DNA of 64,000 bases from Lepidodermella squamata. Its lineage: Eukaryota; Animalia; Gastrotricha. The position numbers and the translations under genes were made by a program. Positions 1-64,000 of this stretch are shown here, piece by piece (position 1 is the first letter of the stretch; each line of letters begins with the position of its first letter). The notes under the pieces were generated by a model. It ran no database searches. It was not told the origin of the DNA and was given only the letters and a program-made list of their open reading frames with translations. Where the stretch lies: the NCBI GenBank assembly GCA_047495785.1, contig JBLDXI010000003.1, positions 3,596,001 through 3,660,000 of the forward strand, read 5' to 3'.

Positions 1-193
1 ATCAAAAGACCAGACCAAATGTGACCAGAATCGCGTGCCCCAAATGAATTTCTCAGAAATTGGTAGTGCTTGCAATTATTCCTACTATTTTCTCCGTTTC
101 GAAACAAAAAATACAACTGATAACATCACTTCAATGGCGAAATCAGTAAAAGTATTGAGTTAAATAAATCACCGGCATGCGTTCGCTACCCAC

Positions 194-1688
194 ATGGAAT
201 CGATGTTAACTCGAAGCATCAACTGTGACGTGGCTTTTGCTGTCCAGGGCCAAGTCATTCAGGCCCATCGTTTGATCCTGGCTAGTCAATCGCCTGTATT
301 CCAGCTGATGTTGATGAATGAAAATTTCTGCGAAGCACGATCGACGATCAACAATCCCATCAACTTACCTGGCAAGACAGCTCCAGCTTTTAAAGCCTTC
401 CTGTACTATTTTTACACTGGATGTGTTTCCTTCGACAATCTGTCACCAGCAGAGAGCGTTGAAATTCTAAAGATAGCCCACGAATATCAAATGGACGCTT
501 TGGTAGCCGAGTTGATTGACGCTTTCTCGGTTTGAATCCCATTCCAACTTTAGAAGGAAATGTTTTCGCATTTTTTTTTAGGAAAATGTGTGCCGTGAAT
601 TGTTTTACGACCTTTTATTGGCAGCATTGTTCTTGGGCGAGGCTAAACTTCTGAAGGCATGCACAGCCGTTGCTTGTACGAACGCTTCGAAAATCCTGAA
701 AGACCGCAACTTCAAACGATTATCTGAACAAGCCCTAATCTATCTATTCGATTTGGATGACCTTGGGGTGTCGGAACTGGAAGTTTTGATGGCAGTGAAA
801 TATTGGCACGAAGCCAATCCTAAGGTCAATCTGTCGAAAATCATAGAAAAGGTTCGGCTGGAATTCGTCGTTATTCCTCCTAATGGAATTTCTTTCGCCG
901 AAATGGGCGCCCTATACAAAATGCTCGGCGACTATGGAATTGATTTCAGCACGTTGGGAAAGGCACCGAGTCAAGCCAATGGCAGGAAACCTCGAACCCT
1001 AGCATTAGCCAAAAGCAATATGGCAACTGTGGAAAAAGGCGCAACCGTTATCAGCAATGATTTCCAAGACGCTATTTCTATACTGTTGAAACCAAACCCG
1101 GCTGATGCAAGTAATTATCCCCGGCACTATCTGTATGATTACGCTCCACCGGTTAGTTGGATGATCAAATCGAACGGGTCGATTACTGTTCAACTAGCTG
1201 AACCTTACGCTGTCGATTCGCTGCGATTCACACTTATTGGCAACGATGGGTTTGGCGAACCTGAATATAAGATTGAAACTTCGCTTGATGGTAAAGTATG
1301 GATGAGAATGGGTTACAGCCTGCCAACGCAACGAAGCGGACGTCAGCTGGTCGTTTTCAAACCTCGAAATGTCAAGTTAGGTAAATGTCAAATTAGCCTC
1401 AAATTTAGAGCTGGAACCCTAAATCTAGGGTTCTACCAGCCTCACCCATTTTATTTGGATCATTGCCTAACATTTTTCGTATTATATCACACAGTCAGAA
1501 TCGCGATTTTCTTCGACGTGAATCATGGTAACGTATGGCTATCCGAATTTGAATGTCCAGCGGCGATCCGAAACAAGCAGCTGGTCGAAAACTGTCTAAG
1601 AATGGCTCCTGACGCTGCATTCCGGCTCGAAGAAGATGATGCTAATAAAGCATTCGAAAGACTTCTCCCTGATAGATCCAGTCATTAA
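194..1688 (+). CDS. BTBD9-like BTB/POZ-BACK-discoidin(F5/8C) protein, copy 1; exons 194-529, 582-1380, 1495-1688
   Basis: BTB motif (CDVAFAV..IQAHRLILASQSPVF..AFKAFLYYFYTG), BACK-like region, NMATVEKGATV and YKIETSLDGKVW discoidin-like segments. GT-AG introns 530-581 and 1381-1494 keep frame. The upstream paralogous ATG at 134 is followed by an in-frame TAA at 161-163. Confidence 0.8.
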
Positions 1689-1917
1689 TGGTTCAAAAAA
1701 AGAGATGTTTAAAACTACTAACCTTATTCAAACTTGGTGTTATTCAGTGAATAAAATTGATAAGACTGAATTTTCGAAAATTTTATTTTATTGAAAGACA
1801 CGATTTTTGCAAGAGTGGCGCCTTTTTTGGGACTCGAGTCGCTGATACCTTTTAGAAAATCAAGTGGGCTATCAGTTTTGTCGACTCGTTTTAAAAAGTT
1901 TTCCATTTCCCAGGGTA

Positions 1918-2507
1918 CAGTGTGATTCAGAAAGGGCGCCCGAGCGCATCATAAACAGGCACGTGTTTGACACGGCCGTAGAAAAAATTGGATCGGATTC
2001 ATCAGTTTTTCCAGTTTTTGTGATGCATGAACGAGTGTTATTATCGTTCATTTTGGAGTCTGAAACAACACGACAGATCACGACAGATCACGACAGACAG
2101 CAAAAAAGCTTGCTGTAATCAATCAAATTTCGGTCCTATTATAAGCTGTTTTCAGATTTTTCACAGCTTTTTCAGTGATTTTAAGGACAGCAAGCACTGC
2201 TCCCATGCATTCACTTATTTGTTAACGACAGTTTTAGCTTTTTAGATTTATAGTCCGGATTTAATTATTAATTTCCCAAGGTAGTTTTTCGGAATTTCAA
2301 AATGCGAAGCTTCCGCACGGAATCTACCTATTCTTGTCAGTCGCCATTGAATCATAGTCTTATCTGTTGTTTTAGATTTATCAATTCTTGGCTATTATTA
2401 TTTTTTTGCGAAAGTTTTTTTCGAGTCGGCACGCGCGGACTTGAAAAATATTTTTGGGGAAAAAAAAGAAGGAAAAAATGCTAATCGTGGCTTTCTGAAT
2501 CCCACTG
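1918..2507. mobile_element. Tc1/mariner-type MITE (~590 bp)
   Basis: TIRs CAGTGTGATTCAGAAAG (1918) and CTTTCTGAATCCCACTG (ends 2507), 1 mismatch, with TA on both flanks. No coding capacity. Internal (CACGACAGAT)x3. Confidence 0.7.
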
Positions 2508-3522
2508 TACAACTCTAAATTCGTCTGAGTTTTTTATTTCGGGATTTGTACCGTAAAAGTACCGTAAAAGTGCCGCAGGAATCGGCTATTTTATCATGAT
2601 ATAATATAACTACTCGCTGTTTTTTTTCAAATTTCAGGTAAAATTTGTTTAAATTCCGAAAACAGCTTGAAACTTGCAGCAATATCATGAATCACCATGC
2701 CCACCTTAACTTCAATTTCCGAATCATCGTTTAACCATAGGTTGATTTTAACCTTTGAAAAACATTATTGGCTGTCAGAAAGGATTTACGATCGCTTGCT
2801 CTTTAGTCTTTAGTCTCGAATCATTTTTACCAGTAGCACGTATACTCTTTTACCGCCAACGATGATAACCATGCCGGTAAATATATGTTTCTTTACCAAC
2901 ACTTTTGCTAGCTGATGATCATTGATCATTGTTATTTAATCAATAAGCGGTGGGGAGCTGGCGATGCATGGCAATACAATTTCGCGGGCAACGTAGGAAA
3001 CATTTTCACCACCACTTTATGTGTAAGACGGTGAAAGACAAAAAATGCAGTGTATACTTTGACTTTTGTTTTCATTAAGCACCTAATTTGTCTGGCGGTA
3101 AGTTAATGCAGTTCTTCAACTTGGTTACTGGGCGGAAAAGTTACCGCCGGACTTGGGATCCGAAAATATCGTTAGCGTCGTTGAAGAATTCGGACCTTGG
3201 CTTGTTAGCTAAAAAATTCCGGAATAGAGAGTTAAAGAACTTGAACATTGAACAAGACCAAGCCCATAGAGCTAGTTTTGAGAGTTCGGGAATCGGGAAA
3301 AGAAAAGTCACTTGATTTGTTTACTTTGCCTGCAAGTCAATGCTGATTCACATCAACATCAATCTGGCGTTTACAGTCTTAGTCAGGGGCAGGACCTCGA
3401 TGACCAAGCCAAATGCGACCATCAGCATCGCGTGCCCTAATTCCTCAGCAGAAAGTGGAGCTGCTTGAAATTATTCCAATTTTTTTCCATTTTAAGACAA
3501 AATTGTATCTGATAAATTTGCA

Positions 3523-5329
3523 ATGGCGAATGCAGTCAAAGCTTTGGGCGCGATAAATCTCCGGCAAGCGTTTGCACACCACATGGAATCAATGTTCACT
3601 CGAAGCATCAACTGTGACGTAGCTTTTGCTGTCCAGGGCGAAGTCATTCAGGCCCATCGTTTGATCCTGGCTAGTCAGTCTCCCGTTTTCCAGCTGATGT
3701 TGATGAATGAAAATTTCTGCGAAGCTCGATCTACAATCGATAAGCCGATCAACTTGCCTGGCAAGACAGCCCCAGCCTTTAAAGCCTTCCTCTATTATTT
3801 TTACACTGGATTCGTTTTATTCGACAATCTATCGCCAACCGAGAGCGTGGAGATTCTCAAAATAGCCCACGAATATCAAATGGACGATTTGTTTGCCGAG
3901 ATGATTCAAGTTTTCTCGGTATGAATTCCATTCCAACTTTGGAGAAATATTTCCTCAATTTCTTTCAGAGAAATGTTTGCACTGAATTATTTTACGACCT
4001 TTTATTGGCAGCATTGTTCTTTGGCGAGGCTAAACTTCTGAAGGCATGCAAAGCCGTTGCCTGTAAGAACGCTGCAAAACTATTCAAAGACTGCAACTTC
4101 AAACGATTATCTGAACAAGCCCTCATCTACCTGTTCGATTTGGACGAACTCGGCATGTCGGAGCTGGAAGTTTTGATGGCGCTGAAATCTTGGCACGAAG
4201 CCAATCCTAAGGTCAATCTGTCGAATATTATCGAAAAAGTTCGGCTGGAGTTCGTCGCTATTCCTCCCAATGGCATTTCTTTCGCCGAAATTGGTCCCCT
4301 ATGCGAAATGCTCGGCGACTATGGAATTGATTTCAGCACGTTAGGAAAGGAATCGATCCATGACAGTGGCAGGAAACCTCGAACCCTAGCATTAGCCAAA
4401 AGCAATGTGGCAACTGTTGAAAAGGGTGCTACTGTTACCAGCGATGATTTCCGAGACGCTATTTCAATACTGTGGAGATATAATCCGGCTGATGCTCACA
4501 TGCGCTATATGTTAAATAATTGCGGTCCACCTGCTAGCTTCATGATTAAATCGAACGGGTCGATTACTGTTCAACTAGCCGAGCCCTGCGCCGTCGATTC
4601 GCTGCGATTCAATCTTGGCATAGAAGCGGATGACGACCCTGAGTTCATGATTGAAACGTCGCTAGATGGCAAAGTTTGGATGAGAATAGGGTACAGTCCG
4701 CCAACGCGACTACTCGGACGTCAGCTGGTCGTTTTCAAACCTCGAAATGTCAAATTTGGTAAGGTCCAGGACTAAATTTTTCCGACTCTTTAGCGCTTTC
4801 GGAAATTTATTTTGTGATCGATACTGATGCCCCGCGACCCTGGGAGTTTTTATTTTAGCTACCTGATACCATCAGCTAGGTAAAATTATTTTTACTGTCC
4901 TTTAGCTGGACTACTTACTGGCAAAATAACTGATTTGTAAAATCGATAATTGGAATCAATACTTGTTGAGGCTTAACTGACCCCTCATAGCCCAAATTTA
5001 CCCTTAATTGTTGGCATGATAAGTACCGTATTTAGGGGAACCCTAATGCTGGAACCATAAATCTAGGGTGTCTATACTTTGCGCACCAATTTCATTTGGA
5101 TCATTGCCTTCATTTTTTGTGTTTATATCACTCAGTCAGAATCGCGATTTTCTTCGACTTGAGCCAGGGTGACCTTTGGCTTTCCCAATTTGAATGTCCA
5201 GCGGCGATCCGAGACAAGCAGCCTGTCGAAAGCTGTCTCAGAATGGCTCCTGACGCTGCCTTTCGACTCGAAGGAAATAGTGATTATAAAGTGTTCGAGA
5301 GACTTCTCGCAGAAAGATTCAGTCATTAA
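3523..5329 (+). CDS. BTBD9-like BTB/POZ-BACK-discoidin protein, copy 2; exons 3523-3918, 3969-4758, 5136-5329
   Basis: Tandem paralog of 194-1688 with the same intron positions and phases. Intron 2 is larger (377 vs 114 nt). Confidence 0.85.
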
Positions 5330-5503
5330 CGTAAAATCAGTCGTTTAAAACTCTTATCGTTATTCAACCTTGGTGCTTCGTGTTTTTCGATGAATAAAAT
5401 TGATAAAAATTGATTTTCGAAACTTTAATTTTATTTGCACTAGTCGCGGAGGTAAAGATAACTCTGAGATTATTATTTTCTTCAATAATTAAGTGTTCAT
5501 AAT

Positions 5504-6302
5504 TCATAATAAAGCACATCTTTTGCGCTTCTTGATAAGATGGTGATGGCTTGAATCGGCATATTTCTTAAAAACAGCCCGAACTGCAGCGGTGAAAACA
5601 TCAGCAACGCCTTCCCGCGTTTTCGCCGAACATTCAACAAATCTATCGGAGTTGAAAATAGCCACCAAACAATTAAAAAATCAGAAAACTCACTCAAAAG
5701 CGTTGATCTCTTCGGCCAGTTGTTTGCCCTCATCATCGTCCAGACATGTAATCTTGGGCTTGGACAGGCTGGCCTTTTGCTTGTTTTCCTCATCGCGAAG
5801 GTCCTTCTTGTTACCGACCAAAAGAATTGGAACATCGCCGCAAAAATGCTTCACCTCAGGTAGCCAGTGCGCTTTTATATTAGCGTACGAATCTAAACAG
5901 GCGCGAATTTAAAAAAAATTCAAAAAATTGAGAAAATATTGCCTCGATTCGCAACTGAATAGCACATGACTACGACGTCGGTATCTGGGTAGGATATTGG
6001 CCGGAGTCGGTCATATTCTTCCTGTCCAGCTGTATCCCACAATGAGAGTTCGATCTAGAAAATGTCGATAAATCTAGTGATTGGAAATTTATTTTCGAAC
6101 TTACAAGCTGACCATTTTCTGCCGCCATGTCGGTTACGTAAGTTTCGAAAACAGTTGGAACGTATTGTTCGTAGAATTGATCGCGGGTGAATGCGAACAG
6201 CAGGCTGGTTTTGCCGCATTCGCCATCACCAACCACGACTAGTTTCGCCTTTTTCTTATTTATCGCGTTCATCCGATCGAGAAAGCTATTTGGCCTCAAC
6301 AT
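5504..6302 (-). CDS. Rho-family small GTPase (RhoA-like), 4 exons; start 6302 or 6272
   Basis: [14 protein letters not shown]-loop, YVPTVFE switch [16 protein letters not shown] switch [16 protein letters not shown], and a polybasic tail with CAAX (KKRKRCALL*) after splicing short GT-AG introns. Confidence 0.92.
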
Positions 6303-6561
6303 AATATTCTCCGAAAATTCAACGCGAAGATTTTAGCAATGACTCATCGTCATGAAAAAGCGTGATGGTATTGACTCATGACGGAAAGTCACGACATTGC
6401 TGACTTATTAGACCTCAAATTAGCCGTTGACGAATGAGGCCGTGAGAAGCTTCGCCACTCGGGACACAAAGACTCGGCAAATAATCATCGCGCATTCCGA
6501 ATTTTAATTGAAACATGTCAATCATTGTATCAAAAAATCATTGTTAACAACAAATCAGCGG

Positions 6562-9500
6562 TCAAATAATATTAATGGTGAAAAACATCTTTAACAAAAA
6601 TGATGAAAAAATTATTAGGTTAAAAATAGCATAGCAACAGTTCGATTTCGGCGCGAAAGAAGTTGCACTCATCAGACGAATATTTCGACGGCTATCAGTA
6701 AAGTCTAATTCAACGTCGATTTTCTGATTTGAACGCCTCGGCGGTTCGTTCGTTTCAGCATCGATTGCCAGCATAGCCGTGAATTCGCATAGAACACCGG
6801 TTGACTTTGAGATCAAGATAGCATCTTCACGGACAGCCTCACTTCGGCTTACTCGGTATTTGTCCTCTAATTCCGTTAATTTCCGCTTAGCAGCTAACCG
6901 ATGAAGCGGTAGAGTGTCATTTTCCGCTAGAAAATTGCGATAAAATGCGATAAAAAAGTTCGCAGAAAATTGAGAAAAATACCTGAAAATGCATTTCCTT
7001 CAACAACAAACTGCAATTTGCATCCGTCGCAATTTTTCAAATTAGCCGCCGAAAAAAATGAAGAGCCTGATATGCGCTGTCCTCGGAACCGTTCAAGAAC
7101 TGCGAATTGAAGCAACGGAACGTCTAAAAATTAATAAACTAGTTCAACAATTTATTGAAAATTTTTAATAAATTTTTAAATGATTTTTTTATTATCAAAT
7201 TTTAAATTTAATTTTAAATTTTTCAATTCGATTTCAAATTTCAGAAATTTTCAATTTAATTATTTAATTATTATTAAGGCGACTTGAAAGGGATTATTTT
7301 TGAGCGTGAAAGACTGGCCTCTCGTTTGCGAAAGACAACTAGTGATCCCGATGAAATTGTGCGAATCAATACGGCATTCAACGGGAAGAGACACGTCTTT
7401 AAACGTGTCAAATGGTCACATCACAATCACGGCCGCATTATTCCATCTAGCAACAAAGGTCGCAAGTGTAAAACTCGCCCAATCGACAGGATGCCGATCG
7501 CCTTCACTAATGAAGAGCTTCCACCTCAAAACTCGCCCATTTCTCGAAGCCAAAGCTTGAAAAAGTTTGTATGAAATTGCTCTCCGTCGACGAACCTCTG
7601 ATCCCTTTATGCCGCGATCTCGAGTCGGAGATGCAGGACTGCCTGGATAAACTGGACGTTCAGGCCGATCCGGATTCCGAGAAGCCTTTGACAGCAAAAG
7701 AAGCGCGATCTATTCTTCGGGATCGTGCTTTCGAGAGTTGGTGCGAATTGCCTGAAAAAGGGCAAGGTGTAAGTCAGTTCGCTGACTTTCCGGCTGGAAA
7801 CGACTGGATCTCAAACAAAACTGGACTATCAACTTCGGAATGGACAACGGCCATCAAATTCTCGACGAACTGTGCCGACGTTGCAGCAGCTCATGGTGGA
7901 AACAAGCCCCTCATCACTACCCGGTGTCGCTACGGTGATGCCGAGAAAGAAACCCTCGCTCATGTGTTAGGCGCTTGTAAGCACAATAGCTTCCTCATCA
8001 ACAAACGACATAACACTGTCCGCAGAATGATTGCTAATGCATTCAGAAGTCAGGGACACCGGGTATATGAAGAAGGCCACTGCGTAGCCGGTCCTGGACG
8101 AAACCATCGTTTTGACATTCTCGTCATTAAAGGAAAAAAAGGCCTGGTTATCGATCCGACAATCCGTTTTGAAGGACGTAGCGATCAATTTGAGATTGTT
8201 GACGCTGAGAAGAAATCGATATACGAACCATGTGCAAATGACATATGCGAGCAATGGAAGCTTGACGAGGTCACCGTACAAGGTCTTTACCTAGGTAGCC
8301 GAGGAACCATTACGAAGCAAACTACAAAACTATTTAAGGAATGGCAACTACCCAAACAGCTACTAACCGATATAACAAAATCGATCTTAAAGGACTCGAT
8401 CCACATATGCTTCAATCATAAAAAACAAAAATAATATCTTATAATCACTGTGTCGCAAGGCAACCTAATTATCTGTTAAATTAGGCAGTCCACATTTTTT
8501 CAATAAATGTTTATCTCTCAAAAAAATTAAATGAAATTTGTTTTTTTTCCAACGTACCGACTGAAATTCTTGGCAAATTTTTCGGAATCAGCTCTTTAAC
8601 TGACCCACCGGCTGAGATTGACCATTCTAGCGAAGCATTAGCCAAAGATGGCTGAGTCATGGCCTTCAGCATCGTCATCACCTTCGCCTCAAGCCGGTCG
8701 TTGTCACTCCTAACAAACGCCGATAGCCCACCCGTCGCCCGCGCAACCCCATTCACCAGGTCCGTACTCGCCCCTTCGCCGATCCCAATCGCAAAAACTC
8801 GGGTATCGTGTGCATGTTTCGTGGCTAAAGCGATAACTTCATTAGTATTGCTGACTTCACCATCAGTTAGAAGCAAAATGAACCGCTCGAAATGATCGAC
8901 AGATTTAGGCTGGGTGTAAACAAACTTCAACGGCTGTAAAATTTCAGTACCACCCAGGTCGGCACTTATCCCTTCCAGGTAACTCAAGGCCAATCGCGAT
9001 TTCGCCCGATCGAGGGTAACAACAGCCGGGAATAGGGTGACATATTCTGAGCCGAATCCGATTATATTAAATTTACAACCATATGGTAGCTTCGAGACCA
9101 AAAGACTCAACGCATTTCTCGCATGTTGAATTCGATTTCCCATATCCATCGAACCTGATCGATCGATAATTAGCCAAAACTCAAATTTAGCTGGTTCGAT
9201 AGCGAGAGACGTTTGATTAGTCGGAATAATCCAAGAAGCTGCAATGTCTTCACTTAGCCACGAATTCCGAAAATCGACAGATGCCGGCTCGACATAAACC
9301 ATGGGTTCGAAAATTTTCTCAGGTTTGATTAGAATTTGAAAATCATGTTGGCCGTCGAAGTTACTGGCCAGTTTGACCTTGGCAATAGTTTCACCGTTTA
9401 AATAGGAAATTTCGAGCTCATCGGCGTCATTTCTCGGCCATATCGACTCGATTCGTCGATCTAAACCGAGATTGACAGTTAGCTGGAATTGAAATGAATA

Positions 9501-10159
9501 ATCCTGGATTGAAACTGCTATATAAGTATCGTCGCCAGGAAATTTCGTCCTCATAACTTCTTGATCGAGAAGTTCATGATGTGGCACATAACGAGGGTTA
9601 AGTACAATAGGTAGGGTGAGTGATAAAATGCCGTCGTCCAGCATTGGATCGAGGGGTTGAACGTAGCCGATTGTTATAAGAGCGACTCCATAAGGTGGTA
9701 AATTTCCAAGGAGCAGGCGGAAAATGTCACTGGAACCCGATTTATTCTCCAGATAAACTGCCTTCTTGCCCTCTGAAACAGCTTTGTCATATTTCTTCCG
9801 TGCCTTGAAAAAAATCAATTATTTTAATTTTAAGATGGAATTTTTCAAATTACCTCATTTCGCTCTTCAACTTTTGCGACTAGTTTTCGGTCGCCTATCA
9901 CAGCTTCAAGGTGGTAAACTGCGGCTTCACTCGATAAAGGAAAGACAAATTGACACTCGAGATTCTCGCCAACCGAGCTTTCGTACTTCAAAGTCGCTAA
10001 AATTCCAACACTTAAGCCTCTAACTTCAGCCTGAATTGAGACGGCCGCGACAGGGACTGAATTCGATTTAGCCGCCGATTCCGAGTAGAAAACCACACCA
10101 GCGAATTCATAGGACGAAACGCTGCAGATTAGGAGGAATAAAGACAAAGGTAGAAGCAT
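6562..10159 (-). CDS. VIT + vWA domain protein (VWA5A-like) with signal peptide and C-terminal hydrophobic tail; exons 10159-9854, 9803-8558, 7123-6983, 6926-6562
   Basis: VIT (LECQFVFPL..AVYHLEAVIGDRKLVAKVEER), vWA MIDAS DRSGSM and LLTDGEV, VWA5A-type C-terminal LHRLAAK..ISKSTGVLCEFTAMLAID. All junctions GT-AG and in phase. Confidence 0.85.
7280..8526 (+). mobile_element. 5'-truncated or internally deleted RLE-class non-LTR retrotransposon (R2/NeSL/R4-like) in intron 2 of the vWA gene, antisense to the host
   Basis: ORF 7571-8434 has a CR...ETLAHVLGAC knuckle, RHN motif and DILV..IDPTIRFE..EKKSIY restriction-like endonuclease. The 3' UTR has a hairpin (CCTAATT..AATTAGG), AATAAA and a short A tract. 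No RT core seen; 5' boundary approximate. Confidence 0.8.
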
Positions 10160-11122
10160 AATAATACCTATTTAAAGAGAAAAAAGTTGGGTATAACATC
10201 TGATAATCCTAGGGCTATATTATAACGCAACGCATTCGAGAGCTACAGCAGGAAGAATACAAAATACCACAGCCATAATGTTAGACTATAGAAAATGCGT
10301 ATTATAATAATAGGCCGATGCGTATTTTATTTATGCGGTATTTTGCACTATTCAATGAATGATGCGAGAGAGTTTTTTATTACACGCCTCGAGCGTTGCG
10401 ATTGAGTTTGCGATTTATAACACAACCTCAAAGTTAGAGTTTACATCAGCGTTACATGGCTCATTTCCAAGAAATAATGAAACACCTGATGTCTGCTGTC
10501 GCCTGTCAATTTTATTATTTTTGTTTTCGTCGCTCGCATCATCGATAATACCTAAACACAAATTGTAGGGCAAGCGCACTACTGTTATTTATAACATCGT
10601 AATTAGATGATGATGATAATGTGGTGTCATGTATGTTTGTTGCTTTTATCGGGAAGAGGAAGCTCGTGCAGACAACATGTAGTGCAAATGTGGTATGCAC
10701 TCTATATCGAAAATCGTTGCGGTTTTGCCGCTCTAATGACTCACGTCGATTTCATTATTCGTCACTCTCCCACACACGCCGGCTTTATTTATAGCAGGGA
10801 TAGGTGATTGACGGACGGATGTTTCTTCAAATCGTTTGAAGATTTGTCTTTAAAAGAAATTGTCAAGTTGAAGCATCAGCAGAACAATTTGAAGCTTCAC
10901 TATTCGAATGAAAATGAAGTGAATTTTCTGAAACAGAAATGAGTGAATAAATGAGAAATTGTTTACGTTGAAGTTATGGTTTTTTCGGACACGAGGTTAA
11001 ACGGAAAAATATTGGAAAAAAATAACAAGCACGTGCTGTTTTGAATTGATCAGAAGCGATCGCGAGCCACCCTGATGCGGTTGCTTTGCCACGTAACAGG
11101 TGAAAATCATGGCTAGGCACGG

Positions 11123-11160
11123 TATAAAAACCCGGCTGAAACTTATCGAAATCATCATTC
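11123..11160 (+). promoter_or_regulatory. TATA box + initiator-like element of cationic protein gene A
   Basis: TATAAAAA at 11123 with TCATTC ~30 nt downstream, ~50 nt before ATG 11206. Confidence 0.55.
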
Positions 11161-11205
11161 CAGCTTTGTTTCTCTATTTTTATTATTTATTCATTTTCAT
11201 TGAAA

Positions 11206-12339
11206 ATGCGTTTCGCTCTCGTAGCAGCAGTTGTTGCTCTTTTCTGCGTCGGTAAGAATTTTTCGATAATCGCGGTTTCAGATTTCATTTTTTGCTTTTT
11301 TTCAGTCGCCACTTCGGCCAACGATGCGTCCGCCTCTGTGAACAAGAAGAGCGCCTCCGCCTCGGCTGGTGTCGACAAGGCTCACCATGGCAATCTGTAC
11401 TCTGGCAAGCACGGTCGCGGTTTTGGCTTCCACGGCCGCCGTCGCGCTGGAAACCACGCCTCTGCCTCAGTCAACAAGAACTCCGCCTCCGCCTCGGCTG
11501 GCTCCAACGGCAAGCGCGGATTCTTCGGTCGCCGTCGTCGCGGCAACTTCGCCTCTGCCTCGGTTAACAAGCGTTCTGCCTCCGCCTCGGCTGGCAATGG
11601 CCGTCGTGGCGGTCGCTTCTTCGGACACAAGGGTCGTCGTGGTGGCAACTTCGCCTCGGCTTCAGTCAACAAGAACTCCGCCTCCGCCTCGGCTGGCTCC
11701 AACAAGGGCCGCTTCGGTCGTCGCCACCACGCTGGTCGCTACTTCGGCCACGGTCGCCGCCGTGGAGGAAACTTCGCCTCTGCCTCGGTCAACAAGCGCT
11801 CCGCCTCGGCTGCTGCTGGCAACTTCCGCGGCCGTCGTGGTCATGGCAACTTCTTCGGCCGTCGTCACGGTGGTCGTCGTGGTGGCAACTTTGCTTCCGC
11901 CTCCGTCAACAAGCGTTCTGCCTCTGCTGCCGCTGGCAACTTCCGCGGCCGTCGTGGTCACGGATTCTTCGGACGCCGTCATGGCGGTCGTCGCGGTGGT
12001 AACGTCGCCTCGGCTTCGGTCAACAAGCGCTCTGCTTCAGCTGCTGCCGGTAACTTCCGTGGCCGTCGTGGCCATTTCGGTCTTCATGGCCGTCGTCGCG
12101 GTGGAAACTTCGCCTCAGCCTCCGTCAACAAGCGCTCCGCCTCGGCCGCTGCTGGCAACTTCGGCAAGCGCCGTGGATTCAAGCACGGTCGCCGCGGATT
12201 CCATGGCAAGGGCAAGCACGGTCGCCGCTTCGGCCATCATGGTCGCCGTGGTTCCCGCTCTTCCCGTTCCTCCCGCTCATCGGGCTCATCCCGCTCGTCT
12301 CGCTCGTCTCGCTCGTCCAAGGGCCGTCGCCACCATTAA
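11206..12339 (+). CDS. Secreted cationic repeat protein A (~359 aa); 8 x ASASVNKxSASAxAG modules with G/R/H/F spacers and an SRS tail; exons 11206-11251, 11306-12339
   Basis: Signal peptide MRFALVAAVVALFCVVATSA after a 54-nt phase-1 intron; strong codon bias; no Cys in the mature region. Confidence 0.85.
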   Translation: MRFALVAAVVALFCVGKNFSIIAVSDFIFCFFSVATSANDASASVNKKSASASAGVDKAHHGNLYSGKHGRGFGFHGRRRAGNHASASVNKNSASASAGSNGKRGFFGRRRRGNFASASVNKRSASASAGNGRRGGRFFGHKGRRGGNFASASVNKNSASASAGSNKGRFGRRHHAGRYFGHGRRRGGNFASASVNKRSASAAAGNFRGRRGHGNFFGRRHGGRRGGNFASASVNKRSASAAAGNFRGRRGHGFFGRRHGGRRGGNVASASVNKRSASAAAGNFRGRRGHFGLHGRRRGGNFASASVNKRSASAAAGNFGKRRGFKHGRRGFHGKGKHGRRFGHHGRRGSRSSRSSRSSGSSRSSRSSRSSKGRRHH

Positions 12340-12507
12340 ATAATTATACGAAACATGAGTCTATGAGAGATAATAGTTGTGAAATTCAATTTTTGCTGAC
12401 TTGCGCTCAGGTCATATATTTTTTTCTCGATCGTGAAAATCGAAAGATCTACTCGCTAAAAGTTAAAATCCTGTTTCCTGTTTATTCTTAGAATTATTGA
12501 TCTCAAA

Positions 12508-13882
12508 ATGCGTGTCTATCTCGCTCTCGCTGTGATTATCCTGCTTGCCGCTACCGGTAATTTTCTACAATCCAATTTTTAATTTTAGTCATTAAATTTC
12601 TCGACATTTTTATTTAGTCTCTGCCGGTGGTAAAGGCAAAGGTGCCAAGAAGGGTGGCAGCAAGAAGGCCTCTTTCTCCGCCTCGGTCGACCAACGCGAC
12701 ACCTACGACCGCAAGTCCGCCTCTGCTGAACAGGAAGACGCTGCCTTCGACTACGCCTCGGCCGATGCTTCCCACAACAAGAAGACCAGCGACAAGCGCA
12801 AGCTGATCAAGACCCGATCGGCCAGCAAAGAACGCGCCTCGGCCAGCTACGCCTCAGCTGGCAAGCGCGACTCCGCCTACGACCGCAAGAAGTCCAAGGC
12901 CGGCAGCAAGCGCCACGGCCGCAAACACCACGAAAGCACCTCGGCTGCCTCGGCCAAGCACGACAACGCCTACGCCGACTCTGGCGCCGCCGCCGCTGCC
13001 CAGAAGCACAAGCGCAACAAGAAGCACGGCCGTGCCGACCACAAGCGCAAGGCTGCTCTCCACAAGGACCAGGCCCGCGACAAGGCCGGCGAGGTGATCG
13101 AGTTCAAGAAGAAGACCTTCACCGACAAGGGCCACAACAAGGTCAACAAGTTCAGCTTCGAATCGGGCGCCAATGACTTTGCTGCCTTCGACTCCGACGG
13201 CGCTGCCACCACTGCCAGCCGCAAGAAGACCGCCAAGAAGGCCCATGGCAAGAAGTCCCGCAAGGCCCACTCCGCCGACTACGCCTCCCGCGACTCCAAG
13301 GCCTCGGCCGCCGCTGCTGAGAAGAAGGCGAAGCGCAACAAGGCCCATCAACGCCACGCCGCGACTTCTGTTGCCCGTAAGGCTCATAAGGGCCGCGACT
13401 ACAAGGCCAGCAACAAGAAGGCCGCCGAATCCGACTCTGCCCACACCCGCAAGGCCTCGGCCAAGAAGTCCAAGAAGCGCGCCAATGCCTCGGCTGAACG
13501 TGCCACCCACGACTTCCATGCTGGTGTCTCTGCCAGCTACCAAGAGAAGAGCGCCAGCGCCCCCAAGAAGGCCCCCAAGAAGGCACCCAAGAAGGCTGCC
13601 AAGAAGGCCAAGAAGTCCTCAGTCTCGCACAGCTACGGAAAGAAGAGCGCCAGCGCCAAGAAGGACAGCGGCTACCATGGCAAGAAGGCTGCGAAGAAGG
13701 GCGGCAAGAAGGGCAAGAAGTCCTCAGGCTCTTTCAGCTACGGAAAGAAGAGCGCCAGCAGCAACGGCTACCATGGCAAGAAGGGCGGCAAGAAGACCGA
13801 AAAGAAGGGTGGCAAGAAGGCCGGCAACAACCACGGCTATGGCAAGGAAGCTGCTCATGGAGATAGCACCTACACATACTAA
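12508..13882 (+). CDS. Secreted Lys/Ala/Ser/His-rich protein B (~437 aa) with a histone-H1-like (PKKA)n segment; exons 12508-12556, 12618-13882
   Basis: Signal peptide MRVYLALAVIILLAATVSA with a phase-1 intron. Exon 2 is stop-free and in frame with ORF 13094-13882. AATAAA at ~13981. Confidence 0.85.
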
Positions 13883-14412
13883 GCCATCACTTTTTTGTTC
13901 ATGGCAAAAACTTGATAGATGCGATTTATTTTTCGAAATGTTTATGATATTATGCATCTGTAATTTGATTGCAGAGAAATAATAAAGTTGCAAATGTTAT
14001 TTTGAGTCATCCGCGTCTTTTAATAGTTTCAATTGCGCTTCATTTGCCTTATCGTGCATTGTTCCTTCCGCGAATCTAATAACGGATGTTAATTAGCGGG
14101 ATGAGAGTTGAGAGAGGCGAAAACAGGCTATCGTGGTTGCAGCTAAAGAAACCTGTTAGCCTGTTTCCCTGAGATAAACAGGTATTTACTCGCATTAAGG
14201 CCACAAATCGGCATTGTTATCTTTGCTAAGCGCCGACAACATGGGAAAAATATAACACAAAAGATAAGTAATGAGCTCATCGCCGGAATCGAGAGCCAAA
14301 GGAAAATAATTAATTTTTGTCCCGTGTGATACATAATAAGCTAATTGACAAAGAAGGCTTTACATCATGAACGGCTAAAATCACTTGAAAAATTTTATTT
14401 AAATTTTCAACC

Positions 14413-14860
14413 ATGCGTTTTTATCTAATACTAATTTTTTTAATAATCGCTGTTACAGGTAATTAATTTTTCAGAAATTCAGAAAATTAACGAAAATTCT
14501 ATTAAAGTTGCGGAAGCTAGCCGTAGAAATGTGGAGAGAAGGAGACGGACACCATCGCCAACATCTTCACTTGTTCAAATTCAAAATTTAAGAAGGCGAA
14601 ACCCAGCCCGGCGGAAGTATCGCATTCTGCTGCAAAAAGTGCGCCCATCAACGCCGCGATCGCTGCGCCGTCGAATGCGTCATCGAAGGCGATTACCTGG
14701 TGGCGAACAGCCCGGGCGATTTTTCTCGCCAGTTCGCACGGCCTGGGCAACAAACCGCGGCTGGATTCGCGTGCCTGATGAGTTCTGGAGGGGACGCCGA
14801 TTCAACGCTGTTCGAAGAAACAACCTGCGACGTCCTTACAGAAAAATCTACCTTATTTGA
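14413..14860 (+). CDS. Secreted Arg-rich cationic peptide C (~132 aa); exons 14413-14458, 14508-14860
   Basis: Signal MRFYLILIFLIIAVTVAEA across a 49-nt phase-1 intron, in frame with ORF 14531-14860; same exon design as genes A, B and D. Confidence 0.7.
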
Positions 14861-15442
14861 AATTTAAAATTCGATAAATCTTGTATTAAATAAATACATA
14901 TTGTACAACATTTGATATCAGGTGATTTTGCGTAATTTTTCGTCTACTTTTGAAAAGTTTATTTCTTTTTAATTTATCACATTGAAATATAGTTACTGCA
15001 CTGCTTCAGACTTCGGTGGGAAGAAATGAGTCATCGATGCGGGCTATTGATTTTTTCTGAGCGCGCTATTACGGAATGTGATGCCGATGAATCATCACGG
15101 CTGATGTTTGTGCTGTGAATGCAAATACACGTATAAATGCCTTATAAGGCTACCAGGCATTGAAATCGTGAATCATCAGGTTATTCATTATTGCTCTCAG
15201 TGTAAAAAATGACAAATATAGAAGGTATTTCGCCGCATCTCGGTTGACAAAGCGCAGTACTTTTTTCGGCCCTCGCAAATTTTCCCGTTTAAATGATAGT
15301 TTTATTAGCAGAAAACTTAACGAAACCATGAGAATCAATTCGTTCGACACCGATTTCCTACTTGCCAATTGATCTTTTTAATTTCTCTGCTTGGTTAATG
15401 GTTGAGTTAAGGTAAAGATTTCATGGATATTTAACGTAACGC

Positions 15443-15683
15443 GGGGTAGATTTTCGATAAGGTGACCTTAGAACATTGAAACTTGAGCCGCTTTGGAGGC
15501 TCTTTATTTTTTTTCCCGTTGAAAGCTAGAAAAATGGGATTTTTTAATGTAATTCTTCATCTCATTAGCTTTAATTTGGCAATCAACTCGGGGGACGAAA
15601 TTCGATTGTGAAAAATTGCTAAAAAATCAGATTAAGCTACGAGATTTCTCAAATTTGCGGGAAAATCAGGAAAAATCTACCCC
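15443..15683. mobile_element. Possible small MITE
   Basis: 12-bp inverted repeat GGGGTAGATTTT / AAAATCTACCCC. Internal CGTTGAAAGCTAGAAAA recurs near 23930. No TSD found. Confidence 0.3.
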
Positions 15684-16499
15684 TACTTTGGTTTAAATTT
15701 CAGAATTTTTTAATTGACGCTTTATTCAGCCTTCAAAAAACATTCGTTTTTGCACAATTTTGCAAATTTTTTCACTAAATTTTTTAATTCAATTAGTCCG
15801 CGAAATTATTTAAATTAAGGCGGAATTTTTTATTTTCATGTTTCTGCCTGATGCTCTTTAAAATTCGTTTTTATCTATAATGTTGATCTGTAATTGGGAG
15901 GGTAGAGCAGCGCAACAGCTTGCGCATTTAGCGGCACGTGTCTATTGTAGCGCCTGCATGGCTGCTCGCTTTTCCCGCCGCAGCAGAAAAATCATCCTGT
16001 TTTATGGCGGCGTCGCTTGTTTTAATTCATCACCCCATGCCATCTTCTACCCACACTCGTACGTATGTACGCGCACACACGCACAGGCTCACTGACACTC
16101 TCTGTAATAGCCGCATGTATTACGTGTATGCTAAACCAGGCATGCTAAACGTTGATGCTGCTGAACTTGCAACTCTTGTATGAATAAACTAGCGTAGTCG
16201 GCATTTATTAGTGTGCCAGCCAACTAATAAAATACTACTTGTAGGTTATACGTTTGCGTAAACACATAAATGCAGATGAGTCATAGAGAACGCTTTTTTC
16301 TCTGTAGGTATATAGTAGTACTTCATAACGCCATTATTCTGCAGACCCGTTACTGAAAATACATCCATCTGCTCGGTAGAAATGCGATTACCCATCAGTT
16401 ATAACTTGATACTTTTCTGCTCGTTTATTTGCACGCAGCAAATAAAAATTCCACCTTAATTTTATCTAGATACACTGTGATAAATTTTTTTACATCTCA

Positions 16500-19384
16500 A
16501 TGTCAAGTATGGTTGAAGCTTCATCACGAAGCGGCATCGGTAATTACGGCATGGAGCAGTTGATTACCGTTGTCAATCAGCTGCAAGACGCTTTCACTTC
16601 GCTCGGCCTGCCGCTAACTCTCGATCTGCCCCAAATCGCCGTTGTCGGCTGCCAGTCGGCCGGGAAAAGTTCTGTTTTAGAAAATGTCGTCGGGCGTGAT
16701 TTTCTGCCGAGAGGCTCAGGCATTGTTACTCGTCGACCTCTTGTCCTGCAGCTAATCAATCACCAGGCGGAATTCGCCGAATTTCTTCACATGCAAAATC
16801 GTAAATTTACCGATTTTAATGAAGTTCGCAAGGAAATTGAGCGAGAAACCGACCGACTTCTCGGCTCGAAAAAATCAGTATCAAGCGTGCCTATTAATTT
16901 ACGCATCTACTCGCCTAATGTGTTAAACTTGACAATGATTGACTTGCCGGGGTTAACTAAAAATCCCGTCGGTGATCAGCCTCGTGATATTGTCGATCAA
17001 ATTCGAAATATGGTTCTCGATTACATTTCTCGCGATAATTGCTTGATTTTAGCCGTCTCGCCGGCTAATGCTGATCTAGCAAATTCAGACGCGTTGCAAA
17101 TCGCGAGAGAGGTCGATCCTCAGGGCCTGCGAACTGTCGGCGTCATCACGAAGCTAGATCTAATGGACGCTGGAACAGATGCGAAGGACATTTTAGAGAA
17201 TAAAGTCCTGCCACTTCGCCGCGGTTACATCGGCGTCGTCAATCGAAGCCAGCGAGATATTGAAAATAACCGCGATATAAAATCGACGATTGAGGCTGAG
17301 CGCAAATTTTTCGCCGACCATCCTGCTTATCGGCATTTAACCGAGCGCAATGGAACGTTGTATTTACAACGGGCGCTGAATCAGCAGTTGACTGAACACA
17401 TTCGAGAGCGGCTGCCGAGCTTGCGAAGCGAACTGCATGGCAAATTGATGACGATGGAGAAGGAGGTGTCGGAGCTTAAAGACTGTGATGAAAGCGGCCG
17501 GCGGCGGAAAATGAATCATTTTGTTCACATTTTCTCGTCAGATTTCGATCAGGCAATTTACGGATCTGATGCTGATGTAAGCTGATTTTTTCCTAATTTT
17601 TTCTGAATTTATTTGAATTTATTTCAGATTTTAAACAATTCTCTCAACGCTGGTGCAAAAATTAACAGAATTTTCCACTCGAAATTTCCGGTTGAACTTG
17701 CGAGGTTAACGTTCGACAAGCGGAAGCTGCATAACGAGATCAGTTACGCAATTTGGAATAATGAGGCCGTTCGTACGAGTTTATTCACGCCCCATGCGGC
17801 TTTTGAAGCCGTTGTCCGCGGCCAAGTTCAGCGCATTCTCGAGCCGTCATATCGCTGCGTCGACATGGTGCTCGTCGAAGTGCTAGGTGCAATTAATAAA
17901 TGCTCCGTTAAAATGCAGCGGTATCCGAAGCTACAGACTGAATGCGAGCGGATTGCGATTCAAAAGATGAAGGAATGCGAACAGGCGTGTAAACAACAAC
18001 TCAGAATGTTGACTGATATGCAACTCGCTTACATCAATACCAATCACAAGGATTTTATCGGCTTCACAGAGTAAGTTGAAAATAAATTCATTTAAATTCC
18101 ACTTTTTGAATTTTTGAAAATTTCAAATTTTTTTAAAAATTATAGAAAATTAAGAAAAATTTCAAATTTATTTTTAAAATGTTAAAATTTTACTATTTTA
18201 CTATTTTAAAATTTGTAAATATGAAAATACCCTTCATTATTATTTTTCATTTTACTTTATTTTTTTTTTACATTTTTTAAGGGCTTCTCAGCAAGCTGAC
18301 GCAGCTCCTCGAACCCAGCAAAAACCCGTTGCCAACCAGGTGTGGGCGAAAGGTTACCTGACCCTGCACAACGTCAGTTTTCTGAAGGGCGGATCTAAAG
18401 AAGCCTGGTTCGTTTTAACAACCGATTCTTTGAGTTGGTACCCGGATGAACGCGAAGAGAATCGCAAGTACCAGCTACCGGTCTCCGGGCTGAAATACCG
18501 CGATCTCTCGTCGTCGGGTAGCAAGGCCACATTCGCGTTGTACAGCGCGGACGGGCGCAATGTCTACAACGAGTACAAACAGCTGGAACTGTCGTGCTCG
18601 AACAATGAACAAAAGGACGCTTGGAAAGACGCCTTTCAACACGCTGGCGTCTCTTCTTCCGATCCGACTTCATCGCCTGGTCCTTCGATATCATCCCAAA
18701 AGAGTCGTTCTGAGGTAAAATTTGAGTGATTTTATTTAGTCGATTTTTCGAATTAAAAAGAATTTTTTTCAATTTTTATTATTTTTTTCAAATTTTTCTA
18801 TTTTTTAAACTATATCTATGAATTTAATTCAAAATTTAAGAATTTTTTTAATTTTTATTAATTTTTCAATTTTGTTAACTTGACAGTAATTAATTTTGAT
18901 TTTTTTGTAATAGTTTGATGATATTGTGCTCGATGATGAAGCCCTGTCGAATGATCACATTCACCGCCGTCGAGTCGAAACAATCGCGAAATTCGTCGAA
19001 TCTTATATGGCGATTGTTCACAAAACGACCCTCGACATGGTACCAAAGGCAGTCATGCTCACCGTTATCTCAGAACTGAAAAAATTCTTCGCAACCGAAT
19101 TTCACATTGCAGTGTCGATGTCTGAGGCGGATTTGATGCGCGAGAGCCCCGAGGAGACTGAGTATCGCGAAAATATGCTGAAAACATTTGCGGCTACGCA
19201 GAAAGCGCTGTCTGTCATCAATGACGTGTGTTCGAAGGGCATTAGTCTGCCGAAAGCTGCTCCGATCGGCCGAACCGGGTCGACCGACTCAACCCGGGCG
19301 CTGGGGGCTCCGACTCGGCCGGCGCCTCGACTAGCACCCAAGCCTGGCGTAGTCACCTCGGGTCAACCCGCTGTCCCTGTTTAA
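16500..19384 (+). CDS. Dynamin (GTPase, middle, PH, GED, short Pro-rich tail), ~807 aa; exons 16500-17576, 17628-18070, 18282-18714, 18914-19384
   Basis: [34 protein letters not shown]; [10 protein letters not shown]; PH (WFVLT..LSWY); GED ([19 protein letters not shown]). Splices in frame. Confidence 0.93.
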
Positions 19385-20084
19385 ATTATGCTCTAAACAA
19401 ATTTGTCACCATAAATATTTGTAAATAATTCCGATTTTACTGTGACCTATTTTAGTGCCTGTGACCCTGGAATGTTGTTTATTGCATGTACATTTTTCAA
19501 GCTTATTATTTGTTTAATTATTTCGAGGTCGGGCGGCTTTTATTGGTTAACTTATTATTACTCTGTATCGATTCGGTGCAAAAGTGAATGAATATCGGAA
19601 AGACTCGCGATTCTGTGAGCTGAGAAATTTTAAATAAATTTCTTTTATTGTGAATAAATTTGATATTCGAAGTCGATACCATTGAATTTTGTCACGCATA
19701 CCTAAAATTATTGCCGCAATTTTGATCGTTTAATTGGCTGGGCAATTAAGAGTAAATTTTTTATTTTAAGGTGGAGAGTAATGCCTGGGGTATGTGCACT
19801 GGCGCCAGCCGCATAAATATGGCACAATGAAACACCTTAAATACGTGATAAGAATTTCGACTCGATACAAAAAAGTGGACGGCCGCAAATTCCGGCCCGT
19901 TCATATCTTCTTGTATTGTTTGTTTTAACGCCCCAGCGCGCGCATTACGGTGATGCGATAAAACACCCCGTATAATTAGAGGCTTTACTACACACGATAA
20001 CAGAACACAGAAAACTGCTAGCAACAGGAAGCGACGAATACATCCTTGCACCGGCGGTTTTTCTAATATCTTACCTATACAAAA

Positions 20085-21188
20085 ATGCCGTCTGCAACTT
20101 TTTACGTCATGGAAAAGTTCGAACAAGACCCGGGTTACGGGTTTCGATTGCTGCACAAACCTGGCGATGCTCACATGAGGATTGATAACGTCAAGCCGAA
20201 CAGCCCCGCCTGGCGATGCGGCCTGCGGGAGGGCATGTTTCTAATCGGCGTCAACTCAACCTCAGTTTTGAACAAAACCCTCGCCGAAGTTACGGCCCTG
20301 ATCAAATCGATCGGTGGGAATCGGTTAACCTTCGAATGCCTACCTGGCGATATCGACGATGTTTACGGAAATGTCGAAGATGGCAGCGATTCTGAGCCGT
20401 CTGAGGCGAGATCACCCAGCGGGTCAGGCTCGATCGGTGAATCATTACAGCCATACGAAAATACCGCTGCCGCGAATCCGCCGAAATCTGCTAGTTTTTC
20501 GTCAATGGATTCAAGCCAATCGCCCCAGACCCCGGCACCAACGCCCAACAACCCTACGGCAATAATCGAGCGGAATCAAAGGCCGTTACCTGCGCCGCCA
20601 CTTGTTGTGAGTCAGCAGTCACGTGTTTCGGCGGTTTACATCGAATTGCCAACCGCGAGAACCGAAAAGTTTCAGCAAAACTTCAGCATCGATGAACAGC
20701 CTCATCCCGTTGTTTTTCATCACCTTCGAAAATGGGCCAGTCATCACGAGTTCGGATTTGCCGTTTCAAGGCCGGCTGACGGTAAGAAAATTATTTTAAA
20801 AATTATTTTCGAATTTAAAATTTTAAAATTTTTCAAAGGTCCATTAACTATGGTTCAGATAGAAGAGAACAAACCAGCTTTTTGTAGCTCTATTCGAAAT
20901 GGGATGATTCTATGCCAAGTCAACTCCCACTGGGTGACCAATTTATCACTAGCCGAAACTGCCGAGTTAATAAAAGGTAGGTCAACCTAATTAGTCGCCG
21001 AATACGCTTTAATTTTTGTGTTTTTTTAAGAAAGTGGAGACGAAGTAACTGTTACGGTGATCACGAAGGAAACTCATGCGTGGCTTCAACGTTGCGGCTT
21101 CACCATCGAGGAATGCTTCTCCGAGCTTCGAAAAGAGACCTTCGATCCACCACCCGAATTGCCGTCATCGCCGATACCAGAAGAATAA
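20085..21188 (+). CDS. Two-PDZ-domain scaffold (NHERF-like); exons 20085-20781, 20839-20976, 21031-21188
   Basis: PDZ1 GYGFRL..SPAWRCGLREG..IGVN; PDZ2 EFGFAV..LCQVN..ETAELIKES; GT-AG introns in phase; AATAAA after the stop. Confidence 0.8.
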
Positions 21189-21524
21189 CAACATTTATTC
21201 CGCCTTCGCCATCAAATAAAGCTTATTGTTTATTCAGAAAATAAAAAAATGAACTATTAATTTTTCCGAATTTTTGTATTTTTTCGACCTGTCTTCGACT
21301 GGTAGACCGCTAATAAAGAGAAGCTGCGCAGGAGAAGAAAATAACCGATTTGAGGCGTAAATAGCGCGTGCCAACCCGTGTGCCAACGTGTGCCAAAGAA
21401 TTGCGCAACATGCGTGAAATTAAGCAAAAAAACAACAAATAGGTGTATTTAATAAGACTGATTTTCAGCAGTGATTTCAAATCAAGCAGATATTATTTAG
21501 TTTTAATAAAGCCTCCAATCAACC

Positions 21525-22952
21525 ATGAGAATCATTCTTGCTGCTGCTGTTGTCGCGCTGTTCTGCGTCGGTAAGTTGTAGTTTTCCAAGCAAAATTTCA
21601 ATTCAGCTTCAAATTAAATTTCTAATTTTTCAGTTTATACCGATGCCAATCAGCCAAAGGAGCCCAAGTCTCCGAACTTCGCCGCCCAAAATTTCGACAT
21701 CAACGCTTACATCACCCAGGCTGAAGCTGACGCTAAGAAGGCTCAGGCTGCTCAGGAAGCCGCGAAGGCTGCCGAAGCTAAGAAGCAGGCTCAAGCGAAG
21801 AAGGCTGGAAAGAAGGCCGCCGAAGCAAGCGCATCTGCCTCGCAGGGCAGCGCCTCAGCTGAGGTTAAGAAGGGTGGCAAGAAGGTGAGCGCCTCCGTTT
21901 CGAAGAACAGCGCATCTGCCTCGGCTGGTGATGCCAAGAAGGGTAAGGGCGGTCGCAAGGGTGGTTACGCCTCGGCCTCCGTCAGCAAGAACTCCGCATC
22001 CGCCTCGGCTGGCAACAACAAGGGTCGCAAGGGCTTCAAGAAGTTCGGTGGCCACAAGGGCAAGAAGTTCGGCGGTCGCAAGGGCAGCTACGCCTCTGCC
22101 TCGGTTAACAAGAACTCCGCCTCGGCTTCTGCTGGCAACAACAAGGGCCGTAAAGGCTTCAAGAAGTTCGGTGGCCGCAAGGGCAGCTACGCCTCGGCTT
22201 CAGTCAGCAAGAAGTCCGCCTCCGCCTCGGCTGGCAACAACAAGGGTCGCAAAGGCTTCAAGAAGTTCGGTGGCCACAAGGGCAAGAAGTTCGGTGGTCG
22301 CAAGGGCAGCTACGCCTCAGCCTCGGTTAATAAGAACTCCGCCTCGGCTTCTGCTGGCAACAACAAGGGTCGCAAAGGCTTCAAGAAGTTCGGTGGCCAC
22401 AAGGGCAAGAAGTTCGGTGGTCGCAAGGGCAGCTACGCCTCTGCCTCGGTTAACAAGCGTTCTGCCTCCGCCTCGGCTGGCAATGGCCGTCGTGGTGGTC
22501 GCTTCGGCCACAAGGGTCGTCGTGGTAACTTTGCCTCGGCTTCAGTCAACAAGAACTCCGCCTCTGCCTCGGCTGGCTCCAACAAGGGCCGCAAGGGCTT
22601 CAAGGGCCGTCGCCATCACGCTGGTCGCTTCGATCGCCGCCGTGCTGGAAGCTTCGCCTCTGCCTCGGTCAACAAGCGCTCCGCTTCGGCTGCTGCCGGC
22701 AACTTCCGCGGCCGCCGTGGTCACCATGGCAAGTTCTACGGCCGTCGTCACGGTGGTCGTCGTGGCAACTACGCCTCAGCCTCCGTCAACAAGCGCTCTG
22801 CCTCGGCTTCTGCTGGCAACAACGGTCGCCGTTATGGTCGCCATGGTTTCAACGGCCGCCGTCGTGGTGGCCAGTATGCCTCGGCTTCCGTCGACCGCAA
22901 CTCGGCCTCTGCCTCAGCTGGCAGCAACGGTCTTCTCCAACTCGCATTTTAA
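21525..22952 (+). CDS. Secreted cationic repeat protein D (~454 aa), paralog of A; Ala/Lys/Glu/Gln-rich leader then 10 x ASASV(N/S)KxSASAxAG modules; exons 21525-21570, 21634-22952
   Basis: Signal MRIILAAAVVALFCVVYTDA with the same phase-1 intron; exon 2 in frame with ORF 21885-22952; near-identical DNA blocks shared with gene A. Confidence 0.85.
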
Positions 22953-23072
22953 CAAAAATGATTCATTTGAATGAGGATGTTGATAAGATAGCGATCGAAA
23001 CGATAGCGAAAAGTAATAAATATTTATTTGAATTGCAATCATCGGCTTTTTCACACCCATCAAATGCGGCAA

Positions 23073-24958
23073 TCATGAGTTCATAAAATAAGAAATCCAC
23101 TTGAGAACCGAGTCGGAACAAACGCGCCCGAAAACGCTTGGAAAGACAGCACAAGGCTCACCTCCCCATGACGCCACCCCGTCCAGGGTAAAATAGCCAT
23201 GTTTAAAACACGCCAACGAGCTGCCGCTATCTCCATAACAAATCGAAGTTCCGCCCATTTGAAAGCCGGCGCAAACATTTCGATCGGTTACGTTAAACCG
23301 GGAGTTGCCATATTTTTCTAAACAGTCGGAGTTCAGCCATAACGGGACGACAGCCTTTTGGAGTTCGGTTTTAGCCAACTCGTTGTCGGTATGGCCCCAT
23401 CCAGAAATAACGGCTATATCGCCGTTTTGACACGTCTCAGCACAAGATTGAGGTAAGCAAATGGGCTTGATAGACCAGCTTTTAGAGAAATTTAATTTAT
23501 CATTCAGCCGTATCAGACAGAAATCGTTTTCCAAGGGCGTGTCTGAATAAAACGGGTGGCGATGGAAATTCGACTTGGGAACATTTATTTCAACCTGAAA
23601 TCGACATTTTTAGAGTCACAGCTAAAAATATCAGGAAAAATATTGCTCGGACTTGTTGAAGGGAAAATGAATTTAGGGGTAATTATTTCTGAAATCGACC
23701 ATCGAATCCTCATCGATCCCACCTCAATTGTTTTACCTGTTGACCTGTTTCTTGGACATTCCGTTTTTCGACAATTCTGAGCTTTCAGTTTATCCATTCT
23801 CTTTCGGAAAAAAAAACTTACATGTAGCCTATGAGAAGGCGAGTCTTTTGACACCGAGCTTGCATAATTTTCGGCCTGAAAAAGGGACATTTCCTTACCT
23901 AGCTCGCGTCCCTGAGTCATTTTTTAAACGTTGAAAGCTAGAAAATTCGCCCATTTCGATTTAATAGTTATGTCAAATAAAATGTGTTGGCCCGCCAATA
24001 TTTCGAAAATTATGTAACTGAAATGAAACGCGCTGAATGCGCTGAATCCGAATCTGCAATAAAAACATTGGGTCAACAATTTTGATGGGGTCGATGTTGA
24101 TTATCTGGTCGATATTATAATCACTCTTAATTATCTAGAACAGATTGGTTTTGCTGGTTCCGAGGTTGCCCAAGCCTGATAAATGCTATTTTACCTACTA
24201 GCTACTACGCAGATGATTTTCTTTGATTTTTTGAAAATTAAGGTTAAAACCGATAAAAGTTCATAGATCAAACTAAAAATTAACCAAATCCCAAATTAAC
24301 CTGTGGTTTTACACCCTGAGAGTGGGTATAGCATTATTGTCTCTGGCGGGAATTGTAGAGGAGAGGTAATTTTGAAGGTTAAGCCTACCGAGAAGTCAGA
24401 ACCACTGTTCCAGCCCATTTTGACATCAGCGCTGAAATAAATAACATGAAATTAGCCGCCTGAACCAAAAAATCAATAATTTTGCATTTTTAAATTTTTC
24501 CTCTATAAATTCTATATCATTCTGGGAATTTCTTTGAAGAAATTAAAAATTTTATTGAGGACATCTTTTCATTTGTACCTGTGAGCAGTCTGGCTACAGC
24601 AGTGGCCGGCGGTTAGAACTAGTTTATTGTCAATAATCGAACCACTGCAAATCCAAGACTTTGACGATGAATGGAAAACAAGCTGCGCCATCCACGGAAA
24701 TTCCGCCGGCATTGCTAAGACGCCGCCCATAATTGCAGCCGCCTTATCTTGTCGTTTCGACTCATGGTTCCAGTATTTGCTATGACCACATTGGCGATGA
24801 TTCGGCACCGACTTGGCGGCATTTTGCGGCGTCTGTTTAGACGCTGAGTAAGCGGCTTTGATATTGTCATTGCCTGCGAGTTGGCATCCGAGTGATACGC
24901 GGGCAAAAAATGATGTCACGACTAAATAGGTTGATAATTTGTCTAGTATAAACAGCAT
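23073..24958 (-). CDS. Secreted S1A serine protease (non-tryptic S1 pocket); probable exons 24958-24579, 24431-24301, 23542-23073
   Basis: IMGG mature start, EFPWMA, CSGSII, TAGHC (His), ENDFCL (Asp), GDSGS (Ser), GVASWG, PSVF. Middle exon is less certain. Confidence 0.82.
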
Positions 24959-25529
24959 ATTTAGGTGTAATCCCTAAAGGCACTGACGGCAGGCGCGGCG
25001 TTTGATGAACTCATGGTTGGATCGTTAAGTAGCGCTAATTAAAAGAATAAAAACAAACAGCTATGCACTGAGAAAAGGTTTTGCCTTAAACAGCTCCAGA
25101 GGTCGCTCATTTCATGTTTATTCTAAATTTTCATGTGGTATGCAAATAAAACGATTAAAAATACTTCTCACGTTGTGGTGATCGAAAGAAGCCCAATTTT
25201 GATCCCTCTTTTCAGTTCTTCCTTTATTAACTTGGCTGACGAAAGTTTCTGCTACGAAAATGGTGATCGAAAGAAGGAAAATATGCCACTAACGACAATT
25301 ATTCCAGAGAAAATATGCCGACTATTTGCAAATTTTTATGATTTTAGTTGCATTTTCGTCGATTTTCGAGGAATAGATGGATAATTAACTCATGAATTTC
25401 CCGCGATATCCGACAAAAACTCAAATATAGATGTTTGATCATCTTCTCCCCTAATATGCCGAAATCTGATGAAGTTATTTTACTGTATCTGGGTTGAAAG
25501 ACAGCTCGCTGTCAAGCATATATTCGGAT

Positions 25530-25650
25530 TACCGTATTTGACGAATTATTAGGCAGGACCCAATTATAGGGCAGAACCGGAATAAAGGGCAGAGGGTAGT
25601 GGTCATTTGAAATAATAAAGGGCAGAACCGTATTAATAGGCAGGGCTTTG
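25530..25650. repeat. Transposon-end-like repeat (TACCGTATTT start, repeated A(A/T)AGGGCAG-like units)
   Basis: About five copies of an A(G)GGCAG motif after TACCGTATTTG; the partner terminus was not found. Confidence 0.3.
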
Positions 25651-26604
25651 TATGAAGTGGCTGGGTAAGTGCCTGCTGGGTAAGTGGTTAAATTTAGTAT
25701 AACGCCTTAGATCTGGTTTTAGACAGCAGGATAACCATGGCTTATTTCAAAAGTGGTCACCGTCGATTGTTTCCATGTTTTCAATCACCATGTCCGAGTT
25801 AAAGTTAAGCAAGACAAAGTTAAGCAGGCGGCATGTCGGTCTAGTGATAATGAAAAGCCCGCGCTTCACTTTACTAGTCATCTCATTTGGCGTTTATTAA
25901 TTTTGAATGCTACTAGCTATTTTTCTCACATTTTGGCATTCAAATTTCGTTAAAAATGGAGCGTTGTCAGGTCATTGAAAGTGACCAAGAATTGCAACTG
26001 AAGTTTCACTTTTTTCAAGCGTTCTCAGCAAAATCGATAGGCCTTATTTTGCTCAAATCAATCATTTCTTAATTTCGCAATATTATTTGCCTGATTTCAA
26101 CAATTTTTGGGAAATTTATCAGCGTTATTTTGCGCCGGTAAATTTTGATTAATTGATTGTTATCGATTTTTTGAAATTCTGCGGTACTCATTGTGGCTGC
26201 ATCGAGGGCTCTGAGCTTATTTCTTTTACGGGCCGATTTTCTTATACCATATTGATTTGTTATTTGATTCTTAGCTTGCCAAAATTCCTTTTCGCGCGAA
26301 AATACTTGTCCAAACCCCACTTTTCATCTATCACTAATCGCATCAGCTGCTTCTTGTCATAACATCTCTGTAAATTAAGCTTTTTCGAGATGTTTTTGGT
26401 TCTAATTAATCCATCATTGTGTCGGACACGCTGTCTGAAATTGGAGCGAAGGCGGATTTTATTTCAGACATGTATTAAAGTTTAATAGGTTGTAATTTTT
26501 CGAGTAGGTGCACGTATACTACACCACCTGTTGATCGCCTGACTCTTTGCATTAGCGTCCAAATAATGATAAAATGCTAGAATTTTGTTATTTCGAATTG
26601 TAGT

Positions 26605-26775
26605 TACATGCGCCCAGTTTTTTGCGCCCAGCGTGTTTGCGCCCACAAAAACGCGCTCTGACTTTTGCGCCCCGACATTTGCGCCCAGATTCAAGCGCCT
26701 TGACATTTGCGCCCCGACTTTTGCGCCCCGTATTTTTACGCCCTGATAATTGCGCCCTGACACTTGCGCCCCGAG
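26605..26775. repeat. Degenerate tandem array of (gaca)TTTGCGCCC units
   Basis: About ten TGCGCCC-like copies at 12-17 bp spacing, resembling a DNA-transposon subterminal array. Confidence 0.65.
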
Positions 26776-28497
26776 ATTTGTTTGTTGGAAGAAAACTGTG
26801 TTCTCCTAATCATATAATCCTAATGAACTGGCTGTTCACCAAATACCTGATCTGTGATTAAAGAAGATATACATGAAAATTATTTTCTTATTCTATAGTT
26901 CTGTGTTGGCGAAAAGTCGATGCACCTTCAAGCATGCTCATTAATGGAAAACGCAGTCATTTTATGACTTTTGTATTAGACTTTTCAGATATTTAATAAA
27001 AAACCACCCAGGTGAAGGGATCCAGAGAGGTGATTTTAGGGTTATCGAAGGTTCGCAATCCAAAAATATTGCAACTTCACCTGATACTCAGCAAACATTT
27101 TTAAATCGTCAAGCGATCAACATCTGGTGTTGTATACGAATGGTTATGCATCCTCGCTCTCTGCAATAGCCGCTCGTGCCCCGACTCGGCTACGCCTCGT
27201 CTTTTTGGGACTCGGCTGGCGCCTCGCGGGTATCGCTGAGAGCTTGTATGTGATAACATACTCTTATCCTCCTTAGCCACCAGCTGAAATAACAAATTAG
27301 TTTATTTATGAGATCATCCTTTTCTCCGTTACACGCTGAAAATAAAATAAAATGGAATTTCACAATAAATAATCATTTTTCCGAGTGCAGATGAAATAGA
27401 CCTTAAGCTAATAAGAAAATTTAGCTTAATTCACGCATCGCTTTGCATCCTAACGAGTTTTGGTCCAATACCGCTTTCAGAGTACTAGTGAAAACAAGCT
27501 CGTGACTTTCTTGAGTCTAGAGTCTGATCATTCATGATGACAGCCTTCTTTAAACGCAGGTGGCGATGTGTAGACTTCGATTTGACAACTTCGATCTCTA
27601 CAGCTATTGTGGCTGCGTAGACTTGCCGTTAACGAATGAAGCCCATGAAACTGCGGCAACGACATCCACATTACATATAGAATTTGAAGATTTTAGCGGC
27701 GATATATTGCGGGGTACGCGCTATCAGTAACAGTGTGCCAGCAATAGAAACAAATAGCGTTGCGTATAACTAACTTTTTGCATCTTCGCCAAGTCAGTAC
27801 CTGATTGCTTGAAAAAAGCAGAAAAGCAGTGTTTTTCTGCGCATCAAAAGCCCACTGCGCACTGTTTTGAAACCTTATCTTAGGTTGCGTCTCAAAGCAG
27901 TATTTGCAAAATAGACATGACTGGGAAGCTAATAGGCATCTAATAGGAGACAATTCGCTTCCGTTCACCTGGTGGCTAATATGACAACGAAGGTAAGATG
28001 GGGGGCGTCTTCTCTAGCAATACCTAGTAACCTAGCAATAGTTACTAGCATTTTAAATCTTTTGATTATGACTTTTTCTGAGTCAACATTATCAAAAATG
28101 AGCCATATCAGAGGGGATAAATTTTTGTCAAAAGTGAAATTCCTCGTTACTGTCTACATGTTAGCCATTAACTGCGGCACCATAACATAATCTTTGACCT
28201 TTTTACATGCGACCGTAATCTCTAATGAATTCCGGGGAAATAATCGACGAACGTGCGACCTGTCAGCGTCAAATTCATACTATAAGCAGGGTCAATACAC
28301 TTTTTGATAAAATAATGCACATACCCAAGGTCAAAACTATGCACATACTATTATGGTAGCGAGATCTGACTGTATCCATCTGGGGTGAAAGAAAGCTCAT
28401 TTGAAGTACACCAAAATTATAACACAAAACGCTATTCTGCTGATTCCCGGAGAAACGTATACCAATAATATTTTGGACCGCTCGCAATGAAATAGAA

Positions 28498-28763
28498 CAG
28501 TGATTCTCAATTCAATATTATAAAGATTTGAAAGAGAATCAGCTAGCGAAGCGAGAAACTTTTAAGAAAATTGTGGCTATTTATCGTTCGGATTCGTCGA
28601 ATTTCGCTAGAAATGTGCACAAGTTATGTGAAACCTTGGACTATTCCCCTCGAAATAGCTGTCCGGCCGCACGCAATGCAAGAGATAGGTGGACCTCTGC
28701 CGGCCGCTGAAGTGGGCCTCGCCGGCCGCATGCGGCCGGAAAAACATGGTTTGGGAACCACTG
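28498..28763. mobile_element. hAT (Buster/Charlie-type) MITE, 266 bp
   Basis: TIRs CAGTGATTCTCAA / TTGGGAACCACTG, perfect 8-bp TSD AAATAGAA (central TA) on both sides, subterminal GGCCGCATGCGGCC. Confidence 0.85.
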
Positions 28764-28978
28764 AAATAGAACTTTCGAGTAACCTGGTGGTTTTTAAAAC
28801 AACATAAACCTTTGAAATATTTCATTATTTCAGTGTGCTGCAATCGAAGATAAGAATAATCAAGTCAAAATTGAAACGCGCACCGTTGAAGTGCAAGCTT
28901 GAATAAATACGTGTAACGGGCAAGCTTCATGCATACATACTCAGTATGCTCTTTCAATGTCCGTAGTGTGGAAGTGTC

Positions 28979-29978
28979 TTATCTTTTTCTGCGAGATCTC
29001 TTGATGCAGAGAATAACGCCAACGATCAATACCACTACCACAAATATTACAGCACCAACTATCCCAGCGATAGCAGCGGGATGGATACTATCAGGCGGTT
29101 CGGTTGTAAAATCTGGACCCTCTGGACCTATAGGCTCATCCTTCCTTGTTGTTGTCGCTATTGTGGTTACATTTTGGTCGTTACACAGCTCTTCAGTGCA
29201 GCAATGCACGAATCTACTTGTCATACAACCTTTATCATCGATGCAACCGCGAATACCAGCTTCCCTAAAATCGATTGGAATCGAAAACTGTAGAACAAAA
29301 AATAAAACTACTGAAGTCTCACAGCTCGCTGTCGAAGAAAATACATCCGTGATTGTAGTTCGAAGGGCAATCGTACACCTCATAGTTCTTGGGGTCTCCG
29401 CAGTAATTATTATCGCTTGGAATACATAGATAGCATTGCTTAACCGCTGCAGTTGAAAACTGAACTTGGCTTGCAACCAACAATGTTGCTAGAGAAGCAT
29501 TGACTAGGTTTGATGCCCATTTCAACGAAATATATTTTCTTCGCCGAGCATATGCCTTCTTCGATCCAGCAGTAATAAGCAATTTCGCTCGAATGATATT
29601 AATGAAAGATAGAATATCTGTTGTGGCTTGTATTATTGCCAAATAAATTCTCGATAAATTGAAACGTTCCTTGTCAGCTGCTTGAGCTGGTTTGACATTG
29701 TAATAGACGGTGCCAGTGTTCACGTTAACTTGGAGCGATACCGCGAGCTTGACGTCGCCGCATTCATTTCCATCACATAAATCCCTTACAATAGGTATTG
29801 TTATTTCGCCGTCTATATCAATTACGCTATCCTCAATCTCCAGTATTGACCATGATATTACCATCTCGCCATTACAAACTCTACTGAAAAATGAAATTGA
29901 TTCGCCTTCGAAATTCAGCAATGTCAAATTTGCAAAGTTGTCCTTTCCGGTATCATCTGAACTTACTGCAGTATTCAT
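28979..29978 (-). CDS. Ly6/uPAR (three-finger) domain membrane protein, copy 1, with long in-frame N-terminal extension; intron 29322-29265; start uncertain (ATG 29978, or TTG 29525 at the signal peptide)
   Basis: Spliced 10-Cys domain QCYLC..C..C..C..C..C..CCTEELCN, Thr-rich stalk, TM helix, basic tail KRSRRKR. Confidence 0.75.
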
Positions 29979-30741
29979 GGCTGCACCAGTTATAGCGCTC
30001 TTGAAATTCAAGAGCCAAGAAAATAAATAAGTAATTCCTATAGAACTAAGATATTTTAGCAACAAGTCCGATTTACTTGGCACATTTAATCGAAATTCAG
30101 TAGTGGACCAAATCGTTCACTCGAGTTTTGCGATGAATGTTGTGGAGAGACTTTCCTGGAGCCGAGTATCATCACCAACAGCATCCTAAGGAGAAAAGTC
30201 CAGGCGATATTTCGCTGGGCAAATATTCGAGTGAGCAATGCAACTATGAAGCCAGCCTGCTCTCCTAGCAATAACTTACTTATCTGATCCACGAAGCCGC
30301 CAATATCAAAATCTCCTTCCAGCTCTGGCATGTGTCGCCCTTGGTTGAATTATTGGAATGTAATGGCTTGTTTCTCGCAATAAAGCTGGAATGGTGAGCG
30401 TAAATTGGCAGCCCATGTCTATTATCGCATGTTGGCGTTAATAAGTTCGATTGTGTTTGACCCTCAGGTAACCCTTCCGCGTAGCAGAAAACGATGCATC
30501 CAGTAAGCTGATATCGGGAATGAGAACAACTTGGCCTCCTGAGGGATTCGTCGCACTGAAACCCGTGTAACACTGGCTATGGCATGGGTTTCGAAAATTC
30601 TCTTGAATCCTCAGCTCCTCTGATTAATCTAGCGTCGAATCAGCTTCGGCTATGCTGCTCTTGTTAGGAAAGCTCGCTTCGTGTTTCCATTTTATCGTCC
30701 ATTAGCCAACCTTTACCAAAATTAACCAAGCCATGGTAGTT

Positions 30742-31038
30742 TCATATCTTGTACAATTGTTTCTTTCGGAAAAAGAATTCCCTGAAATAGATTGGAATCG
30801 AAAATTGAAATAAATTATAAACATCGAATTCTCACGAATAATTGTCGAAGAAAATGCAATTATTCTTCCAACCCCGACTGCAATCCTCCTACTCAAATTT
30901 CGTAGGATCTCCGCAGAAAGCAGTCTCGCTTTGAATGCAGAAATAGCATTGCTCAACATCTGCAGCAGAAAACTGCTTTTGGTTGACAACCAACAGAGCT
31001 GCTATAGCAGCTTTGAATATCTTCTGCGACCATTTCAT
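30742..31038 (-). pseudogene. Ly6/three-finger copy 2, disabled
   Basis: MKWSQKIFKAAIAALLV signal and QCYFC..CGDP, then an in-frame TAG (30891-30889). The homologous intron remains but exon 2 lacks the CC..CN/TM part. Confidence 0.7.
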
Positions 31039-32131
31039 ATGGACAGATAGTCTCCGTCTTGATTGCCACGCCATAGGTACGGTTTCACTGTCCATATGTA
31101 GCATTCTGGTACCACCACTAATTTTAATCATTAATCGTATAGGTATCTTTATTATCCGAGAGCGAGCAATGAAAAAATGAGCCTGCCTTATGCCTTATCA
31201 GACACCACTGCATGTTGTCGTCGTCGGCGCGGAAAAAGTCCAAAGATTAACCGGACAAAAATTATTCTTAAATCTTCTCGAGATACGGTGACCCTAGAGG
31301 ACATAGAAGTATGTATTTAGATCCCAGAGGTTTTCCAACGATGTTATAGAAACTCCCGTGCATGATTATCCTCGTGCTGTCCATGTACGTACCAGGGCTG
31401 GCGATCGAGCCCAAGACGTCAGTGCAACCAGCTCACGAGCTCAGCCAATTAAATAATGTCTAATACTAATAGGTAGTCCCATTATTCGAAATTCGGAGAT
31501 AGTAAAGCAGCAAAAGAAACATAAATTTGCAAAGACTGTGGGATTGGAACCCTCTTTCACTCATTCCATACCTAATATCCTCTCGCATCACTAAGACCCT
31601 CTTTAGGAAACATTATCCGATTTTTTGTCACGCTTTTGGTTCTTCTACAACACCTTTCCTATCCTAAACTAGTCCTGCAATTGTATGCTTGTTTTCCATA
31701 ATATTGTCAAGCTACCCTCCCTTGGGTGTAATAGCTTTGAAATCAATAAATAAATAAATCCAAATTCTAAACTGGCAATGTAGTTTTCACTCACTAGTGC
31801 CATTTCTCGCTGCATTTTAAGCTTTATATTTTATTGTCCCCGGTGAAAGCGATCATAGGTAGATCTGACTTTATTCATCCGTGTTGAAAGGAAGCTCGCG
31901 TTGAAGCTCGCCGAAATGACCTGAAAACGCTCTGCTGCAGATTCTAGGAGAAAAGTCTAAACTTGTGAAATAATATTTAGGACCGCGCGCGATGATCAAA
32001 CTTTCAATTAAGCTGGATTCTGTAGTGCCGAAATATAGCTCGTGCGGCAAGTCGTTTCGGCAGATACGAAACTCTATTGAACCTCGAAATTCCAAAACTG
32101 TTAACGGGTTTTTTTAAAGCTTGAAGAAAAA

Positions 32132-32776
32132 GTGTTAAAACATACCCAAACCAGCATGGACGAAAAGTATCTTCGCAAATGGGAAATCTGCCGCGATATT
32201 CCGAAGCCGGGTGCTTCTGGAGTGTACGCTACCGATGAGGATTTGAAGCGACTAGCTCGGTCTGAAAGGACTTTTGGTGACGGGACATTCAAGGTTTGCC
32301 CGCCTCAGTTTTCGCAATTGCAAAGTTTTCACACTCTTGAGCGGGTTCCTCGACCGCCACCCGAGTCGCCGCAATCGTTTTCAGCTCCTTTTGTGCTTAT
32401 GTTTTCATGACGAATCGGTCAATGGAGTTGTACGAGCAAGTGTTCAGATACCTTCGGTCAGAAATGGAACGTCTTGCTGGCTCAATGCCTATGACCCAAT
32501 TTACCTGTGAATACGAATGGGCTTTGATTCACTCAGCATTGACGATGTGGGGCTGTACGATAATTGGCTGCCATTTCCACTTTTGCCAAGCTCTTCTTCG
32601 GAAGTTGGTTTCTCTTGGATTGTGGTACGAGTACGTGGAACCAGAACGTCACAGATCACATCAAGGCCTTCTGGGCTGAGTTGGCTAACGGTCGAATTGG
32701 CTACATTCAATTCCTAGAAAATGTGTCCCATTGCCTGGACGACTTGAAAGAAAAGAAGCCGAAGCTTGAGAGATAA
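32132..32776 (+). mobile_element. Degenerate Mutator/MULE transposase fragment
   Basis: ATDEDLKRLA..DGTFKVCPPQFSQL and CEYEWAL..GCHFHFCQALLRK..LGL motifs split across frames. Confidence 0.75.
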
Positions 32777-33018
32777 ATCCTCGATGAGGTCGACATTGAC
32801 GCCACAAGTGACTCAATTGCGATGATTAAAAACATGAATTTATTCTGTAATCTCTCGTGCGGAAAATTCCTCTCTAAAATAAAAGTTGTGCGGAAATTTC
32901 ATTCAAATTAATTTTGGGATTTAAATTTTGAACCTGTGCAGATAAGCCTAGAATAGTCAAATTGCAAGCTCGCACTAGGTCAAAACTGGAAACACATTAT
33001 GGACCGCGCGCGATGCTG

Positions 33019-33697
33019 TCAAACTTGGGGAAATCGCTTCTTCTTCTTGTCAGTAGTCAGTAGAGTTAAGCCTTGATTATTCCTGCGCCATCTACTGATA
33101 AAATAGATGCTCGCAGTCACAGCAGCCACTGCCGCAATTAATATAGCAGCAATTATACCAGCGATAGCGATTCCGGGGAGCTTCTTATGAGAAGGTGAGA
33201 TAGTAAGCGAGACAGTAAGACTAGTAGTCGCCAGCATCATCGTTGTATTCGTAACTGTTTGGTTGTTACACAGCTCCTCTGTGCAGCAACTCGAGAATGG
33301 CCCCGTCATGCAACCGTTATCATCTATGCAACCACGTATACCAGCTTCCCTAAAATCGATTGGAATAGAAAATTGAAGTGCAAATAATAAAACTTTCGAA
33401 TTCTCACAGTTCACTGGACAAGAAAATACATCCATAGTTGTAATTCGAAGGGCAATCGAACACCTCATAGTTCTTGGGGTCTCTGCAGTATTCATTCTCG
33501 TTTGGTATACATCGATAGCATTGCTTTACAACCGCAGCTGAAAACTGAAATTGGTTAGCAACCAACAGTGCTGCTAGAGAAGCCTTGACAAGATTTGCCA
33601 ACCATTTTGAAGAATAATTTGTCTTGCTGAAATCTGTTATCGGGCGATTAACTGATCCGAAGTCGATTCCATGCTGCTGAGCTTTCCCGATATCCAT
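33019..33697 (-). CDS. Ly6/three-finger membrane protein, copy 3; intron 33407-33350
   Basis: Same 10-Cys domain ending CCTEELCN, Thr/Ser stalk, TM, cytoplasmic tail; 29-aa extension before the signal-like segment. Confidence 0.78.
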
Positions 33698-35214
33698 GGC
33701 TAAGATGCCGTCTATGCCGGCTCAACCACTTCTCAAACCGAGGCCGGTGTCCAATTTATATTTGGAACATAAATCAAGAATAAATGATTATCAACTCTAA
33801 ATAAGAAACCACATACCGCTATTGCTTTATACATATTTTAATTAATTTGGGATATTTAGGGCCCAGAGACTAACTGCTTGATCAAAAGTAGAGAATGACT
33901 TCCACTAGACAGCGATCCTTTGATTCGACTGATTCAGCTCCATCCGTCTAGTGCCTAGTGTCTGGGACGGACCATTTGATGATTTTTTGCTGACATTGAA
34001 GAGCGCGCTCGGAACAATAAATCGCCCAGAGTTTGGACTCCTGTTCATAATTTTATGAAAATAGAGATGTCAGACCGGGACGCTAGGAGGCCATTCGCTT
34101 CTGGTCGCCCGGTGCTTATATTATGCGGTGACGGTGATAATGAGTATTCGCCCGAGGTGAAGATAAGGGAGCGTCTTCTCCAGTATTTTGCTCCTCACTT
34201 TACAATCTTTCACAACAACCATGACGTCTTCTGAGCAATATGAGAATAATGAGTCATATTATCAGTGGCGAATAATTCTTATCAATAAAACATTTCCAAG
34301 TTAGTTTAGTGATGACCCTTTAACCCTCGGGAATCTTTGACCTATGCATATTATCTTTGACCTTGCCGTAGCTAATCTTCGGAATTCCAGAATTAATTCC
34401 AGAGAATTATTGTTGAAAAACAATCAACAGGCTTCCGACTCGCTGTCGTCCTATTTACTCAACAGCGGAGAAAACAGACCGCATGTTAGCAAAAGGCATA
34501 GACATAATTTAGGCTCATAGCTATCAGCGGAAAAGTGCGTAGAGCAAACTCGAGAGTTGCTGGTCGGTTTCCAAGACGGATGGTTCCCTGAAGCTGCTAT
34601 CCATAGACTTCTCAAAGGGTTTTTGGCCGGGGGGTATCTGCGTTTGGCAGATTAGTGATCGCAAGACAATATTTAAAGACTTGTGGGAATTACCTTTGGA
34701 GATGTAATTTGTTACCGTTTTCGTCCAAGTCCTTGGCAGTATTATTGCAAGGTAAAAAGGAACAGAGTAAAACCATACGTAAAATTTCTGGATTTTATTT
34801 AATGCTGAAAAAATTGCGATTTGAACTCCTCATGTCATTTCCAATCAGGAAAACACGCGAGTCAACGTTACACGCGCTCATTTATGAATGACGACTGCAG
34901 CTAAAACTGAAAAAATTCGCCAAAAATCGAATTTTCACTCAATAGCTTCAAACGTGGTGTCGAATTGTAGCCCACATCTAGGGGAATTCAATTTCACCGA
35001 AAAGGGCTTCAATTTCAATTTTTTAGAAGTCGTTGTGATGATTTATTTATCAGGCGAAAAATTATTTCGTTGATTTTTTGCCACTTCCACGTGTTCAAAA
35101 ATGATAAAAAAAATACTGCCGTACTCCTCTTGCTAATAGCTGTCTGATGGCGCCTGGTTCTTAACAATCGGATCATTTTTGTCGAAGAAATCGACATTTT
35201 AACTTCCCGATTTT

Positions 35215-35325
35215 TTGTTTACTTTACCTCCAGGCGCTGATGAATCAGCTGACCATCTGGCGCCCATGGCGTAGCACCCTTTTTCTCGTGAGTAAGCAGT
35301 CTATCCTAAATTATGTCTATGGCAG
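35215..35325. repeat. ~110-bp inverted copy of 35795-35905 (fragment of the adjacent MITE family)
   Basis: Near-perfect reverse complement (..GATGAATCAGCTGACCATCTGGCGCCCATGGCGTAGCACCC..). Confidence 0.75.
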
Positions 35326-35635
35326 AAGGCGAAAAGGTCGAAACAATATCATGCAAATTACCGCAATTTATTTTTTATTTATTTAAAAGGTGTCGCCCAA
35401 GAGCGGGAAGCTTGACATGGTAATATAGGAAAAAGATATGGCACATGTTCAGAGTTTATTTTTTTATTAAATGAGCATTAATCTTATTGTTGAGAGCTTG
35501 ACTTGAAAAATTAGGTGCAAGTAAAAGTGGGCAAAGAGACGTTAGATGTGTCTGTTCTGTTTCGTTGTAAGTCAAAACAAAGTGAGATGAATTATAGTAT
35601 AAAATAATCAACAACAAAGTAAATGTCTATATATA

Positions 35636-36414
35636 CAGGTGTTCAAGAAATAATAGCCAGGCTATTTTTAGAGTTGGACTTTAGCCAGACGACACGCGAG
35701 CAAGTTGTCAAGCTGGACCCTGAACCATCTAGCCCAACCATAGACATAATTTAGGATAGACTGCCTACCATGGACATAATTTAGGATTGACTGCCTACCA
35801 TAGACATAATTTAGGATAGACTGCTTACTCACGAGATAAAGGGTGCTACGCCATGGGCGCCAGATGGTCAGCTGATTCATCAGCGCTTGGACGTAAAGTA
35901 AATAAAATATTCGATTGGTTTTTTACTGATTCCGAAGCGGTTTCAATTTTTCCAAGGGTTTGGTTGACGGATTCAGATGGAGGAAATCACGATGGAGATG
36001 GAGACGGAAAATAGAAAAAATGAAAAAAATATCTCTCAATTTGGTTTTGAAAGAAGCAAAAATACCACAAATTGGTTATGATTAATCTTAAAATTTCCAG
36101 CCGGAAACTGTTGGTCCATATTTCACCTATCATTTTTCATCAACTTGGCTATTGTAATCAACGAAATTGAATGCCTTTCAGTTCCGATTCACGAAACCAG
36201 TTTAAATGTGTTTTTTCATGATGCTATTTCCTCGACGATTTTTTTCAATTTTGGGTTTTGAGGTGGGAATAAAAAATCAAGTAAGAACATAAGTTCCCGC
36301 TTATACAAAAAAAACACGCCATCGACTCGCGTCTTAAGTGTTAGAAAAGTCGCGTGTCGTCTGGCTAAAGTCCAACTCTAAAAATAGCCTGGCTATTATT
36401 TTTTGAACACCCTG
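35636..36414. mobile_element. Tc1/mariner-type MITE (~780 bp)
   Basis: ~65-bp TIRs (CAGG(G)TGTTCAA..GACGACACGCGA) with TA on both flanks; internal 30-bp tandem repeat x3 at ~35738-35826. Confidence 0.85.
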
Positions 36415-36779
36415 TACAGAGTTAGGGTAGAAGAGAAATACTACGGCAAATTTTTATGTTATACTGTGAAAAAACATTGAGATTTTTTACACAGGGGTAG
36501 AAAAAAATGTATCGATCGATAAATCAATCCGCTCTGTCAAGGTGGAAGCGATCGGGACTAAGTGGGACAACTTCGTCGCATAAATTATTCACTCGAGGGT
36601 GAGCTATATGCGGCGAACACTTGGGACGATATCGGTCAGCTTCATAGTCAGCTTGGTCCCACGAGCAATGACAGTGAGCATTTTAAACGTGAAAATCGAC
36701 CAAGTTGCCCCATGATAATCGGTTGACTGAAGCTCTAGATTACCGCAACAAATTGCAAAGTTCAGGGTGTGCCATTTGA

Positions 36780-37150
36780 AAGCTGTCTCAGAATCTGGGG
36801 ATGAAAACTTCATTGTCGCTGCCTATGAAGTCGCCAGGGTTTCGTCTCTGAGACCACGAGTGGGTTTGGTGCAGACAAACGAATCAAGGGGTTACAGATC
36901 GGGGGAAACTATATTTCTCCATGGAAAGCCATAGAGTATTCCTTCAATTCCTGCGTAATCCCGGTCTTTTCTCTGTCTCTTTGCCGCTCATCCCTTTTGT
37001 CTCTGCTTTCTTCCAGATAGTCACTAGCCTTCCCTCTTCTACTGTGTCTGATAATTCCTCTCCCTGTGATAAATTCTCAGGGTGTGCCCGTCCGATATTA
37101 TGAGCGGCGCTCTGTCCCTGACATGGGCCTTGCATTTCCAACGCCTTTCC
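36780..37150 (-). mobile_element. Possible decayed Tc1/mariner transposase remnant
   Basis: Minus strand near 36905-36870 reads SPDL*PLDSFV, resembling the SPDLNP motif; nothing else is clearly recognisable. Confidence 0.25.
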
Positions 37151-37731
37151 AACCTGAATACTGTCACAAAAGGACACATAAAAAGCGTTTCATTTCCTTT
37201 CCCAAGGTCCCAGAATTTCCAGTTATGAAAGCTCGCAGCGCAAAATCTATCGGCTAGTAATGCCATGTAAAAAAGAAGGCCACAAAGGGATGCTATAGAC
37301 TATTAGCCTCTAGATAACTTTGATCGGGACGACATTGAAGAGACAACAAATGTCATGTCAACATTTTTTAGGAGAAATTGGTGAATTCTATCCCGACTAT
37401 GATAATATGCTCATTTTCAAGCTAGCCGAAATTGTCCCAAAAAACGCCCATCCTTATAGAATTACTTTATTTCCCACTATTTTTCCCACAGCTGATCTCG
37501 CAGCCTCCAGTTTAATTAAAAAAAGCGTAAACAAATAGCAAATAGTAGAACATAATCATACGCTCGGCTGTAAAAGGACTGTAAAAGAAAAAGCGTCCCA
37601 GCTGAGGAATCACATTGCTTGAGTAATCACAGGGTATTGCAGTATTAAAGCGGAATTGAATGAAATAAGACGAGTTATCGACAAAATCGAATTAAATTGT
37701 GTGAAAATGTACAAACTCCCATGAATACTGG

Positions 37732-38841
37732 TTATATTCCTGTTCGTAGAGATGAGTCTAGATTTCGTCTTCTCCTTCTCCTGATGATGAAACAAACGCC
37801 AGCAGTGACGGACAATGCCACTACGGCAATCGATAATCCACCAATTATCAAAGCGGTAACAACGGGAGGAATATCATCGGGTGGTTTGGTTGTAAAATCT
37901 AGACCCACTAGACTTATAGGATCATCCGTCGTCGTTGTTGTCGTTATTGTGGTAACATTTTGGTCGTTACACAGATCTTCTGTGCAACACTTCACGAATT
38001 GACTTGTCATACAACCGTTATCATCGATGCAACCACGTATACCAGTTTCCCTAAAATCGATTTTGGAATCGAAAATTGAAGAACAAAAAATAATACAATC
38101 GAAGTCTCACAGCTCGCTGTCGAAGAAAATACATCCATGATTGTAATTCGAAGGGCAATCGTACACCTCGTAGTTCTTGGGGTCTCCGCAGTAAGTAGTC
38201 TCGCTTGGTATACACAGATAGCATTGCTTAACAGCTGCAGCTGAAAATTGAAATTGGTTTGCCACCAACAGTGCTACTAGAGTAGCCTTGACAAGGTTTG
38301 CCAACCATTTAGAAGAAACGTATGAAGCTTTTGTCCTTCGAGTCCTGACACTCCAAAATCTAATAGTTAGAGAATTAATTACATCCAGCGCAAAATTGAT
38401 GCAATCCTCGAAATTAGGAAATAGAAACGCAACTGTCCCTGCAATGGTCAACAGAATGCCCAGATCATAAATCCATAGCTTCGGCTGCAACAATAAATAT
38501 ATGGAAAAGGCGGTATTCCAACAAAACAAATCAAGCATTAGGGTCTCGAATTTGTAGCAATGATTATTTTTCCAATCGTCGATATCCAATAATAGCTTTA
38601 ATCGACGACGTGGATTGTATTTAAGGAGAAAATTGAGATTCCAAAGCGGAATGAGTAACAGCGACGCTATCAGTAGTCCATTTTTTTTGTCGAAATATGT
38701 TATCAGGCGATTGGCTGATCCGATATCGATTTTTTGCAGCCGAGTAATATTTTCCAGAGCCTTCTTGATATCCAAATGGGTATGATTCCGGCTCAACCCC
38801 TTCTCAAACCCAGACCGATGTCCAATTAATGTTTGGAACAT
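37732..38841 (-). CDS. Ly6/three-finger membrane protein, copy 4, with ~176-aa hydrophobic N-terminal extension; intron 38110-38051
   Basis: 10-Cys domain ending CCTEDLCN, poly-Thr stalk, TM, RRRRRR tail; upstream frame open to ATG 38841. Confidence 0.75.
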
Positions 38842-40264
38842 AAATCCTCAATGAAATTCTGAACAAAATGCTGACAAAAAGAAGAATATCTAGATGAACT
38901 AAACGACATAGACATAAAAATAAATGATAGAATAATAGCTGAAATCGGCCATAATTAAAGTAACAGCCTAAGAAGTGGTCAGGTTTCAAGCAGAGGTTAT
39001 GGATATGGAGGAGGCAACTATCGTCGATTGTGAAAGCTGCTAGTAACAGATCTCTCAGAGACAGCAGCTCCCACACACACCTGACAAAGGACACCATTCA
39101 TTTGCAATCAAGAGAATGCCACTTGTTGCAAATGGGGATCATTGATCGATCAGCAACAGTCGACTCGTGTTTGTTCGAAGTTCCAAGCCTTCAACGACAT
39201 GTTAGCGCAGTTTCGAATATTGCGTCTGACAACGCCGAAAAGGATTATATCTCAGCTATCCTCGGCTCCACAGATGTGTTAGACAATCGCAATCTAGGTA
39301 TCGCCTGAAGAATCATCGGGCATGGGTCGGGAAGGCTATTGTGCTGAACAGCTGACAGTTCCAACTCGTCATCTCATGAGCAGGACCACCATTAAGATCA
39401 TTGGCCGAAGCTCAATCCGCTCAATCAAAGCTCAATCTCCTATGCAAATTTGTTCTTTGCATCTCATGTGACGACTTGGACGGCCAGTGATTTTCGACGA
39501 AGCTGCATTTGAGCCGTTTACGCCCATCTGCCTCAGCTGCAATCTCCAGAAGAAAAAGTTGTTACGAATGTAGCAACTGCAGCAAATTTCAGGGAGATCC
39601 ATCAGCCGTGGCGGCAACCAGGACCGCTGCTTCCTTGCCAACGCTAAAATCAGGGTCTTCCATGGATTTTCTTACGACTGGGTGCTGTTGCCAAATCTTG
39701 GCGATGGGTTACGCGCTACTAGGTCGCTACTAGGTCGCAATTAGCCATGAAAACAAGCAGCATGCCAAGATTGTTTCTGCTTGTAGTCCGAGATTTCCAA
39801 CATGAAACCGACTTGAGTAGTGCTGCTTCCCGAACCTCAGGATTTCAGTGTCAGCCAACGTTTTCTAGCGCGTAGCGCGAGAGTAAACATTATTCCTACA
39901 TGTTTCTTCGGTGGCTCTTTTATACAGGTTCTGGAATGTGCGAGAGAACACTCATTTTTTATTTCAATGTAACTGCCGCCAATCATTATTATCCTGAATC
40001 ATCATTTACAGGATTAGAAGGTCATTCCACTTACACAATCCTCAATTTTATCTAATCTCACTTTCCTCATTCACTGGAAGTGAGTTTGCTCGGATATCTT
40101 GTCATGCCTATATTCGAATTCATGATGGAAGAAACAGTCATCGGGCTTTTCACTTTACTTCATACATAGCGCCAAGCAAGACTCTGACCGAAACGTGCGC
40201 ATTAGGTCGAAATAAAATTATACATAAACACTAATATATTATGTTTATGAAATATTTTTTGCGA

Positions 40265-40894
40265 CTAATGGAGCATCAAAGCTGAATCCTGGGACGGTCT
40301 GGAGAAGCTTGGCATGGGTCCAGTCGGTGACAACCCTCCAGTTGACAACCGAGTGCTGTTTCGTTTCTCCCATTTCCGATCAGCTCTTCGTCGTCTGTGC
40401 ATACGATACATGTAGATCGAAAAGATGATCGAAAAAAGCGACATGGCGACACAAACCCCAGCTATACCAACAACAGCCGGCGTGCTTAGTCCCTGTTCCT
40501 TCACGCGGCTGGACGACGACGGCGATGCCGATAGCCCGCCCTCGTCTTCATCTTCAAGTTCGAACACGTTGAACACTTCGTTGTTACAAAGGTCTGAATC
40601 GCAGCATTTCGACCGCGATTTGCAACCAGTTTGATCTGAGCAGCTTCTGACTACATTATCCCTACAAAGATTCAAATGAAGAAAACTAAGTAATCAAAAA
40701 GTGTAGCCTTACGATCTTCCAGAGTAAATTGTGACGCAGCCGTTGTCGAAACCACTTGGACATGTCATAGGTCTGAAGTTTCTCGGGTCATTGCACCCGT
40801 CGGAAATGCAGAAATGGCAAACCAGTGCCAAAGTTTGCGTCGCACCGGCTAGAACCAGAGCCGTGAGTGCAATAAAACCGTTAAAGCGAAGCAT
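40265..40894 (-). CDS. Ly6/three-finger type-I membrane protein, copy 5 (divergent, canonical signal peptide); intron 40712-40662
   Basis: MLRFNGFIALTALVLAG signal, LVCHFC..CCDSDLCN, acidic/Ser stalk, TM, Ser/Pro tail; same phase-2 intron position as the other copies. Confidence 0.85.
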
Positions 40895-41399
40895 TTTTCT
40901 ACAACAAAATCACATCATGCCCTCGGGCTCAGGAGATATTTTAAGAGGAAATAATGATAAAGAAATGTTATCAGTCTCGCTAATTGCAGTGTGGGTCGCT
41001 TGTTTGGACGGTTCAAGCTATCCCAGCTTCATCACTGATAATTTTCAGAACGAGAAAAACCACTTCCTTAAAAGATATAAAAGGTTATACCATTATGAGG
41101 ACGAAAATTCTATACTGAGCAATTATGGATGGTTCCATCATAAACTCGTAAATGAGGAAACGGAATCCGTTGAAAAACAAAAACATGTAACATCTGATAT
41201 TTTCAGCTGAATTCCAATCACGCGACTCGTTGAAAAACATAATATAATTATGTTTGAAAAACGTTTACCTACTTTTCCAATTTTCCAAAATGCGACACCT
41301 CCTTTTGAAATTCATTGTTTTTATTAACAAATCGATAATGTGGTTGAAATCGGAAGAAAAAATCATTCCCAGAATTACGTATATCGGTTAGGTATTTTG

Positions 41400-43796
41400 C
41401 TAAACTTTGCCGACAGGAACTAGCGAACTTTTCGAGCTGATATCACTGATGATTTTGAGCGCCCGTTTCGTTGCTTCGTAGGTCTTTATAACGCTTTCGC
41501 GATAGGCAGCTTCATCAGGATTAACCTCCAGTAAATCTTCGTCAGACTCTTGAACGACAATGTGAAAATCAGCGGTGAAAAATTGCTTCAATTCGTTAAC
41601 AATTAGCAGAACAATCGTCTTTGGCACCATGTCGAAGGTTGTTTTATGAACGATTTCCATGTAAGATTCAACGCATTTGCCGATCACTATGACCCGCTTG
41701 CGATGTTCAGGATCGACCAGGATGCTGGAGATGATACTCTCCCACGACTCGTTCGAAGTTTTAACTGGAGCTGGCCTGGATGGCTTCGGGGAATCGGTCA
41801 CTGAATCGAAAGGATTCAATGGGTTCGCATCAACAGGAACAGGTGCCCCTGCGACCCGGAGAAAAGCATCCCGCCAGGCGTTTTTCGTCTCGACATCGCC
41901 GCAAATGAGTTCCAAATGCTTGTAATCGCCGACTAGATTCCGACCATCGACGCTGAAGACTGCGAAGAGATACTTGGAGCTCGATTGAAGATCCCGATAC
42001 TTCAACCCATTCGCCGGAATTCTGAACTTGACTTGATTCTCCTTATCGTCAGAAAACGCTGTTAAAGAATCACTAGTTAGGACGAACCAAGCTTGTTCCT
42101 TAGAATTTTTGAATAGATTAGAATTCTGCATGGTCAGCCAGCTTTTGATCAGCTGAGTGTTTGCCGCTCGTTGTACTGGAGGCGAAGGTTGTTTTTGTTG
42201 TTGTTGTTCGGGTTGTTCAACCTCCTGCGAGGCCTTCAAGAAGCCGATAAAGTCTTTATGATTGATGTTGATGTAAGCCATCTGCATATCCATCAGCATT
42301 TTGACTTGGTCCTTGCAAGCTTGTTCGCATTCTCGAGCCTTTTGAAAAGCCACCCGTTCACACTCAGCTTGAAGCCTAGGGTACTGCTTCATTTTCCCGG
42401 TAGCCTTATGAATCGCGGCTATGACTTCTTTGAGTACCATATCGACGCATTTGTAACTCGGCTCTAGGATGCGTTTGATTTGAGCTCGAACAACCGCCTC
42501 GAAGGCTGAGTGCGGGGTGAAGAGGCTAGTTCGAATGGCTTCGTTGTTCCAGATTGCAAAGCTGATTTCTTTGCACATCTTAGCTTTGTCGAGGGTTAGC
42601 GAGCTCAGCTCCTTCTGGAACTTGGTGTGGAATATGATGTTGATCATGGCTCCGGCGATCAGATTCTCGCTGAAGGACTGAAAAGTATAAAATCATTTAG
42701 AAAAAATTGAAATTAAATTTTTCAAATTTACCTCAACATCCGATCCGAACATAAGATTCTGAAACTCATCGGAAAAGTCGTGAAGCATTTGAGCAGCTTT
42801 CCGCCGGCGGCCTTTCTCGTCAACCGGGCCAAATTGCACGACATCCTTCTCCATTTTCGCCAATTTATCCTGCAAATCTCGCCGCAGGCCAGGAAATCGT
42901 TCCCGGATGTGTTCGGTCAACTGCTGATTCAAGGCTCGTTGGAGGAATATCGTGCCATTGCGTTCGGCCAGGTGGCGATAGGCTGGGTGGTTGGTGAAGT
43001 ACTTCCGCTCAGCGTCGACCGTTGATCTTATGTCTTTTTTACTCTCGATATCTCGCTGGCTTCGATTGACCACACCGATGTAACCGCGTCGAAGTGGTAG
43101 GACTTTATTCTCCAAAATGTCCCTCGCATCAGTTCCAGCGTCCATTAAATCTAGCTTTGTGATAACGCCAATAGTTCTCAGGCCCTGAGGATCGACCTCT
43201 CTCGCGATTTGCAACGCGTCTGAATTCGCCAGATCAGCATTGGCCGGTGAAACAGCTAGAATCAAACAGTTTTCGCGAGCAATGTACTCGAGAACCATTT
43301 TGCGAATCTGCTCGACGATATCCTTCGGTTGATCGCCGACTGGGTTCTTCGTTAGCCCGGGCAGGTCGATCAGGGTCAAATTTAGCACATTAGGCGAGTA
43401 GATTCGCAAATTGATAGGAACGTTTGAGACAGATTTCTTCGAACCCAAAAGTCGGTCAGTTTCACTCTCGATTTCTTCGCGAACCTCATCGAAGTTGTAG
43501 TACTGTTTGTCTCGCTTGTGTAGGAACTCGGCGTATTCCGTCGGGTGGTGGATGAGTTGCAGGACAAGAGGTCGGCGAGTGACAATGCCTGAACCTCTCG
43601 GCAGAAAGTCGCGACCGACGACGTTCTCCAAAACAGAACTTTTCCCAGCGGATTGACAGCCGACTACGGCGATTTGAGGCAAATCGAGTGAGAGGGGTAG
43701 TCCTAATGATGTGAAGGCATCTTGAAGGCTATTGACAACAGCGATGAGCTGTTCCATGCCCTGATTGCCTAAAACTACTGTTGAAGTTCCGGACAT
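41400..43796 (-). CDS. Dynamin paralog lacking a Pro-rich domain (~780 aa); exons 43796-42732, 42677-41400
   Basis: Same GTPase motifs ([25 protein letters not shown]), middle domain, PH and GED; ends just after GED. Confidence 0.92.
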
Positions 43797-45349
43797 TTTG
43801 CAATATTATAGTAAAAAGGCTTTGTAGTACAGTTAGTCTTAGTTGCTTGATAACCATAGTTTATCCAGCTTTTATATGCAGCGATTAGGTTACGCCTCTT
43901 TCATGTTATCACATCATAACCAGACTGGCCTTATCAAATTTCCAATGGCTTGATTCATCGATATCGCGGTGAATCAGCAGAGCAACAGGGCGGCTCTACA
44001 GCATAGATATAACAAGGCTTGCTAATTTCACCGAATTTTATCTCGTCAAAATTGAAGTTCCGTTTTATTTTTTCAATTCGTGAAATTTGACCCTTTAATT
44101 AGTTCAACTTTTTTCTTGAGCGATAAATAATGCGCAGTTCCTATAATAGCTGAATAATAGCCGTAGTGGGCGAGTGTTACTTTGGTGCGGCAATTACGAT
44201 GAATCATAAGTGTTGTTTCACGTTCACAATTCTTCTAGATATTTCCATAAACATGTTGACATTGTTCAAGAAAACAAGCGTTGCACTTGTAAAGTTAAAA
44301 TTATCCTGAAATTAAACAAATTTAAATCTTAAAATAGTCGAGGTCTATTGTCAACTGTGATTAATTGATATTATAGAAACCTCTACCTTGGCGCTTTTGT
44401 TACACCACGGTTAAAAATAATAAACACGTTGTAGAACTCCCAACGTGATGATTTTTTCAGTTCCGAGGAAACACAATAGCTGGTGATATTCGACACGGCA
44501 GAGATCTTGCATTTTGACCTACCGGTGCCTGACACGGCTGGCAACTTGTAATAGATGACGACGATGTTAAAAAAACGGCTTTACGCATTTGTTATTTATG
44601 CGCTAATGTGGTCACGCGCGGTTTTCAATGTGTATAAAGGAGCTAACGCACACGTTTTGGCAGCGACAGCCATTAACAACGATCAGCCTAGTCGCGGTCC
44701 GCCTCCTTAACTTCAAGTGTCACGAAATAAGATGGCGCTCGAAAACACCATTATACCGTATATATTTTCGTGAAATAAACACGCGTTTTTCAATATATTA
44801 CTATAATTGGTTAATTAATAGTTGAAATGTACACGTAGTGCGATAGCTGTTTCAGACATCGGATAAACAATGGATAAACACATACCTTAAGTGGTTTCCC
44901 CTGCATTTTCGACAACATTTCTTTTAAATCGCACTGAAAGTGAACCTGGCCAACAAAAAATCTGCATTATTTTTTTATAATTTTATGTTCGAAAATTGAC
45001 CCGATTTCCTTATTCTTTTAGATAATTAAATGTAGGGCAAAATGCCTTTTACAGCAATATTGATCCAAGCGCTAACCATCGCCTATTTAGCGAAAGTTGT
45101 TCGGCTATGTGAAAGTCAAGCTCAACCTCGATTACGCGGCGGCCAACCGGTAACATTTTTTCCCCCTCAATAAAAAATAGTTTTTAAATTTCAATTTTAA
45201 AGGATACAATTAATTACAATATAAATATTCGCGATCGAGTAATACCTCAAGCTGATACTAAGAACGCTTTCGATGACTCAGCGACTAGCATTCGAGACAT
45301 TCTAACATATTTCGACAGTCAAGGCCAGTCGTTTGACGCCGCTAACTCA

Positions 45350-45874
45350 ATGGGCGACCTCGCGCTGATTGTCTCAGCTGGGTCTGGTGACAACGCCCAG
45401 GTGAAAAAACTCCTGGATAACGGCGCTAGAATTGACGCGAGGAATGGCCAAAATTCGACTGCGTTGATTATGGCGGCTCGTTTCGGCAATTTTGAAACAG
45501 TTCGATTGCTACTCGACCGGGCTGCGGACGTCCAGGCTCGGAATAATTTAAACTACACAGCCCTTCACATTGCAGCGGAGTACGGCTATGTCGAAATTTG
45601 CGGTCTCTTACTAGATCGAGGGGCGGCGATTGACTTCAAGGAGGGGAAAGGACATACGCCTATGCTTCTAGCCGCTCTTCATGACAAATCACGAGTAGTG
45701 GACGAACTACTACGCCGGGGAGCTGATGTGAATGCTAGGAATCTGGACGGTTGGACGGCGATCCGTCTAGCGGCTAAAGCTGGTTTCACGGATACAGTTC
45801 GAGTACTGCGCCGGTACAGGGCTGATACAAGTGATTGCTTGTTCAGAATTTGTACAGGAATTTTATCGCGATGA
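45350..45874 (+). CDS. Small ankyrin-repeat protein (174 aa, ~5 repeats)
   Basis: TALIMAA, TALHIAAEYG, TPMLLAA, TAIRLAA repeats with LL.RGA.V.A linkers. Confidence 0.9.
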   Translation: MGDLALIVSAGSGDNAQVKKLLDNGARIDARNGQNSTALIMAARFGNFETVRLLLDRAADVQARNNLNYTALHIAAEYGYVEICGLLLDRGAAIDFKEGKGHTPMLLAALHDKSRVVDELLRRGADVNARNLDGWTAIRLAAKAGFTDTVRVLRRYRADTSDCLFRICTGILSR

Positions 45875-46201
45875 AAAATGATGAACTTAGAACACTATCT
45901 CAAACCCACATGAAATCAGTCTGAATTTTCGTAACAATAATTTGCGTTTTATAAAAGTTATTACTTATTTAATCATTGAGTGCAATTCGACACGATGCAG
46001 GTCAACGTCACAATAGGCTATAAAAAATGAACTGTTCTACGAAGACATTTTTTGACGTTTTAGGCTGAAAAAGTTGGACTGCCATCACTTATCGTTTTGT
46101 GGGTGTCGATGCATAAGTCATTAGCAGCTACAGAAACTAGCTAACCACGCTCAGTTTTCAGATGCCACTTTCTAAGGTAGTCGTTTTATAGCAGAAAAAC
46201 A

Positions 46202-49200
46202 ATGTTGGTGATAAAGCTGCTATTTGCGGCGTTTATCGCCAGTCGAAATGAAGTTCTCATGTGCTCGAATACCGGCCAGTACCAGCCGGAGTTATCCTTT
46301 CAAGGACCTGCAAACGTGCCAACTCTTTGGGAGTATTATCCTCCTATTGGTTTGGTGAGCCAAGGTAAACCGGTTGATGCAATTCGGCTTGTGTCTCAGG
46401 TGGAAAACCAGAATGGTGCCATGTGGGCGAGAGCGGTATAAAATTCAGAAAATTGACAAAACATTTATGATTTTTCTCCTTTTCGCTATAAGCCTTTCAA
46501 ACTAGACGACTTCTACATCGAGCTAACTTTTTCCATTACAAATTTGACTTCTGCTTCTGCAAATCCGTCAGGTTTTGGGATAATAATATCAAATCAGAAT
46601 GGTATTGTTCGAACTCCTAGTGGCGAGTTGAGCAACTCAGACTTCGATAAGGAATATGGCGTATCCAGTTATGATCATATAGGTCGGTTGAAGTTTCGAA
46701 TTTTTGCTTATAAAATTATCTACTGCCATGAGCTAGGCTTTACTGTAAGTGTGGATACGTTACGCGGTTGGGAAGCTGTCAGAGCCAACGTTATACGAGA
46801 CCAACCGAACGCTACGAAGTGGTATAGGAGCTGCAAACCACCGTCACAAGCCGATTTTTGCTTCATGACGACTCAATCGTTTATCGACACGTACCTCAAA
46901 ACAAAGGCGACAATAAAACTGAGAGTTCAGCAGCGCAATTTCACCGTTGACTTTTGCATTTTTAACACGACAAACTGCATTACAACACTGTCGAGCATCG
47001 ATATGGGCGAGTCGCTTCAAACCTCCTTCGCATCGGCGCAAATGTCGCTTGGAGTGATCGCTGCACATCCATCAGGGAGCTACGTAAATTTGGACATATT
47101 CAAGGTCGATGCGTGGGATTGTGGAACTGTGCCTGTACCTTCGCCTGTTAGTCCGACGGAGCTGTCCTGTCCCAGCGGAACATTTCGCCAAGAGTGGTCC
47201 TACACCTCACCAGCAGATCTGTCGCGATGGGACTACTATCCACCGTTCAATTTGAACAGCACTGGAGTGACTCCGGGCAACGTTCGCCTACTATCATCTG
47301 TGCCTGGACAAAATGGTGCCATGTGGGCGCAAACGGTAAGCATTTACTCTCTATTGGGAACCTCGTTATTTGGATTTTATTACAGCCACTGACGGTTCTA
47401 ACAGACATCTACATTGAATTTAGTATGGATCTTCAAGGAAATTGCACGTTCTATCTGGGAAATTCAGCGGCATATTGGCCATATGGCTTCCTGCTTATCG
47501 TTTCTAATCAGAACGGTATCGTGAGGCCGTCCGGCTTGACGCATCCTGATTACACTTCCAACTCTTCACTGAGATATGACTACGGCGTTGATCGAACTCA
47601 GCACATTGGTACATAGTTTAATTATATTTCTTTAGCGTAATCTTATCATCATTTACCTATTTTAGGCTTGTCGCAGTTTTTCCAAGCTTACCTGCGGAAT
47701 GGAATAATGGGATCAATCTACCCAACGCCAAATGCATACAAATGGTGGAGCAGTGATTGCTCAAGCGCGAACCTGCAAGATTGGTGCTCGCCGCGTTACA
47801 TGACTCAACTTGTTCTCAGTTCATACATCATGGGTAGGTCGACTTGGCAAGTGCGAATTACGAATCAATCTCTATCGATCAATGCTTGCAATTTTGATAT
47901 GACGTACTGCGTCGACTTTCTTCGAAACGCCAATATGAGCATTTCACTGAAGAGCTTGGCTGCAGGTGGTGGCTATTACCTAGGAATCACCGCGAGCAAC
48001 AAGGCATCAGAATTAAAATATAATCCTATAACTACCGACGTTCGGTCAATAAGATTCTATGATTGTGCCATGCCATCGAATCTGACTACAACAGCTGGTA
48101 CGAGCTCGCTTTCAACCGCAAAGATTGCAGCGACCACAAAGCCAAAGTCTACAATGGCGAACACTTCAGCCTCGGAAACATCTACTTCAAGCTCTGGGTC
48201 ATCAAAAGAAGTAATGTCTACCCATATCTGATGACTTCCAGACTGGAAATTTTATCGCACTTCATTCTCTAGGCTGTCACAACGGTTATGGCTACTTCGA
48301 CAGAAGAAATGACAACTGAAGATAATAATGTGCTGCTCTCCAGTTCGAAAAAATTCGGTAAGGCCTATATTACTTTACCGGTGAAATCACGTCATCGAGG
48401 ATTTATGCTAAGATGTGAAAGCGTTTGCCAAGTCAGTCGATAGCATCGGCTCCTCCGCGACGCAGATTATCATGCAGTTAATGACGATGTTTGGCGAAGA
48501 CGGGTTGCCATTCGCGAATATTACAGCTAAGCAGTTGGCTGATGAATGCAAAGACTTCCTCCCAGTACGGGCTGTTCCGCCGACTTCAGACTTGTCTCCT
48601 CTCACCATACGACCAGCGTTTGGCTTGCAAAAACTACTCGATGTTGATGTGGTCCAGGAAACGTTTTCTGTGGCTGGAACTGTCCTACTTACGTGGACAG
48701 TTGATACCTGCCCGGCTGATAGTGAGGATATTTTCACAGAACGGCCCTATGAGCAGTTGTACGTAGCTAAAACCTCCGACATATGGACGCCTTCGTTCCG
48801 ATTCGTCAATAGTGCTGAGGGCACTGTTTACATGCAGAACTCTGAAGAGTTCGGCGAAGACCTAATCGCTGTGACTTCAAAGTCCGATCGATCACCAAAT
48901 CGAACGGTGCAATTTTTCTGGCTGAAAGAGGGAAAGTTTACAGCTGCCTGTAGCATGGAACTTCAAAATTACCCATTTGACAAGCAAACCTGCACATTGG
49001 CCTTCTCTCTCAACCTTGGAAAAGGAATGATAGTTTTTAGCGATCCAATTTTCGCACTGCAGGAAAATGAAGATCAAGATAGATGGGAATTCGTTGGACA
49101 CGGTTACAACATCTCAACAATGATTTCCAGAGGAACCAAGTCGAGCGCTGTATTTTACGCGGTCTCAATTACTCGCAACCCATCGTATTTCGTTTACAAC

Positions 49201-49614
49201 CTCATAGTACCAAACGCTGTACTGTACGTCGTTGAAATTGCTTCGTTTGCCATCCCAGCGACAGAACCTGACCGCCCCGCGTTTTCAATGGCTGTTTTAC
49301 TGGCGATGGGCGTGGCGCAATCAACGGTCTCTAGCAATGTCGCTAAGACTTCCCAACGAATTTTGCTGATGGATTACGTCTTTTTGATGTTCTGGCTGGC
49401 TGCTTGCTGTACTGTATATCAACTGGTAGCCTGCTGTTATGAAAGTGTTTGGCGCGAATTCGATGAGAATCTTGGTTTCCCTGGCTTGCCTGCTTTCGCT
49501 GTCAAGAGAGGTGGTCTTATAAGAATTTTTGACCTGATCATCCCCGGCTGTTGCATTTTCGCCGGTGTTTTGGTTCATTCATTTCTCATCCATGTTTATC
49601 TCAATTCTGACTGA
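46202..49614 (+). CDS. Lectin-like domain/Cys-loop ligand-gated ion channel fusion 1 (~1025 aa); exons 46202-46435, 46493-46682, 46737-47335, 47386-47608, 47666-48210, 48273-48357, 48413-49614
   Basis: Six 50-62 nt GT-AG introns give one open frame: signal, two L-type-lectin-like repeats, S/T stalk, pLGIC ECD (IWTP, Cys-loop CSMELQNYPFDKQTC) and M1-M4. Confidence 0.82.
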
Positions 49615-50658
49615 GAGCAAGTGCCAAGCTAAATTCCGGTGGAAACAAACCTGTGAAGAGGCTCGCCAAAACTCTGATCCATATTATATAATGATCCCAC
49701 TATCAAATCACAATTAGATCTCACTAGTAGTGCGACTGAAAGCTACTAACGTGTTGCCAGCAACCCCATGCTATTCGAAAACTGTCACCCAAATTATGTT
49801 TCATCTCACCTTCGGTAGTAATAAAGCCATGTAATACCCAGTCCAGTGTTGTGCAAATGATTCGACTCACGGTAAACAAATCGACGGTCGCGTCCACCAA
49901 CGTACAATGAAGATGGGACACTGCGATGCGAAAAAGCAGTGTTCGTCGTAGATACATAAGCTGCACACGTGAAGTTCACACTCAATGGTCAAATGGCAAA
50001 TTAAGGTGAAATTCGACAAAAAATATGCCCAGGATTAGATTTAATAAACGAAAAGAATAAAATTGACGATCTAAAACTGTTGTGTAATGGTTTAGCATTC
50101 GAGCAAACCGATAGCGTGTTCATCATTATATCATCCCCCCTCTAGTCGCGAAGCCTTCGGCTGATGCGAAAATGTAGGCATAATTTATGCAGTGTTCTGG
50201 TCTCGATGCCTAATCTTTTCGTTTGTCCACTTAAAGACTCAAATCATCCTGGAGGCGTCATCCTTTTTTCGCGTACCCCGTGCTTATACCTGCAATTCTC
50301 GCATTGAAAACGGAGCAAAATTGCTATAGTTGTGTCTATGCTTAGATTTTACATAAGCCTTGGTGGATTTTTAGCCATCATCGTTTTTAATGCGCATCTC
50401 GTTGCTTATTGATGAATGATTTTGCGAAATAAAGGTCCCCGTCATTTGAAGATATTGAATGAACTTCCCAGCGGCTTCAAACTTCATAATCCTGCTGTTT
50501 CTAGAGATAAAACATCTCCGACATTGCTTTGCTGAAGCTTCAGGGTAGCAATGAATTATTCAAAGCAAAGGGCGTAATGGTTACCAAGCGCCGTTTTGAA
50601 AAAAATCGCTTCACCGCCCATTTTTTCAGTTTTAAACTAGCAAGAGCATCCTGAACCA

Positions 50659-53600
50659 ATGCCGAAACAACTTCTGCAATTTTTAATATTCATTGCCGGC
50701 CTGAGTGTAGTTTCAACATGCTCGAATACCGGCCAATACCAACCAGCCTTGTCCTTCCAAGGACCTGCAAACATACCAACTCTTTGGGAGTATTATCCCC
50801 CCGTTGACTTGGTGACCGCATCTAAGCCGTCGGATGCGATAAGGCTAGTGTCTCAGGTAGCAAATCAAGACGGCGCGATGTGGGCAAGAGACGTATGCAC
50901 TTCGGAAGCCTTATTTTACGATGTGAGCTTCACTTCCTATCTTTTAGCCTTTCAAATTGGATGACTTCTACGTCGAGTTGACATTTTCTATGACAAACTT
51001 TACTGGAGACCCTGCTGGCTTTGCGATAATTTTGTCGAACCAGAATGGCATTGTGCGAACTCCAAGCGGCACATTGAGTAAATCTGACTACATGAAGGAC
51101 TATGGTGTATCCAGGCATGATCACATCGGTTTGTGTAACACCGGTTTTGAGTTCATTTTGATGCTTAAATTTCTGAGTTAGGCTTCACGGTGGGAATAGA
51201 CACCCCAAGCAGCGCAAGATATGTCAGGGCTAACATCATTCGAGACGAAGCAAACGCCTCAAAGTGGTGGGATAACTGCAACCCTCCAACAAAAGTCGAC
51301 TATTGCTATGCAACAACGCAAGGATTTATCGACACGTACCTCAAAACTAAGGCGACAATAAAACTGCGAGTTCAGCAGCGCAATTTCACCGTTGACTTTT
51401 GCATTTTTAACACGACAAACTGCGCGAGAACGCTGTCGAACATCAACATTGTTGAGTCGCTACAAACCTCTTTCGCATCGGCGCAGATGTCGCTCGGGGT
51501 GATCGCCACAAATCCTTCAGATGGCAGCGTCAACTTGGACATATTTAAGGTCGATACATGGGATTGCGGAACTGTGCCTGTACCTTCGCCTGTCAGTCCG
51601 ACGGAGCTGTCCTGTCCTAGCGGAACATTTCGCCAAGAGTGGTCTTACACCTCTTCAGCAGATCTGTCGCGATGGGACTATTACCCTCCTTTCGACTTGA
51701 ACAGCACTGGAGTGACTCCGGGCAACGTTCGGCTTCTTTCGTCTGTTGCAGGTCAAAACGGTGGAATTTGGTCGATAGCGGTTAACATTCAGACAAGCTT
51801 TAAAGAGTTAGCAGTTGAGAGATTCTCATTACAGGCACTGACGGCAGTCACTGATATTTATGTCGAATTCAGCATGGATTTGCAAGGAAATTGCACAGAA
51901 TACGTAGGTTCGGATTTAGGTTATTGGCCGTTCGGCTTCCAGTTCGTGGTTTCTAATCAAAATGGCATAATTCGACCGCCCGGCGGAACACATCCCCGCT
52001 ACGCATCCGGATACGATTTCGGCATTGACAGGAGTCAACACACAGGTATAGTCATTCTTGTCATTTTTGCTGTTCACAGTGATTTCCGTATCTTTCAGGC
52101 ATAACTCAGTTTTTCCAAGCTTACAGGACAAATGGAATAATGGGTGCAATTTACCCAACACCGGATGATAGCAAATGGTGGAACAACGGTTGCACAGGTA
52201 CCTCCCCGCAAGACTGGTGCTCGCCGCGTTTCATGAGTCAACTTGTTCTCAGTTCTTACATCATGGGCAGATCGACTTGGCAAGTGCGAATTACGAACCA
52301 ATCGCTGTCGATAAACGCTTGCAATTTCGACAGCACATATTGCGTGGACTTTCTGAGAAATATAAATATGAGCACTTCGTTGAAGAGCTTAGCTGGAACC
52401 GGCAATTACTACCTCGGAATAACTGCAAGTAACCGCGGAAGTGACATATCAAACCCAATAACCGCAGAAGTACGCTCAGTAAGTTTCTACGACTGCACCA
52501 TGCCTTCAAACGCCACAACAACAACTAAGGGCTCTACTTCGCTTTCAACTTCAACGGTAACGCCAGGCATTACATCTACTGCAATAACTACAACCCGAAG
52601 TTCAAGTTCAAGTTCGTCATCGTCAGCAAGCACAACGCCATCGTCAAAGACATCTACCCCCACGCTGACGATATCTCAACTTGCTCGTGCGAGCTCAACT
52701 CTTGCACAAGAAGTAAATCTCTGAATCAGCTATGAAAATGTCATTGACTAGTCAACCTCTGTTACTATTTTCCAGGATTCAACTACCACAATTGTTACAT
52801 CAACCGTCGGAGACACTGCAAAAATTGAACACGAAAATCCCATCATGCTTTTCAGCTCGGATGAACTAGGTTAGATTCCATTGTCTCGAAGAATTAATAT
52901 CAAGGCGGTATATAAAATTACTGTCATTTTCAAGATTTACAAGCGTTTGCCAAATCAGTTGGTGACATCGGCGCGTCATCTAAACAAATTTTCGACCAGC
53001 TAATGGTCATGTTCCTCGGAAGAGGGCTACCATTCGCGAACATAACTGCAAAACAGTTGGCTGATGAATGCAAAGACTTCCTCCCAATACGGGCTGTTCC
53101 GCCGACTTCGGACTCATCTCCTCTCGTCATTCGACCAGCATTTGGCTTGCAAAAGCTACTTGACGTTGATGTTGTCCAGGAAACTTGTTCTGTGTCTGGT
53201 ACTGTATTGCTCACATGGACAGTCGATACCTGCCCGGCTGATAGTGAGGATATTTTCACAGAACGTCCCTACGAGCAGCTGTACGTTGCTAAATCCTCCG
53301 AAATTTGGACGCCAACGTTCCGATTTGTCAATGGTGCTGAGGGCAGTGTTTACATGCAATACTCGGATGAGTTCGGCGAAGACCTTATCGCTGTCACTTC
53401 AAAGTCTGATCTGTCTCCCAATCGAACGGTCCAATTTTTCTGGCTGAAAGAGGGAAAGTTTACAGCTGCCTGCAACATGGAACTACATAATTACCCATTT
53501 GACAAACAAACCTGCATTTTAGCCTTCTCTCTCAATCACGGGGAGGAATTAATGGAATTTGACAACCCAATTTTCGTGCTGCAGGATAATGACGATCAGG

Positions 53601-54136
53601 ACAGATGGCAGTTTGTCGGGCATGGTTACAACATATCGACAATCAGCTACAAAGGAACGAAATCTAGCGCTGTATTCTACGTAGTGTCAATGGTTCGCAA
53701 CCCTTCGTATTTCGTCTACAACCTTATAGTGCCTAACGCTGTGCTATTTATCGTCGAGATTGCCTCATTCGCCATCCCGCCAACTGACCCTGACCGCCCA
53801 GCGTTTTCAATGGCTGTTTTGCTGGCGATGGGCGTCGCGCAATCGACAGTCTCCAACAACGTAGCTAAAACCTCCCAGCGAATTCTGCTAGTTGACTACG
53901 TCTTTTCAATGTTCTGGCTAGCTGGTTGCTGTACTGTATATCAATTGGTAGCCTGCTGTTACGAAAGGCTATGGCGACAGGTAGACGAAAAATTGGGATA
54001 CCCCGGCTTGCCTGCAGCTTTCGTCAGAAACGGCGGTCTCATCAGAATTTTCGATCTCATCGTTCTCGGACTGTGTCTTCTCGCTGGCGTTATAGTTCAC
54101 TGTTTCATCATTGATGTTTACCGCAAATCTGCGTAG
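50659..54136 (+). CDS. Lectin-like domain/Cys-loop ligand-gated ion channel fusion 2 (~1044 aa); exons 50659-50892, 50948-51128, 51182-51780, 51835-52045, 52099-52712, 52776-52869, 52935-54136
   Basis: Tandem paralog with identical intron positions and phases; Cys-loop CNMELHNYPFDKQTC; four TM helices. Confidence 0.84.
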
Positions 54137-57100
54137 AAAATGAAAGCGTGGCAAGCTTTATTTTGGATACGTGAAAGCTGCATTTGCTATCTACGGGTGA
54201 AATCAGAATTTCGAAAATTCATCACCTCCACAGACATTGTTTCTGCTGTGGCTTCTTATTAAGCGGTGTGGCTCCTAAATTAGCTTTCATAAAGCTTTTA
54301 AAAAATCGAAAAAATTGATGTCTGTGTAATGTGCCTTGCTCTCCCCGAATCGTGGTTTTGTAACCAAGTGACCGATGTTTCTGCAAATGAAAAGGAACGG
54401 GGCTTCGAAATTTTAACATGACGCGATGGCTCAGGATCCTTAAATATAAACCAGCATGGCCTCGAAATATGATAATATAAATCGGTGTGAAGTCTTGAGA
54501 GACGCATTGATAATTCAAGGAAGGATCTCTTCAGAGGTGTGAAAATTGATTTTATTCACAACAAATGTAGCGACCCCTCGGCGTCCAGCATGCTGTGATG
54601 CAAATTTTGCGGTCACTTTGTTTTTACTGCGGGTATGCTTAATAAATGATAGAACAAAGCAAGCCGCTTATGTTGCGGAGTCAAGTGTACCAAACTCGTC
54701 TGAATTAAGCTGGCCGCTCCCGTTGTTCAAGATCTAAATGCTGCGGTTAATTACAGAGTGGCGTTTTGTTGCGCGCAAATATTGTACAGTTGTCCCTAGC
54801 GCGCAGGAGTGACAATAATACATAATAGCATTAACTTTTCACAAAACAAACGGAGCGCGCGCGGGAAGAAACGATGAACGAACGTGTGTTTTATAATTCA
54901 CTCATACTCGCTCCGGCGTTGTTTCATTACTATGTGTCTTATTAACTGCCGACAGCGTCACGCCTTTGCGGCTACTCGAGTGCTTTCTCACTGCCACCAA
55001 GCGATGCCTTAATTTAATATGACAGCATTTATCTGTCACGTGCCTGTAACTCCTTAAAAATTTCCATGTCTCGCACTTTCTCGCCGATTTTTTTGTTCGC
55101 GGATTTTCTCTCCTTTTCAAGTTTTTCGGTTTTTAAGGCGGATTTTTTTCAATTTTTATCGATTTTCTACAAGAATTGTTTTTTCACTCCTTGCTGTAGC
55201 AGACTTTCCACATTAATCAAAAGCGCTGATTATGTTTAGTTTAACCTGCATAAACGCGCTTGAGTATACGAAATTCCGGGATGAAGTGAGGTTATAGCTT
55301 ATCACCTTAAGGCGAATGCAAACACTCCCGCGCTTATAGCCAACACATGACACTGTGTTTTACTCAGTCGAGTAAATAAAATCAAGATGTTCGCCTCGCC
55401 CAGGGTGGTCTATAGATATCTGCAAACTGGCCGCGGCAGACAGCTAGTCTATATTTTAGAATGCGCTGCATTATTACGCGCGCGCGAATCGAACACGTGT
55501 TCGAATAATAATCATCGATGGATATCTCGTAATAGGGAAATGGCCTCTTTAGCTTTCACAGATTATTATTTGCTTTGATTAACCTTCTTTCAACCATGGC
55601 CTCGTGGTGAATTTCTTCATCATTTGTATTGTCTTGAGATTCTAATTATTTCTTGCTGGCGGCGCGCGGCGGCAACACGATATCAATACAACAGCTCATC
55701 GATGAACACCCGTGAGTTATTCTAGGATGCAATAAAGATCAACCCCTCGAGACATTCGAGACTTTTTTTCTACCCTAAACGCATTTTGATATCATGAAGC
55801 AAACACGCAAAACAGCGATCGCCACATCGCTGCAGTATTTATTTTATACGAGAAAATAATTGGCGTCGTCTTAATGAAAGGTGTCATAAAAGCCACGCAA
55901 ATTAATTCCCCTATCACTCATTATTATTTTTGTTGATTTATGATTCGAGCCAAATTTTTTTGTTTATACCGAAAATATTTCTAGGAAATTAAAATCATAT
56001 TATTATATTTTCTGACCCGAATTATTTCATGCGTAATAACATAATGATTCATTTGTCATTGCGCTAGACTAGAAGTGGATTGGCAAATAGCGCTCGTGGA
56101 AATCGCGACTAAATATAATAATAGTAATATCGTATCAATGGCGCGGCGACAAATTATCAACTCATCTCATCTTCACTGGTGTTGTTATTATATATATTGG
56201 CGCACTAGTAATAATGCGATGATATTTTTGCGCGCTCATCATCAACAGAAGCGCGCCGCTTTTGTGTAGCGCGGATCTGTTACTGTGGCGGCTTGTTGAG
56301 ATGAAGAACGCGCGATGACCAGCAATGATGATGATGGTGATGCGCCCAACGAGGCGAGCGGCCTTTCATAACGCGCCTGAGGCGTCGCGCTCGCAATATA
56401 GTAGGAAATAATAATATTATCATTATTGTCATTTCTCTTTACAGCCGATATTATATTTATTGCGGCTTGACTCGTCTTTTATGCAACATATTTTGACGGC
56501 CAAGGGTCACTATGCGCTTGCTATTGCGCCTAATTACCATTACGTAGGGTGATTAATATATTGCCGAAAGCTAATTGATAAGGTCAGTTTTGTGTCACCC
56601 TACTCGACAAAGCTATAAACAATCGATAATGCACGCGTTTAAGGCTGCTGAGGCGAAAAAATCCAACCGATAACGTTTTGACACATATGTCCGCTTTGTT
56701 ATCAAAATGATCCATTTATACGACAACAGGTGTTTTTAGGAAAATTCTCACATCTACCGCATCTCGCCGATGGCCTCGTTATCCACACCCTTTTAGCGGC
56801 TTTCTTGCACCCGCTGATCAACTTTTTGTTACATTTTACGGCGAGCCGTGTTTGTCAACGTGATCACGGACTGCTAATAGCACCGGTTGACGTTTTTTCC
56901 CATTCCCATGGTAATCTGTTAGGTATAAAATGTAAGAGACGTGACACACCTCGAACACGAAACAAATTCATTTTAGGAGTTCACCATTTTCGCGCCTGGC
57001 CGGCCAGGTGAAAAATTATGCATAATATTTCAGTCGCGTGGCTTCGCTAGAAAACATGAGTAACTTGTTTTTCTCCAGCTCTTATAGTTGTCCTCTAAAA

Positions 57101-57461
57101 AGCAGTTTAAATTCACGTTTTGCGATACCTATATATATATCGAATTTCTTAACTGTGTATATAAAATTACGCGAGCTCATCCTTCGTTTTTACATGCCGA
57201 AATTTCTACCCGCAATAAAGTGGCTTAAATTGACTGGAAAAATCTATACGATATGCGATATAGGCTAGATTTTCCTGTTATTGCGTCGTTTTTCCTGGCT
57301 TCACTGCATATCCGCTGCTCGCTTTGCCAATAATAATATATATAGCATCGCATCGCAGATGACTCTCAGATTTTTTAAATCCTTACTCAGTGCGCAGTGA
57401 TAGCTATATTTGTTGTCCACCTCAAAAAAAAATCGTTTTTATCTCTGTCCTTATTATAGAA

Positions 57462-60454
57462 ATGGTTAGAAATTTGAGTATCTTCGGATTGCTGGCCTGC
57501 GTGGCTTCGGCCTACGCCGCACTCACCCGTGCTCCGGGTACCACCTACTATGTTGGTACCGGTATCGGGGATATTACTGGTCCTGCTGCTGAAATTAACA
57601 TGGTAATTAATTTTGAATTGTTTTAAATATTTTTTATATTTTTCTTAATTTTTTTTAGATGGGCTATGCTAACCCTGCTCAGACGACTAAGGGTGTCCAC
57701 TTGCGCGTCTTCGCTCGCGCGTTCATTTTCGCCGAGAGCGCAACTTCGCCCAACCGTTTCGTGTTCGTCTCCGGCGATATGGGCATGATGTCGCAGCTGG
57801 TCAAGCTCGACGTTATGACCGAGCTGAAGAAGCTGTACGGCGATATGTACACGGCTAACAACGTCATCCTGTCGGGCACGCACACCCACTCGGGCGCTGC
57901 CGGGTTCTTCCAGTACTTCATTTTCGAGGTCACCTCGCTCGGCTTCGTCAAGGAAGCGCACGAGCAGTTTGTTAACGGCATTGTTGCGGCTATTCGTCAG
58001 GCGCATAACAACATGAAGCCGGCGAATATCTACCTGAACAGCGGCCAGCTGCAGAACACGCAGATCAACCGCAGCCCGACGGCTTACATGATGAACCCGC
58101 CGGCTGAGCGAGCCCTCTACCCGTCTGATACCGACTACGGCATGCACCTGCTTCGCATCAACGACGACAAGGGCAATCCTATGGGCATGATCAAGTAAGG
58201 AATTAATCCTAAAATACTAAAATCCAGGACATCAATTGGTTCAAATTCAAACAATTGAAATTTGAAATTTCATAGAATCAAATTAAAAAAAATTCCTTTC
58301 ATTACTACGTAAATCTTTTGATGGGTAAATTCGAAGCTTTTTGCATAGAAAGGTTGGGGAATAGCAATTTTCAGATTTCGAACCTAGGCAAATTCAGTCC
58401 TTTTCAATGTTTCAATTTACGAAGGTCCCGGTAAAAAACCCCCAAAAAAACCAAAGGGCCAGATAAATTTGGGACTGAAAATACCCAAGCGTACCCCTTA
58501 CCTCAAGGATCCTACTTAATCCACTGCAATCTTTAATTAATTTCGGAAAGTTATATTAAGGAGGAATTTTTCTAAATATTTTCATTACTAAAATTTGGGT
58601 TCCATCACTTTGCCGTCCATGAATTTCCCATTCTATGAGACTTGGAATTTTTTTTCAGTACTTGCACCTTCAGGATTTTTTAATATAGCTACCCTGTCCC
58701 ATCAGTCAGGTAGAGACATTTTCAAGGTTGACCACCAAAATTTCTGAAATCGAAAAATTCACTGATTTGTTAAATCGATACTTGGAATCGATATCGGCTC
58801 TGTGGGCCGAAGGCCGAAGTATAACTCGTAAACTATCCGCTCATAGCTCATAACTCAAATTACGAAAAATCGTGAGATATATTGGTTGGACATATTAGAT
58901 TCTAGACTAAACAGACTAAAATTTTCGGGAATCTAGGGCAGGAGCATCAAATTTAGTCCTGGAAGTTTAGAATGTTTTTGAAGTTTAAGTTGGAAGTTTA
59001 GAATTTTTCAAATTTTTGTAATTTTTTTAACATTTTATTTAAATTTTAATATTCGCTCTACATTTTTATTTGCCATCTTTTAGCTGGTACCCAGTTCACG
59101 GTGTGTCGATGAATAACACCAACCGTCTCATCTCTGGTGATAACAAGGGCTATGCCGCGCAAATGTTCGAACGCACCATGAACCCTGGCGTTCTCGCTGG
59201 CAAGAACTCGTTCGTCGCCGCTTTCGCCCAATCCTTCGAGGGTGACGTTTCGCCCAACACCGCCGGCCCTCGCTGCATCGACACCGGCCTGCCTTGCGAC
59301 CTTGAAACCTCAACCTGCAACGGCAAGCCAACCAACTGCATCGCCTTCGGCCCGGGCAAGGACATGACCGAAAGCACGAAAATCATCGGTGAGAACCAGT
59401 TCAAGAAGGCCCTCGAGCTGTTCAACGCCGCTAATGACAACGGCCTCTCTGGCAAAATTGCCGTCGTTCATAAGTACGTCGACATGAGCAATGTCACCGT
59501 TGACCTGGGTAACGGTCAAACTGGTCGCACTTGCATCCCAGCCCTTGGCTACTCCTTCGCCGCTGGTACCACCGATGGACCCGGCCTTTTCGCCTTCTCG
59601 CAGGGTACTGACTCCGGTAACCCGTTCTGGGACGCTGTTCGCAACATTTTGAAGCCGCCAACCCCTGATATGACCAAGTGCCACTATCCTAAGCCGATTT
59701 TGCTCACCACCGGCCTTATGGACTGGCCCTACCCGTGGCACCCGACCATTATCGATTGCCAGATGGCTAAGATCGGCCAGCTGGTCATTGTCGCTGTCCC
59801 TGGTGAATTCACGTAAGTATCCTCATATGTCTCAATTTTAATGAAAAATCAAAATTAAATTAAAAAATTAAAATTAAAATTAAAATACCTTTTGAAATTT
59901 TGAATGGAAATTAAAATTGAAATTAAAATATTGAAATTTTAAATTGGAATTGAAATTTAAATATTGAAATTTTAAGAAAAACAGAATTTTCGAAATTCTT
60001 AACTTTAGAATAAATTTTTCAAATTAAATTAAAATTTTCAATTTTTTTTCAATTTGGTTTAAAATGAAATTGTTGCTTTCAATAGAACCATGTCTGGTCG
60101 TCGTATGGTCAAGGCCATTACCAAGGTGTTCGCTGATGCTGGCGAAACCGTTGAAGTTGTCATCGCCGGTCTGTCCAACGTCTACACCCACTACATCACC
60201 ACCCCCGAGGAGTACCAGCGCCAGCGCTACGAGGGCGCCTCCAACATTTACGGCCCCCAGTCGCTGCCCGCCTACATTCAGATCTTCACCGAGCTCGCCA
60301 AGGCTATCATCACCGGAACCCCAGTCCCCGAGGGCCCGCAACCGCCTTACCTCAAGTCGGTTCAGTGGTCTCTCGTCCCGGGTGTCATCTACGACGGATC
60401 TGGCACCAAGAAGTACGGTGATGTCACCCAAGCCCCGGCCGCCAGCTACAAGCC
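57462..60454 (+). CDS. ASAH2: Neutral ceramidase, 3' end disrupted in this sequence; exons 57462-57602, 57659-58194, 59084-59812, 60086-60454
   Basis: GIGDITGPAAEINMMGYA, SGTHTHSG, INRSP, WYPVHGVSMNNTN, GDVSPN, GYSFAAGTTDGPG, VPGEFTTMSGRR, YITTPEEYQ.QRYEGAS motifs. Confidence 0.93.
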
Positions 60455-60929
60455 ACACATCTCGTGAGAGTGGATCGTCGAGTCGCGGTCCCACCAGAAG
60501 CGGGTCTCCCACTCGGCATCGGTGAACACCGTGGTCCAGCCGGCCTCAGTCGCGGGGATGACCTTCTTGGTGCCGAAGCCGAACAAGCGGCGGAATTTAC
60601 CAGTCAAACCCTCATCCTCATCTTCACGCTTGGTCGACATCATATCGACGTGCATGAATGCGTCCCAGTTGGGCTGGCCCAGCGAGTTGCGCGGGTTGGC
60701 TCCGACGAATTTGACAGTGACAACATCACCCGGCTTGTAGCTGGCGGCCGGGGCTTGGGTGACATCACCGTACTTCTTGGTGCCAGATCCGTCGTAGATG
60801 ACACCCGGGACGAGAGACCACTGAACCGACTTGAGGTAAGGCGGTTGCGGGCCCTCGGGGACTGGGGTTCCGGTGATGATAGCCTTGGCGAGCTCGGTGA
60901 AGATCTGAATGTAGGCGGGCAGCGACTGG
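60455..60929 (-). other. Inverted segment: 198-bp duplicate of 60257-60454 plus the next 277 bp of ceramidase coding sequence
   Basis: 60732-60929 is the reverse complement of 60257-60454. The minus strand continues ..YKPGDVVTVKFVGANPRN..DAEWETRFWW. Confidence 0.9.
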
Positions 60930-61356
60930 TGTGCTGAAGAGCTTTCTAATACCTGAAATTTAAATGAAATTTAAACACATTTCTTGTTGACGTTTTTTTC
61001 AGTTTCAAAAAAATTATGACAAGTTCATTTTTGTTGTGACTATAAAATGGCGACTTTTACTGAAGAATTTTTCCGATTTTTTTCGGAAATCACCGACTAT
61101 TGCGGCTATCATTATTATTTTTTCTTCTTCCACTATCATGTGAGAATCGATAAAATGGTTCATATTAATAATGATCTGCTCTCTGATGCTTGTTACTTGA
61201 TTTTAAACGAATTTTCCGACGACACTTTAAATTATGCAGGTGTGTTGTTGAAATTCGTGCCTATGACGGAAAGAAATTATTGTGAATTAACGACGACGAC
61301 ATCAAAATAAATAAATACATTTGGAACTTGATCATGTGTTTCGGGTTTTTTTAAAA

Positions 61357-61504
61357 GATTGAGAAAGGTGAACTTTGATTGAAGCCAGAACGAAGAATCC
61401 CAGGTTCCAAGTGGATTAGCGATTCCTATATCGATTTCCGTAGTAGAGGATTGGTTGGACCTGGGATTCGTTCTGGCTTCAATCAAAATTCACCTTTCTC
61501 AATC
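61357..61504. repeat. Long imperfect hairpin (~50-bp arms, ~45-nt loop)
   Basis: GATTGAGAAAGGTGAACTTTGATTGAAGCCAGAACGAAGAATCCCAGGTTCCAA pairs with 61455-61504 (1 mismatch, 2 small indels). Confidence 0.8.
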
Positions 61505-61871
61505 GAATTCGCCAGTGGATAGGCGTTCAGTCTTCTTCCTGAGGGCAATGCTTGGAACCGGTCCCAAGGCCGGAACCAGCTAGACTCCAATGAAAGAAAA
61601 TTGGCGCTTCTGGTTGGTTAGTCTTCTTCAAAAGTTTCTGTGCAGTCTAAATGGTTTTGTCAAAGATATCCACCGTAAAAAAGTGGATTCGCGATTTTTA
61701 TTTTTTTTTAAAGAATTTGTGCGATGTTGTTTTAAACGTGACACTTGTCAACATGGTTATTTACAAAAAACACGCTTACGCAGGTTAATTAAACTCAAAT
61801 TAAAGCGAGTATTAGGGAAGGTGAAAAACAAGGCATTCACATTTTTGACCCCTCGCAAATTACATCATAAA

Positions 61872-62248
61872 ATGTCAATAGTATCCAGAGTTTTTCCAAT
61901 TTTTTCGAATCATTGGGGAATATTCTCATGTGGACTGGTGTCTTTCATCGTGGCCTACAGCAACGGAGTCCTCGGCTGCAGCTCTTTCACCCGCTACGAG
62001 CCGATCCATGCTAACTACATGATAATTAGAGTAAATTAATTACCATGAAAACTTGGGAAAATTGATTTTTGTCTCCCAAATAGACTAATAGTACCAACAA
62101 CGGCTCGAACGGGACAAATGGAACTAATGGAACGGTAATTTCGGGTGCTAATAATTGGCTAAACTCTCAGCAATCATCGCTGCAAACTATCATCTTATTT
62201 TTTGTGTCTATATTGATAAACAGTGTGATTTTAAGATTAACAAGATGA
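61872..62248 (+). CDS. Small secreted, probably GPI-anchored N-glycosylated peptide (~107 aa); exons 61872-62030, 62084-62248
   Basis: Hydrophobic N-terminal region, 53-nt GT-AG intron, TNSTNNGSNGTNGTNGT (5 sequons), hydrophobic C-terminal tail, AATAAA right after the stop. Confidence 0.6.
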
Positions 62249-62282
62249 AATAAATACAGCGTTTTATTCTCATCTGACTTCA

Positions 62283-63401
62283 TCATTTGAATAGCTCATC
62301 GGGCAAATCCTGGCGTTTCGGATAGCTCGTTTGCGTACCAGGTCGGCGAACTGAATCCGAAGCCACGCAACAGGCTCGTCTGACCCGTTCTTCATCAGCC
62401 ATGGCAGGGTACCGGGCTCGGAAAAACGCCAAGCCGCCAACAAAAGCATCGCCAGCTCCGGTTGTGTCGACAACCGGCGAAACCTTCGGCGCCGGGATGA
62501 TCTTGTCATTCAAATAAACACCCTTCGAGCCAAGGGTGAGTAGCACGTGACCGGAACAGCCGCGTGATTTCAGCTCCGAAACAGCTCCAGCTAGAACCTT
62601 CTCATCATTAACATCCAACAAATCGTGGCCGATGAAAGTAGCGGTTTCAGTCTCGTTAGGGCAGAAATAGTCGGCGAGGCTGTAGATTTGCGGCGGGAAT
62701 TTAGCCGGGTCAACCGGGGCGGGGGCCGGGTTGACAATTGTCACCGGTTTGCTACTTGCTGAGCTTTGCTTAGCAACTTGAAGTGCGTAGAGAACGATTT
62801 CAGGCTTCAACTCCAGCTGGACCACTACAACTTTAGCATTTTGAATGGCCTCTTTAGCTGCGTCGATATCAGCCTCGGAGACTTCAAAGTTAGCGCCAGG
62901 TATAATGATGATCGAATTGTCTCCTTTCTAAAAATTGCAAAAATCAAAAGAAAATAAACGAAAATTTGGAAAAAATTCATAAAAATTCATAAAAAATTTG
63001 TGAAGTTCAGGACTAATGATACTGATTTACTTGGTCTACGACGATGCTGGCCATTCCTGTATGAGCAGTCTGAGAAACCGTTACGTGTTTGGTATCGATC
63101 CCATCAGCCTGTAGAGCTTCGATGAAATTCTTGCCGAAATGGTCGGTGCCAACTTTTGAAACCATGGCGACCTTGGCACCAAGGCGAGCTGCAGCAACAG
63201 CCTGGTTGGCACCTTTCCCGCCTTGGCCACTCGCAAATCGGTTACCGATGACAGTTTCCCCGACCTTGGGGATAACGCTCGTATAGCTGGATTAAATTAT
63301 TTTAATTTTGAGATTGGGAAATAGTTTTAAAAATTTCAGTATAACCTGATCAAATCGACGTTACAACTGCCGATGACAACTACGTCAAAAATGTTGGCCA
63401 T
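62283..63401 (-). CDS. RBKS: Ribokinase (PfkB family); exons 63401-63346, 63286-63031, 62927-62283
   Basis: VVVIGSCNVDL, GGKGANQAVAAARLG, NPAPA, PNETE, TLGSKG, DTTGAGDAFVG. Confidence 0.93.
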
Positions 63402-64000
63402 TTTTAGGAAAATTATTTTATTAAAAGGCTATAAGAAATCTTTTGAAACAGAGAATGAAGCAATCGCTGGGAGAAAATTCGGCGTAAAAATTGACACGCG
63501 AACTAATATTTTTTTACAACAAGATTAGTCAATTCACCACTTCTTCTTGCGACTCTAATTTCTTATCATCAAGTTGTTATCGTTATCACTGGTACCAGGA
63601 ACCGGAGAGCAGCGGAGATTAATCAACGCCGGACTTATCAGCGGGTTTTTGAAGACAATTCGTTGACGTCGTTTAAATTGAGGATCATGACGATTTACGT
63701 CTTCATTATAGCATTTCTTGTTCAGGATATTGGTTCAAAAATGTGTCCATTATAAAGCACATTGCACCTTATTCCAATAATTTTACCCACATCGATTGAA
63801 TTCTCGCATGTATTAATAATTAAGGTGAAATTAAGTCAGTACAAATGATCAATAGCTTCACGCGGCACGCGGTATAGCAGATCAATCGCTTAACTATTTG
63901 GGTATTCCTTGAAAATGGATGCGGGAACAAAAATACGACGTGTCGAGCTCACGTTTCTTCTCGCTGCGGGCCCATCAATAATTAATGACCCACCTGCCTC

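Follow-up and report, generated by a model that had tools for sequence, protein, structure and literature searches.

Are the four small two-exon genes (A, B, C and D) found on the + strand of this locus, within the 64,000-nucleotide stretch of DNA analysed here (the window), a single family, and what might their Cys-free, very basic products do? Each gene opens with a signal exon of 46–49 nt that begins MR and comprises 15–16 codons plus one base, followed by a GT..AG intron of 49–63 nt that lies in phase 1 and splits a Val codon (GTC or GTT). This common design, put forward by the first-pass annotation, is present in 4/4 genes, and when both strands of the window were scanned from end to end, the phase-1 form of the signal-exon and short-intron layout turned up in genes A–D only (Table 1). 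The introns of B, C and D contain an in-frame stop, so that these three genes require splicing; among the contig matches listed, a splice joint was seen only for A. The predicted signal peptides are likewise supported, cleavage in A being predicted after TSA by the −3/−1 rule, and we infer that all four proteins are secreted. An 8-mer, TGAAAATC, lies 65–105 nt upstream of the start codon in each of A, B and D, and the window contains only six matches to it; it was dropped as a common promoter motif of these genes, and is not claimed as such, because its window count equals chance and its choice was post hoc.

Table 1. Coordinates of the four genes and associated features, numbered from the first letter of the window.
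Feature	Position	Strand	Description
TATAAAA box	11123-11129	+	~80 nt upstream of gene A start codon; read from sequence
Gene A	11206-12339	+	359 aa; exon 1 11206-11251, exon 2 11306-12339
Gene A exon 1	11206-11251	+	MR + hydrophobic signal; 15 codons + 1 base
Gene A intron	11252-11305	+	54 nt, phase 1, GT..AG; splice joint in X1 cDNA contig
Gene B	12508-13882	+	437 aa; exon 1 12508-12556, exon 2 12618-13882
Gene B exon 1	12508-12556	+	predicted signal, 16 codons + 1 base
Gene B intron	12557-12617	+	61 nt, phase 1; in-frame stop inside
Gene B 3′ end	AATAAA 13981-13986	+	X6 contig stops at 13999
Gene C	14413-14860	+	132 aa; exon 1 14413-14458, exon 2 14508-14860
Gene C intron	14459-14507	+	49 nt, phase 1; in-frame stop inside
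Gene D	21525-22952	+	454 aa; exon 1 21525-21570, exon 2 21634-22952
Gene D exon 1	21525-21570	+	predicted signal; 10/15 residues same as gene A
Gene D intron	21571-21633	+	63 nt, phase 1; in-frame stop inside

The mature proteins of A, B, C and D contain no Cys and have pI values of 12.0, 10.4, 12.0 and 11.9 and net charges of +79, +75, +32 and +89, respectively, which bears out their initial description as Cys-free and strongly basic. In exon 2 of A, eight modules of the form ASASVNK[NKR]SASA[SA]AG alternate with linkers of the Gly/Arg/Phe/His type, 16–29 residues long (net +5 to +8 each), and there is a C-terminal (SRS)n tail (12253–12318); in exon 2 of D, an N-terminal Ala/Lys/Gln/Glu helix precedes ten modules, between which stand linkers of the Gly/Lys/Arg/Phe/Tyr type, each with a net charge of +4 to +10. 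The ASASVNK module itself is 15 residues long and carries a charge of +1 to +2. The mature product of B is rich in Lys/Ala/Ser/His/Tyr (21% Lys, with 38 acidic residues); its Ser-Ala islands come after aromatic residues, and tandem 105-nt repeats occupy the final third of exon 2. That of C is a protein of 113 residues, 29% of them Arg, with no repeats.

The four genes do not form one family. A and D are clearly paralogous, with 67% identity and a local alignment z of 34 against 200 shuffles; in the same comparison B gives z = 0.1 with A and 1.8 with D, and the scores of C fall under the shuffle mean against A, B and D. Eight copies of the ASASVNK module are present in A, ten in D and none in B or C, so that only A and D belong to the module family. 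As judged from these alignments, the likeness of B to A and D is confined to composition, and C is unrelated to the other three, with which it has only the signal-exon layout in common. Between A and D, the modules are 93% identical and the linkers 56%, with 40 indel columns in the latter, which have the same composition in both proteins (30% Gly, about a third basic, 13–15% aromatic). Across the 18 module copies, 10 of the 15 positions are invariant despite the use of up to five codons, and codon differences per pair amount to 5.9 synonymous versus 1.7 non-synonymous; the module is under purifying selection.

The exons of A, B and D are covered by cDNA-like contigs from two studies (X1 and X6), with the flanking DNA uncovered. 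X1 is called a cDNA contig run on the basis of its exon-only contigs, a splice joint in gene A (11250>11305, skipping 54 nt) and the SMART cDNA primer found as a loose end at 13927; on the 5′ side of gene A its depth is zero at 10950–11148, coverage starting with the next bin. Among the words sampled from D, a fraction of 0.84 is present in X1 and 0.66 in another run, with a contig total of only 2 Mb. The sole A-specific 3′ UTR contig has a depth of ~1,100 versus 60–83 for dynamin contigs, figures that do not give abundance directly because contig depths add up paralogues and repeats. Gene C is almost silent, with an X1 depth of only ~4. ENC is 30.8 for A, 30.1 for B and 34.8 for D, versus 52.9 for the dynamin gene, 52.8 for a PDZ gene and 58.0 for C, and A, B and D use only CGC/CGT for Arg and AAG for Lys; the extreme codon bias first noted for these three genes is thus confirmed (30–35 against 53 in neighbouring genes). 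The accompanying idea that the products are abundant stands for A, B and D, which are transcribed and whose proteins are probably made in large amounts, and lacks support for C, which has no codon bias and is near-absent from the cDNA contigs. Gene C is nevertheless coding: in X5, which represents another haplotype or strain, its exon 2 carries eight synonymous differences versus one non-synonymous; its intron has four differences.

That the proteins match no characterised family held in Pfam, PDB sequence, word-index, HMMER and metagenome searches. None of the four mature exons matched any Pfam family at E up to 1, and hence none matched the curlin repeat; D and B had no match among PDB sequences, and A and B none in a word-index protein search. 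A full HMMER search with D against 1.84 billion protein representatives yielded no relative, its single match, to a cyanobacterial caspase-NACHT-WD40 protein, being rejected as spurious because only periodicity was matched. An ESM Atlas feature search with D gave no usable match, a scan of metagenome contigs using the alignment of A and D gave 194 pattern matches and 0 relatives, and Rfam gave no match over the whole window. In the literature, we found no paper containing the letters of the ASASVNK module and nothing of relevance about orphan secreted proteins or the glands of rotifers. As for the neighbouring dynamin gene, its first exon is 62–72% identical to generic metazoan dynamins, and a metagenome fragment with a 79% identical dynamin exon has flanks without a relative of A–D.

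AlphaFold models of A and D, which were built on a two-sequence alignment and have a mean pLDDT of 56–60, predict one β-hairpin per module (pLDDT ~65–76) separated by linkers below 50. The best structural neighbour of the model (mean pLDDT 56) is curli CsgA (PDB 8c50; Z 13.6, rmsd 7.4 Å, 188 aligned), with a Z-score (about 13) that lies in the range for which the tool gives a warning with repeat proteins; a second CsgA structure (PDB 8enq) scores 8.2 against the same low-confidence model. Foldseek returned nothing significant with the predicted model (E = 4). With low confidence, the modules may be described as curli-like stacked β-hairpins.

What, then, could such proteins be for? We consider it roughly an even call that an extracellular material of a small invertebrate with short introns, for example a cement, a thread, a coat or an egg envelope, contains the products of A, B and D as abundant secreted components, with A and D as block copolymers; both the material role and the stacking of hairpins are our inference. 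In A and D, Ser/Ala modules would be combined with polycationic linkers. Each 15-residue module would form a two-faced β-hairpin, one face lined by Ala/Val and the opposite one by Ser, and stacking of hairpins from the same chain or from different chains would build a cross-β sheet. The linkers, disordered and of Gly/Arg/Lys/Phe/Tyr/His type (+4 to +10 each), would project as loops and so form a polycationic aromatic brush, which might keep the proteins soluble during storage and, after release, condense with or adhere to polyanions or surfaces via charge, cation-π and His contacts. The product of B would be a Lys/Ala/Ser/Tyr-rich partner from the adjacent gene; C would encode a weakly expressed, Arg-rich secreted protein distinct from these. 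A more specific version, which we hold to be somewhat unlikely, is that A and D embody an undescribed principle of animal materials, in which curli-like cross-β stacks of Ser/Ala hairpins bear a dense polycationic aromatic brush on each rung. In this version, A, D and B-type partners would be encoded by dozens of orphan genes in a multi-cluster chromosomal region, and the stacks would set as they coacervate with a polyanion, for which a poly-Asp protein is one candidate. The many dibasic sites are also compatible with proteolytic processing, which counts against the material reading.

Those sites are central to an unlikely alternative, namely that the proteins are host-defence polycations that act on microbes by killing or agglutinating them, either intact or as Gly/Arg/Phe/His-rich peptides cut out at KR/RR/RGRR sites, with the Ser/Ala module as a processing spacer. 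Several dibasic sites are found in every linker, R-G-R-R follows four of the A modules, the linkers vary and the spacer-like module is conserved, and linker composition is reminiscent of cationic antimicrobial peptides rich in glycine, armadillidin and the nematode caenacins among them. The spacers of known antimicrobial polyproteins, however, are usually acidic, unlike the positively charged module, and KR is found within the module in only 8 of the 18 copies, so that cleavage there is not conserved; moreover, the linkers conserve composition and charge rather than sequence, with many indels, and codon bias together with cDNA coverage suggests bulk synthesis without any known challenge.

It is distinctly improbable that the proteins serve charge-neutralising packing, as polycations that condense a polyanionic cargo in secretory granules (sulfated mucus glycans, a poly-Asp protein or phosphoprotein, or DNA) and bear no load: net charges of +75 to +89, with no Cys and no known domain, would suit such a function, but it leaves unexplained both the predicted hairpin stack and why purifying selection has kept an uncharged Ser/Ala module so strictly conserved. 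A role as neuropeptide or hormone polyprotein precursors, in which G-[KR]-[KR] sites would yield amidated peptides with ends such as NFR-amide or FF-amide, is very improbable indeed, for although FFGRR, RFGRR, NFRGRR and SNGKR sites recur in A, sites of this type are expected from composition alone in linkers with 30% Gly and ~30% Arg/Lys, those of A are replaced by Lys-rich linkers in D, and extreme codon bias and the presence of D in the 2-Mb contig set are ill-suited to neuron-restricted genes. A polyprotein precursor of neuropeptides or antimicrobial peptides would be expected to contain a conserved product peptide bounded on either side by dibasic sites that are themselves conserved, and spacers that are acidic or neutral; in A and D, the conserved unit is instead the uncharged-to-basic module, whose flanking dibasic sites differ between the two.

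If the reading of A, B and D as parts of an extracellular material is true, A and D would provide a compact, sequence-defined block copolymer of 35–45 kDa, encoded by two exons and free of Cys and known domains, that links a silk-like hairpin with a polycation capable of coacervation, is easily expressed and tested, and could account for the cement, thread or coat of a microscopic animal. The locus itself brings together unrelated secreted low-complexity genes of one genome with a common layout of signal exon and phase-1 intron.

Several known materials resemble this putative one in part. Sandcastle-worm cement contains bulk-made secreted polycations, rich in Gly/Lys/His/Tyr, that condense with polyphosphoserine partners; A, B and D recall these sets of polycations, but no anionic partner and no sign of DOPA or of a cement gland was found for them here. 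In barnacle cement, where 40% of the proteome has a pI >10, silk-like Gly/Ala/Ser/Thr blocks alternate with Arg/Lys-rich blocks (PMC5099703). The barnacle GSrCPs (Aa43, Aa19 family; PMC5099703) are, like A and D, secreted, very basic and without relatives outside their own lineage, and also alternate blocks of short side chains with basic ones, a resemblance of design only; their blocks are ~100 residues long and Gly/Thr-rich, unlike the fixed 15-residue Ser/Ala hairpin predicted for A and D, and it is for the barnacle proteins that presence in cement has been shown. No similarity of A–D to the GSrCPs was found in any sequence search.

In the H-fibroin of caddisflies, itself an underwater material, (SX)n blocks alternate with Gly-rich spacers (PMC13267644). 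Its [(SX)nE]m repeats (PMC13267644, PMC4929942) share with A and D the alternating Ser-X strands, which are thought to form small β-domains, and Gly-rich, Arg-containing spacers, but the gene is giant, at over 20 kb (10.1101/2022.08.29.505681). Moreover, H-fibroin has phosphorylated, Ca2+-bridged Ser primed by a terminal Glu, whereas the modules of A and D have no S-x-E, which leaves both proteins strongly cationic, so that an anionic partner would be required. Lacewing egg-stalk silk has a repeat periodicity of 16 residues. The strand-turn-strand repeats of this cross-β silk (PMC5485732) are Ser/Ala/Gly-rich, like those of A and D, but contiguous and without polycationic linkers, and homology was not detected; more generally, neither homology to silk fibroins or cross-β silks nor their conserved terminal domains were found in Pfam, PDB sequences or the 1.84 billion proteins. 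Finally, CsgA (PDB 8c50, 8enq), the nearest structure to the low-confidence model, consists of stacked strand-turn-strand repeats, but it is bacterial and has Gln/Asn ladders and no long linkers.

Gene models for A–D, four small two-exon genes for predicted secreted proteins, were obtained by reading the sequence and trying all splice options, and they confirm what the first-pass annotation had observed, namely an MR start, a signal exon and a phase-1 intron within a Val codon, followed by Cys-free, strongly basic mature parts. All four products combine the MR start with a hydrophobic core and, by the −3/−1 rule read by eye, have small residues at the likely signal cleavage site (TSA in A, VSA in B, AEA in C and TDA in D); every intron is GT..AG and splits GTC or GTT. 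A scan of both strands of the 64-kb window detected this phase-1 form of the signal-exon layout at A–D only. The mature proteins, with a Cys count of zero throughout, have isoelectric points of 12.0, 10.4, 12.0 and 11.9 and net charges of +79, +75, +32 and +89 for A, B, C and D, respectively. Because dynamin and PDZ-domain genes intervene between C and D, the cluster consists of A–B–C, with D lying 6.7 kb beyond.

Gene structures and adjoining features (window positions)
Feature	Exon 1 or span	Intron (nt)	Exon 2	Strand	Product (aa)	Location
Gene A	11206-11251	54	11306-12339	+	359	
Gene B	12508-12556	61	12618-13882	+	437	
Gene C	14413-14458	49	14508-14860	+	132	
Gene D	21525-21570	63	21634-22952	+	454	
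Dynamin gene	16500-19384					between C and D
PDZ-domain gene	20085-21190					between C and D
Trypsin-domain exon	23076-23534			minus		starts 120 nt past D stop, opposite strand

The trypsin-domain exon adjoining D places a secreted protease gene beside the cluster. Only three introns, of about 50, 210 and 195 nt, interrupt the dynamin gene, and the other neighbours (588-4775, 8514-9818 on the minus strand, and 59073-60464) comprise two BACK-domain genes, a gene with VIT and von Willebrand A domains, and a neutral/alkaline ceramidase gene divided by a short intron.

Despite this common layout, sequence comparison indicates that A–D are not a single family. A and D align colinearly with 67% identity, and their local alignment score lies 34 standard deviations above shuffled controls; by the same approach A versus B does not rise above shuffles (z = 0.1), D versus B is marginal (z = 1.8, with 7 of 200 shuffles reaching the score), and C scores below the shuffle mean against each of A, B and D. 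Comparing their DNA, A and D share 79% identity across 580 nt of coding repeats, and none of the matches listed lies elsewhere, whether in promoter, intron or UTRs. Genes for secreted proteins generally carry a phase-1 intron close to the point of signal-peptide cleavage (PMC1626468), so a common layout is by itself no proof of shared descent; the proposed four-gene cluster keeps its single signal-exon design, but homology in the mature parts is limited to A and D.

Both proteins are built from a 15-residue module, ASASVNK[NKR]SASA[SA]AG, present in 8 copies in A and 10 in D, and from cationic, Gly-rich linkers of 13–29 residues between modules. The residue preceding the module is usually Phe in A (His, Val and Asp occur once each) and Tyr or Phe in D (Lys once). 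Ten of the 15 module positions are invariant in amino acid over the 18 copies despite the use of up to five codons, and module pairs show 5.9 synonymous versus only 1.7 non-synonymous codon differences, so that the module peptide is under purifying selection and is more than recently copied DNA. Module identity between A and D is 93%; that of the linkers is 56%, with 40 indel columns and 11 R-K swaps. Linker composition is kept (30% Gly, about one third Arg/Lys, 13–15% aromatic), and every linker carries +4 to +10 in net charge. This combination of a sequence-constrained module with a composition-constrained linker is the pattern of block-copolymer structural proteins. An Ala/Lys/Gln/Glu stretch lies at the N-terminus of D, and an (SRS)n tail at the C-terminus of A.

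AlphaFold models built on a two-sequence alignment have mean pLDDT values of 55.7 (A) and 59.5 (D); in both, every module is predicted as a strand-turn-strand hairpin (pLDDT about 65–76) with its turn at N-K-x, and the linkers fall below 50. Alternation along the strands would put Ala/Val on one face and Ser on the other, as in sheet-stacking silks. Residues 22–69 of D are modelled as a helix (pLDDT 73–87); this N-terminal, Ala/Lys/Gln/Glu-rich element of about 48 residues (21696-21842) is absent from A and may serve as an oligomerisation or storage domain. Foldseek gave no significant match to the model, and in an exhaustive structural search curli CsgA ranked first (Z 13.6, a value common for repeat models, with an rmsd of 7.4 Å over 188 aligned residues), followed by other beta-solenoids, adhesins and ice-binding proteins; the predicted likeness to CsgA is a lead only.

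No match to a characterised family, which would have told against the first-pass annotation, was found in Pfam (mature exons of A–D), the PDB (sequences of D and B), ESM Atlas (D, nothing usable) or a scan of metagenome contigs with the A/D alignment (194 pattern matches, 0 relatives). A word-index protein search with A and with B was likewise negative, and a literature search found no report of the module sequence. HMMER with D over 1.84 billion representatives returned a single match (E = 2e-7), a bacterial WD40 protein rejected as reflecting periodicity only. By these searches A and D are an orphan family. In runs of a second organism 6–7% of the sampled words are present, in contigs mostly about 90–95% alike, which establishes that a related species exists; the nearest public partial protein to the dynamin, a metagenome fragment, is 79% identical, indicating a poorly sampled lineage.

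Expression was assessed from contigs of sequencing runs rather than raw reads. In run X1 the exons are covered and every intergenic bin has zero depth, one contig links 11250 with 11305 over the intron of A, and the loose end of a contig at 13927 is a SMART cDNA primer, which identifies a cDNA library although the run record is silent on the matter; X1 behaves as cDNA. Run X6, from a different study and year, repeats the exon-only pattern, its coverage ending at 13999, 13 nt beyond the AATAAA of B (13981-13986). The fraction of D exon words present is 0.84 in X1 and 0.66 in a run with a mere 2 Mb of contigs, the latter suggesting that few transcripts exceed D in abundance. Summed contig depth is 10^4–10^5 on A and B versus 45–110 on dynamin, figures that include paralogues and repeats and are unusable as levels; the sole A-specific 3' UTR contig has a depth of about 1,100 versus 60–83 for dynamin contigs. 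Transcription is seen for A, B and D; C is nearly missing from X1 (depth about 4). The extreme codon bias ascribed to A, B and D also holds, with ENC, a codon-bias measure, at 30.8, 30.1 and 34.8 against about 53 for the dynamin and PDZ genes; their Arg codons are only CGC/CGT and Lys is AAG, whereas dynamin favours AAA and AAT. Codon usage independently supports heavy translation of the three.

Only 168 nt (12340-12507) separate the A stop from the B start codon. The cDNA-like contigs extend from A to 12402 (X1) and 12468 (X6, followed by 18 unaligned letters), an acceptor-like AG (ttattcttag) ends at 12490, 17 nt upstream of the B ATG, and the A 3' UTR contains a TATA-like atatat near 12414; B is either a downstream operon gene with trans-splicing or has its own promoter inside that UTR. 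The 8-mer TGAAAATC occurs 65–105 nt ahead of the A, B and D starts, at 11101-11108, 12434-12441 and 21460-21467 (minus strand); these are three of six hits in the window, a total equal to chance for a word chosen post hoc, and it may, weakly, be a regulatory word shared by the three genes. In X5, a DNA run of a second haplotype or strain, contig depth is 600–4,900 on the exons of A and B (11348-13934) versus 60–100 in the flanks, a 10–60-fold excess that fits and points to many paralogous copies elsewhere in the genome; 549 X5 contigs align over this interval, many only 90–95% alike.

Lys makes up 21% of B and Ala 20%, and the protein has 38 acidic residues; its Ser-Ala islands follow aromatic residues, its Tyr contexts are S-Y-G-K-K and G-Y-H-G-K-K, and 105-nt tandem repeats occupy its last third. 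Mature C (113 residues, 29% Arg) lacks repeats and codon bias (ENC 58). C is a real coding gene: an X5 contig differs from exon 2 at 9 positions, 8 of them synonymous and one Pro to Gln, with 4 further differences in the 49-nt intron, and if the longest opposite-strand ORF is read instead, the seven third-position changes would sit at the second base of their codons, with 0 of the nine at a third, so that the plus frame is the one under selection.

The earlier reading of A–D as a secretion product is supported in part; the single family falls away, and the functional role is a prediction from sequence. A and D would be secreted as block copolymers whose Ser/Ala hairpins stack into a cross-beta structure, with polycationic, aromatic, His-bearing linkers mediating storage, condensation and adhesion and B acting as a Lys/Tyr-rich partner, an account to which we give an even chance. 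That the proteins are instead defence polycations or processed antimicrobial peptides is unlikely: dibasic sites in A and D would suit processing, but they are explained by composition, without conservation between the two. Granule packing of a polyanion seems more doubtful still, and neuropeptide precursors, which would draw on the same dibasic sites, are highly improbable.

The block-copolymer design of A and D has published analogues in barnacle cement proteins, where silk-like blocks alternate with Arg/Lys-rich blocks (PMC5099703), and in caddisfly H-fibroin, which carries (SX)n blocks with Gly-rich spacers (PMC13267644, PMC4929942). The S-x-E primer of the caddisfly blocks is missing from the modules of A and D, which are therefore expected to remain unphosphorylated and cationic. 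In summary, the A/D design is a variant, itself new, of known secreted block-copolymer materials.
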